From the NCBI GenBank assembly GCA_014382805.1, contig JACNIZ010000220.1, positions 1 through 47,055 of the forward strand: a stretch of 47,055 bases of DNA, read 5' to 3'. The first letter of the stretch is position 1. Each line of letters opens with the position of its first letter. The DNA comes from Planctomycetota bacterium (GTDB taxonomy: Bacteria; Planctomycetota; UBA1135). The notes below the pieces were generated by a model, which ran no database searches, was not told the DNA's origin, and saw only the letters and a program-made list of their open reading frames with translations. Below, in pieces: positions 1-47,055 of this stretch. Both the position numbers and the translations under genes were made by a program.

Positions 1-522
1 AGTTACCCGCCTCCCGCACGGCCACGGCGTATTGGCGGGGCCCGCGGCGCCGCTACCTGCCTTGCGGGGCATGGCCATCATGGAGCGAATCAAGCGGTCC
101 GCTTCGCGACCGTGAGCGGCAAGTTTGAGCACTCGGAACGCGCGCAGAATCCGAAACACGCGAATCCCCATGAAATAATGCGCCGCCGGAAACAGCGCGA
201 CTAAATACGTCGGCAGGTCGGCCAGCAGGTCGACGACGCCGAAAAAACTGCGTGCATAATGCAACGGCCGTCGCGTGCAAATCAGCCTAGCGACGTATTC
301 CAGGGTGAAGAGCGCGGTGAAAATCCATTCCGCCGCCCCAAGCTGAGTTCCCCATTCGTCGCGGATTGACGCAACGCTTTCGAGCATGACCACAGCCACG
401 CTGGCCAGGATCAGAATGATCAGCCAGACGTCGAAAGCCCGGCCTTTGGGCGTATCCGCCAGGAAAATGATCCGCCACATGCGCTCGCGCCATGGGGATA
501 GTTGTGGGCTGGAATCGGTCAT
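1..522 (-). CDS. Voltage-gated potassium channel / ion transporter (Ion_trans family), 3' end off the window
   Basis: Not in the ORF track. Hand translation from ATG 522: MTDSSPQLSPWRERMWRIIFLADTPKGRAFDVWLIILILASVAVVMLESV...EWIFTALFTLEYVARL...SFFGVVDLLADLPTYL...IRVFRILRAFRVLKL. This gives S1-S3 plus the S4 Arg-repeat voltage sensor; the frame is open to base 1. Confidence 0.85.
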   Translation of the reverse strand, partial: MTDSSPQLSPWRERMWRIIFLADTPKGRAFDVWLIILILASVAVVMLESVASIRDEWGTQLGAAEWIFTALFTLEYVARLICTRRPLHYARSFFGVVDLLADLPTYLVALFPAAHYFMGIRVFRILRAFRVLKLAAHGREADRLIRSMMAMPRKAGSGAAGPANTPWPCGRRVT

Positions 523-595
523 GATGTTGAGCCGTTTTTCTGGGCGGCGCCCGAATCGGCGGCGCGGCGCTAGATAGCTTAGACTGTCGGTTGCC

Positions 596-982
596 ATGAG
601 CAATCACAACCGCGATCACAACCGAGCCGTTTGGTTCGACATTCCTGTAGCCGACCTAGACCGGTCGGTCGATTTTTATAGTGCGGTACTTGATTGTGAG
701 GTGAGCGTTGAGTGCACTGACGAATTATCATTCGGCGTGATCGCGCACGACGAAGGCAATGGCGGCTGCTTGGTCCCTCGCTCCAATGAAGTTTCGCGGG
801 ATGGCGGAATTTTGCTGTATTTGAATGTGCACGGTCGCATTCGCGACGCGGTGGCAAAGTGCGCCGAGCATGGCGGCGAACTCGTCAACGACGTTCATTC
901 GATCGGTCCGCACGGTTTCCGCGCGATTTGCCGCGATAGCGAAGGCAATCGCATCGCGCTGCATTCCGAAGTGGATGCTTGA
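596..982 (+). CDS. VOC family protein (glyoxalase/bleomycin resistance fold)
   Basis: WFDIPVADLDRSVDFYSAVL N-terminal and FRAICRDSEGNRIALHS C-terminal VOC motifs; 128 aa. Confidence 0.9.
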   Translation: MSNHNRDHNRAVWFDIPVADLDRSVDFYSAVLDCEVSVECTDELSFGVIAHDEGNGGCLVPRSNEVSRDGGILLYLNVHGRIRDAVAKCAEHGGELVNDVHSIGPHGFRAICRDSEGNRIALHSEVDA

Positions 983-1083
983 TAGTGTTTGAAGATTGGG
1001 CGGGCGACGCTTGTATGCCGCCCGCCGACGCGGCCAAATTTGTTCCGAGGTAAATAAATATCGACTACCTCACAATTTTTTGA

Positions 1084-1106
1084 CGACATAATGTGCCTTT
1101 GCGGTG
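1084..1106 (+). promoter_or_regulatory. Candidate ECF promoter motif upstream of ECF gene 1
   Basis: CGACATAATGTGCCTTTGCGGTG matches 15/23 ungapped with the equivalent region upstream of ECF gene 2 (4592-4614). Confidence 0.35.
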
Positions 1107-1118
1107 TCACTCTTATTA

Positions 1119-4100
1119 ATGGATCCAAATTCGTCAAACCATAAGCTAGAGCATACCCTCGAGCAATCGAGGTGGCTCAAAGCTTTGGCTGTACATTTGG
1201 TCGGTCCTGACAACGCCGAAGATTTACTGCAAGACGCCTGGGTGCGAGCACTGGAACGCCCCCCTCGACAGTCGAAAGTCCCGCCATCTTGGATGGCACG
1301 CGTGCTAACCAACCTCGGCTTGAATTCGAAACGAAAGGACCAGCGTCGGCGTCGGCGCGAAATCCTTGCGGCGCAGGAGCAGACGTCGGAAATGCTTGCC
1401 AGCGACGAGGCGGTTGAAGTTTTGCAAGTGCATGAGCAACTGGTGCATGCACTGCGCGATCTGCGTGAGCCTTATCGAACTGCAGTGATTTTGCGCTTCT
1501 ACGAAGGGCTGTCGAGCAAACAAATTGCCAAGCGTTTGCAGGTGCCCCCATCTACCGCCCGCAATCGATTGGCGAAAGGCTTGGCGGAATTGCGACGAAT
1601 CTTGGAATCCAGACACGGAGCAGATTGGCGCGATAGCACGCTAACTGCGCTTTTCTTAACCCCGGGCTCGCTAGTTCCGCCCTCTGTGGCGGCGATTGGA
1701 TTGGAGACTGTATTAATGACTATGAACAGCAAACTAATTGTCGGAGTTGGAGCGATTGCCTTAATCGTTGGTTTTTTCTTTTGGCCGGAAAATACTGGGA
1801 CTGAAACGGAAAATGCCGACGGAATTCAAGAGGCCGAACTTCTAAGCGAGATTCAAGCGGAAGTACAGCCGAGCGAGCTGGCCTTACTTGAAAAACAAGA
1901 GAGTGAAGTAGACATCCGCGCCGAGGCGGCTGCACCCAATTTTGGCGTGAAACTTCGAATCGTGGATGAAACTGGCACTGCAATTCCATCTGCCCGCATT
2001 CGCGTTTTTAAAACCAATAGAGGAGCGCGTTCTCTCTCAAGGAGGCCGATTGACATCTACTTCCCAAATATGGATCCCGATGTAATCGCAATCACCAATC
2101 AAGAGGGAATAGCGACTATAGGAGACCTTCCTCGTCGAACGGATCTAGCCTTCTTTGCCGACGCCAGCGGATTTGCAGGCCGAGTTCGTGTGGAAAATTT
2201 ATCAGCGGATCCCGCTGCAATTGACCTCGGAGATTGGATTCTCGAATCGGGGAGATTCTTAGCTCTTCAGTTCGTCGACAGCAAGGGTAATTCAATCCCA
2301 TCAGCGCGAGTCGAGTGCATAGGAAGAACCCCGCAACTGGAGTTCACCATGCTGAATTCGTTAGCATTTACCGATGAAAACGGCGTAGCTTTTTTTGAAA
2401 ACCTAAATAAGAGTGCCAACCTAATCCTAACTGACCCGGCGGGCTTTCTTAGTTACCAAGAAAGAGACTTCACCGTCTTTGACCAGCCAACGGCCTCACG
2501 GAGAATTGTACTTGAACGCGGTGGCTCCATTGAACTTACCGTGTATGAAGAAGATGGCTCCCCTGCCAAGGGCGTTGGAGTCTATAAAGAGGTCGGTGGT
2601 TTCCAAACGCCGTTAGTGCGCCTCCAGCCACACCTAACCTCTTTCCAAGGAGTCACTGCCGCAGATGGGAAGTTTTTGGTTAGCGGATTGGAAGAAGAGC
2701 GCGCCTCACATGGCATCGCAATCCGTCGCGGGCAAGCCTGGGCAGCTTCGGCCGGTATGAAGGCGGGAGAAAAGCTGAATTTGGTCGTACCTGGAGTTCA
2801 TGAAATAAACGGTCGAATTTTGCTCCGAAACAACACTCCGGCGGCCGGAGGAACGGTGATTTTAATAAACGAAAATGAACCCAGTTTGCCGCCAGATTTC
2901 GAATGCGAACTTGGTGACGATGGAAGTTTTTCGACCACACTTTCCACGGGGAGTTATCGCATTGCCAGCTTTCACAAATCCGGCACCTTGATGAAATCTA
3001 CCGGAGTATTACTTGAAGAAAATATTGACCTCGGTGACCTTCATTTGGCCGATCCGACCGCATTAGTGCTGCGCATTGAAAACGGAAGTGGCGAAGGATT
3101 ACCGGCCGCAAAGGTAAGTTTTCCGCTTCCACAATGGGCGACTACGCGACCGAATCCAGGGAATTCTAGCGACATCCAGGGAATGCTATTTTTTAGTTCA
3201 AATCCGTTGCTCAATAAAGCTGGCCTTGCATCAGGAGAGGTCGGGGTTTGGAATATCTCACATCTCCCGACTGGCTCATTCACCTTCCAAATAACTTGCC
3301 CCGGGTATCAAGCAAAGGATCTACAGGTCGAATTGGCTGCTGGGCAAACTGTACATGAGACTATTCAGCTCGAAGCTACAGCAGAGTTGATCCTCTCCGT
3401 CATGAATTCGGATGGGCGTCCGGCCTCTGGGGTTTCAGTTGCCGTTAGTCCAGCTGGGCATGATTCTCAATGGCAGGCGAATGGACTACAGAAGCCTAAG
3501 TACCTGCCCCAAAATTCGCAAACGGATAAGGATGGCAAAGCGCATTTCAAAAACATCGGCGTGGGTAGTTGGAACATAGGCCGATGGCTTCCTTCACGTT
3601 CAGGTTTCTTTTGGGGAACTACTTTGATAAATCCTGGCAGCAATCATTTCCAAATCCAAATGCCGGAATTGCATGGGGTGGAATTCAAAGTAGTTGGCCC
3701 GAATGGACCAGTGCCCGAAACTCCGGTTCGACTTCGGCGTAAACTGCCGAAAACCGACCCAATTTCCCCAATCACTGAATATGACCGCGGTGGATATCGT
3801 TCTACTACAGATCAGAATGGAATTTGTACCCATAAAGAGCTAGAAGCGGACGAATACCAAATACAAATTTTTCCACCTGGGTTGTTCCCGCTGCAAGAAG
3901 AAATTCAAATCAATGCATCCTCAACTAGTTTCACCTTTCGCTTTACAGGAACCTCAATCTCTGGAGCTATCGCCAATGCGCCGCAAGGTTCGCGGGTTTA
4001 CCTTGCCAACTTCTTGAATGAACCGGATGAGCAGGAGCAAGCTCTTCTTCTGGTTAGGAGTCAATACTGGGATTCCGATGCAGACGATATCATTGCTATT

Positions 4101-4574
4101 GGCAGCAACCTTCGTCATGGTATGACATCACCTGATTCGCAAGGGTTTTTTGAATTCAATGGAGTTCCCGATGGGATCTATTACCTAATTGCAAGAGCAC
4201 CTGGATACATTGCGGCCAATCCTCGGCGAATCCATGTCAAGGGCGAGGATCTATCAAATCAAAATTTCGTACTTGCACAAGCGGGAAGCGTCAGTGTGGA
4301 ACTGACTGGAATGACAGAGTTCCGTCGGCGTCATCCCGAGACACAACTCTATTTGGAGGTGTCCAGTTTGAGCGGCAAACGGGTGAGCTCGAACCCGCCG
4401 TTAATCACCCAAGACGGTAAGTATTCTTTCTCGCCGCTAGAATCGGGGGAAGCCATAGTTTCCATGCGCTATTGGAACAACGTCACTATGACCAAGGGCG
4501 AAACCATTCCAGTTGTGGTCATTCCCGGCCAAGCCAGCGTTGTGAGAGTAGACGCGAGAAATTTCTCGCCATAA
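1119..4574 (+). CDS. ECF sigma-70 factor fused to a TM helix and long extracytoplasmic CarboxypepD_reg/prealbumin-like repeats
   Basis: Region 2 (NAEDLLQDAWVRAL...SWMARVLTN), region 4 (ALRDLREPYRTAVILRFYEGLSSKQIAKRLQVPPSTARNRL), TM segment LIVGVGAIALIVGFFFW, and repeated 'TD..G.A.F..L..G' beta units. ATG 1119 is preferred over GTG 1104. Confidence 0.85.
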   Translation: MDPNSSNHKLEHTLEQSRWLKALAVHLVGPDNAEDLLQDAWVRALERPPRQSKVPPSWMARVLTNLGLNSKRKDQRRRRREILAAQEQTSEMLASDEAVEVLQVHEQLVHALRDLREPYRTAVILRFYEGLSSKQIAKRLQVPPSTARNRLAKGLAELRRILESRHGADWRDSTLTALFLTPGSLVPPSVAAIGLETVLMTMNSKLIVGVGAIALIVGFFFWPENTGTETENADGIQEAELLSEIQAEVQPSELALLEKQESEVDIRAEAAAPNFGVKLRIVDETGTAIPSARIRVFKTNRGARSLSRRPIDIYFPNMDPDVIAITNQEGIATIGDLPRRTDLAFFADASGFAGRVRVENLSADPAAIDLGDWILESGRFLALQFVDSKGNSIPSARVECIGRTPQLEFTMLNSLAFTDENGVAFFENLNKSANLILTDPAGFLSYQERDFTVFDQPTASRRIVLERGGSIELTVYEEDGSPAKGVGVYKEVGGFQTPLVRLQPHLTSFQGVTAADGKFLVSGLEEERASHGIAIRRGQAWAASAGMKAGEKLNLVVPGVHEINGRILLRNNTPAAGGTVILINENEPSLPPDFECELGDDGSFSTTLSTGSYRIASFHKSGTLMKSTGVLLEENIDLGDLHLADPTALVLRIENGSGEGLPAAKVSFPLPQWATTRPNPGNSSDIQGMLFFSSNPLLNKAGLASGEVGVWNISHLPTGSFTFQITCPGYQAKDLQVELAAGQTVHETIQLEATAELILSVMNSDGRPASGVSVAVSPAGHDSQWQANGLQKPKYLPQNSQTDKDGKAHFKNIGVGSWNIGRWLPSRSGFFWGTTLINPGSNHFQIQMPELHGVEFKVVGPNGPVPETPVRLRRKLPKTDPISPITEYDRGGYRSTTDQNGICTHKELEADEYQIQIFPPGLFPLQEEIQINASSTSFTFRFTGTSISGAIANAPQGSRVYLANFLNEPDEQEQALLLVRSQYWDSDADDIIAIGSNLRHGMTSPDSQGFFEFNGVPDGIYYLIARAPGYIAANPRRIHVKGEDLSNQNFVLAQAGSVSVELTGMTEFRRRHPETQLYLEVSSLSGKRVSSNPPLITQDGKYSFSPLESGEAIVSMRYWNNVTMTKGETIPVVVIPGQASVVRVDARNFSP

Positions 4575-4591
4575 TTTTCGGCAAAAAGTTG

Positions 4592-4614
4592 CAACATTAT
4601 CTAGGCTGGCGGTG
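4592..4614 (+). promoter_or_regulatory. Candidate ECF promoter motif upstream of ECF gene 2
   Basis: CAACATTATCTAGGCTGGCGGTG shares ACAT.AT.T and GCGGTG at identical spacing with 1084-1106. Confidence 0.35.
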
Positions 4615-4631
4615 AGTTATTCAGGAAATCG

Positions 4632-7600
4632 ATGAAAACGCCTGACCCCAAGACCGCCAGCCTGGAAGAACTGCTCGCCCATTCCGGGTGGGTGCAAGCT
4701 CTTGCAAAATCGCTGCTGGCGGACGAGCATCAGGCGGAGGATGTATCGCAGCAGACCTTGATGGTGGCGCTGGAGCGTAAACCTTACGGCGGTGCTGGCC
4801 TGCAAGCTTGGTTGACTCGAGTTGCTCGCGGAATTGCACTTAATCTGCGACGCGGTGAGCGGCGGCGATTGGCGCGTGAGGAAAAGGTCGCTCAAACAGG
4901 CGCGACGGCTGCATCCAGCGATGAAATCGTCGCATGGGCGGAGTGCATGCATGAGTTGGCACTTGCAGTTTCATCACTGGACGAGCCGCATAGAAGCATC
5001 ATCGTGCAGCGCTACTTCGATGGCTTGCCTTTGCATGAAATCGCTTCGCGCCTGGGAATGCCCGCCAGCACGGTGCGCTCAAATTTGCGCCGCAGTTTGC
5101 AAAAGCTGAAGTTTGAATTGCAAGCTCGCTCCGGCAAAGAAAGCCACCTTGCAGGCTTAGCGATTTTGGCAGCACCCATATCTGGAACTACCGTACTCGC
5201 GAGTGCCGGCTCGATCTCATTTACCCCTTGGATCACACACCTTTTGCTCATGAGCACAAAAACCAAAATCGCATTCAGCGCAGCGCTGTTATTATTGATT
5301 TCTTGGGCGGTATGGCCGACGCCTCGACTTTCGCCGCCGACAATTCAGACTGTTGGAAATGCGGATCCAATAGCATCTACCTCAATCCTGAAAGAGAACG
5401 CAACCATACCTCAAGGCGAGGCGACTGACGAGAGCCTGAGGGTTGAGCTGCTCGAGGAATCGAATTCAATTGAGGCAGTGTTCCACGTTCAAGTCTTGGA
5501 TCTAAATGGACGCGCAATTCCTCAAGCCCATGTAGAAGCAAAGAACATACACCAGGATTGGATCAAGCTCATGGGCTTCAAGGGATGGGACGCTTGGTTT
5601 CACATTGCCCCCAGCAAAGAAAAAGCCCTGACTGATGAGTTCGGGCGTGCAACCCTAAATAATCTAAACAATTCAGATCCCGTCATTATTTACGCTTTCA
5701 AAAGTGGTTTTGCTATTGCAGGCAAGCTCCATGACAGCACGCCGGGCAAACCAGAGCAAGACTGCGGCATTCTTAGCCTGTCTCCAGGTGGACAGATAAA
5801 GCTTCGCGTATTGGACAATAAAAACAAGCCCGTGGAAGGTGCAGTCATCAGCCTTCAAACCGATCCCACGGAACCAGTAGGCACTCTTTATTTTCAAAGT
5901 GGACCAACCGACGACAAAGGAGAGAAATCTTTCCCTCACTTGCTGAATCGATTGCATCGCCTGGAGATCAACGCTCCTGGGTTCATTCCTTTCCAGCAGG
6001 ACGATTTCCAGCCCATTGCATCTAGCGATCAATGGAGGCAAATCACGCTTGAGCGTGGCAGTGCCATCAACGGAATAGTTTTCAACTCAAATCATTCCCC
6101 GGCAGCTGACGTCCCCATCTACTTACTTCGAAAAGAGGATTCCAGCTTTGACCGGCCACACCAATTTTATGGGCATTCGGCAGTAACCCAAACAGACGTT
6201 AATGGTGAATTTGAAATCTCTGGCCTCGATGATAAAGAGGCGGAATATAAAGCCCTAGCTAAAGTTAGCCCGACCATCTGGACAGCTTCAGATCCGGTCA
6301 GTCCAGGGGGTGTGGTGAAACTGTCCCTGCCAGACTACTATTCCATTCGCGGCAAGATTGTCATTGAAGACGGAAGCCCAGCCCAACGAGCATCTATCGG
6401 ATTTGTGAATGTGGATCACCCTGGCGATGTGAATGAAGTTTTTTATCCAACCTCTTCAAACGGATCCTTTCAATTAGCAATCGCCGCAGGCACATATGGC
6501 GCTATGGCTAGGAACCGAGAAGGCCGAAAACTACTTTCACCATTTGAAGTTTCCGCAGATGTTGATCTGGGCGAGATCACCATTTTTCCAGGAGTTCCCT
6601 TGACTATCACCACGTTATCTTCCATTGATAAAAAGCCAGTTCCGTTCCCAAGCCACATACTTGATGTTGAAGTTCCCTACTTTGGGAAGGGAATAGTCAT
6701 AGGGCCGAACGATTGGAAAAGGCAAATCAAGCACGCCGCTCGAGCAAGGCGCTTCAGCCGCGACCAATTCCTTGAGGACCATGTCGCAATTATCAAATAC
6801 CTTCCCCCGGGGAATCACGATTTATCCGCACACGCTACCGGATATCTCAGACAGCCATTTAAGGTGATCCTGGAGGAGGGTAAGCCAAAAGCGATCACGC
6901 TTTTCTTGGAACCGACATTAGAAGTAACTCTGATCATCAAGGACAAGAATGGGCTTCCAGTTCAAGACCAAGAGTTTCTAATGAACTCCTTCCGCCCGGA
7001 TGGCAAAGCCGACGAAGATCGAAACTCGGAAAGGTCCTCCACCAACGCAGCAGGAAAGGCCATCTTTAATCAGTTAAGCAAAGGATGGTATTACTTGTGC
7101 CAAGGAAGCGGTCCAACAGAAGTGCGAATGACTTCCCTTGAAATCGTCTCTGGAGAAAACATCATTGAGTATCAATACCCTACCCAGCCAAATTTAACGG
7201 TGCGACTTTCGGATGCTTCCGGTCCAATCACTGGCACGGAAATCCAAATACTGAAACAACTCGACGACAATTCCCCGTGGCCTAAGCGGGCGCAATTGGA
7301 TTCCAAAGGTGAAGCACATTTCTCCAATATTTGGCCTGGGAATTATCGAATAATGGCCGAAGTCCATGGCAGTCTGCGAGTATTCAAAGTAGTTGAGCTA
7401 AATAAAGAATCTGAAGTTGTCGAGCTACAACTAAGTGGGATCACCATAAAAGGAAAGATCCCTTCCGAAAACCTAACCCTGCTGGGAGGATTGCGGGTGA
7501 GCATCCATGGACATGGGTTGCCAATATCAAAAATAAAAGATGCCGACCTAGCTGTGCTTGGACAAACAAACTATAAATCGTCCCTACATGGAACGGCAAT

Positions 7601-8036
7601 GGTCGACGAAGACGGAAACTTTATCATCCAAAATGTACAACCAGGCCTCTACGAAATTTACATGGATGCCAAGGGCTACCGGAGCTCAGGGACAACCGAA
7701 ATAGAGGTTTATACCCAGGATCTCATCGCGCCAGATCTTTCACCATTAATTATGGAATCGGTGCTCATACTCCAGGTGATTGATTCCGCTGAATTCGTGG
7801 CGACCAATTCAGTACATCTATTCTATGGAAAACTGTTTAACGATGCTGGAGTGTTGGTAGCCAATACTAGCTTCAGCGATGACGGCGAGAAGAAATTCGA
7901 TCGTCTAAATCCAGGAAAATACGACCTAAAAATCTACTCCGTTATTCTGCGAGGGGGCAAGGAAACACTTGTCGATACTATTCCTGTTCAAGTCGGTGGA
8001 CCTAGCACAGTGACCACAACTCGATGGCCGTTGTAG
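4632..8036 (+). CDS. Second ECF sigma-70 factor-TM-CarboxypepD_reg-repeat fusion (tandem paralogue)
   Basis: QAEDVSQQTL (region 2), SLDEPHRSIIVQRYFDGLPLHEIASRLGMPASTVRSNLRR (region 4), TM segment IAFSAALLLLISWAVW, then repeated carboxypeptidase-regulatory-like units. Confidence 0.85.
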   Translation: MKTPDPKTASLEELLAHSGWVQALAKSLLADEHQAEDVSQQTLMVALERKPYGGAGLQAWLTRVARGIALNLRRGERRRLAREEKVAQTGATAASSDEIVAWAECMHELALAVSSLDEPHRSIIVQRYFDGLPLHEIASRLGMPASTVRSNLRRSLQKLKFELQARSGKESHLAGLAILAAPISGTTVLASAGSISFTPWITHLLLMSTKTKIAFSAALLLLISWAVWPTPRLSPPTIQTVGNADPIASTSILKENATIPQGEATDESLRVELLEESNSIEAVFHVQVLDLNGRAIPQAHVEAKNIHQDWIKLMGFKGWDAWFHIAPSKEKALTDEFGRATLNNLNNSDPVIIYAFKSGFAIAGKLHDSTPGKPEQDCGILSLSPGGQIKLRVLDNKNKPVEGAVISLQTDPTEPVGTLYFQSGPTDDKGEKSFPHLLNRLHRLEINAPGFIPFQQDDFQPIASSDQWRQITLERGSAINGIVFNSNHSPAADVPIYLLRKEDSSFDRPHQFYGHSAVTQTDVNGEFEISGLDDKEAEYKALAKVSPTIWTASDPVSPGGVVKLSLPDYYSIRGKIVIEDGSPAQRASIGFVNVDHPGDVNEVFYPTSSNGSFQLAIAAGTYGAMARNREGRKLLSPFEVSADVDLGEITIFPGVPLTITTLSSIDKKPVPFPSHILDVEVPYFGKGIVIGPNDWKRQIKHAARARRFSRDQFLEDHVAIIKYLPPGNHDLSAHATGYLRQPFKVILEEGKPKAITLFLEPTLEVTLIIKDKNGLPVQDQEFLMNSFRPDGKADEDRNSERSSTNAAGKAIFNQLSKGWYYLCQGSGPTEVRMTSLEIVSGENIIEYQYPTQPNLTVRLSDASGPITGTEIQILKQLDDNSPWPKRAQLDSKGEAHFSNIWPGNYRIMAEVHGSLRVFKVVELNKESEVVELQLSGITIKGKIPSENLTLLGGLRVSIHGHGLPISKIKDADLAVLGQTNYKSSLHGTAMVDEDGNFIIQNVQPGLYEIYMDAKGYRSSGTTEIEVYTQDLIAPDLSPLIMESVLILQVIDSAEFVATNSVHLFYGKLFNDAGVLVANTSFSDDGEKKFDRLNPGKYDLKIYSVILRGGKETLVDTIPVQVGGPSTVTTTRWPL

Positions 8037-8057
8037 GTTTTTTCGCTTTGGACTACC

Positions 8058-8990
8058 TTAGGCGAACATGCCGGACATTCGTGCGCCCAAGTTCCCGAAA
8101 CCATGCACCAGTGCTGGCGCCAAAACGGAATTGGTTTTTTCTCTTAGAAAGCCGAAGTAGAGCGTGGTCATCGTAGAAAGTCCATGCCGCCACTGGAAAT
8201 GGTAAACGCCTGAAAAATAATCCACTGAATTCAAAACATGGACGGCGCCAAATAAGGCGGCGGCAAGGAATAGGCCGGGGCCAAAACGAGTCCCCCATAG
8301 AGACCAGCGTCGGTGAAAAACTAAATTTAGGCGGCCTTGCACGTAGCCGCGGAAAAACAATTCTTCACCGAAACCTGATCCGATTAGCACCCAAAAAACG
8401 GTCCATAATTTGGGTGCAATTTCTGCATGATTCAGCAACGCCCAACACGTCGGCGCGATCGCGATCAAGAGGAATAGGGTTAGCAGGGATTTATCAAGCC
8501 GTCGGCCGCGCGGTGATGGTGTATTTGAATTCAGCCTCAGTAGCCAAACCAAAACCATGGCGACACACAGGTTCAAAACGGAATTCACGATGACTCCGGA
8601 CCACGAAGTTTTGCTCGACTGTGGGCTAAATCCAAACCCCCACAAAACTACTCCACCTAAGCCGAGCAACACCAAACAAATAGCCGCCGGTCGAATGGAA
8701 AATAGAAAACCACGATTTGGCAATCCAAAAGCTCCAATCAAGCCAGACGTGCCCATCGCCGACCGGCTCCGCCCGGCAAAAATTATCATCAGCGCCGACG
8801 TCAAAATCATGAATACGCCCGGCGACAAATTCACCCCGCTTTGGACTTCCAACTGGCCCAACTCGGTAAACCGCCGAAACCACCTAAACCCGACGTGCAT
8901 GCAAACAAATGCAAGGCACACTTCAAGCAAAGCATAAAGTTTGGTTTTCAATGCGAGTTTGGAGCTGGAAAAGTCGCTAAAGCCATTCAC
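8058..8990 (-). CDS. CPBP (CAAX/Abi) family intramembrane glutamic endopeptidase
   Basis: EELFFRG, FGAVH and VHGFGN motifs; multiple hydrophobic helices. Confidence 0.9.
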   Translation of the reverse strand: MNGFSDFSSSKLALKTKLYALLEVCLAFVCMHVGFRWFRRFTELGQLEVQSGVNLSPGVFMILTSALMIIFAGRSRSAMGTSGLIGAFGLPNRGFLFSIRPAAICLVLLGLGGVVLWGFGFSPQSSKTSWSGVIVNSVLNLCVAMVLVWLLRLNSNTPSPRGRRLDKSLLTLFLLIAIAPTCWALLNHAEIAPKLWTVFWVLIGSGFGEELFFRGYVQGRLNLVFHRRWSLWGTRFGPGLFLAAALFGAVHVLNSVDYFSGVYHFQWRHGLSTMTTLYFGFLREKTNSVLAPALVHGFGNLGARMSGMFA

Positions 8991-9959
8991 CTACCAACCC
9001 ATCACCAAGGCGAAAAACAACGGCGCAACGATGGTCGCGTCAGATTCAATGATGTGCTTCGGTGTATTCACCCCCAGTTTGCCCCAAGTGATTTTTTCGT
9101 TGGGAACCGCACCTGAATAACTGCCAAAGCTGGTAGTTGAATCGCTAATTTGGCAAAAATATCCCCACAAAGGAACATGATCTCGCTGCAAATCCTGATG
9201 CAGCATCGGCACCACACAAATGGGGAAATCACCGGCTATGCCACCGCCAATCTGAAAAAATCCGACCGAACTCTGCGGTGCATAATTGCTATACCACTCC
9301 GCCAAATCCATCATCGCTTCAATGCCGCTTTTCACCGTCGACGGCTGGGCCAGTCCCTCCATGCAAGCCGCCGCAAACATATTCCCCGAAGTCGAATCTT
9401 CCCATCCGGGTGTCCAAATCGGCAGGTTTTTTTCCGCAGCAGCCAATAGCCACGAATCCTCTTCGGGGATTTGGTAGTACTGCTTCAATTTACCACTTAA
9501 CAGCATTCGATAGAGAAACTGGTGCGGGAACAAGCGCTCGCCGGCATCTTCCGCAGCCTTCCACTCCTCCCTTAAGGCACGTTCAATGCGTCGCATCGCC
9601 TCCTCTTCGGGGATGCAGGTGTCAGTCACTCGGTTCAAATGCTTGTCGAGCAATTCTTGCTCCTGCTGCGCAGTCAAATCACGATATCCGGGAATGCGCA
9701 AGTAATGGTCATGAGCAACCAAATGAAACACGTCTTCTTCCAGATTTGCTCCGGTAGTGCTGATAGCATGCACCTTGCCTGCCCGGATCATTTCGGCAAG
9801 AGAACGGCCCAATTCGGCGGTACTCATAGCGCCAGCCAGGGTCACCAGCATCGATCCGCCCGAATCCAAGTGCCGACGGTAATCCCGCGCCGCATCCATC
9901 AACGCTGCGGCATTGAAGTGGCGGAAATGCCGGGTCAAAAAGGCGGTAATTTCACTCAT
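8991..9959 (-). CDS. speY: Deoxyhypusine synthase-like protein (SpeY-type, homospermidine pathway)
   Basis: TLAGAMSTAELG, STTGANLEED, IGGGIAGDF, and SYSGAVPNEKITWGK with the active-site Lys; divergent from speA-speB. Confidence 0.85.
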   Translation of the reverse strand: MSEITAFLTRHFRHFNAAALMDAARDYRRHLDSGGSMLVTLAGAMSTAELGRSLAEMIRAGKVHAISTTGANLEEDVFHLVAHDHYLRIPGYRDLTAQQEQELLDKHLNRVTDTCIPEEEAMRRIERALREEWKAAEDAGERLFPHQFLYRMLLSGKLKQYYQIPEEDSWLLAAAEKNLPIWTPGWEDSTSGNMFAAACMEGLAQPSTVKSGIEAMMDLAEWYSNYAPQSSVGFFQIGGGIAGDFPICVVPMLHQDLQRDHVPLWGYFCQISDSTTSFGSYSGAVPNEKITWGKLGVNTPKHIIESDATIVAPLFFALVMGW

Positions 9960-10019
9960 GGCTAAATTCTAGGTCTTCCCACCGGTGGGCAAAAGAGCGA
10001 CAATGGCGCCTCAAGCTCG

Positions 10020-11999
10020 ATGGATACCCCCACCACCCTAACCACCCCGAATCAATCCACGCCGACCTCCGGCTGGACGATTCAAATGGCCGATGATTTG
10101 TACCGCGTCTCCGGCTGGAGCGAGGGTTATTTTTTCGTCGCCGAGGACGGCCGAGTGAAGGTGCGGCGCCATGCATCCGACCCCAATGGCGTCGCGCTGG
10201 ATGAAATTCGAGAAGGCTTGCGCCAGCGAGGCTTTTGCACGCCTCTAGTGGTACGCTTCAATGACATCCTGCGCGACCGCCTCGATCAAATTGCCGACGC
10301 CTTTAGTCGCGCCATGGAGGAGGAACAATACCGTGGGGATTATCGGCTCGCCTTCCCGATTAAAGTCAACCAGCAACGCCACGTCGTCGAAGAAATTTAT
10401 CGTCACGGCGAGCGCCATGGCTTTGGCTTGGAGGTTGGCTCAAAGCCGGAGCTCTTTGCCGCGCTGCCGTTGACCGCCGGCGACTTCGAGCGTCCTATCA
10501 TTTGCAATGGTTTCAAAGATGATCGCTACATAGAAGCGGTCATTCTTGGCACCAAACTTGGCCGCAACATTATTCCTGTAATCGAAGATTATTCTGAACT
10601 GGAACGAATCCTTCGTTTTGCCAAGAAGCACGATGTGCGACCACATATAGGTGCTCGTGTCAAACTTTCCACCCCTGGCGTCGGCAGATGGGAGGCCTCT
10701 TCGGGTTCACAGGGCAAATTTGGATTGTATATCAGTGAGCTTTTGGCCATGCACCAAGAGCTACGCGAGCATGGCATGGAAGATTGCCTAGAGCTGCTGC
10801 ACTGTCACGTCGGCAGCCAAATTCACGACATTCGTGTCGTCAAAAATATGATTAACGAGCTGGGCCAAATTTATGTTGAGCTCCAGCGCATGGGTGCCGG
10901 TTTGCGTTATTTGGACGTTGGTGGCGGCTTAGGTGTAGATTACGACGGCAGTCAGCGGGCAGTGGAATCTTCGGTGAATTATTCGCTTCAAGAGTATGCC
11001 AACGACCTGGTAGCGCGCGTCGGCAATTTGTGCAACCAAGCAGGCATCGAACATCCAACCCTAATTACCGAAAGTGGGCGCGCGATGTCCGCTCACCATA
11101 GTGTATTGATCACAGATGTGCTCGGTTCTAGCAGCAGTGAACGCATCAATTGCTTGGATATTTCCCTAGAAGAATGGCCAAATGAGGAAGATGCGCCACA
11201 GCCGATTCTTGATTTGCACCAAGCCTGGTCAACTTTGGATGCGGCGAACTATTCAGAAAATTATCATGACGCACAACAGGCGCGTGATGACTCGATCAAT
11301 CTGTTCGCCCTGGGCTACATTTCATTGCCCGCTCGTGCATTGGTGGAACGCATGTATTGGTCCACTTGTTCCAAGGTGCGCGGCTTTGCGCGCATTCTTG
11401 ACGAAGACCACGAAGACTTAGAATTCTTGGAAGATGCCCTACGTGCAACCTACTTCACGAACTTTTCTCTATTCCAATCTTTGCCCGATTCATGGGCGAT
11501 CGAGCAACTCTTTCCAGTGATGCCCCTGACCCGATTGACCGAGGAGCCGACGCGGCGTGCGGTTTTGGCCGATATCACCTGCGACTCCGATGGGAAAATT
11601 GAGAATTTCATCGGCGAATCCGAGAATCGCCAAACTCTGAACTTGCATGAACTGGTACCAGGTGAATCCTATTTTTTAGGAGTGTTTTTGGTCGGGGCTT
11701 ACCAAGAAACACTTGGCGATTTACATAATCTGTTTGGTGATACGCACGTCGTTCATATTAACTTGGAGGACGATGACGGTTGGTCGGTTGAAGAAACTGT
11801 AGAAGGAGATACGGTTCGCGAAGTTCTGTCCTACGTTCAATACGATGTGGAAGACATGGTGCGTGATTTTCGCAAGGACTGCGAAAAAGCGGTACGCGCT
11901 GGCCGTTTGAACATTACCGAAGCGCGCAACCTATTGCGCTTTTATGATCAGGGATTGGCGGGTTACACTTACCTTGAGTCAGATAATTTAGACGATTAA
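10020..11999 (+). CDS. speA: Biosynthetic arginine decarboxylase
   Basis: FPIKVNQ (PLP Lys), GLEVGSKPEL, HCHVGSQI, DVGGGLGVDYDG, TCDSDG, GAYQE; 659 aa. Confidence 0.95.
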   Translation: MDTPTTLTTPNQSTPTSGWTIQMADDLYRVSGWSEGYFFVAEDGRVKVRRHASDPNGVALDEIREGLRQRGFCTPLVVRFNDILRDRLDQIADAFSRAMEEEQYRGDYRLAFPIKVNQQRHVVEEIYRHGERHGFGLEVGSKPELFAALPLTAGDFERPIICNGFKDDRYIEAVILGTKLGRNIIPVIEDYSELERILRFAKKHDVRPHIGARVKLSTPGVGRWEASSGSQGKFGLYISELLAMHQELREHGMEDCLELLHCHVGSQIHDIRVVKNMINELGQIYVELQRMGAGLRYLDVGGGLGVDYDGSQRAVESSVNYSLQEYANDLVARVGNLCNQAGIEHPTLITESGRAMSAHHSVLITDVLGSSSSERINCLDISLEEWPNEEDAPQPILDLHQAWSTLDAANYSENYHDAQQARDDSINLFALGYISLPARALVERMYWSTCSKVRGFARILDEDHEDLEFLEDALRATYFTNFSLFQSLPDSWAIEQLFPVMPLTRLTEEPTRRAVLADITCDSDGKIENFIGESENRQTLNLHELVPGESYFLGVFLVGAYQETLGDLHNLFGDTHVVHINLEDDDGWSVEETVEGDTVREVLSYVQYDVEDMVRDFRKDCEKAVRAGRLNITEARNLLRFYDQGLAGYTYLESDNLDD

Positions 12000-12003
12000 G
12001 CAC

Positions 12004-12912
12004 GTGAACCATAAAATTTCCGACGGTTCCCGCACGCCGTATAGCGGTCGATTTTTGGATTTACCAGACCATCTTGCCGATCCCAAAACGGCACGCTTTG
12101 TCGTCATCCCGGTCCCCTATGACGGCACTTCCACCTGGCGCAAAGGCGCGGATCGAGGCCCCGAAGCTTTGTTGCAGGCATCTGCGGCGGTCGAATGGTA
12201 TGACATTGAAACCAAGCTGGAAGCGGCGCAAGTCGGAATCATGAGCGAAAATGCGCTTGCGGTAGATGGCTTAGATCCTCAATCCATGTGCGAGCTCGTG
12301 CAAGCTCGGACTAGCCATCATTTACAGAAAAATCGCATCCCAGTTATTTTGGGTGGTGAGCATTCCGTAAGCATCGGTGCGATTCGAGCGGCGGCTATAG
12401 CCAGTCCCGATCGTTTGGGTGTATTACAGTTCGACGCCCACGCCGACACTAGACCTGATTACCGCGGCTCGCCATACAACCACGCTTGTGTCATGGCCCG
12501 CGCTCGCGAAGTGGCGGATGTGGTGCAAGTCGGCATTCGATCCATAGAACAGCACGAGCTTAAAGGTTTAGATTTGCAGCGAGTATTCTGGGCCCATGAA
12601 ATCATGCAGGGTCAAGATCGTAAATGGATGGACCACGCAGTCGAGTTGCTGCCACAAAATGTTTACATTACGGTCGACTTGGATGGTTTTGATCCGTCGC
12701 TAATGCCGGCAACTGGCACTCCAGAACCTGGCGGTTTGGATTGGTACACGGTGAACGAATTAATCCGCCGAGTCCTTGCCAGCGGACGCCGCCTAGTAGC
12801 CTTCGACGTCAACGAATTGCTGCCCATCGATGGTCAGCATGCAAGTGATTTTCTTGCAGCAAAATTGGTGCATCGCATCATGTGCATGCAGGTTTCCGCA
12901 AGTGGCGGCTGA
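12004..12912 (+). CDS. speB: Agmatinase / ureohydrolase
   Basis: GGEHS, FDAHAD, DLDGFDP and TGTPEPGG Mn-ureohydrolase motifs; 4 bp after speA. Confidence 0.92.
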   Translation: MNHKISDGSRTPYSGRFLDLPDHLADPKTARFVVIPVPYDGTSTWRKGADRGPEALLQASAAVEWYDIETKLEAAQVGIMSENALAVDGLDPQSMCELVQARTSHHLQKNRIPVILGGEHSVSIGAIRAAAIASPDRLGVLQFDAHADTRPDYRGSPYNHACVMARAREVADVVQVGIRSIEQHELKGLDLQRVFWAHEIMQGQDRKWMDHAVELLPQNVYITVDLDGFDPSLMPATGTPEPGGLDWYTVNELIRRVLASGRRLVAFDVNELLPIDGQHASDFLAAKLVHRIMCMQVSASGG

Positions 12913-12964
12913 AGTTTGCTTTTTGAAGGCTTTTCAATTCTCCAAATAAGCTCGGAAATTATGC

Positions 12965-13426
12965 CTAATTGGACCGCCTCTGACGCTTCCAAACAATGAC
13001 CACAAGCCAGGTCAAATACGCCTGAATTTGAAGCGGCATGTCAGTCGGCAGGAGAATTTCAGCGCGGCGGTTAAGAAACCCCTCCGGTTGGATCCTGCCG
13101 ATCACTTTGCTCCCTTTGAGCAATTCAAACTTACGCGTAAACCAGGACCCAGGAGCAAGTACATATCTAGATTGGCCAATTTTCACTTCGTAGGAACGCA
13201 ATATGAACCCACGCTTTCTGGCGCTGGCAACGACCTCTCCACCTTCCTCGGTCAAGAAGAAGTCTCCTGACAAAATGCCCTCGCGGCCGATTTCAAAAAT
13301 ATCGTCTTGGAGTATCAACTTCCCTTGGGAGCGGAAGCGAGGAATCTCTAGCTCGGCAACTAGCGCATCGCCATCAAAGAACTTGTAATTCCAAGAGAAC
13401 CGACCATTTGGGCGGGCGTTTAGCAT
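12965..13426 (-). CDS. Hypothetical protein, LURP-one/tubby-C-like (beta-rich with C-terminal hydrophobic helix)
   Basis: Repeated beta-strand pattern (FEL.KG..VIGRI) and C-terminal helix AYLTWLVVIVW; the family call is by resemblance only. Confidence 0.55.
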   Translation of the reverse strand: MLNARPNGRFSWNYKFFDGDALVAELEIPRFRSQGKLILQDDIFEIGREGILSGDFFLTEEGGEVVASARKRGFILRSYEVKIGQSRYVLAPGSWFTRKFELLKGSKVIGRIQPEGFLNRRAEILLPTDMPLQIQAYLTWLVVIVWKRQRRSN

Positions 13427-13598
13427 GATTTAAAGAGTCCGCGCTAGAACTGGCGAATTAACCTCTTAGTCTAACTCCGCTGGCATCCAATTTTCGACCA
13501 CCACCCTTACCTCGCGCAGCCTAAAATTGCGAGGGGCGTTTTCCTAATAATAAGATCCAGCCTGCCGAAAACCTTTCACCCGCTCTCAACCAACCGCC

Positions 13599-14219
13599 AT
13601 GAAGTCCCCCGTCAGCAAATTGCTCCTTATCATTGTTATTCTAGTCTTGCTGCAAATATGGACCGGCTACAAGAGATCGAGAAATGAGGCGGCGGAGACA
13701 GCGTTTGCTGAATTGAACCAAATGCTTCGGGCAGGGCCAATTGGGGAACTCAGCCTAGCCAATAATCCTGAGTCCTCAGGCGACTTATCCGGTCCAGATG
13801 AAACAGCTCATATCCGAACCTTGCTTAATAGCAAAAGCCACTGGAATTATTTAGAAGATCTCGCCGCCGTACATGACCAGTTTGTATTTGATCCACGTCG
13901 GCGTAGCGTTTACTTTTTGCACCCGCGCGCAGCCAATCCTAAAGAATCGTGCCTAGGCCGGGTAACGATTACTGAAAATGGGAGTGGAAGTCATGCTGGC
14001 CACGCCGGAATGCCGCCCTATTTATTGTTGGAAACCCTGAAATGGGACCAAAATGCGTTACGAATTGAGGGCAGTATACTCAACAGCATTAACTGGCAGC
14101 CAAACTTAAATGGGACAGAGGTCGTTGCTGGCCAGCAGGTAGCGTTTCGGGTAGACGTCGATCGATTCGAGGACCGGACCATCGGCTTCGTGGAGCTCGG
14201 AGCGCCTTTAATCGAGTAG
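13599..14219 (+). CDS. Hypothetical membrane-anchored protein
   Basis: 206 aa ORF with N-terminal TM segment (LLLIIVILVLLQIW); fills the gap and overlaps the nod-like 3' end by 12 bp. Confidence 0.65.
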   Translation: MKSPVSKLLLIIVILVLLQIWTGYKRSRNEAAETAFAELNQMLRAGPIGELSLANNPESSGDLSGPDETAHIRTLLNSKSHWNYLEDLAAVHDQFVFDPRRRSVYFLHPRAANPKESCLGRVTITENGSGSHAGHAGMPPYLLLETLKWDQNALRIEGSILNSINWQPNLNGTEVVAGQQVAFRVDVDRFEDRTIGFVELGAPLIE

Positions 14220-16586
14220 TTTGCCAGACGATTCGGAAGCGTCCGGGGTCATCGCTAATACCGTCGGCGGGGCGACGAATGGAACTGTTGCGGCTTGAGC
14301 ATTTTTTAATCGGAAGCCGCGTGTGACCATGAACCAAATTAGCGGAATGACACCGCCGCAGACGAACCATGCAACGCCGACTCCGCGTAACCAAGTAAGG
14401 GTTTGGAAAACGCTGCCGCTTTGATAATCCTGCGAACGGGCGTAAGCGTAGCCAACTTGCATCGAAGCGAGCAATTGATGCAGACCAACCGGGAAGAGGT
14501 CGAGTACTACCATCAGAACGAGTCCTAGGTTTAACGACCAAAAAACACGCCGCAGCAATTTTGCGTTCCAACTTTGCGGCCCGATGACCCAACGTCCGCA
14601 AAACAACATGGAAGCAATGGCTAAATTTCCATAAACGCCGAACAGCGCCGCATGACCATGATTGACGGTTAAGTAAGTGCCGTGTTGGAAATAATTGACT
14701 ATGGGCAAATTGATCATAAAACCCATCACCCCGGCGCCCATGAAGTTCCAGAAGTTGACGCCAATAAGGAATAAAAATGGCTCCGCCAAACCGAAGGTGG
14801 CCTGCTCCCCGCCACTTTTCCGCAACGCACTCACTGCGCCGCCGGGCATGTTGCGGAAACGCCAAGCTTCCACCGTCAGCAAAACCAACGGCACGATTTG
14901 CAGCGACGACAATACGCCGCCCAACGCAACTGTTTCAATGGATTTGGCGTTCCAATAAAAATTGTGGCTGATGCCGATCAAACCGGAGCCAAGGAACAAT
15001 ACCGCTGACAAATAAACCACGCGGGCGGCAACCATGTGGCTTACGAATCCCATCAAATACAAAAAATAGGCGGCAATGATAGTAGTGAACAGTTCAAAAA
15101 ATGCTTCCACCCACATATGGATAGTGCACCAGCGCCAGAAGTCGGCGATGACAAAATTCGTGTCGGGGTTGGCAACAAAACTGGCGGTGAACATAAAGAT
15201 AATGCCGACTATGGAATACACCATCCAGTTTGGTAAGGACCACGATTGCTTTTTCCGCAGCAGCGGCCAAACCCCGCGTGCGGTAATCCACAGCCAAACC
15301 ACAAACGCGGCATAAAGCAAATAATGGAAGACTCGACCGAACTGGGCGAATTCCCAACCTTGCAAACCAAACCAGCGCCAGTATTCTCCGAGCAAACCGT
15401 GCACACCCAAAGGAATGCCGAAAAAAGTGCCAGCGGCGACGACGACCAGCATCCAAAACAAAACGTTAATCCAAGCTAATTGGCGTTTGGGTTCAGGGCG
15501 GCAGATCAGGGGTAATACCCAAATGGTGGCGGCGATCCAACACACTGCGATCCAGAGTATTGAAATTTGGGAGTGCCAAGCGCGACTGATGGTCAGCGGC
15601 AGCACCTCTGAAATATCCAAACCCATTGCGCCGAAAATTCCGACGAAATCGCCGATGGTAATCAAGCCAGCTAGGACTTGCACACCGAACAGCACGGCGG
15701 CGACGGCGAAAAATTTATAACAAGCGCGCTGGGTTGGCGTGGGCTCGAATTTTTCGACCAGCTTAGTCGTCGCCAGCGGAGGCGTTTTCGTTTGCTGCGC
15801 TTCGAAAATGGCCTCACGATCCATCTTGCCGTAAAAGTAGAGCACGATCCCAAGCGAAAGCACTAAAGCAAGTGCGCCAATCACGCTCCAAAACACGACT
15901 CCCGACGTGGCGGTATTACCCGCTAATGGGTCATGCGGCCAGTTATGAGTGAAACTGTAGTCGTAGCCGGGACGTTGCGCAGCGCACAACCAACCACCCC
16001 AGAAAAAAAATGCACTGAGGTCGGATATTTCGTTTTCATCGGTGATGTAATTTTTTGTGGCGAATACTTCGTCGCCCGCAAGTTCGCCACCAGCACCAAA
16101 TTTCTGCGCATAATAATTACGCAACTGAGTGTAAGCCGCCGCTTGAGCATTGCTCAAGGTCACCGTGTTGGTGGCTTCGTTGTAGCGATTCTCCTTGAGC
16201 TCGGCTTGCACCAACGCCTGCACTATCATGCTGCGCTCGGAATCATCCGGCACTTTGTTACGCCAACCGGCGTCGTAAGTCTGATTCATCCACTGGGCAG
16301 TCAAATTGAGCGATTCAGCGGTGAAATCTGGGCCGCGCATGCCGCCGTCGCCGAGAAAACTGCCGTACTCCATCAAGCCATAGCGGAAGAACACTTGTTG
16401 GCCATCCGTGATGGACTTGGCTTCAAAAACCACTTCGCCAGACTCAGTTTTAAAGTCCGCAAGCGGCGGCGCATATTGATAAGTCTTAAAGCCGATGTAC
16501 CCCACCACCGCCACGCTGACCGCAACGATGATGACGAATACTTTCCACCAATGCTGGCGCCTATCGATCCATTTGATGATATTCAT
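14208..16586 (-). CDS. nod: qNOR-family heme-copper protein with nitric oxide dismutase (Nod)-type active-site substitutions
   Basis: qNOR architecture, 792 aa. GSFLGDGGMRGPDFTAE; HMWVEAFFE (H490); GISHNFYWNAK (H541-N542 instead of HH); SLQIVPL (Q563 instead of E); LITIGDF instead of the quinol-binding AHY; WLRGVGV instead of WLRxPGD; heme ligands WHSQ and HGHAALFGVYGNL retained. Confidence 0.8.
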   Translation of the reverse strand: MNIIKWIDRRQHWWKVFVIIVAVSVAVVGYIGFKTYQYAPPLADFKTESGEVVFEAKSITDGQQVFFRYGLMEYGSFLGDGGMRGPDFTAESLNLTAQWMNQTYDAGWRNKVPDDSERSMIVQALVQAELKENRYNEATNTVTLSNAQAAAYTQLRNYYAQKFGAGGELAGDEVFATKNYITDENEISDLSAFFFWGGWLCAAQRPGYDYSFTHNWPHDPLAGNTATSGVVFWSVIGALALVLSLGIVLYFYGKMDREAIFEAQQTKTPPLATTKLVEKFEPTPTQRACYKFFAVAAVLFGVQVLAGLITIGDFVGIFGAMGLDISEVLPLTISRAWHSQISILWIAVCWIAATIWVLPLICRPEPKRQLAWINVLFWMLVVVAAGTFFGIPLGVHGLLGEYWRWFGLQGWEFAQFGRVFHYLLYAAFVVWLWITARGVWPLLRKKQSWSLPNWMVYSIVGIIFMFTASFVANPDTNFVIADFWRWCTIHMWVEAFFELFTTIIAAYFLYLMGFVSHMVAARVVYLSAVLFLGSGLIGISHNFYWNAKSIETVALGGVLSSLQIVPLVLLTVEAWRFRNMPGGAVSALRKSGGEQATFGLAEPFLFLIGVNFWNFMGAGVMGFMINLPIVNYFQHGTYLTVNHGHAALFGVYGNLAIASMLFCGRWVIGPQSWNAKLLRRVFWSLNLGLVLMVVLDLFPVGLHQLLASMQVGYAYARSQDYQSGSVFQTLTWLRGVGVAWFVCGGVIPLIWFMVTRGFRLKNAQAATVPFVAPPTVLAMTPDASESSGKLLD

Positions 16587-16643
16587 TGGATTGACCTAAG
16601 GAAACTCTAGTTCATTCGGGTGGTGGCGCCGAGTTGAGTCGCG

Positions 16644-16665
16644 GTCATCTTTACACAAAAGATGA
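16644..16665. promoter_or_regulatory. Candidate operator upstream of the nod-like gene (GT-N7-AC box overlapping an 8-bp inverted repeat)
   Basis: GTCATCTTTAC at 16644-16654; TCATCTTT-acaca-AAAGATGA at 16645-16665. Confidence 0.4.
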
Positions 16666-16720
16666 ATGAGGCCAAGAAAAATCAACGCCAGCACCTGCAA
16701 TTTTCAACTTAAATTGCGGC

Positions 16721-18769
16721 TTACAAACGACCTTGCGCGGCCAAAATCGGCCTCAGTCCCTCCATCAGCAAGTCAAGTTCTTGGTCGCGTAAGGCTTGCT
16801 CCTTATCACACAAAGCTTCCTCCGGGCGCGGGTGACATTCGACGATGATGCCGTCGGCGCCGGCTGCTACTGCGGCTAGGGCTAAAGGAACCACTAAATG
16901 GCGTTGACCGGCTGCATGCGACGGGTCGACAATGATGGGTAAATCCGTCATAGTTTTGAGCACCGGAACTGCACTGATATCCAGGGTATTGCGGGTTGCT
17001 GTTTCGAAGGTGCGGATGCCGCGTTCACACAAAATCACGCGTTGATTTCCACCAGCTTTGATGTATTCCGCCGCCTGCAAAAGCTCCTTTAACGTCGCAC
17101 TCATGCCCCGCTTCAGCAGCACCGGCCGACGTATTTTGCCGAGCTGCTTCAGCAATGAAAAGTTCTGCATATTGCGTGCGCCTACCTGCAGCATATCCGC
17201 TTTTGCGGCGATGGCTTCGACGTCTTCTGGTTGCAGCACCTCGGTTACCACGGGCATTTCGAACTCACGACCTGCTTCGACCAGCAGATCCAAACCTTCA
17301 AAACCTAACCCTTGGAAAGAGTGCGGCGAACTGCGCGGCTTGAATGCACCGCCGCGCATAATTTGGGCACCACGAGCTTTGACCATCGCCGCAGTATCGC
17401 GAATTTGTTTGCGGCTCTCCACCGCGCACGGCCCCAAAATCAAGGTGAAATTGCCGCCACCTACCGCCACCCCACCGACCGAAATACTCGGCCGTGGCTT
17501 GGCTTTGACATGGCGCGCTATTGTCACCTTCGCTGGCGTTTCCACCTTTGCCTTCCACAAAGTCGATGGAATTTTGCTTGGCTCCAAACGGTGCTCGACA
17601 GCACGCGACGGATAAGTACCTAAGACCTGTACATGGTTGCACGAACTGCGTAATGCGGCCAGCGCCTCTTGCACGTTTTCATCCTCCTGGTGACCAGCTA
17701 GGTCGGCCAGGAACATGTACTCCCACGGCGTCTCCGGCTGCGGACGACTTTCTAGGCGAACTAAGTTTACGCCGTGATCAGAAAACGCCGCCAAACTATT
17801 GCTCAATGCACCACAACGGTCTTCAACCGCAAAGTGAATGGTAGTTTTAGACGGCATCTTTCGGCTTGCATTCTCCGGTTTGGTCGCCAGTAACAAGAAC
17901 CGTGTTTGGTTGTGAGCATGATCGGCTACATCGCGTCGCAACACGTTGAGGCCGAATCGTTCGGCCGCCTCACTGGAGCAAATGCAGCCGATCTTTGGAT
18001 CTTTTGCATCACGCACTGACTGAGCAGCGCCTGCAGTATCAAAGTAGTGCGCAGCCTTGGCCTGCCGAATGTCACCGAGCAAGCGCTGGCACTGCTGCAA
18101 GGCAACCGCATGACTGCGAATAATCCGCAAGTCGGCAACTTCCGCCCCGGGTAACGCGGCCAAACAATGTTCGACTTCCCATACCTCTTCGTCCACCACC
18201 GCAATGTCGCGCGTGGCCAGCAGGTGATTGACCTCGCTGATGCTGCCAATCAAAGTATTTTCCACCGGCAAAAGCCCATAATCAATTTCGCCGCGTTCCA
18301 GCGCTGTGAACACATCGGCAAAACTGGATAAGCCGACGTGTTCCGCAATCGAATGAGTGCGGTGGGCGAACAATTTTTCAATCGCGAGGTCGCTGTAACT
18401 GGTTGCCACGCCTTGATAGCCGACGCGGCAAGTGGTGGTCTTTGGTTTTTCGGATAGCAGCGGTTCTTGGCTACGACGCGAGTAATTCAGCACCTCGCGC
18501 AGGATGCGGCCAGTGAAATAGCTCGACAAGCCCAAATTCTGTGATTCTTCCGCCCATTCGTTGGCCACTTCAGCCTCTCGATCGGGATCAAACAGTTGGG
18601 CCTCGTCCTGGTTGGATTTGTGCTGGGCAATGTCATGCACAGCATCCATGCGTTGCCGTAGCAGACGGATGAGTTCCTTGTCGACCAAATCAATGCGCTG
18701 GCGCGGACTGTCGGCGTCGGGATTATTCTGCTGACCTGGATTGTCAGGGTTGGGTAGGAGCGGTTCCAT
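16721..18769 (-). CDS. pheA: Chorismate mutase-prephenate dehydratase-ACT-DAHP synthase (type Ibeta) fusion
   Basis: AroQ CM ([23 protein letters not shown]), PDT ([21 protein letters not shown]), ACT (NLVRLESRP), DAHPS ([38 protein letters not shown]). Confidence 0.92.
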
Positions 18770-18795
18770 GGTGGTTTCTGTGGTGGGTGGACAAC

Positions 18796-18832
18796 AAAAA
18801 AGCCCACCCGCATGGGCTGCGGGTGGGCTTTT
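18796..18832 (-). terminator. Intrinsic terminator of the pheA-aroF attenuator
   Basis: On the minus strand: AAAA-GCCCACCCGC-agcccat-GCGGGTGGGC-TTTTTT, ending 26 nt upstream of the pheA ATG. Confidence 0.85.
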
Positions 18833-18850
18833 GATGGTTAGACAACTAGA

Positions 18851-18982
18851 TCATGGTTGTCCGGGCAAGCAGCCTCCCGCGCGACACCTGTTAAACAGAT
18901 ATCGTCCGGCAAACCCACTAAACTGCAGGTCGCTGCCGTTATTCTTCGCGCGGCGGAGAAGTTGCTTCACGGAGGGCATCAT
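18851..18982 (-). CDS. Putative Phe/Tyr-sensing leader peptide
   Basis: MMPSVKQLLRRAKNNGSDLQFSGFAGRYLFNRCRAGGCLPGQP* (alternative GTG start at 18970). An F/F/Y/F cluster precedes a segment complementary to the terminator 5' arm. Confidence 0.55.
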   Translation of the reverse strand: MMPSVKQLLRRAKNNGSDLQFSGFAGRYLFNRCRAGGCLPGQP

Positions 18983-19050
18983 CCTCCATATCGGCTGAAA
19001 CGCAACAATCATTTGGGAAAATAAATAAGGTTCGCCGTTAATCTATGGCC

Positions 19051-21948
19051 ATGGCATTCCCCCGCCTTCTGGCTTGGCTTTTATTATCCCTTGCGACGTC
19101 AGCCTGCACCCAGGAGCAAAGGTCGACGCAATCGCCGCGCGAGAGTATTTCTCTAGCCGGCGAATGGCAAGTGAAGTTGGATCCGCAAAACCTTGGTTTT
19201 GACGAGCGCTGGTTTGCATCACCGATTTCCGCCGACGTCATTTCATTACCGAACACGACGGATCTTGCTGGTATCGGGTTTAAGTTGAATGAGGAATCCA
19301 TGTCCTACCCAGCTGAATTTGTTGATTCAGTTTGGCCGGGGCGTGGAGCGACGCAGCGATTGGATGAATCAGGACATTTGGTGCGCGATCCGATGTACGT
19401 CGGCAAGGCTTGGTATCAGCGTGAAATTGTAGTGCCGAAAAATTGGCAGGCTAAGTTGATTCAATTGCAGCTCGAGCGAGTGATGTGGCAATCGCAGGTT
19501 TGGGTGGATGATACCTTCGTTGGTTCGTACGACAGCTTGGCTACGCCGCATGAGTTCGAATTGAATTCGCTCAGCCCTGGGACTCATCGCCTGACGATTT
19601 GTGTGGACAATGGCATGATTCATGACATTGGAATTATTGGACATGCTTATGGACCGGAAACGCAGACACGGTGGAATGGGATTTTGGGAGATATGGAATT
19701 GATTGCGACGCCGTTGATACGCTTGTCGAAATTGCGGGTATTCCCTCCTGCGAATGGCAAGCCCTTGAAAGCGGAGGTTAGAATTGAGGGTCCAAGCAAG
19801 GAATTAGTGAAGGGAAAGCTGGTGTTCAAAGTTTGGGATGAAACAAGATCCTATTTATTAGGCCAACGCTCGATTGAAGTTAAGATCGGCGGCAGCAATG
19901 GGGATAGAAAGGGCGGAGTCATTGTATTAAGCCTGAACATGGCCTCGCAGTTATTGAGCTGGGATGAATTCACGCCCAATCGATACATATTCGAAGCCAC
20001 TCTCCGAGGCCGGGGAATCATCGATCAATTGCAAACTCGATTTGGCATCCGTGAATTGGAAAGGAAGGGGCGTCGAATTCTCGTCAATGAACAACCGATA
20101 TTTTTGCGCGGTACTTTAGATTGTGCGGTTTACCCGCAAACTGGACATCCGCCGACTAGTGTGAGGGAGTGGCAGCAGAACTTGCAGGAGATTAAAAATC
20201 ACGGCTTTAATCACGTGCGTTTTCATACTTGGTGCCCGCCTGAAGCTGCGTTTGAGGCGGCGGATCGCATTGGCATGTATTTGTGTCCAGAAACGGCGTT
20301 TTGGGTGGATAACTGGACGTCGGAAATTGGGTTGAAGCCGAAATTATTGGGTGGGGATGATGAAATTACGGATTATGTGCGCAAGGAAATTGGGCGCATT
20401 AGCGCAACCTATGGCAACCATCCGTCCTTTGCATTTTTCTGCATAGGAAATGAATTCGGCATGGATTCTGATTGGGAAACCGTGCAGGAACTCGTCGCCG
20501 AAGTCAAAAATTATGATCCGCGCCATCTTTACAACGGCACCACGGCTCGTAAGCACGTCGCCGCCGACGACTTTTGGGTTACGCATCGCACCGATCAAAG
20601 CGTGCGCGGAACTGGGCCGCCGCACACTGACTGGGATCATGCCGCCGCCATCGCGACCACTGAGCTACCGGTGATTTCGCACGAAACAGGGCAGCATCCG
20701 GTGTTCCCGGACTACCCCGATCTGCTACCAAAATTCACTGGCCCATTGCGTCCGCATAATTACCAACGGCTTTGGAACGAACTCAAAGAGGCGGGGTTGG
20801 AAAATCAAATTGCAGACTTTGAATGGGCTTCGGCGCGCTTTCAAATGGTGCAGTACAAAGCCGAACACGAAGGCATGTTGCGCACTCCGCAGTTAGCGGG
20901 TTACCAACTCTTAATGCTCAACGATTTCACCGGCCAAAGCGAAGCGCTGGTCGGAATTTTGGATCCATTTTTGCAGTCCAAGGGCGTCGTCACCAAAGAA
21001 GAATTGCTGCAATGGAACTCGCCGACGGTACCGTTGGCGCGTTTTGAGCGATATGTTTGGACGTCTGCCGAAACCTTTCAAGCCGACTTGCAAGTGCGGC
21101 ACCACGGGCGACGTCCTTTAGCTCCGACCGCCGTGACCTGGTCGCTTTCCTCTTCAGATCACCAGTTCCATGTGCAAAAAACCATTTCCAGCGACGAAAT
21201 CCCTCTAGGCGGAATCACTCCGCTTGGCACCATTTCCGTGCCTCTCGATTCGATCACTCAAGCGACCGCACTGACGCTGAAAATTGAGATCGCGAATTCG
21301 AGTAATCAGTGGAAAATTTGGGTGTACCCACCCAACTCGTCCGCGAATTCCGCCGACCCGGCGGATGCGACGGATGCGACGGATGCGACGGATGCGACGG
21401 AAAATCAAATCGTGATAACCGAAAGCTGGAGTCCGCAAATTCAACAAGCGCTTGCCGACGGCGGAAAAGTGCTGCTGTTAGCACATGGCCTAAAAAACTC
21501 AGCAAGCAAACCAACTAAGTTCGGCTCGGTGTATTGGTCGGCAGGCTGGTGGGGCGACGCGTTTTCGCACTTAGGTTTGCTTTGCCAACCGAATCACCCA
21601 GCTTTGGCAGAATTCCCCAACGACGGCCACAGTGATTGGCAGTGGTATGACCTCTGCAACAACGCGACCACCTTCAAACTCGAAAATGCTCCGGCCGATT
21701 TCCGCCCGATTGTGCAATTAGTGCCAGATTTCCACCACAACCAATTGCTCGGGCAGCTCATCGAATGCAAAGTTGGCGTCGGCAAGCTGATGATCTGTGG
21801 CTACGACCTCAGCACCGACTTGCCCAATCGCCATGCAGCGCGCCAACTCCGTCGCAGCCTGCTGAAGTACATGCAAAACGATTCTTTCGAGCCCCAATTT
21901 GAATTGGAATTAACAGTGCTCGGTCAGCTACTCACCGCGGCCAATTAA
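19051..21948 (+). CDS. Glycoside hydrolase family 2 (beta-galactosidase/glucuronidase-like), predicted lipoprotein
   Basis: GKAWYQREI, LERV, FGIRE, GFNHVRFH, IGNEF (acid/base), ISHETG (nucleophile); lipobox TSAC. Start is 19051 or 19045. Confidence 0.88.
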   Translation: MAFPRLLAWLLLSLATSACTQEQRSTQSPRESISLAGEWQVKLDPQNLGFDERWFASPISADVISLPNTTDLAGIGFKLNEESMSYPAEFVDSVWPGRGATQRLDESGHLVRDPMYVGKAWYQREIVVPKNWQAKLIQLQLERVMWQSQVWVDDTFVGSYDSLATPHEFELNSLSPGTHRLTICVDNGMIHDIGIIGHAYGPETQTRWNGILGDMELIATPLIRLSKLRVFPPANGKPLKAEVRIEGPSKELVKGKLVFKVWDETRSYLLGQRSIEVKIGGSNGDRKGGVIVLSLNMASQLLSWDEFTPNRYIFEATLRGRGIIDQLQTRFGIRELERKGRRILVNEQPIFLRGTLDCAVYPQTGHPPTSVREWQQNLQEIKNHGFNHVRFHTWCPPEAAFEAADRIGMYLCPETAFWVDNWTSEIGLKPKLLGGDDEITDYVRKEIGRISATYGNHPSFAFFCIGNEFGMDSDWETVQELVAEVKNYDPRHLYNGTTARKHVAADDFWVTHRTDQSVRGTGPPHTDWDHAAAIATTELPVISHETGQHPVFPDYPDLLPKFTGPLRPHNYQRLWNELKEAGLENQIADFEWASARFQMVQYKAEHEGMLRTPQLAGYQLLMLNDFTGQSEALVGILDPFLQSKGVVTKEELLQWNSPTVPLARFERYVWTSAETFQADLQVRHHGRRPLAPTAVTWSLSSSDHQFHVQKTISSDEIPLGGITPLGTISVPLDSITQATALTLKIEIANSSNQWKIWVYPPNSSANSADPADATDATDATDATENQIVITESWSPQIQQALADGGKVLLLAHGLKNSASKPTKFGSVYWSAGWWGDAFSHLGLLCQPNHPALAEFPNDGHSDWQWYDLCNNATTFKLENAPADFRPIVQLVPDFHHNQLLGQLIECKVGVGKLMICGYDLSTDLPNRHAARQLRRSLLKYMQNDSFEPQFELELTVLGQLLTAAN
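21362..21401 (+). repeat. In-frame 9-bp tandem repeat (CGGATGCGA x4.4) encoding a DAT linker in the GH2 gene
   Basis: Read directly at 21362-21401; protein ADATDATDATDATE. Confidence 0.95.
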
Positions 21949-23113
21949 TTTCCGTCCAACGAAAGCCACCGGGTCGGGATTGGTCTGCAATCAAAATTGC
22001 CGACGCCTTGCCAGCCTCATTCGGCGCCTGCAGGGCACGGGAAATGGTGAAACTAACTTTCCACTCCCCCTCCTTGATCGGCGCCACCGTCACTGGGCTC
22101 AACCACTGCCTATCCAAAAAAGTGCTGCCTTGCGGTCCACGTCGTAAGCCATTGATCACCAACATGCTGTCGCGCGGGGACATGGAATTTGAAATTCGGT
22201 TCATTGCTGGGTGCATGTACGCATTGCCTTCGTCGTAAAAACAACGCCACGTGCACTCGGCGAACTTGAAGACTTCATCCTTGACCCGCTGTACTTCGGT
22301 CAGCGCTTGTTCACTACCAGGTAAAAAACTACGCGCGTCGAGCAATTTGACGTCGGACCGCCAGCGCAGTTGTTCCAAAAACCAATATTTGTGCCCGGCG
22401 CCGAAGGTGATCAGAATCCGCTTGCCCGGATGGCGTTTGATAGCCTGATCGATCAACGCATAGTGAGCTTCATTGATTTGCGTCCAACCGCCGACGCCAA
22501 TTCGAGAATTTAGCCAATGATCGTACGGCAGCAGCGTTCCCTTGGTTACATGGTCATATTGCGGCGAGTGAATCACCATAGGGTCGGCGTCGGCGAGGGC
22601 GTGCGGCGCGGCCCACTTTGCCACCCAAGCCTCCGCTTGGCGATAAGCGCTCCAATCGGTTTGGCCAACTTCACCTTCTTTGCCTGCTTTTTCAAATTCA
22701 GCAATCACTTTCCCCCTAGCCGACGCCATCGCCGACGTCCACGCTGCGCATGGCTCCAACTCAAATTTCAACTCATCCATCAGCGGCAACACCACGTCGG
22801 TGTATTCAGGGAAGCGTTTGATACGAGCATCTTCAATCACTTTTTTTTCCCGCCACAGCTTGGACGCCGCTGGCCAGAGGTTCGGTGGAATTTCACAAAG
22901 CACCACATCCGGCTGAATGCGACGAATCGTTTCGCGCACCTCATCCAAACCCCAAAGCTCGCTATTGCGATGGCCACCGTGAATCATGCCTAACACGATG
23001 ACTTCACACATTGCCGGCGGCGCCACCGGCGGTTGTTGCGCATCGGCGACAGGTGAACTGGCGCTTTGCTGTGCAAGGGCAAAATGCAAAATGGCGATGC
23101 AGAGTAGGTTCAT
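21932..23113 (-). CDS. Secreted hypothetical protein, TraB/GumN/Tiki-like core plus C-terminal extension
   Basis: VIVLGMIH, QPDVVLCE and ILITFGAGH pattern resembles the TraB/Tiki superfamily; short hydrophobic N-terminus. Confidence 0.55.
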   Translation of the reverse strand: MNLLCIAILHFALAQQSASSPVADAQQPPVAPPAMCEVIVLGMIHGGHRNSELWGLDEVRETIRRIQPDVVLCEIPPNLWPAASKLWREKKVIEDARIKRFPEYTDVVLPLMDELKFELEPCAAWTSAMASARGKVIAEFEKAGKEGEVGQTDWSAYRQAEAWVAKWAAPHALADADPMVIHSPQYDHVTKGTLLPYDHWLNSRIGVGGWTQINEAHYALIDQAIKRHPGKRILITFGAGHKYWFLEQLRWRSDVKLLDARSFLPGSEQALTEVQRVKDEVFKFAECTWRCFYDEGNAYMHPAMNRISNSMSPRDSMLVINGLRRGPQGSTFLDRQWLSPVTVAPIKEGEWKVSFTISRALQAPNEAGKASAILIADQSRPGGFRWTEINWPR

Positions 23114-23115
23114 TT

Positions 23116-23577
23116 TTATCTTCTTAAATTCAAAGAGTAGTAGTCGTATTCACTTTCAAGTTTCCAGCCTAGCTGCCGATACAAGGCCGCCGCGTTGCCA
23201 TTTTCTTTTTGCGTTTCCAGTGCCATACCGGCCGCTCCATCGGCGACCGCAAATTTCTGTGCCTCCGCCATCAAAGCCTTAGCGACGCCATTACGCCTGC
23301 AATTCTCATGCACAAACAAATCATTCAGGATCCAAATTCGGGCCATGCCTACGCTGGTGAACGTCGGGTAAAGCTGAGTGAATCCGGCCGCCTCGCCGTT
23401 CAGCGTCGCCAAAAACACTACCGAATCACCCGCACGCAGGCGCTGTTGCAAAAACTCGCGCGCTTTTTCAGGCGCAGAGTCCTGCTGATAAAAAACCCGG
23501 TAGCAATCGAACAATCCCGCCAGCGTGTCCAGGTCGTTCAGATCGGCGCGGTGCAAACTCAGGTCCGTCGACTTCAT
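23116..23577 (-). CDS. GNAT family N-acetyltransferase
   Basis: WILNDLFVHENCRRNGVAKALM acetyl-CoA motif A; NGNAAALYRQLGW. Start is 23577 or 23601. Confidence 0.9.
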   Translation of the reverse strand: MKSTDLSLHRADLNDLDTLAGLFDCYRVFYQQDSAPEKAREFLQQRLRAGDSVVFLATLNGEAAGFTQLYPTFTSVGMARIWILNDLFVHENCRRNGVAKALMAEAQKFAVADGAAGMALETQKENGNAAALYRQLGWKLESEYDYYSLNLRR

Positions 23578-23625
23578 GCCATTGAGTCTAACGCCTGGCA
23601 TAATAGAAATACCCAGACTAATTCC

Positions 23626-24441
23626 ATGCGCTTTTCCCTACTCCTGCCTCTTTTGTTTGCCGCTTGCCAAACTCCTGCTCCCGAACCCCAGGAGAAAATT
23701 GAATCCCCTCAGCCCGTTGCCACTTTTGAACAACAGTTGGCGAAAAATCACGCTACTTGGATGGAGCAAGCACCGGCGCTGATTCAAGATCAGCCTGGGG
23801 ATTGGGTGCTCATCGCCGACGGTGCGGTCCAGGGAACATGGAGCGATGCCGACTCCGCGTGGGAGCAAGCGCAGGCTTTGCCAGAGAAATGGTTACACGC
23901 CTATCTTTATCGCGCCGGCATAGATGACGTCGAAATTACTTTTCAACTCTCGCCGTTTACCAGTCAGCGCCCACACTGGGTGCAACTAGGGAGACAGATC
24001 CGCATGCCGTGGAAGTTGACGATTGCCGCCGTGGACAATACTTGGTATCGCGACGACAAAAAAGTGTCCTGGGGATCCATGGAGGCGCAGCTGCAGTTAG
24101 AAAATGCAAGTGGCTCCAAGCAGCATCGTGTTCAAGCGGTGGCAAGCAATATGTTTTTGCACGATTTGACCCTACGCGCTGCTGACGCACAAGCATTGGG
24201 TTTGGGAAGAATCACTGCGCCGCTGCAAGCATTTTATGGCGACGCCAGTCGACCTTGCGAAAAGGTTGTTTTACGTTTGCGCATACCGGAATTGGACATC
24301 GATGAAATCGCGGTTGCTTTTGTTTTTCGCGAAGCTGATACGCCGAGCGAGCTCCAGGAAAGCCTTGACGGTTTAATTATCGAACAGCAAAATCTCGTTG
24401 ACGTGCACGCCTTCGTTGGCACTGTTCCGCAGCATGATTAA
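23626..24441 (+). CDS. Lipoprotein with DUF5678-like and degenerate retropepsin-like domains
   Basis: Likely start MRFSLLLPLLFAAC (lipobox); the upstream part of the 23209 ORF is antisense to the GNAT gene. Domain calls are by motif resemblance. Confidence 0.6.
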   Translation: MRFSLLLPLLFAACQTPAPEPQEKIESPQPVATFEQQLAKNHATWMEQAPALIQDQPGDWVLIADGAVQGTWSDADSAWEQAQALPEKWLHAYLYRAGIDDVEITFQLSPFTSQRPHWVQLGRQIRMPWKLTIAAVDNTWYRDDKKVSWGSMEAQLQLENASGSKQHRVQAVASNMFLHDLTLRAADAQALGLGRITAPLQAFYGDASRPCEKVVLRLRIPELDIDEIAVAFVFREADTPSELQESLDGLIIEQQNLVDVHAFVGTVPQHD

Positions 24442-26928
24442 GCGAGCGTAACGTGCCTGAGTAGGCGGGAACTTGTGCTCCACTCCACTGGAAGAAGATG
24501 CCTCAACATTGGCTGATGCATCGATCGCTTGCTGCCACTTTTCACCGTCGACGGAAAGTTCTAGCTGGTATTGGTAGTGGCGGTAGCCGTCGTTGTAAAA
24601 GTAAAACTTCGCTCGTTGCAGAGTTTGCACGGCCTCTAAATCAATGGTCAAGGTGGCTGGAGATTCGCCGCAATGCCAGCCAGATTCATTGCCAATGATT
24701 CCATCCACCGCGCCCTTGGCGGTCATGTTGCCTTGATGTCCGGCCGACGAAACGATGGGTTTTCCGGTCGCCATGCTGCGGAATAATTGCGCACGAGGGT
24801 CGATGAATTCCGACGCGGTTAAGGTCGGCGTAGTGGATTTCCCGCGAACGACAAAGTCATCAAAAGACAATGGCGATGCCATGCCAGGTCCTTGCAGCTT
24901 GATGTTTAATTCGTTTTGCACGTATTCAAAATGGAAACGAATACGGAAATCATAGACCCCTGCTTGCAGATCGGAACGACCGTGAGCTTCGCGATTGCCA
25001 CGCGAAACCGCAACCTCCGTACCGCCTAAAGTTAACTCCGCCGCGCCATCATTTGCGCGCACAAAAAAAGTGTATTCGCCATCGCTCGGCAGTTGCAATT
25101 TACCGGTCAATTCCAGCGAATACGGACGCCATTGCCGCCGCGGCAACCATTCCAATCCCGCCTCGGGCAGCGCCGGAATGCGCGTATCGATGTGGCCTAG
25201 TTCGGCGACGCGGGCAAATAGTTCACGATTGACTTCTTTGATGCGGGCATTACCAGTGCCAGCAAAATTCCCCTTAGCTCGCACTCCAATTTGATCAACG
25301 TCTAGCACCTCGCCAGTGCCCAACGGAATCGGCCAAGCTGCACGCCAATGGTAGGCGAGGTCTTTGTCCGGAACTGGATATGCATTCGACTTTTGCTTCG
25401 CGGTAACAATTGCTTCCGCCAAATTTGGGCGCAGCATGCGTTGCACCACTCGGTCTAAGCTACCGCGTCTGCTCCTAAAGCTATCGACGCTCAAGTCCTC
25501 TTCCGCATTCCACATCCGAGAGGAAACCGCAGCCAAAATTTCATAACTAGCCCCCAAAATCGCATCGGGGCGCTGCTCCCAAACGCACATTTGCGCACCG
25601 AGCACAGCGGCAGATGGATCTAGTCGAAATTCCGGACCGCCCAAGCGTTGCCGCAAATGAAACACATCCCAATCCAGCGCGCGTTGCAAAGACGGCACCC
25701 AACATTGCGACGGCACCACGTAAAGCGGATCCCATCCACAATTCACGATTTCATAACCGTTGTCCACCAAAGCCTGCGGTGATTGAAAAGTCAAATTCCA
25801 AGCCATCACCAAAACATCTTTGGGAATTGGCGCAGCTTCGGTACCCGTGCCATGAAACCCCTCCCAAATCACCGGCCGACGTCCGCGCTTGCGCACCATT
25901 TCGCACACCCGTCCTACAAAGTGGCAATACAGCTCGCCGACGTCGCCTTTGATCGCGCGCGGCAGAAAATGTTTTTGCACATACTCGTCGTATTCAGGCA
26001 GCGTGCGCAAATGCCCAGCGGAAACTTCGTCGGCACCTAGATGGATGTATGGACTGTGAATAAAGACGTCGCAAACTTCGCCGATGAGTACATCTAAGGC
26101 TTGATAGGCACGCTCACTGGCCATGTTGACCACACCGGTTGAGCGCGGTTTGCCGGTTTTTGCGTCGATAGTTCCAAACAGATCCGGCCGCGCGCGCACC
26201 ATGACCCCGGCGTGGGCGGGCATGTCCATTTCCGGCACCAAGACGATTCCCCGAGCTTGCGCAAAGGCGACCAAATCCACCAGTTCCTGACGCGTGAAAT
26301 GCAAGCGTTCACCATTCCTGCCGACGCTACCCAACTCTGGATAAGCAGTACTCGGAAAGGTGAAATACTGGTCGTCGCTCAAATGCAGGTGCACGCGATT
26401 CAAGCCCGTCAGCCAGGCTAGCTCCACCACTTCGCGCACGTCAGCGATGGTGTGTGGAAACCGCGCGACGTCGATCATGATGCCGCGCCATTCTGCTTCG
26501 GGCATATCCACAAATTCAAGCTTTGGGACCGACCAGCGAAATCTCTTGTCGGATTCACTCGGATCACCATCGTCCGGTTTCTGGTTAACTAAGCGCAACA
26601 AGCGCGCCGCCCCATTCGCCAGGCCAGCCTGATCTGAGCCAGCGATGACCACTTTATTGGTCATCGCGTCGATCAAAAATGCCCCAGTTTTAGCAATCTC
26701 ATGGTCTAAGGGATTGAGCATCAACTCAATCACAGACTTTGATTCTGTGGTCTTAGCAATGGCTAAATTCAACTGCGAGCCGCTGATACGCATCAACCCA
26801 TCTTGCAACGCCTGCGCCACTGGCATCGCCACCTCGGCGGTGGGCTGCAACACCGTATGTTCGCTGAAGACGAAGTCTGTCGTCTGCGCAGCGCAAAGCA
26901 AACCGAGTGCCATTTCACAAAAAAGCAT
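24373..26928 (-). CDS. GH20 beta-N-acetylhexosaminidase with PA14 and F5/8 type C (CBM32) domains
   Basis: WRGIMIDVAR, HLHLSDDQ, PEMDMPAH, HLGADEV (catalytic DE); PA14-like GEYTFFVRANDG; discoidin-like LTIDLE...SVDGEKW...ARYARL. Confidence 0.9.
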   Translation of the reverse strand: MLFCEMALGLLCAAQTTDFVFSEHTVLQPTAEVAMPVAQALQDGLMRISGSQLNLAIAKTTESKSVIELMLNPLDHEIAKTGAFLIDAMTNKVVIAGSDQAGLANGAARLLRLVNQKPDDGDPSESDKRFRWSVPKLEFVDMPEAEWRGIMIDVARFPHTIADVREVVELAWLTGLNRVHLHLSDDQYFTFPSTAYPELGSVGRNGERLHFTRQELVDLVAFAQARGIVLVPEMDMPAHAGVMVRARPDLFGTIDAKTGKPRSTGVVNMASERAYQALDVLIGEVCDVFIHSPYIHLGADEVSAGHLRTLPEYDEYVQKHFLPRAIKGDVGELYCHFVGRVCEMVRKRGRRPVIWEGFHGTGTEAAPIPKDVLVMAWNLTFQSPQALVDNGYEIVNCGWDPLYVVPSQCWVPSLQRALDWDVFHLRQRLGGPEFRLDPSAAVLGAQMCVWEQRPDAILGASYEILAAVSSRMWNAEEDLSVDSFRSRRGSLDRVVQRMLRPNLAEAIVTAKQKSNAYPVPDKDLAYHWRAAWPIPLGTGEVLDVDQIGVRAKGNFAGTGNARIKEVNRELFARVAELGHIDTRIPALPEAGLEWLPRRQWRPYSLELTGKLQLPSDGEYTFFVRANDGAAELTLGGTEVAVSRGNREAHGRSDLQAGVYDFRIRFHFEYVQNELNIKLQGPGMASPLSFDDFVVRGKSTTPTLTASEFIDPRAQLFRSMATGKPIVSSAGHQGNMTAKGAVDGIIGNESGWHCGESPATLTIDLEAVQTLQRAKFYFYNDGYRHYQYQLELSVDGEKWQQAIDASANVEASSSSGVEHKFPPTQARYARLIMLRNSANEGVHVNEILLFDN

Positions 26929-26988
26929 GGCTGCAATTTACTCGCCGTTGAATTGCCAAAACAACGAATCGCCAGACAATTTAGACTT

Positions 26989-27529
26989 CTAACACGACCA
27001 TTTAGCCATTCTTTTCACCGCTAATTCACCGGCGCACCTCGTAAATTGCGCGTGTTCGGAACCGTAAACACCCTCCAAAATTGAGGTCGCCTTAAGGTAT
27101 GCCTCCACAGTTTCAGGCAAGCAGGTGGCAGCATGCAGCTCCTTTCCGCGCCGCCAAAAAATAACAGCGACGGCCGGGCTTTCTTCCGGATAGCTTTGCA
27201 GCGTGTTTTCCAGTGCTAGGTCCAAGGTGCTCATCGCGGCATCGAATTGATTTGTGTGAATTAGGCAGCCAGCGTATTCGCGTTGGCACAGCGTGTGATA
27301 AATCGACGACGTGCTAGCGGTCGCGGCACAGGCGGCGAATGATTTGATAAGCAGTGCCGACGAAACTTTGCTCCAAATTTTCACCTAGCTCCGCGGGCGG
27401 TCTGAGAGTTGCAAAATCAACCGCTGAATTCAAATCCACATTCAATGATGGGTCATCCGCCGCTTGATCCAACGCTTGCATTCACGCCGAACACTGTTGC
27501 AAATGGCTCTCAATTTCCGCCTTAGCATC
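26989..27529 (-). pseudogene. Relic of a zf-HC2 - Ser/Thr kinase - TPR gene with a large internal deletion
   Basis: One frame reads EIESHLQQCSA*MQAL (HxxxCxxC with TGA) then YQIIRRLCRDR*HVVD (decayed LGRGGMGVVY). Another frame continues as TPR-like text (ALE...YPEESPAVA...ILEGVYGSEH). Confidence 0.6.
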
Positions 27530-27537
27530 CTACTCCG

Positions 27538-29199
27538 TTACGGCTCAATCGTTACCGCCTTCACCGACGAGCTGAACTCCGGCAAACCACCGCTGGGATT
27601 AGCAATTGCTGCCATCCAAAAAGTCCGGCCGACATGGATCAAAGGCAGGCCACTGGGTAATGAAATCTGACCATTGGCGGATCCATTTCCGTCCAAGGTG
27701 CCATGCAAATCACTGTAGGTCGGAAATAGATAATTACCAAAAAATGAGTCTCGCACCACGTGATCCAAAGTCAGCGGGATGTCTACCCCATAAGTGGTAG
27801 GTCCAGTACCAGTCACTGAAATGAGCGTTTTGTAAGCAAAAGATGCCGCTGTTTGAGGGAAATTGAAACTGAGATTAATCACGCCTCCACTGGATGCGGA
27901 AACCGAATGAGTTGAGAGGGTGAGGTATGGATTAAAGGCATAGATATATGCAGAGCCACCATCACTCACCCCAGAAGGATCGGTGTTTAACGCGCCAATA
28001 ATGACGTCGGCGTAACCATCTTGATTGATATCACCAGCACCAGAAACTGAATCGCCAAAGTGATCGTAGTCAGCAGCGGCGACTAGCTGATGAAGCTGGG
28101 TGCCGTCTACGCCAGAATAAATATAGATTCTGCCACCAGGCCCTTTTTGAGAGCCCATGATGACATCGTCAAAACCGTCACCGTTGACGTCGCCAGCGCC
28201 GGAGACGGAAATTCCCAGCTTGTATTCGACCAGCGAACCGTCTACTTCAAAATGCAACGCGCCGGTTTTTCCTGAATACACTTGGACCAATCCGGCAAAG
28301 CCATTCTGTTCGGTATCACTAACGATAAAGTCGGCATAGCCATCACCGTCAACATCACCGGCGCCGGAGACGGCATAACCAAGGGTTTCATCAAAGAAGC
28401 CGCCAATGTGATGGATTACTGTGCCGTCCTGTCCGGAGTAGACGTTGACGTAACCATCATCTGAAAATCCGTCAGTGGCGCCAACAATGAGGTCAGCGTA
28501 GCCGTCGGCATTTACATCGCCTGCACCGTCAACGGAATGGCCTAAATGGTCATCAGCATTCGGTCCTTCAAATTGATAAATCAAACTGCCATCGATTCCG
28601 GAATAGACGGACGCGGTGCCAGCTTCCGTGCGTCCGCCTGGATCGGCATAATTGGCACCAATGATGAAATCCGCTCGGCCATCGCCGTTGACATCGCCGG
28701 CACCAGCTACGGAAATCCCCATGAGATCTACATCCGTTAGTCCATAGTATTCATAGAGCAGTAGACCCGTGGCTCCCGAATAAACGAATGCGGCTCCAGC
28801 TTTGTCCAGCCCGCTCCAGTCGGTGTAGTAAGCGCCGACAATGAGATCGTCATGTCCATCACCATCGACGTCGCCGGCACCGTCTACGGAGTTGCCGAAG
28901 AACTGGTAAAAATGAGTGCCGTCGAATTGGTGCAACAGCGAACCATCTGCGCCAGAATAAACGAAGGCCGAGCCGACATAATCCACCCAAAACGGTTTGG
29001 CTCCGCGGGCACCAACGATGACATCGGGAATGCCGTCAGCATTTACATCCCCCGCATTGGCAACCGAACTGCCCATGTAATTGCGATAGCTGGTGCCGTC
29101 GAATTGGAACAGAAGGTTGGTTTCTCCTCCGACAGATTGCGCATTTAGCGCTTGAGGAAGCAGGGTGAAGCAGACGCAGAGGAGTAGGTGTTTGGCCAT
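27538..29199 (-). CDS. Secreted FG-GAP / integrin-alpha beta-propeller protein with a ~130 aa C-terminal domain
   Basis: Seven repeats of G.SV..AGDV.GDG..D.IVGA; signal peptide MAKHLLLCVCFTLLPQALNA (ATG 29199). Confidence 0.9.
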   Translation of the reverse strand: MAKHLLLCVCFTLLPQALNAQSVGGETNLLFQFDGTSYRNYMGSSVANAGDVNADGIPDVIVGARGAKPFWVDYVGSAFVYSGADGSLLHQFDGTHFYQFFGNSVDGAGDVDGDGHDDLIVGAYYTDWSGLDKAGAAFVYSGATGLLLYEYYGLTDVDLMGISVAGAGDVNGDGRADFIIGANYADPGGRTEAGTASVYSGIDGSLIYQFEGPNADDHLGHSVDGAGDVNADGYADLIVGATDGFSDDGYVNVYSGQDGTVIHHIGGFFDETLGYAVSGAGDVDGDGYADFIVSDTEQNGFAGLVQVYSGKTGALHFEVDGSLVEYKLGISVSGAGDVNGDGFDDVIMGSQKGPGGRIYIYSGVDGTQLHQLVAAADYDHFGDSVSGAGDINQDGYADVIIGALNTDPSGVSDGGSAYIYAFNPYLTLSTHSVSASSGGVINLSFNFPQTAASFAYKTLISVTGTGPTTYGVDIPLTLDHVVRDSFFGNYLFPTYSDLHGTLDGNGSANGQISLPSGLPLIHVGRTFWMAAIANPSGGLPEFSSSVKAVTIEP

Positions 29200-29411
29200 G
29201 GACAGTTTGGAGGGTATTGGAAACAGGAACCGAACTCCCGCCTCCAATAAGGCGTAATTTTACGACAAAAGGCACAATTTTGCTCCCTTACTTGCCAAGT
29301 CAAATTTGGTTTGATTGACAAGAACCTGGACTCTCCCTGCCCTACAAGCAAGACGGATAGAATGTTCGGTTCAAGCCCCCGTGGCTACACCCGCGTCGTG
29401 CGGCGGAAAAG

Positions 29412-31289
29412 ATGGCGACCACACCCCAAGAAATCCCACTGCAACAAGTTGATGAAGTCGTGATTCGCTTTGCCGGCGATTCAGGCGACGGAATGCAGCT
29501 GACGGGCACCCAATTCACCGATACGTCGGCGCAAATGGGTAACGATTTGGCGACTTTTCCCGACTACCCGGCGGAAATTCGAGCTCCAATTGGAACTCTG
29601 TTTGGAGTTTCCGGCTTCCAGGTGCGCTTTGCTTCCAAGGACATCCACACCCCAGGCGATCAACCCGACGTTTTGGTGGCGATGAACCCTGCGGCGTTGA
29701 AGGTAAACCTCAGCGACCTCAAGGAAGGAGGCTTGTTAATCGTCAATACGGGCAATTTTGGCCCGCGTGATTTGGTCAAAGCCAAATACGACGCCAATCC
29801 ACTCGACGATCCGACCCTGGCCGAAAATTACCAGCTGATTGCGATCGACCTGAACGCAGCCACGCTCAAAGCGGTCGAAAGTACCGGCCTATCTAGCAAA
29901 GATGCTCAGCGCTGTAAAAACCTGCTGGCCTTGGGCATGCTTTATTACGCCTATTCGCGGCCGCTGGATCACACCGAACGCTGGCTAGAAAAGAAGTTTG
30001 GTAAAAAGCCGCAAATACTTGAGGCGAACATACTTGCGCTGCGTGCTGGGGCGAATATTTCGGAAAATTCCGAGCTATTCAAAACGGTTTACCAAGTTGG
30101 TGTAGCGCCGCTGCCGTCCGGCACCTATCGCAACATCGGCGGCAATCAAGCCACCGCAATGGGGCTGGTCGCCGGCTGCAAACTGGCGAATCTGCCGCTG
30201 TTTTACGGCTCCTACCCCATCACCCCCGCCTCCGACGTGCTGCATGCGCTGTCGCGCTTCAAGAATTACGGCGTGACTACGTTTCAGGCGGAGGATGAAA
30301 TTGCCAGCATATGTACTGCCATTGGAGCTAGTTACGCCGGATCCATGGGGATCACTGGCACCTCGGGCCCCGGTCTAGCTTTGAAAACCGAAGCCATGGG
30401 CCTGGCGGTCATGACCGAAATCCCGCTGGTGGTCATCGACGTCCAGCGCGCCGGCCCTAGCACTGGACTGCCGACCAAAACAGAGCAAGCTGACCTGCTG
30501 CAAGCCGTGTTCGGCCGCAACTCTGAAGCGCCGATGCCGGTGCTCGCCCCCGCCACACCGGCGGACTGCTTCCAGACTGCGATCGACGCGGTGAGAATTG
30601 CCACCACCTATATGACCCCGGTCATTTTGTTGAGTGACGGCTATATCGGCAATGGTTCTGAGCCGTTTCGGATTCCGTCGGCGGAATCTTTGAAGCCGTT
30701 CCCGGTCAAGTTCACTACTAAAGCGTCCTGGGCCGAAAACGCTGACACCGAGGACGCGCCGTTCCACCCCTACTCGCGTGATCCGCGAACGCTGGCTAGA
30801 CCATGGGTCATCCCTGGCACCGTCGGCTTGGAGCACTGCATCGGAGGCTTGGAAAAAGCCGACCTTACCGGCGACGTTTCATACGACGCGGAAAACCACG
30901 AGCGCATGGTGCTATTGCGCGAGCAGAAGGTCATGGGCATCGCTGACAGCTACGAGCCGTTGGAAATTTTCGGCGACGACGAAGGCGAGCTAATGGTACT
31001 CGGCTGGGGCTCAACATACGGCGCTATTCGTGGCGCGATGAGTCGCTGCCATGAGCTTGGACTTTCGGTTTCGCAAGTTCACCTCCGTAACGTGTGGCCG
31101 CTACCGAACGACCTTGGCGGGATCTTGAAGCGCTTTAAGAAGGTGCTCATTCCCGAACTCAACCGCGGACAACTGTGCCGTTTGATCCGCGCCGAATACC
31201 TGATCGATGCGATTTCGTTGCCAAAGGTTCAAGGCAAGCCGTTTACCACGACCGAACTGGCTAACCACATCGAGCAGCTGTTGAGCTAG
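29412..31289 (+). CDS. korA: 2-oxoacid:ferredoxin oxidoreductase alpha subunit (gamma-alpha fusion)
   Basis: FAGDSGDG, YPAEIRAP, YPITP, QAEDEIA, TSGPG, QRAGPSTGLPTK. Confidence 0.93.
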   Translation: MATTPQEIPLQQVDEVVIRFAGDSGDGMQLTGTQFTDTSAQMGNDLATFPDYPAEIRAPIGTLFGVSGFQVRFASKDIHTPGDQPDVLVAMNPAALKVNLSDLKEGGLLIVNTGNFGPRDLVKAKYDANPLDDPTLAENYQLIAIDLNAATLKAVESTGLSSKDAQRCKNLLALGMLYYAYSRPLDHTERWLEKKFGKKPQILEANILALRAGANISENSELFKTVYQVGVAPLPSGTYRNIGGNQATAMGLVAGCKLANLPLFYGSYPITPASDVLHALSRFKNYGVTTFQAEDEIASICTAIGASYAGSMGITGTSGPGLALKTEAMGLAVMTEIPLVVIDVQRAGPSTGLPTKTEQADLLQAVFGRNSEAPMPVLAPATPADCFQTAIDAVRIATTYMTPVILLSDGYIGNGSEPFRIPSAESLKPFPVKFTTKASWAENADTEDAPFHPYSRDPRTLARPWVIPGTVGLEHCIGGLEKADLTGDVSYDAENHERMVLLREQKVMGIADSYEPLEIFGDDEGELMVLGWGSTYGAIRGAMSRCHELGLSVSQVHLRNVWPLPNDLGGILKRFKKVLIPELNRGQLCRLIRAEYLIDAISLPKVQGKPFTTTELANHIEQLLS

Positions 31290-31298
31290 GTGCACATC

Positions 31299-32293
31299 AT
31301 GACTGAAACTCTTACTTACAAGAAAAAGGACTTTTCCTCCGATCAGGAAGTGCGCTGGTGCCCTGGCTGTGGCGATTACGCGATTCTGAATGGCGTGCAA
31401 CAAGCCTTTGCTTCGTTTGGTGTGCCGAAAGAAAAATTCGCGGTGGTTTCGGGCATTGGCTGCTCAAGCCGCTTCCCGTATTACATGAGTACTTTTGGTT
31501 TTCACAGCATTCACGGCCGTGCGCCGGCGTTTGCAACTGGCATCAAGATTGCAAATCCTGATTTACATGTTTGGGTAGTCACCGGCGACGGCGACGCGAT
31601 GTCGATCGGTGGCAATCATTTGATTCACGCGATGCGGCGCAACCTGAACCTAAAGATAATGCTGTTCAACAACCGCATTTATGGATTGACCAAAGGGCAG
31701 TATTCACCAACGACGGTGCCCGGGTTGAAAACGCCCTCGTCGCCTTACGGCGCGCTGGATACTCCGGTTAGTCCGATGGCTTAGCCCTGGGCGCTGGCGC
31801 TAGTTTTGTTGCCAGAACGGTGGACACTCAAGTCCCGCACCTGAAGGGAATCTTGCAAGCGGCACATGAACATAAAGGTTTTGCCTTCATTGAGATTTTG
31901 CAAAACTGCGTGATCTTTAATGACGGTGCTTTTGATCACGTCGCTGGCCGCGAAGTTCGCGACGACCGCCAAGTCGACTTACGTCCTGGGCAGCCACTGG
32001 TTTTTGGCAAAGAAAATCAAAACGGTTTGCGCTTCACGCCGGACTCCATCGAACTGTGCCCGCCTGAGGAAGCCACGATTTGGAAAGCCGACGGCGCAAC
32101 TGGTGCCAACGCTTATCGCATTTGCCAAGGCGCTGAAGATGACAAGATTCCGGTTCCCATCGGAATTTTCCGCCGGGTCGAACGACCGATGTTGGATGAA
32201 TCCATTCACAATCAGGTCAAAGCCGTTACCCAGGACTTGGGTGAAGGAACCTTGGAATCACTACTGCAAAGTGGTGATACTTGGAAGGTCTAG
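31299..32293 (+). pseudogene. korB: 2-oxoacid:ferredoxin oxidoreductase beta subunit, split by a 1-nt deletion (possibly a sequencing error)
   Basis: WCPGCG, SGIGCSS, HGRA and GDGD (TPP) motifs. At 31781-31782, ATGGCTTAGCC lacks one base; restoring it gives PMALALGAGASFVARTVD continuing into the 31820-32293 frame. Confidence 0.85.
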
Positions 32294-32314
32294 GTTAGCC
32301 AACTAGAGCTTGCT

Positions 32315-33205
32315 TTACTGTTCCTTGTCCTGCAGATGCTGTAGGACAGTGCTCAAGCGTTCCAGATTGGTGGCGTCTAAATCTCCAAATTCCAGGCCCA
32401 CCAAACTACCCTCAACGGTATTTTTCATCCAGGATGCGGTGCATTCAATGCCAAATGGTTTGGCACTGCCGTCCTCCAAAAACGCCTCCAAATATATAGA
32501 CGTGCCGCGTTCAAACTCGGCGTTGCACTTCAAGCAAACACCGCCACGACTTATGTCTTTGAGCTTGCAAGGAAATGGCTCACTATTTGGTCCATCAGCA
32601 TTCATTTGATGAACAAAACCGGGCAGGTTGACGACGTAGCGTTTGTGCAAGCGACCTATAGCACCCTGCCCAGCGGGGCGAGTGAGATGCAGTACGTAAG
32701 TAGCGGGTAGGCGTACCGAGTCATTCATTTGCAACTTATAGCTAATCGCCGACTTGATTCCACGGTAAGTCACATCCAACATACAGCCCAACTCGCCAAA
32801 CGATTTTTTGGCTGGCGGGCAAAAAATTGCAACTTCGCCTTTTAAGCGGCGCAACACTACACCTCGAATTCGCTTGCCGGCTTCATTCTGGATCCATACT
32901 CGTCTAAAGACATCTGGTTCGTCACTGGCGCGGGTCAAACCTAATTTTTCAGTCGCGTTGGCCAGTGCGTCAACCAGTTGAAAAGAAAGTTCCAAGTTAC
33001 CCGCGTGGCCAGTGACGGCTTGCTGGGCGACTTCTTCAAACTGTACTCGGTTTTCTAAAACAGCATCCATGTCGTCGCAATAAAGTTCTTTCGCAGTATC
33101 ACTCAGAATGGAAATCAATTTCCTCGACAAGCCATGGCGACGAGCAATAGTTGCAAAACTCGCCTCTTTCTGCTCATGAATTTCAGCAACAGGTTTGGAA
33201 TTCAT
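32315..33205 (-). CDS. PilZ domain protein (YcgR-like c-di-GMP receptor)
   Basis: RLHKR (RxxxR) and DISRGG (DxSxxG) motifs; C-terminal VGLEF. Confidence 0.85.
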   Translation of the reverse strand: MNSKPVAEIHEQKEASFATIARRHGLSRKLISILSDTAKELYCDDMDAVLENRVQFEEVAQQAVTGHAGNLELSFQLVDALANATEKLGLTRASDEPDVFRRVWIQNEAGKRIRGVVLRRLKGEVAIFCPPAKKSFGELGCMLDVTYRGIKSAISYKLQMNDSVRLPATYVLHLTRPAGQGAIGRLHKRYVVNLPGFVHQMNADGPNSEPFPCKLKDISRGGVCLKCNAEFERGTSIYLEAFLEDGSAKPFGIECTASWMKNTVEGSLVGLEFGDLDATNLERLSTVLQHLQDKEQ

Positions 33206-34053
33206 TCTTGCACCTTCTTATCACTTGATTCCCGAGCTTGGGCCAGTAGCTTCCATAAGTTGGCGTCGCCAGGAGCATACACCAAAGCTTGCTCAAAGTC
33301 GTCGGCTGCCTTAGTTCGGTTCCCTAGATCCAAATAAATGCGACCGCGATTCTTGAAGAACAGAGAATTCTTTCTATCGATTTTGATTGCAGTATTTAAG
33401 CCAACAAACGCCAGTTCCGCCCGCCCTAATGCGTAGTTCGAGGCAGCGGCATTGGCATGCGCACTCGCCATTTCAGGCTGGATACGAATAGCAATTTGAA
33501 AATCCTTGATCGCAGCTTGGAAATTCCTACGTTCCGCATGAACAATGCCACGACTATTATATGCCTCGGCGAAATTTGGATCCAAGTCAATGGCTTTACT
33601 AAAGTCCGCTTCCGCTGCGCCAAGTTTACCCTGGACGTGGTATATGAAACCACGGTTGTGAAATGCTATTGCCAATTGTGGCTGCAACCGAATAGCTTCG
33701 TTACAAGAGACGATTCCGTCGGCATAATCTTGACATGCAATTTGCACCAAAGCATATTCCATGTGCCATTGCGCTTGCTCCGGATTCAGAGCCAATGCGC
33801 GACTATAAGCGCTTTCCGAGGCAATGTGCTGATCCAAAAAATACAACGCCTTGGCGCGGCCGGCCTGAAGTTCAGCCGTTTCATTTTCTTGAAGAGCCTG
33901 GTTGAAGGTGCTTAAGGCCGTCTGGTAATCGCGCCGCGCGAGTTGACTCCAGCCGTCTTCTGAAGCAGCTTGCGGTGTAGCGCAGCCTACAGCCAGAATC
34001 GCGAGGATCATGCTGGCGCGTGGTGGAAATTTGTACAGGAAGGAGTTTTTCAT
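33202..34053 (-). CDS. Tetratricopeptide repeat lipoprotein
   Basis: Lipobox AVGC; tandem TPRs (AFHNRG, AYNSRG, FKNRG). Confidence 0.88.
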   Translation of the reverse strand: MKNSFLYKFPPRASMILAILAVGCATPQAASEDGWSQLARRDYQTALSTFNQALQENETAELQAGRAKALYFLDQHIASESAYSRALALNPEQAQWHMEYALVQIACQDYADGIVSCNEAIRLQPQLAIAFHNRGFIYHVQGKLGAAEADFSKAIDLDPNFAEAYNSRGIVHAERRNFQAAIKDFQIAIRIQPEMASAHANAAASNYALGRAELAFVGLNTAIKIDRKNSLFFKNRGRIYLDLGNRTKAADDFEQALVYAPGDANLWKLLAQARESSDKKVQE

Positions 34054-34963
34054 GCCACTGAATTAGCGTTGCGGACCAGTCGAGCTGTATTCCAAGCTGC
34101 TGCGCTCTATTGGTGTCGTAATTCACACTCCCCTTGGGCTTGTCAGAAAATTTAACCTCTAATTTGCGCTCGCCATTGGACGGTATCGACCGCTGCGAAC
34201 TTGAGCCGTGCGATAGCTCTTTTTCGCCTGTGGGCATGGACATGCCATGGCGGTCATCCCATATCTTTTTTGATCCCAACTTCAATTCGGTCACGCTGCC
34301 AGCACGATCTGCACTAAGTGAAAAGGACTTCATTTGGATGGTTTCGTCGGCCGAGCTAAATAAATCCACCTGGAAGGAATGGCTGGATTTGCGTTTCGCT
34401 GAATCGGCGCTTTTTTGTTCATTCAAGGGGCCGCTCTTTTCTCCGGAGCCGCTCAGCCTGGCCCGTAATGTGGTCAAGTGAAGTTCACCGCCGCGCCCAG
34501 CGGCCCAGGAAACGATTACGCGAATGCGCTTAAGGTTGGTGGAGCCATCTTTTTCTGGTTTAGTAGTATCGGGGTTTGCAGCAGCGACATTTTCAATCTC
34601 GACTCGACGTCGGAAACCGGCGAGGTCGGCCAGCTCACTGCCATCCAAGTGAATGGGAGGGGAATTATCTAGGCCGTCGTAGTCATCTATGTCGTCGTAT
34701 TTAAAGCGGTTTTTTTCTTCATCACCAAAGCTACCTTTAGGCTTGTCTGGATCTTCAAATTCCTTCGAGACGATTTCTTCCATCAAGGCGTCGGCATAAA
34801 TAACAGCGACGTCTTGAAAAGACTGGTCCACGCTTTGATTCGAAACTTCAGAATACAGGCCAACCAGTGGCGGTATGGCGATGCTCAACATGATTATCGC
34901 CGACACAACTTCTAACAAGCTGGTGCCAGTATTGCATCGGTTACGCCGAGTGGATTTCACCAT
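33881..34963 (-). CDS. Minor type IV pilin/pseudopilin (MshD-like) with an extra C-terminal domain
   Basis: G-TSLLEVV class III signal; ALMEEIVSKEF and YDDIDDYDGL MshD-like motifs. The 3' end overlaps the TPR gene by 173 bp and is probably a read-through tail. Confidence 0.75.
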   Translation of the reverse strand: MVKSTRRNRCNTGTSLLEVVSAIIMLSIAIPPLVGLYSEVSNQSVDQSFQDVAVIYADALMEEIVSKEFEDPDKPKGSFGDEEKNRFKYDDIDDYDGLDNSPPIHLDGSELADLAGFRRRVEIENVAAANPDTTKPEKDGSTNLKRIRVIVSWAAGRGGELHLTTLRARLSGSGEKSGPLNEQKSADSAKRKSSHSFQVDLFSSADETIQMKSFSLSADRAGSVTELKLGSKKIWDDRHGMSMPTGEKELSHGSSSQRSIPSNGERKLEVKFSDKPKGSVNYDTNRAQQLGIQLDWSATLIQWHEKLLPVQISTTRQHDPRDSGCRLRYTASCFRRRLESTRAARLPDGLKHLQPGSSRK

Positions 34964-35727
34964 TGCACCTTGAAGCTCAAAGTGGATTTGGAGCCATCCA
35001 CAAAGTTGAGAATTAACGTGTAGGATCCGCTGCCCTTTTGCTTGCCCTTAAAACTAAGAATGACGTCTTCGCTTTCCTTGCTTTTGATCGTTCTACGACT
35101 TGCCGAGGAGCCAAATTTTTGCGTTCCGGTCGGCAGGCTCTTCCCTTTGCGATTAGACCAAATGGTATGCTTATCAAAGGTAAATCCGCTTAATAGCTTG
35201 CTCGATTGATCGGCGCTCATTTCGAACGATTGTAAAACTGCTTCTTTCGATGATGAGCTATAAAACTTCAGCTTGATTCGACTTGAGCCCGACTTTTCGG
35301 CCGATGCGCTGGTCTTGCTTTCATCAAGCGGGCTAGCTTTTCCCGCATCATCGTCGTCGTCAGAATCCTGCGACGACAATATCGTCAAGACTCGGGTCAC
35401 GCCAGCATTGCCGCGCTGCGATTTCGACGTGTACAGATCTCCTGACTTGGCCACGCTGTAGGTTCCGCCCGCAAAGTTGACAGGTATGCTCAATCCTTCT
35501 TCCACACTGGCGGCGTGCCAGAGGCCAGCTTCGGCGATCCATTGCGCCTGAACTGATTCCACCGAAATAACCGCTTGCATACGTTGCGAGCCAAAGGCTT
35601 CGGATAGCGCAACTCCGCACAATAGAAGGATCAACATTGCGGCGACGACAGGGACCAACACCGACCCGCCTTCAGCCGATGCGTCACGACCTGTAGAAAA
35701 ATTCCTGATCGGGCGGATGCATTTCAT
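34957..35727 (-). CDS. PilX/MshP-like minor pilin with an extra C-terminal domain
   Basis: GGSVLVPVVAAMLIL (pilin-like, no E5) and QAQWIAEAGL PilX N-terminal motif. Confidence 0.75.
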   Translation of the reverse strand: MKCIRPIRNFSTGRDASAEGGSVLVPVVAAMLILLLCGVALSEAFGSQRMQAVISVESVQAQWIAEAGLWHAASVEEGLSIPVNFAGGTYSVAKSGDLYTSKSQRGNAGVTRVLTILSSQDSDDDDDAGKASPLDESKTSASAEKSGSSRIKLKFYSSSSKEAVLQSFEMSADQSSKLLSGFTFDKHTIWSNRKGKSLPTGTQKFGSSASRRTIKSKESEDVILSFKGKQKGSGSYTLILNFVDGSKSTLSFKVQW

Positions 35728-36233
35728 AACCCTATCCGTCTTGGAAAAATTGGCATGCGCACACGCTGGAAGGCTTTGCCAGCAGTTAGGGTGAAATCAA
35801 CTTCCACCAAATGTAGGTCTGCCGATACTTTGGCGGCTTTGCCATCCTTCGCCCAATACTTGAAGGTGAACTCAGACAATCCACTGGCCAGCAAATCACC
35901 ATTGCGAGTCAGGTTTTTTCCGTCATACTTATATTCAATGCTACTGCCAAGAGAGTCTTTGAACTGAAAAGCGTTGGCGGAAAACTTGGCGATGTCTTCG
36001 GTGCTCTGCAAATCTCTAACTTCATTGCTTAGCCGTTGAATGGCCAAGTTACTTTTGTAAGACATATCAATTGCTGGCACCGCCCGTGCATATACCTTCA
36101 TCGACTCCATGATCGCGAAAGAAGAAACACCGCCAACTATGCTCAAAATCACCATGACCATGATTAGTTCAATCAGCGTGTAGCCCCCGTTTTGGAGTTT
36201 GCAATGCCGAATAGGAGCATAACCGCGCATCAC
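35724..36233 (-). CDS. Prepilin-type N-terminal cleavage/methylation protein (PilW/MshO-like)
   Basis: G-YTLIELIMVMVIL class III signal; AIQRLSNEVR. Confidence 0.85.
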   Translation of the reverse strand: MMRGYAPIRHCKLQNGGYTLIELIMVMVILSIVGGVSSFAIMESMKVYARAVPAIDMSYKSNLAIQRLSNEVRDLQSTEDIAKFSANAFQFKDSLGSSIEYKYDGKNLTRNGDLLASGLSEFTFKYWAKDGKAAKVSADLHLVEVDFTLTAGKAFQRVRMPIFPRRIGL

Positions 36234-36757
36234 TTCACCCTCACCAGGCCGGTGTTTTTGGTAACGCTTACTATTGATCCGCCGGTCAAGCTGAGGGTAA
36301 AATCGTCCACCAATAGCGCGCCTTTGCTATCGCTCGGAGCTCCGGCAGCGTTGAACCATAATTCATTCCCGTCCAAGGATATGGCAACTATTCCGACGCC
36401 GTCGGCCCCTAACTGCAGCACCATTGGGCTCCGAGTTAATGGATCTGATAACGGCTGACGGAATTTTTTACCCGGTTTGCTTGGATCGTCCACGAAAACC
36501 TGGATCAGGTCATTGGCAACGTCGACGACCGCATAAGTGTTGTTTCCGCTTCCCATCGCCCAACGCTGCGCGTGCACCAAAACTGTGCGAACTCTGGTTG
36601 CTGCCACATTTTCCTGCGACGCCTTGAGCCCATGGATCGAGGTCACTGCCGCTCCTGAGAGTATTACCAATAGAACCATGACTATAGTTAATTCAATCAA
36701 AGTAAAGCCGTCGACATGAGCAACGTTTTTACTTCTCTGGGACTGAAAAATTTCCAT
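36230..36757 (-). CDS. Prepilin-type protein (GspH/FimT/MshC-like)
   Basis: G-FTLIELTIV class III signal; HAQRWAM, WFNAAGAP, VTKNTGLV. Confidence 0.85.
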   Translation of the reverse strand: MEIFQSQRSKNVAHVDGFTLIELTIVMVLLVILSGAAVTSIHGLKASQENVAATRVRTVLVHAQRWAMGSGNNTYAVVDVANDLIQVFVDDPSKPGKKFRQPLSDPLTRSPMVLQLGADGVGIVAISLDGNELWFNAAGAPSDSKGALLVDDFTLSLTGGSIVSVTKNTGLVRVK

Positions 36758-36814
36758 TTGTCTACAAATCTGAAATGCAAATCAAGGTGCCTACAGAATC
36801 TCCCCGACAAGCTA

Positions 36815-36842
36815 TTGTCGGAAATTCAGTGAAATTTCTTGA
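36815..36842 (-). promoter_or_regulatory. Candidate sigma28-like promoter for the minor pilin genes
   Basis: TCAAG-N15-TCCGACAA on the minus strand; same spacing as the site at 40358-40385. Confidence 0.35.
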
Positions 36843-36873
36843 GCCCCGCCCTAAATTCGCCCGCTTGAACGGT

Positions 36874-38139
36874 TTATTCCACGACCTTGACCATATCCCA
36901 CATGGGCAGAAAAACCGCCAGGGCGACGAACAGGACAATTACCGCCAGGACTAAAGTGAGCAATGGTTCAATCAACGTCGCCACCGTTTTTGTTTGGTAG
37001 CGCAATTCCTTCTTAAAGCGCCTGACAACCGCAAAACAAGCTCGTTCCATTGATCCCGTGGATTCTCCATTGGCCAACATCTGCCTGGCCTCTTGTGGAA
37101 AACAATCGGATTTCTCCATACCTGTCGTCATGGTTTCGCCCACCGAAATTTCAGTGGCGACATTTAAAATATCTTGCTTGATTTTGGAATTTCCAGTGGT
37201 GCTTGCGGCAGTCTGCAGTGCCTCCAAAATCGGCACACCAGCCTGAGTGAACAATCCAAGAATTTGAATAACTTGAAGGGTGATTGCGGTTTGAACCAGC
37301 TTGCCAATGACTGGAATTTTCAAAATGATTCGGTCCATTTTGCGCCGAACCTTTGGCCGTCGAAACAAGGCTTTTAGTGCAAAACCGAGGGCAACTAATC
37401 CGCCAACGATAAACAAAAGGTTGTTGGAAATAAAATCACTGCCATTAATCAAGATTTTGGTCGCCAGGGGTAATTCCGAACCGAATCCGGAATAAAACGT
37501 GGCGAAGCGTGGAACCACAAACACCATTAAAACTACGATGGCAATGCACAAGGTAACAATCACGATTGCCGGGTACATAATGGCCGATTTAAGATCCGAT
37601 CGCACCTCCATATCCGCCTCTAAATATTCGGCCAGATTCTCTAGCATATTGTCCAGAGTGCCGGATTTTTCACCTGCCGAAATCGTTCCGGTGTAAACAG
37701 CCGGAAACACACGTGGGTGCTTCTCCATTGCCTCCGAAAGGGAAATACCACTTTCCAAGTCGACGCAAATCCCGGCCAAGACACGCTTGAAGTTTGGGTT
37801 TTTTATCAAACCACGAACCGACTTCAAAGCTCCCATAATTGGTATACCTGCACTCAACGATCCACTCAGTTGCAATGAAAATTGCATTAATTCCTTGCGG
37901 CTTACCTTAGTGCCACCCTTTTTTCTTTGCTTAGCGGTGAGCAGGGTCCGCCCCGACCCTTTGCTTTCCCCTTGTGTGTTCCCTATCGCATACTCAGCAA
38001 CGGCTACCGCGCTCACTGAAATAGGGAACAGCCCGTCGCGCTGCAGCAAAGTCAGAGCTTCGCGCTTGGAGTTTGCTTGAATGACTTTTTCAATGACGGA
38101 GCCCGCCTCATTTCGGGTTCTGCATGCAAAGGAGGTCAT
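36874..38139 (-). CDS. pilC: Type II secretion F / PilC / MshG inner-membrane platform protein
   Basis: AGIPIMGAL, GISLSEAM, AGEKSGTL, SAIMYP, LIEPLL, FLPMW. Confidence 0.92.
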   Translation of the reverse strand: MTSFACRTRNEAGSVIEKVIQANSKREALTLLQRDGLFPISVSAVAVAEYAIGNTQGESKGSGRTLLTAKQRKKGGTKVSRKELMQFSLQLSGSLSAGIPIMGALKSVRGLIKNPNFKRVLAGICVDLESGISLSEAMEKHPRVFPAVYTGTISAGEKSGTLDNMLENLAEYLEADMEVRSDLKSAIMYPAIVIVTLCIAIVVLMVFVVPRFATFYSGFGSELPLATKILINGSDFISNNLLFIVGGLVALGFALKALFRRPKVRRKMDRIILKIPVIGKLVQTAITLQVIQILGLFTQAGVPILEALQTAASTTGNSKIKQDILNVATEISVGETMTTGMEKSDCFPQEARQMLANGESTGSMERACFAVVRRFKKELRYQTKTVATLIEPLLTLVLAVIVLFVALAVFLPMWDMVKVVE

Positions 38140-40325
38140 GCGGTCAGATCCTCACTTTTTTCCACATTCACAGTTCCGATAATGCGAGCGACTTCCTCCA
38201 CAGTGGTCAAACCTTCTGAAAGTTTTTGAATACCGTCCGAACGTAAATCCATGACTAGCGCTCTTTCGGCTTCGATTTCGATCTCGTCGCGATTGCCTGC
38301 ACCGAGTAGGGCGGAACTCAACCCAGCTGTCATCTCCAGCATTTCATACAACCCCAAACGGCCTTTATAGCCTGTATTTAGGCATTGGCTGCAGCCTTCG
38401 CCCCGCATAAAGCTAATTTCCGCCGGATCCTGAATGCCCAATCCCGCGATTAAGCGAGGCTCCGGCTTGTCTTCGGTGGCGCAATTGCTGCAAATCCTAC
38501 GCACCAGACGCTGCGCCACCACTGCCTGCAAAGACGACGTAATTAAAAACGGAGGAATGCCAATCTCGCTCAAACGCACGATGGCGCCTGCAGCACTATT
38601 GGTATGCAGAGTGCTCAAAACCAAGTGGCCAGTCAGTGCCGCTTGTACTGCTAACTCAGCGGTTTCAGCATCGCGAATTTCGCCGAGCATGATCACGTCA
38701 GGATCTTGGCGCAAAATGCTGCGAAGTCCAGCGGCGAAGGTCAGACCAGCTTTGGGATTCACTTCGGTTTGGCGCAACAGGGGCATGCGCTTTTCGACGG
38801 GATCTTCCACTGTCACAACATTACGCTCAATCGTGCTCAACCGATCTAATGCAGCGTAAAGCGTGGTGGTCTTGCCGCTACCCGTTGGGCCAGTCACCAA
38901 TATCATTCCGTGCGGCTGCTCGAGCCCGGATTTTAGCTTTGATAGCGCCACGGAGGGAATCCCGAGATCGTCTAAACCGATCATGTCATCCCCGGAAAGC
39001 AGTAGTCTCATTACTACATTTTCACCGTGAACTGTTGGGATAGTCGAAACTCGAACGTCGATGTTGCCCTGACTAATTTTCATTCCAAAGTGACCATCTT
39101 GCGGCCGCCGCGTATCGGCGATATCCAACTTCGACATTACCTTCAAGCGCGAAACTATCGGAGCGTGTTGCTGGCGCGGATGAACTGACTTTTCATGCAG
39201 GATTCCGTCGACGCGCACTCGGACGCGCCCGAGATCGCGCTCAGGCTCGATGTGAATATCACTCACCCCGCTTACCGCAGACTCCTCGATAATTGAGTTT
39301 ACTAAGCGCACAATCTCGTTGGAGCTGCAAGCTGCTTCGAGTTCGTCCTCTTCCGTGGTCTCCTCCACCTCCTCAACCTTAGCCTCAACTTCGGTTGGAT
39401 CATCACTTTGGCGACGAATGGATTCCAACAGCTTTTGCATGCACGTTTTGGCAAGTAAACATGGGTCAACTTGAGAATTGGTACGCAAGCGCACCTGGTC
39501 GATGACCGCCAAATCCATTGGGTCAACCATGCCCAGGGTCAAAATGCCGTCCATGGAAAATAGGGGGAACACTTGGTTGCGGAAAATCAGCTCCCTCGGC
39601 AAGATCTCGTTGTTGCCACTGCAAATTTCATAGGACAACGTATTCGCATACGGCACACCTAGCTCCATAGCATTTGCGCATGCAATTTGCTCATCCAACA
39701 CCGCGCCAGAATTGAGCAAGGCGCGGTCTAGTGGCAGCTTGGTGCCAGCCGCCTTATTCAGAACTTCGGTTAACTGTTGCTCGTTCAATACCCCATCGCG
39801 AACCAACCGAACTGCCCAAGCAGGAACCGACCTTGTTAGCAGTGATAAATTTGCCTCGAGTTCAGCAGAGCCATCTTTAGCCTTAGTGTCGCCTTGGGTA
39901 ATTGCATTGCACCGCAGCCATAACGCATGCAAAAGCTTCGAATCAGAGTCCACAAGCTCAATGTAGATTTGATACAACGGTTGCGCGCTGATCATTTTCA
40001 CTTTGCGCACCGACCCGATCAGGTAGGGCAATCCACCTTTGTCGGTTTTTGGCAAGTCAGCTGTATCTGTGAACTCCAATTTCAATTCAGCATTCTTCGG
40101 CAAAAAAACTGGCGACAAAATATCTATCCCATCTTCACGAACCAATTGAACGCTCACCGCAACTGGACCGCGCCGTCGGCTTAGGACCACCTGCTCGGCC
40201 GAATTCTCTTCAACGGAGATGTAAGCCCTAGGCTTAGCCTCCACGCCAGAAGACGCGGCTGGGGCGGATAATGCCTCAGGGATTGGGTTCATGAAATTTA
40301 GTGGATGAGCGAGCACCCCCACCAT
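38136..40325 (-). CDS. pilB: GspE/PilB/MshE assembly ATPase with an N-terminal PilZ-like extension
   Basis: SDIHIEP, RVDG, GPTGSGKTT, TVEDPVE, LRQDPDVIMLGEIRD, TLHTN, CSNC/CSQC zinc site. Alternative ATG at 40292. Confidence 0.92.
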   Translation of the reverse strand: MVGVLAHPLNFMNPIPEALSAPAASSGVEAKPRAYISVEENSAEQVVLSRRRGPVAVSVQLVREDGIDILSPVFLPKNAELKLEFTDTADLPKTDKGGLPYLIGSVRKVKMISAQPLYQIYIELVDSDSKLLHALWLRCNAITQGDTKAKDGSAELEANLSLLTRSVPAWAVRLVRDGVLNEQQLTEVLNKAAGTKLPLDRALLNSGAVLDEQIACANAMELGVPYANTLSYEICSGNNEILPRELIFRNQVFPLFSMDGILTLGMVDPMDLAVIDQVRLRTNSQVDPCLLAKTCMQKLLESIRRQSDDPTEVEAKVEEVEETTEEDELEAACSSNEIVRLVNSIIEESAVSGVSDIHIEPERDLGRVRVRVDGILHEKSVHPRQQHAPIVSRLKVMSKLDIADTRRPQDGHFGMKISQGNIDVRVSTIPTVHGENVVMRLLLSGDDMIGLDDLGIPSVALSKLKSGLEQPHGMILVTGPTGSGKTTTLYAALDRLSTIERNVVTVEDPVEKRMPLLRQTEVNPKAGLTFAAGLRSILRQDPDVIMLGEIRDAETAELAVQAALTGHLVLSTLHTNSAAGAIVRLSEIGIPPFLITSSLQAVVAQRLVRRICSNCATEDKPEPRLIAGLGIQDPAEISFMRGEGCSQCLNTGYKGRLGLYEMLEMTAGLSSALLGAGNRDEIEIEAERALVMDLRSDGIQKLSEGLTTVEEVARIIGTVNVEKSEDLTA

Positions 40326-40357
40326 CCCAGGCAGAGGGACGATAGGTTCCGTTTGGT

Positions 40358-40385
40358 ATATCGACCTGTTTAGGGTCGGCCTTTA
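40358..40385 (-). promoter_or_regulatory. Candidate sigma28 (FliA/SigD)-like promoter for pilB-pilC
   Basis: TAAAG-N15-GTCGATAT on the minus strand, close to the TAAA-N15/16-GCCGATA(A/T) consensus. Confidence 0.5.
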
Positions 40386-40408
40386 ATTCAAGACTAAACT
40401 CATCAGCG

Positions 40409-41380
40409 TTACCGTTTTCGGTGACGCTTCAACGCCGACGCAACCAATTGACGGGTGAAGCCTTCGTGGCCGGCCGGGTCGTGACTCAAGCATAAATCGG
40501 CGCTAGCGGCGTCGGCGGGTGGATAATACAAACCGCAATTGGGGTTGATCTCCAGCATATAGGGCGTTCCGTCGGGGGATACGCGAATGTCGCAACGGCC
40601 AAAACTGGCTCCGTTTAGCTCCAAAAAGAAGCGTGCAGATTCATCTCGAATGCGTTTGTTCAACTTAGGATCGTTCACCGGCACTGCGCTCAGGCCGCTG
40701 TAATCCTCCCATTTTAGATCGGAATGCTTAAAAGTTTCGCCACTGGGGAATTGGTATTGAATGGGTGTATAGGTGGTCGGTTTTTTGGGATTCTTGGGAT
40801 TTTCCGCCACCAAAACTGTGCATTCCGTGCCCGGAATATATTCCTCGATCAAAGCCGCACCATGTTTAGAAATGATTTTATTCGCCTGCCGACGCAACCC
40901 GGCCAGCGTTTGTACTCGCGAATGACGACTGAGATCAATGCTCGAATAACTGCAATGATGCTTCACAAATAGCGGAAAGCGCAGTTTCTCCGCCGCTCGA
41001 TCTACCTGCTCCTCATTCTTGACAATTCGCCAGGCTGGGGTTTCGATCCCCAATCGTTTACACGCTGCCTTCATTTGCCGACGTGTAGGCTCAAAAAACT
41101 GGGTTGTCGCGCCGGTGAATGGAACTCCATGCCTTTCTAAAGTGCGCACCACTTCAACACCCGGGCTTTCTTGATCAGCGGCGCCGTCGCAAAGGTTAAA
41201 GTATAGGTCGAAGCCCTCTTTAACCAGCGCGTTTACTTTTTTAACGGATGTGTATTTATCATCTAAGACTGCAAGCGTCCAATCTTCGTCTGGCAAATAA
41301 GGACGCGGATCGCATGGCCAGTCACCATCAGGCAAAGGACCTGAGTCTAATTCTTGGTTTGTCAGTAAGCAGATGCGCAA
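40409..41380 (-). CDS. ATP-grasp protein, D-Ala-D-Ala ligase-like (divergent)
   Basis: FNLCDG, VPFTGA, FPLFVK, ALIEEYIPGTE, GRCDIR, LEINPNC; TTG start. Confidence 0.8.
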   Translation of the reverse strand: MRICLLTNQELDSGPLPDGDWPCDPRPYLPDEDWTLAVLDDKYTSVKKVNALVKEGFDLYFNLCDGAADQESPGVEVVRTLERHGVPFTGATTQFFEPTRRQMKAACKRLGIETPAWRIVKNEEQVDRAAEKLRFPLFVKHHCSYSSIDLSRHSRVQTLAGLRRQANKIISKHGAALIEEYIPGTECTVLVAENPKNPKKPTTYTPIQYQFPSGETFKHSDLKWEDYSGLSAVPVNDPKLNKRIRDESARFFLELNGASFGRCDIRVSPDGTPYMLEINPNCGLYYPPADAASADLCLSHDPAGHEGFTRQLVASALKRHRKR

Positions 41381-41415
41381 AACTTGTTTTACGAAGGTGG
41401 GGCAAGAGGTTGTTA

Positions 41416-43002
41416 CTACTTCAAGCCTAACCTTGCAGCCAAGTTATGCAAATTACTGCGATGCAAGCCTAGTTCCTTCGCAGCTTGTGACCATACACCA
41501 TGATTACGTTTTAATGCCGCGAGTATTACCTGACGCTTGAATTCAACTAGCTGCTCACTTAATGGACGACCATCAATGGCTTTCATGTCAGGCGCAGCTA
41601 ATTGTTGATGGCTATACCTATCTTCAGAGTCGGCCTTTGATTTAGTTTTGACGAAGTCCTGCCCTAAATGGCGTGGCCGAATCCATACCGGCTCTCCTTT
41701 GGCCGATGATTTTGCTGCTTTGAGCACTGCTCTAGAGATGACATTCTCTAATTCACGAACATTTCCAGGCCACGCATAGGCCATTAATGCCTGCGGGGAA
41801 TCACTGTGCAATCGAACCGGTCCCAAACCCAATTGGCGGCGTGCTTGATCACAGAACGAACCTGCCAGCAATGGTATATCGTCCTTCATGTCGGTTAAAC
41901 GCGGCGTATGAATCCGGCAAACGTCCAAACGATGCAAAAGATCAGCACGGAATGCTCCCGCTTGGACCTCACGAACCAGTTCACGGTTCGTCGCCGAAAA
42001 AACGCGAACATCTACGTGTAAATGACGATCGGAGCCGACCCGCTGAATCTCTCCGGTTTGCAAAACGCGCAATAATTTCGGTTGAATGGAAAGTGGTAAT
42101 TCGCCGATTTCATCCAAAAATAGGCAGCCACCGTCCGCAACTTGAAATTTGCCACGTCGCTCATTGCTTGCCCCAGTAAAAGCGCCTTTAATATGACCAA
42201 ATAACTCGCTTTCCACAACGGATTCGGGCAGGGCCGCACAATTAACGTAAACCAACGGCTTTTTGGAGCGCCAAGATTCAGCATGCAACGTTCGCACGAC
42301 GAGTTCCTTGCCGGTGCCTGTTTCTCCGGTGACGAGTACCGGATAGTCTGATTGCGCAAAGACGGAGATTTCCTCGCGCAATGCTTGCAATCGATCGCTG
42401 CGCCCGAGGAGGCCACCGCCCCGACGCTCCAATATCCCATGAACTAAATCTTGGGCCACCAAACCATTGTTTCGAGCACTCCGTTCTAGCGCCTCCATAA
42501 TTTCCGAGGTATGAAGAGCCGCCCCCGCCAAAGCCCCTAGTGCGGACAAAAAGGATGTGCTGATTCCGTCGAAAGCATTCGATGTTAAAGAATCTAGGGT
42601 TAGCGTTCCTACAAGTTGGTTTTGAACTCGGAGTGGGATGCCCAAACAAGCGTGGATGTGGTCGCTTAGGTTGGGTGCACCTTCCACTAGGCCCTCAAAT
42701 GGATCAGGCAGCGGGCTATTTATTGGAAAGCGTGTTGGCTGTGGTTGTCGGCAGACCTCGGCTAGCCGTGGATGATCCGCTACCACAAATTGTCGGCCAA
42801 GCGCGTCGGGCACCAGGCCATGAGTGGCGAGAGGATGTAAGGCCTCTCCCTGCAAGCGCAGCAAAGTTACCGCGTCGGCTGGTAGGGCTTGGCGAACCGC
42901 ATCGACTAAGCGTTGGTATCGGTCCTGGCTTTGCAAACTCGAACTCAGGTCGAGAGCAATCTGAAACAGGAGGTCAAATTCGTCAATTGTTACCTTTTTC
43001 AT
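41416..43002 (-). CDS. norR: NO-responsive sigma54 activator NorR (GAF-AAA+-HTH)
   Basis: GAF iron-ligand motifs HPRL, LPDPFEGL, HACLG and LTLD; GETGTGKE, GAFTGA, FLDEIGE, WPGNVREL; C-terminal HTH. Confidence 0.93.
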   Translation of the reverse strand: MKKVTIDEFDLLFQIALDLSSSLQSQDRYQRLVDAVRQALPADAVTLLRLQGEALHPLATHGLVPDALGRQFVVADHPRLAEVCRQPQPTRFPINSPLPDPFEGLVEGAPNLSDHIHACLGIPLRVQNQLVGTLTLDSLTSNAFDGISTSFLSALGALAGAALHTSEIMEALERSARNNGLVAQDLVHGILERRGGGLLGRSDRLQALREEISVFAQSDYPVLVTGETGTGKELVVRTLHAESWRSKKPLVYVNCAALPESVVESELFGHIKGAFTGASNERRGKFQVADGGCLFLDEIGELPLSIQPKLLRVLQTGEIQRVGSDRHLHVDVRVFSATNRELVREVQAGAFRADLLHRLDVCRIHTPRLTDMKDDIPLLAGSFCDQARRQLGLGPVRLHSDSPQALMAYAWPGNVRELENVISRAVLKAAKSSAKGEPVWIRPRHLGQDFVKTKSKADSEDRYSHQQLAAPDMKAIDGRPLSEQLVEFKRQVILAALKRNHGVWSQAAKELGLHRSNLHNLAARLGLK

Positions 43003-43030
43003 AACTGTTACTTTTCAAACAACTTCATGG

Positions 43031-43047
43031 GTTGTCAATTTTACAAC
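43031..43047. promoter_or_regulatory. NorR binding site
   Basis: GTTGT-CAATTTT-ACAAC (GT-N7-AC core at 43034-43044). A degenerate copy, GTTAC-N7-ACAAC, lies at 43007-43023. Confidence 0.75.
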
Positions 43048-43127
43048 TTTTTATCGTTGAAATTGGCTTAAATAAGGCATTTCGCGAATTATTTTTTTCT
43101 TTTGAGGATTAATCCACCATTTACAGT

Positions 43128-43143
43128 TGGCACGGAGATTGCA
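43128..43143 (+). promoter_or_regulatory. Sigma54 -24/-12 promoter of the nor operon
   Basis: TGGCACG-GAGA-TTGCA, a perfect consensus match, 23 nt upstream of the first gene and divergent from norR. Confidence 0.92.
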
Positions 43144-43166
43144 TTATTCGAATAACAAAAGCCACC

Positions 43167-43712
43167 GTGAGCAGTCACCCCTCTACCCCCGATTTAGTCA
43201 ACCTACTGGTTGACAAGTATCACCGCCATTTACGGCAGAGTGTGAGGGAGCTGATTGAATTAGCTCCGCAATGGGACAGCTTTCAAAAGCAATTTTCAGG
43301 AACTCCCATGTGTTGGTGCAAACTCCTCACCACCTGGTGGGGCGAGGTTAAGCAGCACCTAGAAAAGGAAGAGATTTCCATTTTCCCAGCTTTTGTTTCT
43401 GGACGGGCCAGCCACCTGGCGCCTCAGCTCCGAACTTTGGAGCTCGAACATAACGACCACCGCCAATTGATGGTGACGCTAGCTATTTCCGTCGACGAGG
43501 GAATCAAGCTACTCGAAACCCTCCCGGTATCGGCCGGAACCGAATGTTCGTCACTTCCACAAGTTCAGCGTTTCGCTGAGCTCGCTGGCGAGATGGTGGA
43601 AATGTTAAACGAGCACATCAATCTCGAGGACAGGGTGTTATTCCCCTTGGCCCTCGGACTTGATTTCTCCGATCACCAAGAAATCAACCCCAACCCTAAT
43701 TCCCCCGAATAG
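43167..43712 (+). CDS. Hemerythrin-like di-iron protein (Ric/YtfE/NorA C-terminal-type domain)
   Basis: YHRHL, HLEKEE...FP, LEHNDH and EHINLED...FP di-iron motifs; no ScdA_N domain. Confidence 0.8.
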   Translation: MSSHPSTPDLVNLLVDKYHRHLRQSVRELIELAPQWDSFQKQFSGTPMCWCKLLTTWWGEVKQHLEKEEISIFPAFVSGRASHLAPQLRTLELEHNDHRQLMVTLAISVDEGIKLLETLPVSAGTECSSLPQVQRFAELAGEMVEMLNEHINLEDRVLFPLALGLDFSDHQEINPNPNSPE

Positions 43713-43713
43713 C

Positions 43714-44448
43714 ATGCTAACTAAATCAGCAGCAAAAGCATTTTTCCTTGGAGGGACCGCTCTGTGCAGCATCGCCTTTGTCCTGTTATCCATGGACACC
43801 TTGGCGCAGTTTCCTGAGCGCTCCAATCAAGATGAAATGACTGAGTCCGTTGTACGCGGACACATGATCTGGAACAAAAACAACTGCATGGGTTGCCACA
43901 CCTTGCTAGGTGAAGGTGCTTACTACGCACCCGAGCTGACGCAAGTAGTGAAGCGACGCAGCGACGTTTGGCTAACCGAATTCCTTAAAGATCCGGAACG
44001 GATGTTTCCTGGTCGCCGCAAAATGGTGAAATACGATTTTTACGATGCGGATGAGGTCGGCGCTGAAGAGGCCAAGAAGAACATTGATGACACTTTGGCA
44101 TTTTTCCATTGGGTTGCTCGCATTGACACCAATGGCTTCCCCGCTGAGCCGGACATGGCGCCAGCGAATGCGCTTGCAACCGCACCCATCGCTGCCAATT
44201 CAATCTTGAATGCAGCTCCTGAATACGTCAAGTCGGTCTGTATTGGCTGTCACTCCATTGAGGGCCAAGGCGGAACCGTCGGCCCAGCATTGGATGGCGT
44301 CGCCGATCGTTTTGATGCCGAATACCTGCGCAAGTGGGTGGCCGACCCACTGTCGGTAAAACCAGATACCACCATGCCAAATCTCGGACTTAAGGGCGAG
44401 CAACTGGATGACATTCTCAACTTCCTCGGCACCTTGAAGGAGAATTAA
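43714..44448 (+). CDS. norC: Nitric oxide reductase cytochrome c subunit, dihaem form
   Basis: MLTKSAAKAFFLGGT TM anchor; CMGCHTLLGEGAYYAPELT; second domain CIGCH...GPAL...TMP. ATG 43714 follows the hemerythrin stop. Confidence 0.92.
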   Translation: MLTKSAAKAFFLGGTALCSIAFVLLSMDTLAQFPERSNQDEMTESVVRGHMIWNKNNCMGCHTLLGEGAYYAPELTQVVKRRSDVWLTEFLKDPERMFPGRRKMVKYDFYDADEVGAEEAKKNIDDTLAFFHWVARIDTNGFPAEPDMAPANALATAPIAANSILNAAPEYVKSVCIGCHSIEGQGGTVGPALDGVADRFDAEYLRKWVADPLSVKPDTTMPNLGLKGEQLDDILNFLGTLKEN

Positions 44449-44450
44449 GG

Positions 44451-45860
44451 ATGCGCTTTCAAAGTCAAAAAATCGCTTGGTACTTCTTTGCGGCTTGCAT
44501 GGGCCTGTTCGTCCTGCAACTCATCTACGGCTTCATTCTCGGCTTCGACCGCATGGGTTGGGAAGGCTTGCATGAAATCATTCCGTTCAATGTGGCGCGG
44601 GCAACGCACACCAATCTACTAGTAGTTTGGTTGTTGGCCGGCTTTATGGGTGCTGCTTACTACATCATCCCCGAAGAAGCGGACCGCGAGATTTGGAGTC
44701 CCAAGCTGGCTTGGATCCAATACTTCTCCTTGCTGGCCGTGGGCGTGGTTGCCATCATCGGCTATCACTTCAACATCTGGGAGGGCCGGAAGTTTCTCGA
44801 GATACCACGACCGCTGGACTACCTAGTCGTCGTCAACGTACTTGCATTCCTGTTCAACATCTTGATGACGATTTGGAAAGGCAAGCGCATGACGACCACC
44901 GCGATGGTGTTGTTCTTCGGCTTGCTAACCGCTGCTTTGCTTTACCTGCCTGGCATGTGGACCTTCGACAACCTGGTGCATGATTCTTACTTCCGTTGGT
45001 GGGTTGTTCACCTGTGGGTAGAGGGTGTTTGGGAATTGATCATGGGCGCGATTCTGTCGTTTTTGCTGATCAAACTCACAGGTGTCGACCGCGAGGTAAT
45101 CGAAAAATGGCTGTACATCATCGTCGGCTTCACCTTCCTCAGCGGCATTCTTGGCACTGGCCACCACTACTACTTCACCGGCGGCCCAAGTTACTGGTTG
45201 ATGATCGGTGGCGTGTTCTCTGCTCTAGAACCGCTCGCTTTCCTAGGCATGGCTTTGTACGCAATTGCAATGGCACGCCGCGGGGGTCGCAAGCATCCGA
45301 ACAGGATTGCTTTGTCATGGACGATTGGTTGCGCGGTAATGAGTTTCGTCGGCGCCGGCGCGTTGGGCTTTGCTCACACATTACCGCAAGTCAACCTTTG
45401 GACTCACGGCACATTGGTTACCGCAATGCACGGTCACATGGCTTTTTGGGGAGCTTACTGCATGTTGATTCTGGCTCTGATTAGTTACGCGTTGCCAGAA
45501 ATGACTGGCCGCAAGAACTACAAAGGCTGGATGCCGGAATGGGCATTCTGGTGCTCCAACATTGGCATGATCTGCATGACTGGCGCATTTGCAGTCATGG
45601 GCGTTGCTCAGGTTTACTTGGAACGCAAAGCAGGCATGGACTTTTTGGACGTGCAAGAAGGTCTGGAGGTTCACGCCTTCGCACTCATCCTGGCTGGTGC
45701 TTTGTTCACATTTGGCATTGTGCTGTTCGTCAAAAACTTCATCTCATACGGCTTGCCGTCGGATGAGGCGATGATCGCCAACGCCAGTGAAGCTGATGCA
45801 ACAGCGTCTGACAGTGGCAGTACCGACGCCATCGATGGCGCCGCCGCCCCGCAGGCATAA
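44451..45860 (+). CDS. norB: Cytochrome c-dependent nitric oxide reductase large subunit
   Basis: ATHTNL, EGRKFLE, WWVVHLWVEGVWE, GTGHHYY, ALEPL and HGHMAF; all canonical. Confidence 0.95.
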   Translation: MRFQSQKIAWYFFAACMGLFVLQLIYGFILGFDRMGWEGLHEIIPFNVARATHTNLLVVWLLAGFMGAAYYIIPEEADREIWSPKLAWIQYFSLLAVGVVAIIGYHFNIWEGRKFLEIPRPLDYLVVVNVLAFLFNILMTIWKGKRMTTTAMVLFFGLLTAALLYLPGMWTFDNLVHDSYFRWWVVHLWVEGVWELIMGAILSFLLIKLTGVDREVIEKWLYIIVGFTFLSGILGTGHHYYFTGGPSYWLMIGGVFSALEPLAFLGMALYAIAMARRGGRKHPNRIALSWTIGCAVMSFVGAGALGFAHTLPQVNLWTHGTLVTAMHGHMAFWGAYCMLILALISYALPEMTGRKNYKGWMPEWAFWCSNIGMICMTGAFAVMGVAQVYLERKAGMDFLDVQEGLEVHAFALILAGALFTFGIVLFVKNFISYGLPSDEAMIANASEADATASDSGSTDAIDGAAAPQA

Positions 45861-45919
45861 CCCTTGTTACTGAAGACGGATTGCCGTTGTCACTTCGGCA
45901 ATCCGTCACCCCCATTCCG

Positions 45920-46705
45920 ATGGCTCCTTCATCAATGATCCCTTTCTACCAACCGGTCGCCAACGAGCTCGAACTGTTCGAACATTGCTGGCGTCAACGC
46001 TTGCCGCTGATGCTGAAAGGCCCGACTGGCTGCGGCAAGTCGCGCTTTGTGGAACACATGGCCGCGAAGTTAGACATGCCTTTGACCACCGTCGCTTGTC
46101 ACGATGACACCAGTGCCGCCGATTTACTTGGGCGTTGGTTAGTGCGCGGCGGTAACACCGTTTGGCAAGATGGACCGGTCACGCGCGCGGTACGCCAAGG
46201 CGGAATTCTGTACTTGGATGAAATCGCCGAAGCACGTCCCGACGTCGTCGTTGCGCTGCACCCGCTGACCGACCACCGTCGCCAAATTCACTTGGAAGCG
46301 CACGGTGAAGAAATTCAAGCAGCCGACGATTTCATGATGGTGGTGTCTTTCAATCCGGGCTATCAGCGCGGCTGGAAAGAACTGAAACCGTCCACGCGGC
46401 AACGCTTTGTGGCCTTAAGCTTCGACTACCCCGAGCAAGAACTGGAAGCTGGCATCGTAGTTGGCGAAACCGCTTGTTCCCCCGACGTCGCCAAACGCTT
46501 GGTCAAATTGGCCGGCAAACTGCGCGGCTTGGACGAGTTGGGTTTGGCCGAAAAGGCATCAACCCGCTTGTTGGTGGATGCCGCTCGCTTAATCCAATCT
46601 GGACTTCCGCCACGCGCCGCTTGCGTAGCCGCGATCTGCGAACCACTCTCCGACGAAACCGACGTGCTGGAAGCGCTGCGCGAAGTTTGTGCGCTAGCGT
46701 TTTAA
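45920..46705 (+). CDS. norQ: CbbQ/NirQ/NorQ AAA+ ATPase
   Basis: GPTGCGKSRF, VACHDD, WQDGPVTRAVRQG, YLDEIAEAR, LKPSTRQRF, ASTRLL. Start is 45920, or TTG 45881. Confidence 0.93.
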   Translation: MAPSSMIPFYQPVANELELFEHCWRQRLPLMLKGPTGCGKSRFVEHMAAKLDMPLTTVACHDDTSAADLLGRWLVRGGNTVWQDGPVTRAVRQGGILYLDEIAEARPDVVVALHPLTDHRRQIHLEAHGEEIQAADDFMMVVSFNPGYQRGWKELKPSTRQRFVALSFDYPEQELEAGIVVGETACSPDVAKRLVKLAGKLRGLDELGLAEKASTRLLVDAARLIQSGLPPRAACVAAICEPLSDETDVLEALREVCALAF

Positions 46706-46741
46706 TTCCGTGAGTTTCCAATCGTCGGCGTTACCAAGTAG

Positions 46742-47055
46742 ATGACTCAGCGCTCCGAACCTCCGGAACTGCACCTAGAGTTCGCTGAAGAATTTTTCGG
46801 CGCACTGTGGAAACGTTTGCGCAAACGCAAATTGGACCCGGGACCCAACGCCGCTCGCTTTGTTGAGATGGAGGTAGCACTTTCGGCGGTAGTGCAAGCC
46901 TTTGCCGGCGGGGTAGTCCGCGTGGCCGAAGCCGAAGCAAGTGGAGGCGTGCAACGGCAAGTGGCCTTGCTACCCCGGTGGATTGCACTGAGTCATGAAC
47001 CGCAGCAAAAACGCGACTTTCTTTTTACAAGAGCCGCCATTTTAGGTGCGGTCAT
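46742..47055 (+). CDS. norD: NorD (VWA-domain NOR activation protein), N-terminal part; runs off the window
   Basis: Not in the ORF track. The open frame MTQRSEPPELHLEFAEEFFGALWKR...QAFAGG...LLPRWIALSHEPQQKRDFLFTRAA resembles the NorD N-terminus and follows norQ. Confidence 0.7.
   Translation, partial: MTQRSEPPELHLEFAEEFFGALWKRLRKRKLDPGPNAARFVEMEVALSAVVQAFAGGVVRVAEAEASGGVQRQVALLPRWIALSHEPQQKRDFLFTRAAILGAV

Follow-up and report, generated by a model that had tools for sequence, protein, structure and literature searches.

A nitric oxide dismutase-like gene of a Planctomycetota/Verrucomicrobiota subclade in a planctomycete genome

A 47,055-nucleotide stretch of DNA from a Planctomycetota bacterium of the UBA1135 lineage (contig JACNIZ010000220.1 of assembly GCA_014382805.1; hereafter the window) carries on its minus strand a complete, qNOR-derived gene (14208..16586) whose product very probably belongs to the nitric oxide dismutase (NOD) family in the broad sense (as defined in Ettwig 2012; Murali 2024; Ruff 2024), within a subclade made up mainly of Planctomycetota and Verrucomicrobiota. 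Genes of this kind are already known, Planctomycetota nod or qnorB-like genes having been reported in 2017, 2023, 2024 and 2025; the gene thus represents no new kind of protein but a clean, full-length and well-conserved member of the least-studied NOD subclade. For 15 years it has been asked whether NOD-type proteins turn NO into O2, a question with implications for marine nitrogen loss, N2O emission and 'dark oxygen'.

The qNOR scaffold and its altered sites

The open reading frame starts with ATG and encodes an intact qNOR-type protein of 792 residues; homologues of 79–99% identity align over residues 1–792, which argues that the start codon is called correctly. Pfam searches recovered two domains, NorB_cytochrome_c-like and COX1. 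The former is a periplasmic cytochrome-c-like domain (residues 45–218, 15933..16454, minus strand; PF22085, 164.7 bits) that contains GDGGMRGPDFTA and in which inspection of the sequence found no CXXCH haem-c motif; the latter is a haem-copper-oxidase subunit I core (residues 289–738, 14373..15722, minus strand; PF00115, 147.5 bits), for which the genome search gave the same range. NCBIfam returned no family match for the protein. The predicted structure (AF2, pLDDT 85.4) displays the 14-helix qNOR fold with the haem-less domain on the N-terminal side, and it shares with canonical qNORs the single-subunit haem-copper-oxidase fold with an extra N-terminal helix. The architecture resembles that of the Geobacillus stearothermophilus (Gs) qNOR (3AYF/3AYG) and the Alcaligenes and Neisseria qNORs, and the Gs enzyme is the best match in both sequence (3AYF, HMMER E 4e-148) and fold (Foldseek TM 0.87/0.91).

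The protein nonetheless differs from Gs qNOR at five aligned positions (H560N, E581Q, H328G, E332G and D746V) and falls outside the canonical qNOR rows. In the 3AYF alignment, Gs H559-H560 pairs with H541-N542 (14961..14966, minus strand, in GISHNFYW at 538), such that the second metal histidine is present (CAC, 14964-14966) and asparagine replaces the third (AAT, 14961-14963). The conserved active-site glutamate, Gs E581, is Q563 (CAA, 14898..14900, minus strand, in LQIVPL at 562), as it is in the relatives. All three quinol-binding residues have been replaced: Gs H328 and E332 correspond to G312 (GGC, 15651-15653, in ITIGDF at 309) and G316, which bound the former quinol site on a transmembrane helix (15639..15653, minus strand), and Gs D746 corresponds to V738 (14373..14375, minus strand, within WLRGVGV at 732). 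The remaining motifs map to residues 79 (the periplasmic motif given above) and 651 (VYGNLA). Also on the minus strand, the HMWVEAFFE segment (15093..15119) retains, in the HxWVExxxE arrangement, the first non-haem-metal histidine H490, the glutamate ligand E494 and the second glutamate E498; H643 and H645 of NHGHAALFG (14652..14660), ligands of haem b3 and haem b, are likewise kept, as is H338 (15573-15575), the other haem b ligand. All of these columns are invariant across a 38-sequence alignment. Five of the six canonical qNOR histidines are therefore present, with N542 in place of the third FeB ligand, and the predicted ligand set of the metal site is His2-Asn-Glu rather than the His3-Glu of canonical qNOR, with glutamine replacing the nearby proton-relay glutamate.

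These observations bear out what the original prediction had read from the DNA, namely HN for HH, Gln for Glu and the loss of the quinol-site His and Asp, which together constitute the full Nod signature of Ettwig et al. 2012 (PMC3413370), as the available text of that paper describes it. The prediction's further remarks also held: GDG..RGPDFTA and VYGNLA are present, and the window's cNorB (44451-45860) retains HH and E.

The altered codons are real. The His-Asn-Gln combination occurs in all 315 collected relatives of the NOD-like type, against HH with E in every one of the 17 representatives of canonical qNOR. Contigs assembled from runs X5 and X6 of two other studies cover 14898-14966 without a difference, so that both codons singled out for a read check (14961-14963 and 14898-14900) recur there; X6 differs from the window's gene at seven sites outside this interval, four synonymous and three nonsynonymous. 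The agreement among relatives and between independent contigs argues against error or chance. A canonical quinol-dependent NOR disguised by sequencing or assembly errors, or a decaying pseudogene, draws on family membership alone and faces a full-length intact frame and a confident qNOR-like model; with every relative H-N-Q and the codons identical in both contigs, this reading was ruled out, its probability being negligible. Near-identical copies of the gene are found in marine and seawater metagenomes. No RNA dataset was listed among the holders of the gene; run X16, filed as metatranscriptomic but flagged as probably DNA, has four identical pieces on the gene and was not counted as expression, and stretches of the gene left without cover in X9 and X16 carry no meaning.

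Clade placement and published relatives

Phylogeny, one of the checks proposed in the original prediction, did not group the protein among canonical qNORs. Proteins with the H-N-Q combination group together in a single clade (support 0.987 in a 333-row FastTree tree; SH-aLRT 100 in a quick 64-row tree built with a mixture model), and the protein lies in its well-supported subclade A1, composed mostly of Planctomycetota and Verrucomicrobiota; its nearest homologues come from Planctomycetota, Scalindua and Verrucomicrobiota. The sister of A1 is A2, the Bacteroidota/Acidobacteriota "Nor-related" group (A1+A2 support 1.0 by FastTree, 98 and 96 by SH-aLRT). A1+A2 is in turn sister to clade B, and all three are nested within qNOR. 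Clade B was labelled by the A[T/M]DFVRP / H328T-E332R motif reported for NC10/aquifer Nod, by two JGI names reading 'nitric oxide dismutase' and by an identity of ~40%. It stands apart from A1 with support of 1.0 and 100, and an AU test (32 rows, LG+G4) rejected A1+B as one clade with p 0.011, for a grouping named after the tree had been seen. The homologues retrieved included no sequence named M. oxyfera or HdN1 (for the scan of genome contigs, among the best 80 of 560 matches, all of at least 50% identity), and no tree row matched the M. oxyfera residue numbering given by Ruff et al. The claim of Nod identity thus stood in part: signature and tree place the protein in the broad-sense family, and its position in A1 sets it outside the NC10/aquifer-motif clade and hence, in a row set without a named NC10 or HdN1 sequence, outside Nod in the strict NC10/HdN1/aquifer sense. 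The accompanying caveat, that a related clade of uncharacterised function has this signature too, was correct.

A1, A2 and B all retain 82 of the 111 positions that are conserved in canonical qNOR. At seven of the 111, A1 and B both depart from canonical qNOR, at six of these with the identical residue; the protein and clade B share HNFYW.AK, Q563, H214 and F428, and GDG.xRGPDFTA occurs in A1, A2 and B but is missing from canonical qNOR. As judged from these alignments, the active-site remodelling is common to all three clades and the quinol-site residues are replaced differently in each. Asp at the Gs 746 position is found in 16/16 qNOR rows and in none of the 47 A1/A2/B rows. His at the Gs 328 position is found in 15/16 qNOR rows, 10/14 A2 rows and 0/15 A1 rows, and many A2 rows also keep Phe336; the protein has G...G...V where clade B has T/M...R...G.

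The protein can be set beside three groups in the literature. With DAMO_2434/DAMO_2437 of 'Ca. Methylomirabilis oxyfera' and the Nod of HdN1, as presented in the available text of Ettwig et al. 2012 (PMC3413370), it shares the qNOR scaffold, the His-to-Asn and Glu-to-Gln changes, the lost quinol site and the retained haem ligands. That paper proposed the signature from M. oxyfera physiology and expression, and described the lost Glu as implicated in catalysis. If clade B is taken as the M. oxyfera/HdN1 clade, the six derived residues common to it and the protein, and its own quinol-site replacements, are theirs as well. Unlike the M. oxyfera/HdN1 proteins, the protein sits in a separate, strongly supported clade with 38–44% identity to them (measured via clade B, the proteobacterial Nod-type), and in its genome neither Nir nor a pMMO or alkane oxygenase context was detected. 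The A2 type (the Muricauda ruestringensis type; Zhu 2017, cited by PMC10286720; Ruff et al. 2024, PMC11549561, so far as these sources describe it) is the nearest sister, at 50–55% identity among the matches listed, and shares HNFYWNAK, Q563 and GVYGN.

Closest of all is the 'Planctomycetia-type Nod', already in print as one of four NOD subclades, and we infer that the protein belongs to it, by taxa, identity and description rather than by alignment with named sequences. The nearest homologues come from the taxa described for it (Elbon; OTU I of Fuchsman 2017, PMC5723336); also in agreement are the ~40% identity to proteobacterial Nod-type and the lack of a conserved functional neighbourhood that Elbon et al. 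(bioRxiv 10.1101/2023.11.21.568154) report in the text available, and the marine and seawater occurrence. In the same preprint, Planctomycetia-type nod transcripts increase below the oxycline. As far as the published descriptions available extend, a point of difference is that the genome also has cNOR, NosZ and NarG. MAGs of Planctomycetota UBA1135 and of Scalinduaceae have likewise been recorded as carrying nod genes (Jiang et al. 2025, PMC11828985; Zhang et al. 2023, PMC10359470). For enzymology, PMC13386854 (June 2026) and PMC11549561 state that neither purification nor an assay has been achieved for a NOD from any clade, and literature searches brought up no NOD that had been purified or expressed heterologously; the original prediction's remark on this point is still current.

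Genomic context

The gene stands alone, as had been noted: around it lie a CM-PDT-ACT-DAHP synthase fusion, GH2, GH20, polyamine genes and two ORFs without a Pfam match. A 134-bp spacer (16587..16720, minus strand) separates the upstream CM-PDT-ACT-DAHPS gene from its start codon; scans for promoters and terminators called neither a sigma-70-like nor a terminator-like site within it and were no richer than shuffles, and a pattern scan found no sigma-54 consensus ahead of the gene and hence no link to a NorR regulon. The GC content of the gene (0.52), looked at as a signal of horizontal transfer, equals that of its flanks. Among 80 loci of relatives, genes for an Rrf2/NsrR-like regulator adjoin in 21, Crp/Fnr in 8 and ScdA/RIC in 6. 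The Rrf2 regulator is often present upstream in A2 (18 loci), versus only 3 A1 loci, and the A1 genes have no conserved adjoining redox-partner gene. These NO-stress genes beside the relatives' NOD-like genes were counted in favour of dismutation, as were the Planctomycetia-type nod transcripts described by Elbon et al.

The genome, 84.6% complete, encodes NarG, a cNOR under NorR/sigma-54 control and a clade II NosZ, so that cNOR and NosZ already supply NO -> N2O -> N2. It also encodes a fused cbb3 CcoNO and an aa3 oxidase, which could act as O2 consumers. The search for nirS, nirK and O2-dependent oxygenases suggested by the original prediction detected no nirS or nirK, no pMMO/AMO and no ring-hydroxylating dioxygenase in this 84.6% complete genome, with the AMO control itself silent. 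Twelve sampled Planctomycetota genomes with a 63–71% identical gene gave a similar picture (nirS in 1/12, nirK in 0/12), and with the window's own genome counted only 1 of 13 A1 holders has a nitrite reductase. The M. oxyfera-style route from nitrite through NO to O2 is consequently incomplete here and in most of those genomes. The question is thereby sharpened to a shared active-site remodelling, a clade-specific quinol-site replacement and a near absence of nitrite reductase.

In seven of the 12 sampled genomes, the queries used picked up neither a canonical qNOR (34–37% band) nor a cNorB-like gene, which would make the A1-type gene the sole NOR-family enzyme there. Among the best 80 of 560 matches are close homologues in MAGs named Scalindua or Scalinduaceae. 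These are O2-sensitive anammox bacteria. The Scalindua homologues, the position outside clade B, and the failure to find Nir, pMMO/AMO or dioxygenase in the genome were counted against dismutation.

Predicted reaction and competing readings

By analogy with the NC10-type proteins, electron-neutral dismutation, 2 NO -> N2 + O2, is the single most likely predicted reaction, and we hold it tentatively, at rather less than even probability. The same active-site remodelling (HNFYW.AK, Q563, H214, F428 and GDG.xRGPDFTA) would lead one to expect the same chemistry, and the seven positions at which A1 and B have both changed, six identically, argue for one common chemistry other than that of qNOR. NO would bind at the haem b3/metal centre, and electrons would not be drawn from quinol, whose three binding residues are all missing. 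As no nitrite reductase was found in the genome, NO would be supplied from outside, by neighbouring denitrifiers or by chemistry. The protein would serve to remove NO, and the O2 would be used at once by the genome's cbb3 oxidase.

A reading nearly as likely is that the protein is still an NO reductase (2 NO + 2 e- + 2 H+ -> N2O + H2O), serving NO detoxification with a donor other than the old quinol site, such as a different quinol site or a redox partner, soluble or in the membrane, that feeds haem b. Both electron-transfer haem b histidines are kept, which fits an enzyme that still receives electrons, as are the haem b3 His, two metal His, E494 and E498, and the lineage is nested within qNOR with its 82 of 111 conserved positions intact; part of the old quinol site lingers in A2 (His328). 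The A1-type gene is the only NOR-family gene found in seven of the 12 sampled genomes, relatives have NsrR-like, RIC and Crp/Fnr neighbours, and this genome's clade II NosZ could take up N2O. Against it, the third metal His, the catalytic Glu and the quinol Asp746 are missing from every member. In the qNOR literature these residues are linked to NO reduction. The periplasmic domain also lacks a haem-c motif and the A1 genes lack a conserved redox-partner neighbour, and in this genome the NorR/sigma-54-controlled cNOR already does the job. Also counted for reduction, in the available text of Fuchsman et al. 2017 (PMC5723336), such genes are argued from N2O profiles to act as NO reductases, and where N2O peaks in an oxygen-deficient zone no NOR-type genes other than qnorB-like ones were found.

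Some other NO-linked role is improbable; it could be disproportionation to N2O and O2, a sensing or binding function for NO, or the reaction of some other small molecule at the His2-Asn-Glu/haem centre. The remodelled pocket (N542, A547, K548, Q563, C487) has no characterised precedent and the genome has a separately regulated cNOR; moreover, in the available text of Ruff et al. 2024 (PMC11549561), NO dismutation to N2O and O2 occurs in organisms without nod, and the four NOD subclades are only 40–50% similar and may differ in biochemistry. The analysis yielded no positive evidence for such a role, and the NO-stress neighbours of the relatives indicate NO itself as the ligand.

Returning to dismutation, it is enticing to speculate that a Nir-lacking, glycan-degrading marine planctomycete dismutates the NO of neighbouring denitrifiers or anammox bacteria through a quinol-independent NOD, thereby gaining detoxification without reductant and 'dark' O2 for its cbb3 oxidase in anoxic water, with the NorR/sigma-54 cNOR and NosZ serving as the classical route; taken as a whole, this scenario is doubtful. 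Were this scenario true, the A1 clade, which occurs chiefly in Planctomycetota and Verrucomicrobiota and also in Scalindua MAGs, would constitute a cross-feeding source of O2 in oxygen-deficient seawater. The presence of a NOD-like gene and a classical cNOR in one genome provides a natural internal comparison for expression and biochemistry.

A qNOR fold with an altered active site

The NOD-like gene (14208–16586, minus strand) encodes a 792-aa protein in which Pfam recognizes a NorB cytochrome-c-like domain (aa 45–218, 164.7 bits) and an HCO subunit I core (aa 289–738, 147.5 bits); an NCBIfam search with this protein gave no match. Its closest solved structure is the Geobacillus stearothermophilus qNOR (PDB 3AYF, E 4e-148; residue numbering 'Gs' below); the qNORs of Alcaligenes and Neisseria come next, and cNOR NorB ranks far lower. 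An AlphaFold2 model built on a 38-sequence alignment (mean pLDDT 85.4, pTM 0.87, 14 long helices) likewise predicts a qNOR fold, with 3AYF as the top Foldseek match (TM 0.87/0.91) ahead of nine more Alcaligenes/Neisseria qNOR entries and no dismutase-named entry among the structures listed.

The original prediction held that this protein deviates from qNOR at the catalytic and quinol sites, and residue-by-residue alignment with a codon check bore out every substitution it listed; its observation on the active site is right. On the minus strand, H541-N542 (CAC AAT, 14961–14966) replace Gs H559-H560 and Q563 (CAA, 14898–14900) replaces Gs E581, yielding H-N-Q in place of the canonical H-H-E, while G312 and G316 stand for Gs H328 and E332 and V738 for Gs D746. 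The first metal His (H490), two Glu (E494, E498), and the haem ligands H338, H643, and H645 are retained. Sequencing error as the source of H-N-Q is ruled out by the relatives and by independent contigs. We aligned 333 rows, comprising all sequences gathered with the query, with the cluster representative P0122, and by the genome scan; H-N-Q was read in all 315 rows of the query's type, which were gathered by similarity to it and thus attest conservation rather than frequency; H-H-E was read in 17/17 canonical qNOR representatives and in the window's own cNorB. The codons at 14961–14963 and 14898–14900, flagged for checking, are unchanged in contigs of runs from two other studies: the X5 contig shows zero differences over 14208–15233, and that of X6 has seven (four synonymous, three nonsynonymous), none at the critical codons.

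Placement among Nod-like lineages

Among 50%-identity cluster representatives, the nearest to the query are P0121 (52%) and P0122 (41%), followed by canonical qNORs at no more than 38%. A FastTree phylogeny of these 333 rows over 785 columns, with the window's cNorB as root, unites the H-N-Q proteins in one clade (support 0.987) composed of lineage A (198 rows, support 1.0), which divides into A1 (150 rows, with the query) and A2 (48 rows, with P0121), and lineage B (117 rows with P0122, support 1.0), which sits on a long stem. In a quick IQ-TREE analysis of 64 rows (LG+C20 PMSF), SH-aLRT values were 100 for the H-N-Q clade, B, and A1 and 98 for A1+A2, and the whole group nested among qNOR rows; this topology agrees with the FastTree one. 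A1+A2 received 96 in a 32-row LG+G4 tree, on which an AU test rejected A1+B as one group (p 0.011), a grouping chosen post hoc after the tree was seen. Among named records in the best 80 of 560 matches, A1 comprises Planctomycetota (Planctomycetales, Pirellulales, Scalindua/Brocadiia), Verrucomicrobiota, and single MAGs labelled Anaerolineales, Gammaproteobacteria, and Bacteriovoracaceae, and A2 comprises Saprospiraceae and other Bacteroidota, Acidobacteria, and some Planctomycetota and Proteobacteria.

At the former quinol site, clade B reads A[T/M]DFVRP, corresponding to the H328T/E332R pattern given by Schmitz et al. for Nod of the NC10 and aquifer clusters; the clade also includes two proteins JGI-named 'nitric oxide dismutase'. 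The query is 38–44% identical to B members. From the motif, the JGI names, and this level of identity, we infer that B is probably Nod in the strict sense. Assignment to the Nod family, whose signature was defined by Ettwig 2012 (PMC3413370), stands in the broad sense; the protein belongs to a subclade already in print and not to the NC10 clade. Elbon et al. (bioRxiv 10.1101/2023.11.21.568154) named a 'Planctomycetia-type Nod' with ~40% identity to the Alpha-type, described as transcribed in anoxic water and as lacking a conserved neighbourhood, and nod has been reported in Scalindua, Scalinduaceae, and UBA1135 MAGs (Zhang 2023, PMC10359470; Jiang 2025, PMC11828985). NOD is treated as a qNOR-derived family by Murali 2024, and Ruff 2024 (PMC11549561) reports four subclades across 16 phyla and describes the enzyme as uncharacterised; our literature search brought up no study in which such an enzyme was purified or assayed heterologously.

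The 17 canonical qNOR representatives have 111 positions conserved at 80% or more; A1, A2, and B all retain 82 of these, and 14 in B, 10 in A1, and 6 in A2 have switched to another conserved residue. A1 and B share seven altered positions, at six of which the new residue is the same (N214H, Y413F, L428F, H542N, G547A, E563Q). The consensus strings GDG.xRGPDFTA, HNFYW.AK, and GV[Y/K]GN are common to all three clades and absent from qNOR, so that two further motifs originally called Nod-like prove to be genuine clade markers. Gs Asp746, present in 16/16 qNORs, is absent from A1 (15/15), A2 (14/14), and B (18/18). Gs His328 (15/16 qNORs) is found in 10/14 A2 proteins, in 0/15 of A1 (G/S/A and others), and in 0/18 of B (T/M/I/L and others), and residue 332, acidic in 13/16 qNORs, is G, N, or S in A1, G, R, N, or D in A2, and mostly R in B. 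By these counts the quinol site was taken apart in different ways in the three clades; on this tree, Asp746 loss and the change at the catalytic site are old and common to all, and His328 loss is later and repeated.

Genomic setting and candidate chemistries

The genome from which the window comes as a single contig spans 4.17 Mb in 402 contigs and is 84.6% complete, which limits all absences. Within it, the proposed search for nirS, nirK, and O2-dependent oxygenases found no nirS, nothing beyond a 19-bit match for nirK, no ring-hydroxylating dioxygenase, and no AMO/pMMO (for which the control was likewise silent everywhere); NrfA and cytochrome bd were also not found. NarG and a clade II Sec-type NosZ, both above cut-off (equivalog for NarG), are present with one NapA-like and one ArrA-like molybdoenzyme, an aa3-type oxidase, a fused cbb3 CcoNO, and one FA_desaturase-family gene. 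A formate dehydrogenase alpha subunit on contig C386 (L089:640–3363), open only with one in-frame TGA read through and scoring 804 bits to TIGR01591 with TGA=U, is likely a selenoprotein. A fourth, divergent HCO subunit I on contig C293 (L005:596–2769, minus; 467 aa, COX1 82 bits, no NCBIfam match) adjoins a dihaem cytochrome c.

A second, separately regulated NO system lies inside the window at 41416–46705, 28 kb from the NOD-like gene. A NorR-like GAF-sigma54-HTH activator (41416–43002, minus) diverges from a perfect sigma-54 promoter, TGGCACGGAGATTGC (43128–43142), followed in order by genes for hemerythrin, a NorC-like cytochrome c, cNorB (HH, E), and NorQ; the NOD-like gene has no promoter of this kind upstream.

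We tentatively prefer NO dismutation as the query's activity. The pocket, remodelled as in NC10 Nod, counts for a shared non-reductase chemistry, and so does the disappearance of all known electron- and proton-relay features. A serious possibility is that the protein reduces NO with another electron donor; such a reductase or detoxifying role is favoured by the retained haem b, by the gene's presence in anammox MAGs, by NO-stress neighbours in relatives, and by the near absence of Nir in holders. A search of 400 other genomes of the phylum found 12 with a gene 63–71% identical to the query, the H-N-Q state being assumed from this identity band; nirS occurs in one and nirK in none (phylum-wide, 23/401 and 13/401), NosZ in two, canonical-band qNOR in five, and a cNorB-like gene, with the query used, in none. 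The gene was found in none of the three same-family genomes, and the sole matches in the same order are two of qNOR type (36% identity). Among the best 80 of 560 related loci, 21 (3 A1-type, 18 A2-type) have an Rrf2 regulator upstream, six contain a ScdA/RIC protein, and eight contain a Crp/Fnr regulator; none of these genes is within the window. Fuchsman 2017 (PMC5723336), describing qnorB-like genes with the query's active site as dominant in an oxygen-deficient zone, argued that they may reduce NO to N2O, and near-identical copies of the present gene occur in marine/seawater metagenomes of several studies. Some other NO-linked chemistry seems unlikely, and a small remainder of probability is assigned to none of these readings.

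Genomes of family f56 (nirS at E ~1e-120) carry two NOD-like/qNOR-like genes each, ~53% and ~47% identical to the query. At five Bacteroidota loci (L048:5216–7126 and four others), an animal-haem-peroxidase-family protein with a Por secretion tail is encoded just downstream of an A2-type NOD-like gene.

Other genes of the window

Next to the NOD-like gene on its upstream side, and in the same orientation, a 682-aa ORF (16721–18769) fuses chorismate mutase, prephenate dehydratase, ACT, and DAHP synthase. Two adjoining ~1150-aa proteins (1104–4574, 4632–8036) begin with ECF sigma-70 regions 2 and 4 and continue into many CarboxypepD_reg or Ig-like repeats, an unusual fusion. Beyond a 625-aa oxoacid:ferredoxin oxidoreductase alpha/gamma ORF, the stretch 31290–32293 carries a TPP-binding beta part of only 164 aa and, after it, a 157-aa ORF without a Pfam match; the beta subunit may be split or frameshifted. 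A polyamine cluster (8991–12912) places a deoxyhypusine-synthase-like gene beside arginine decarboxylase and an agmatinase/arginase-family gene.
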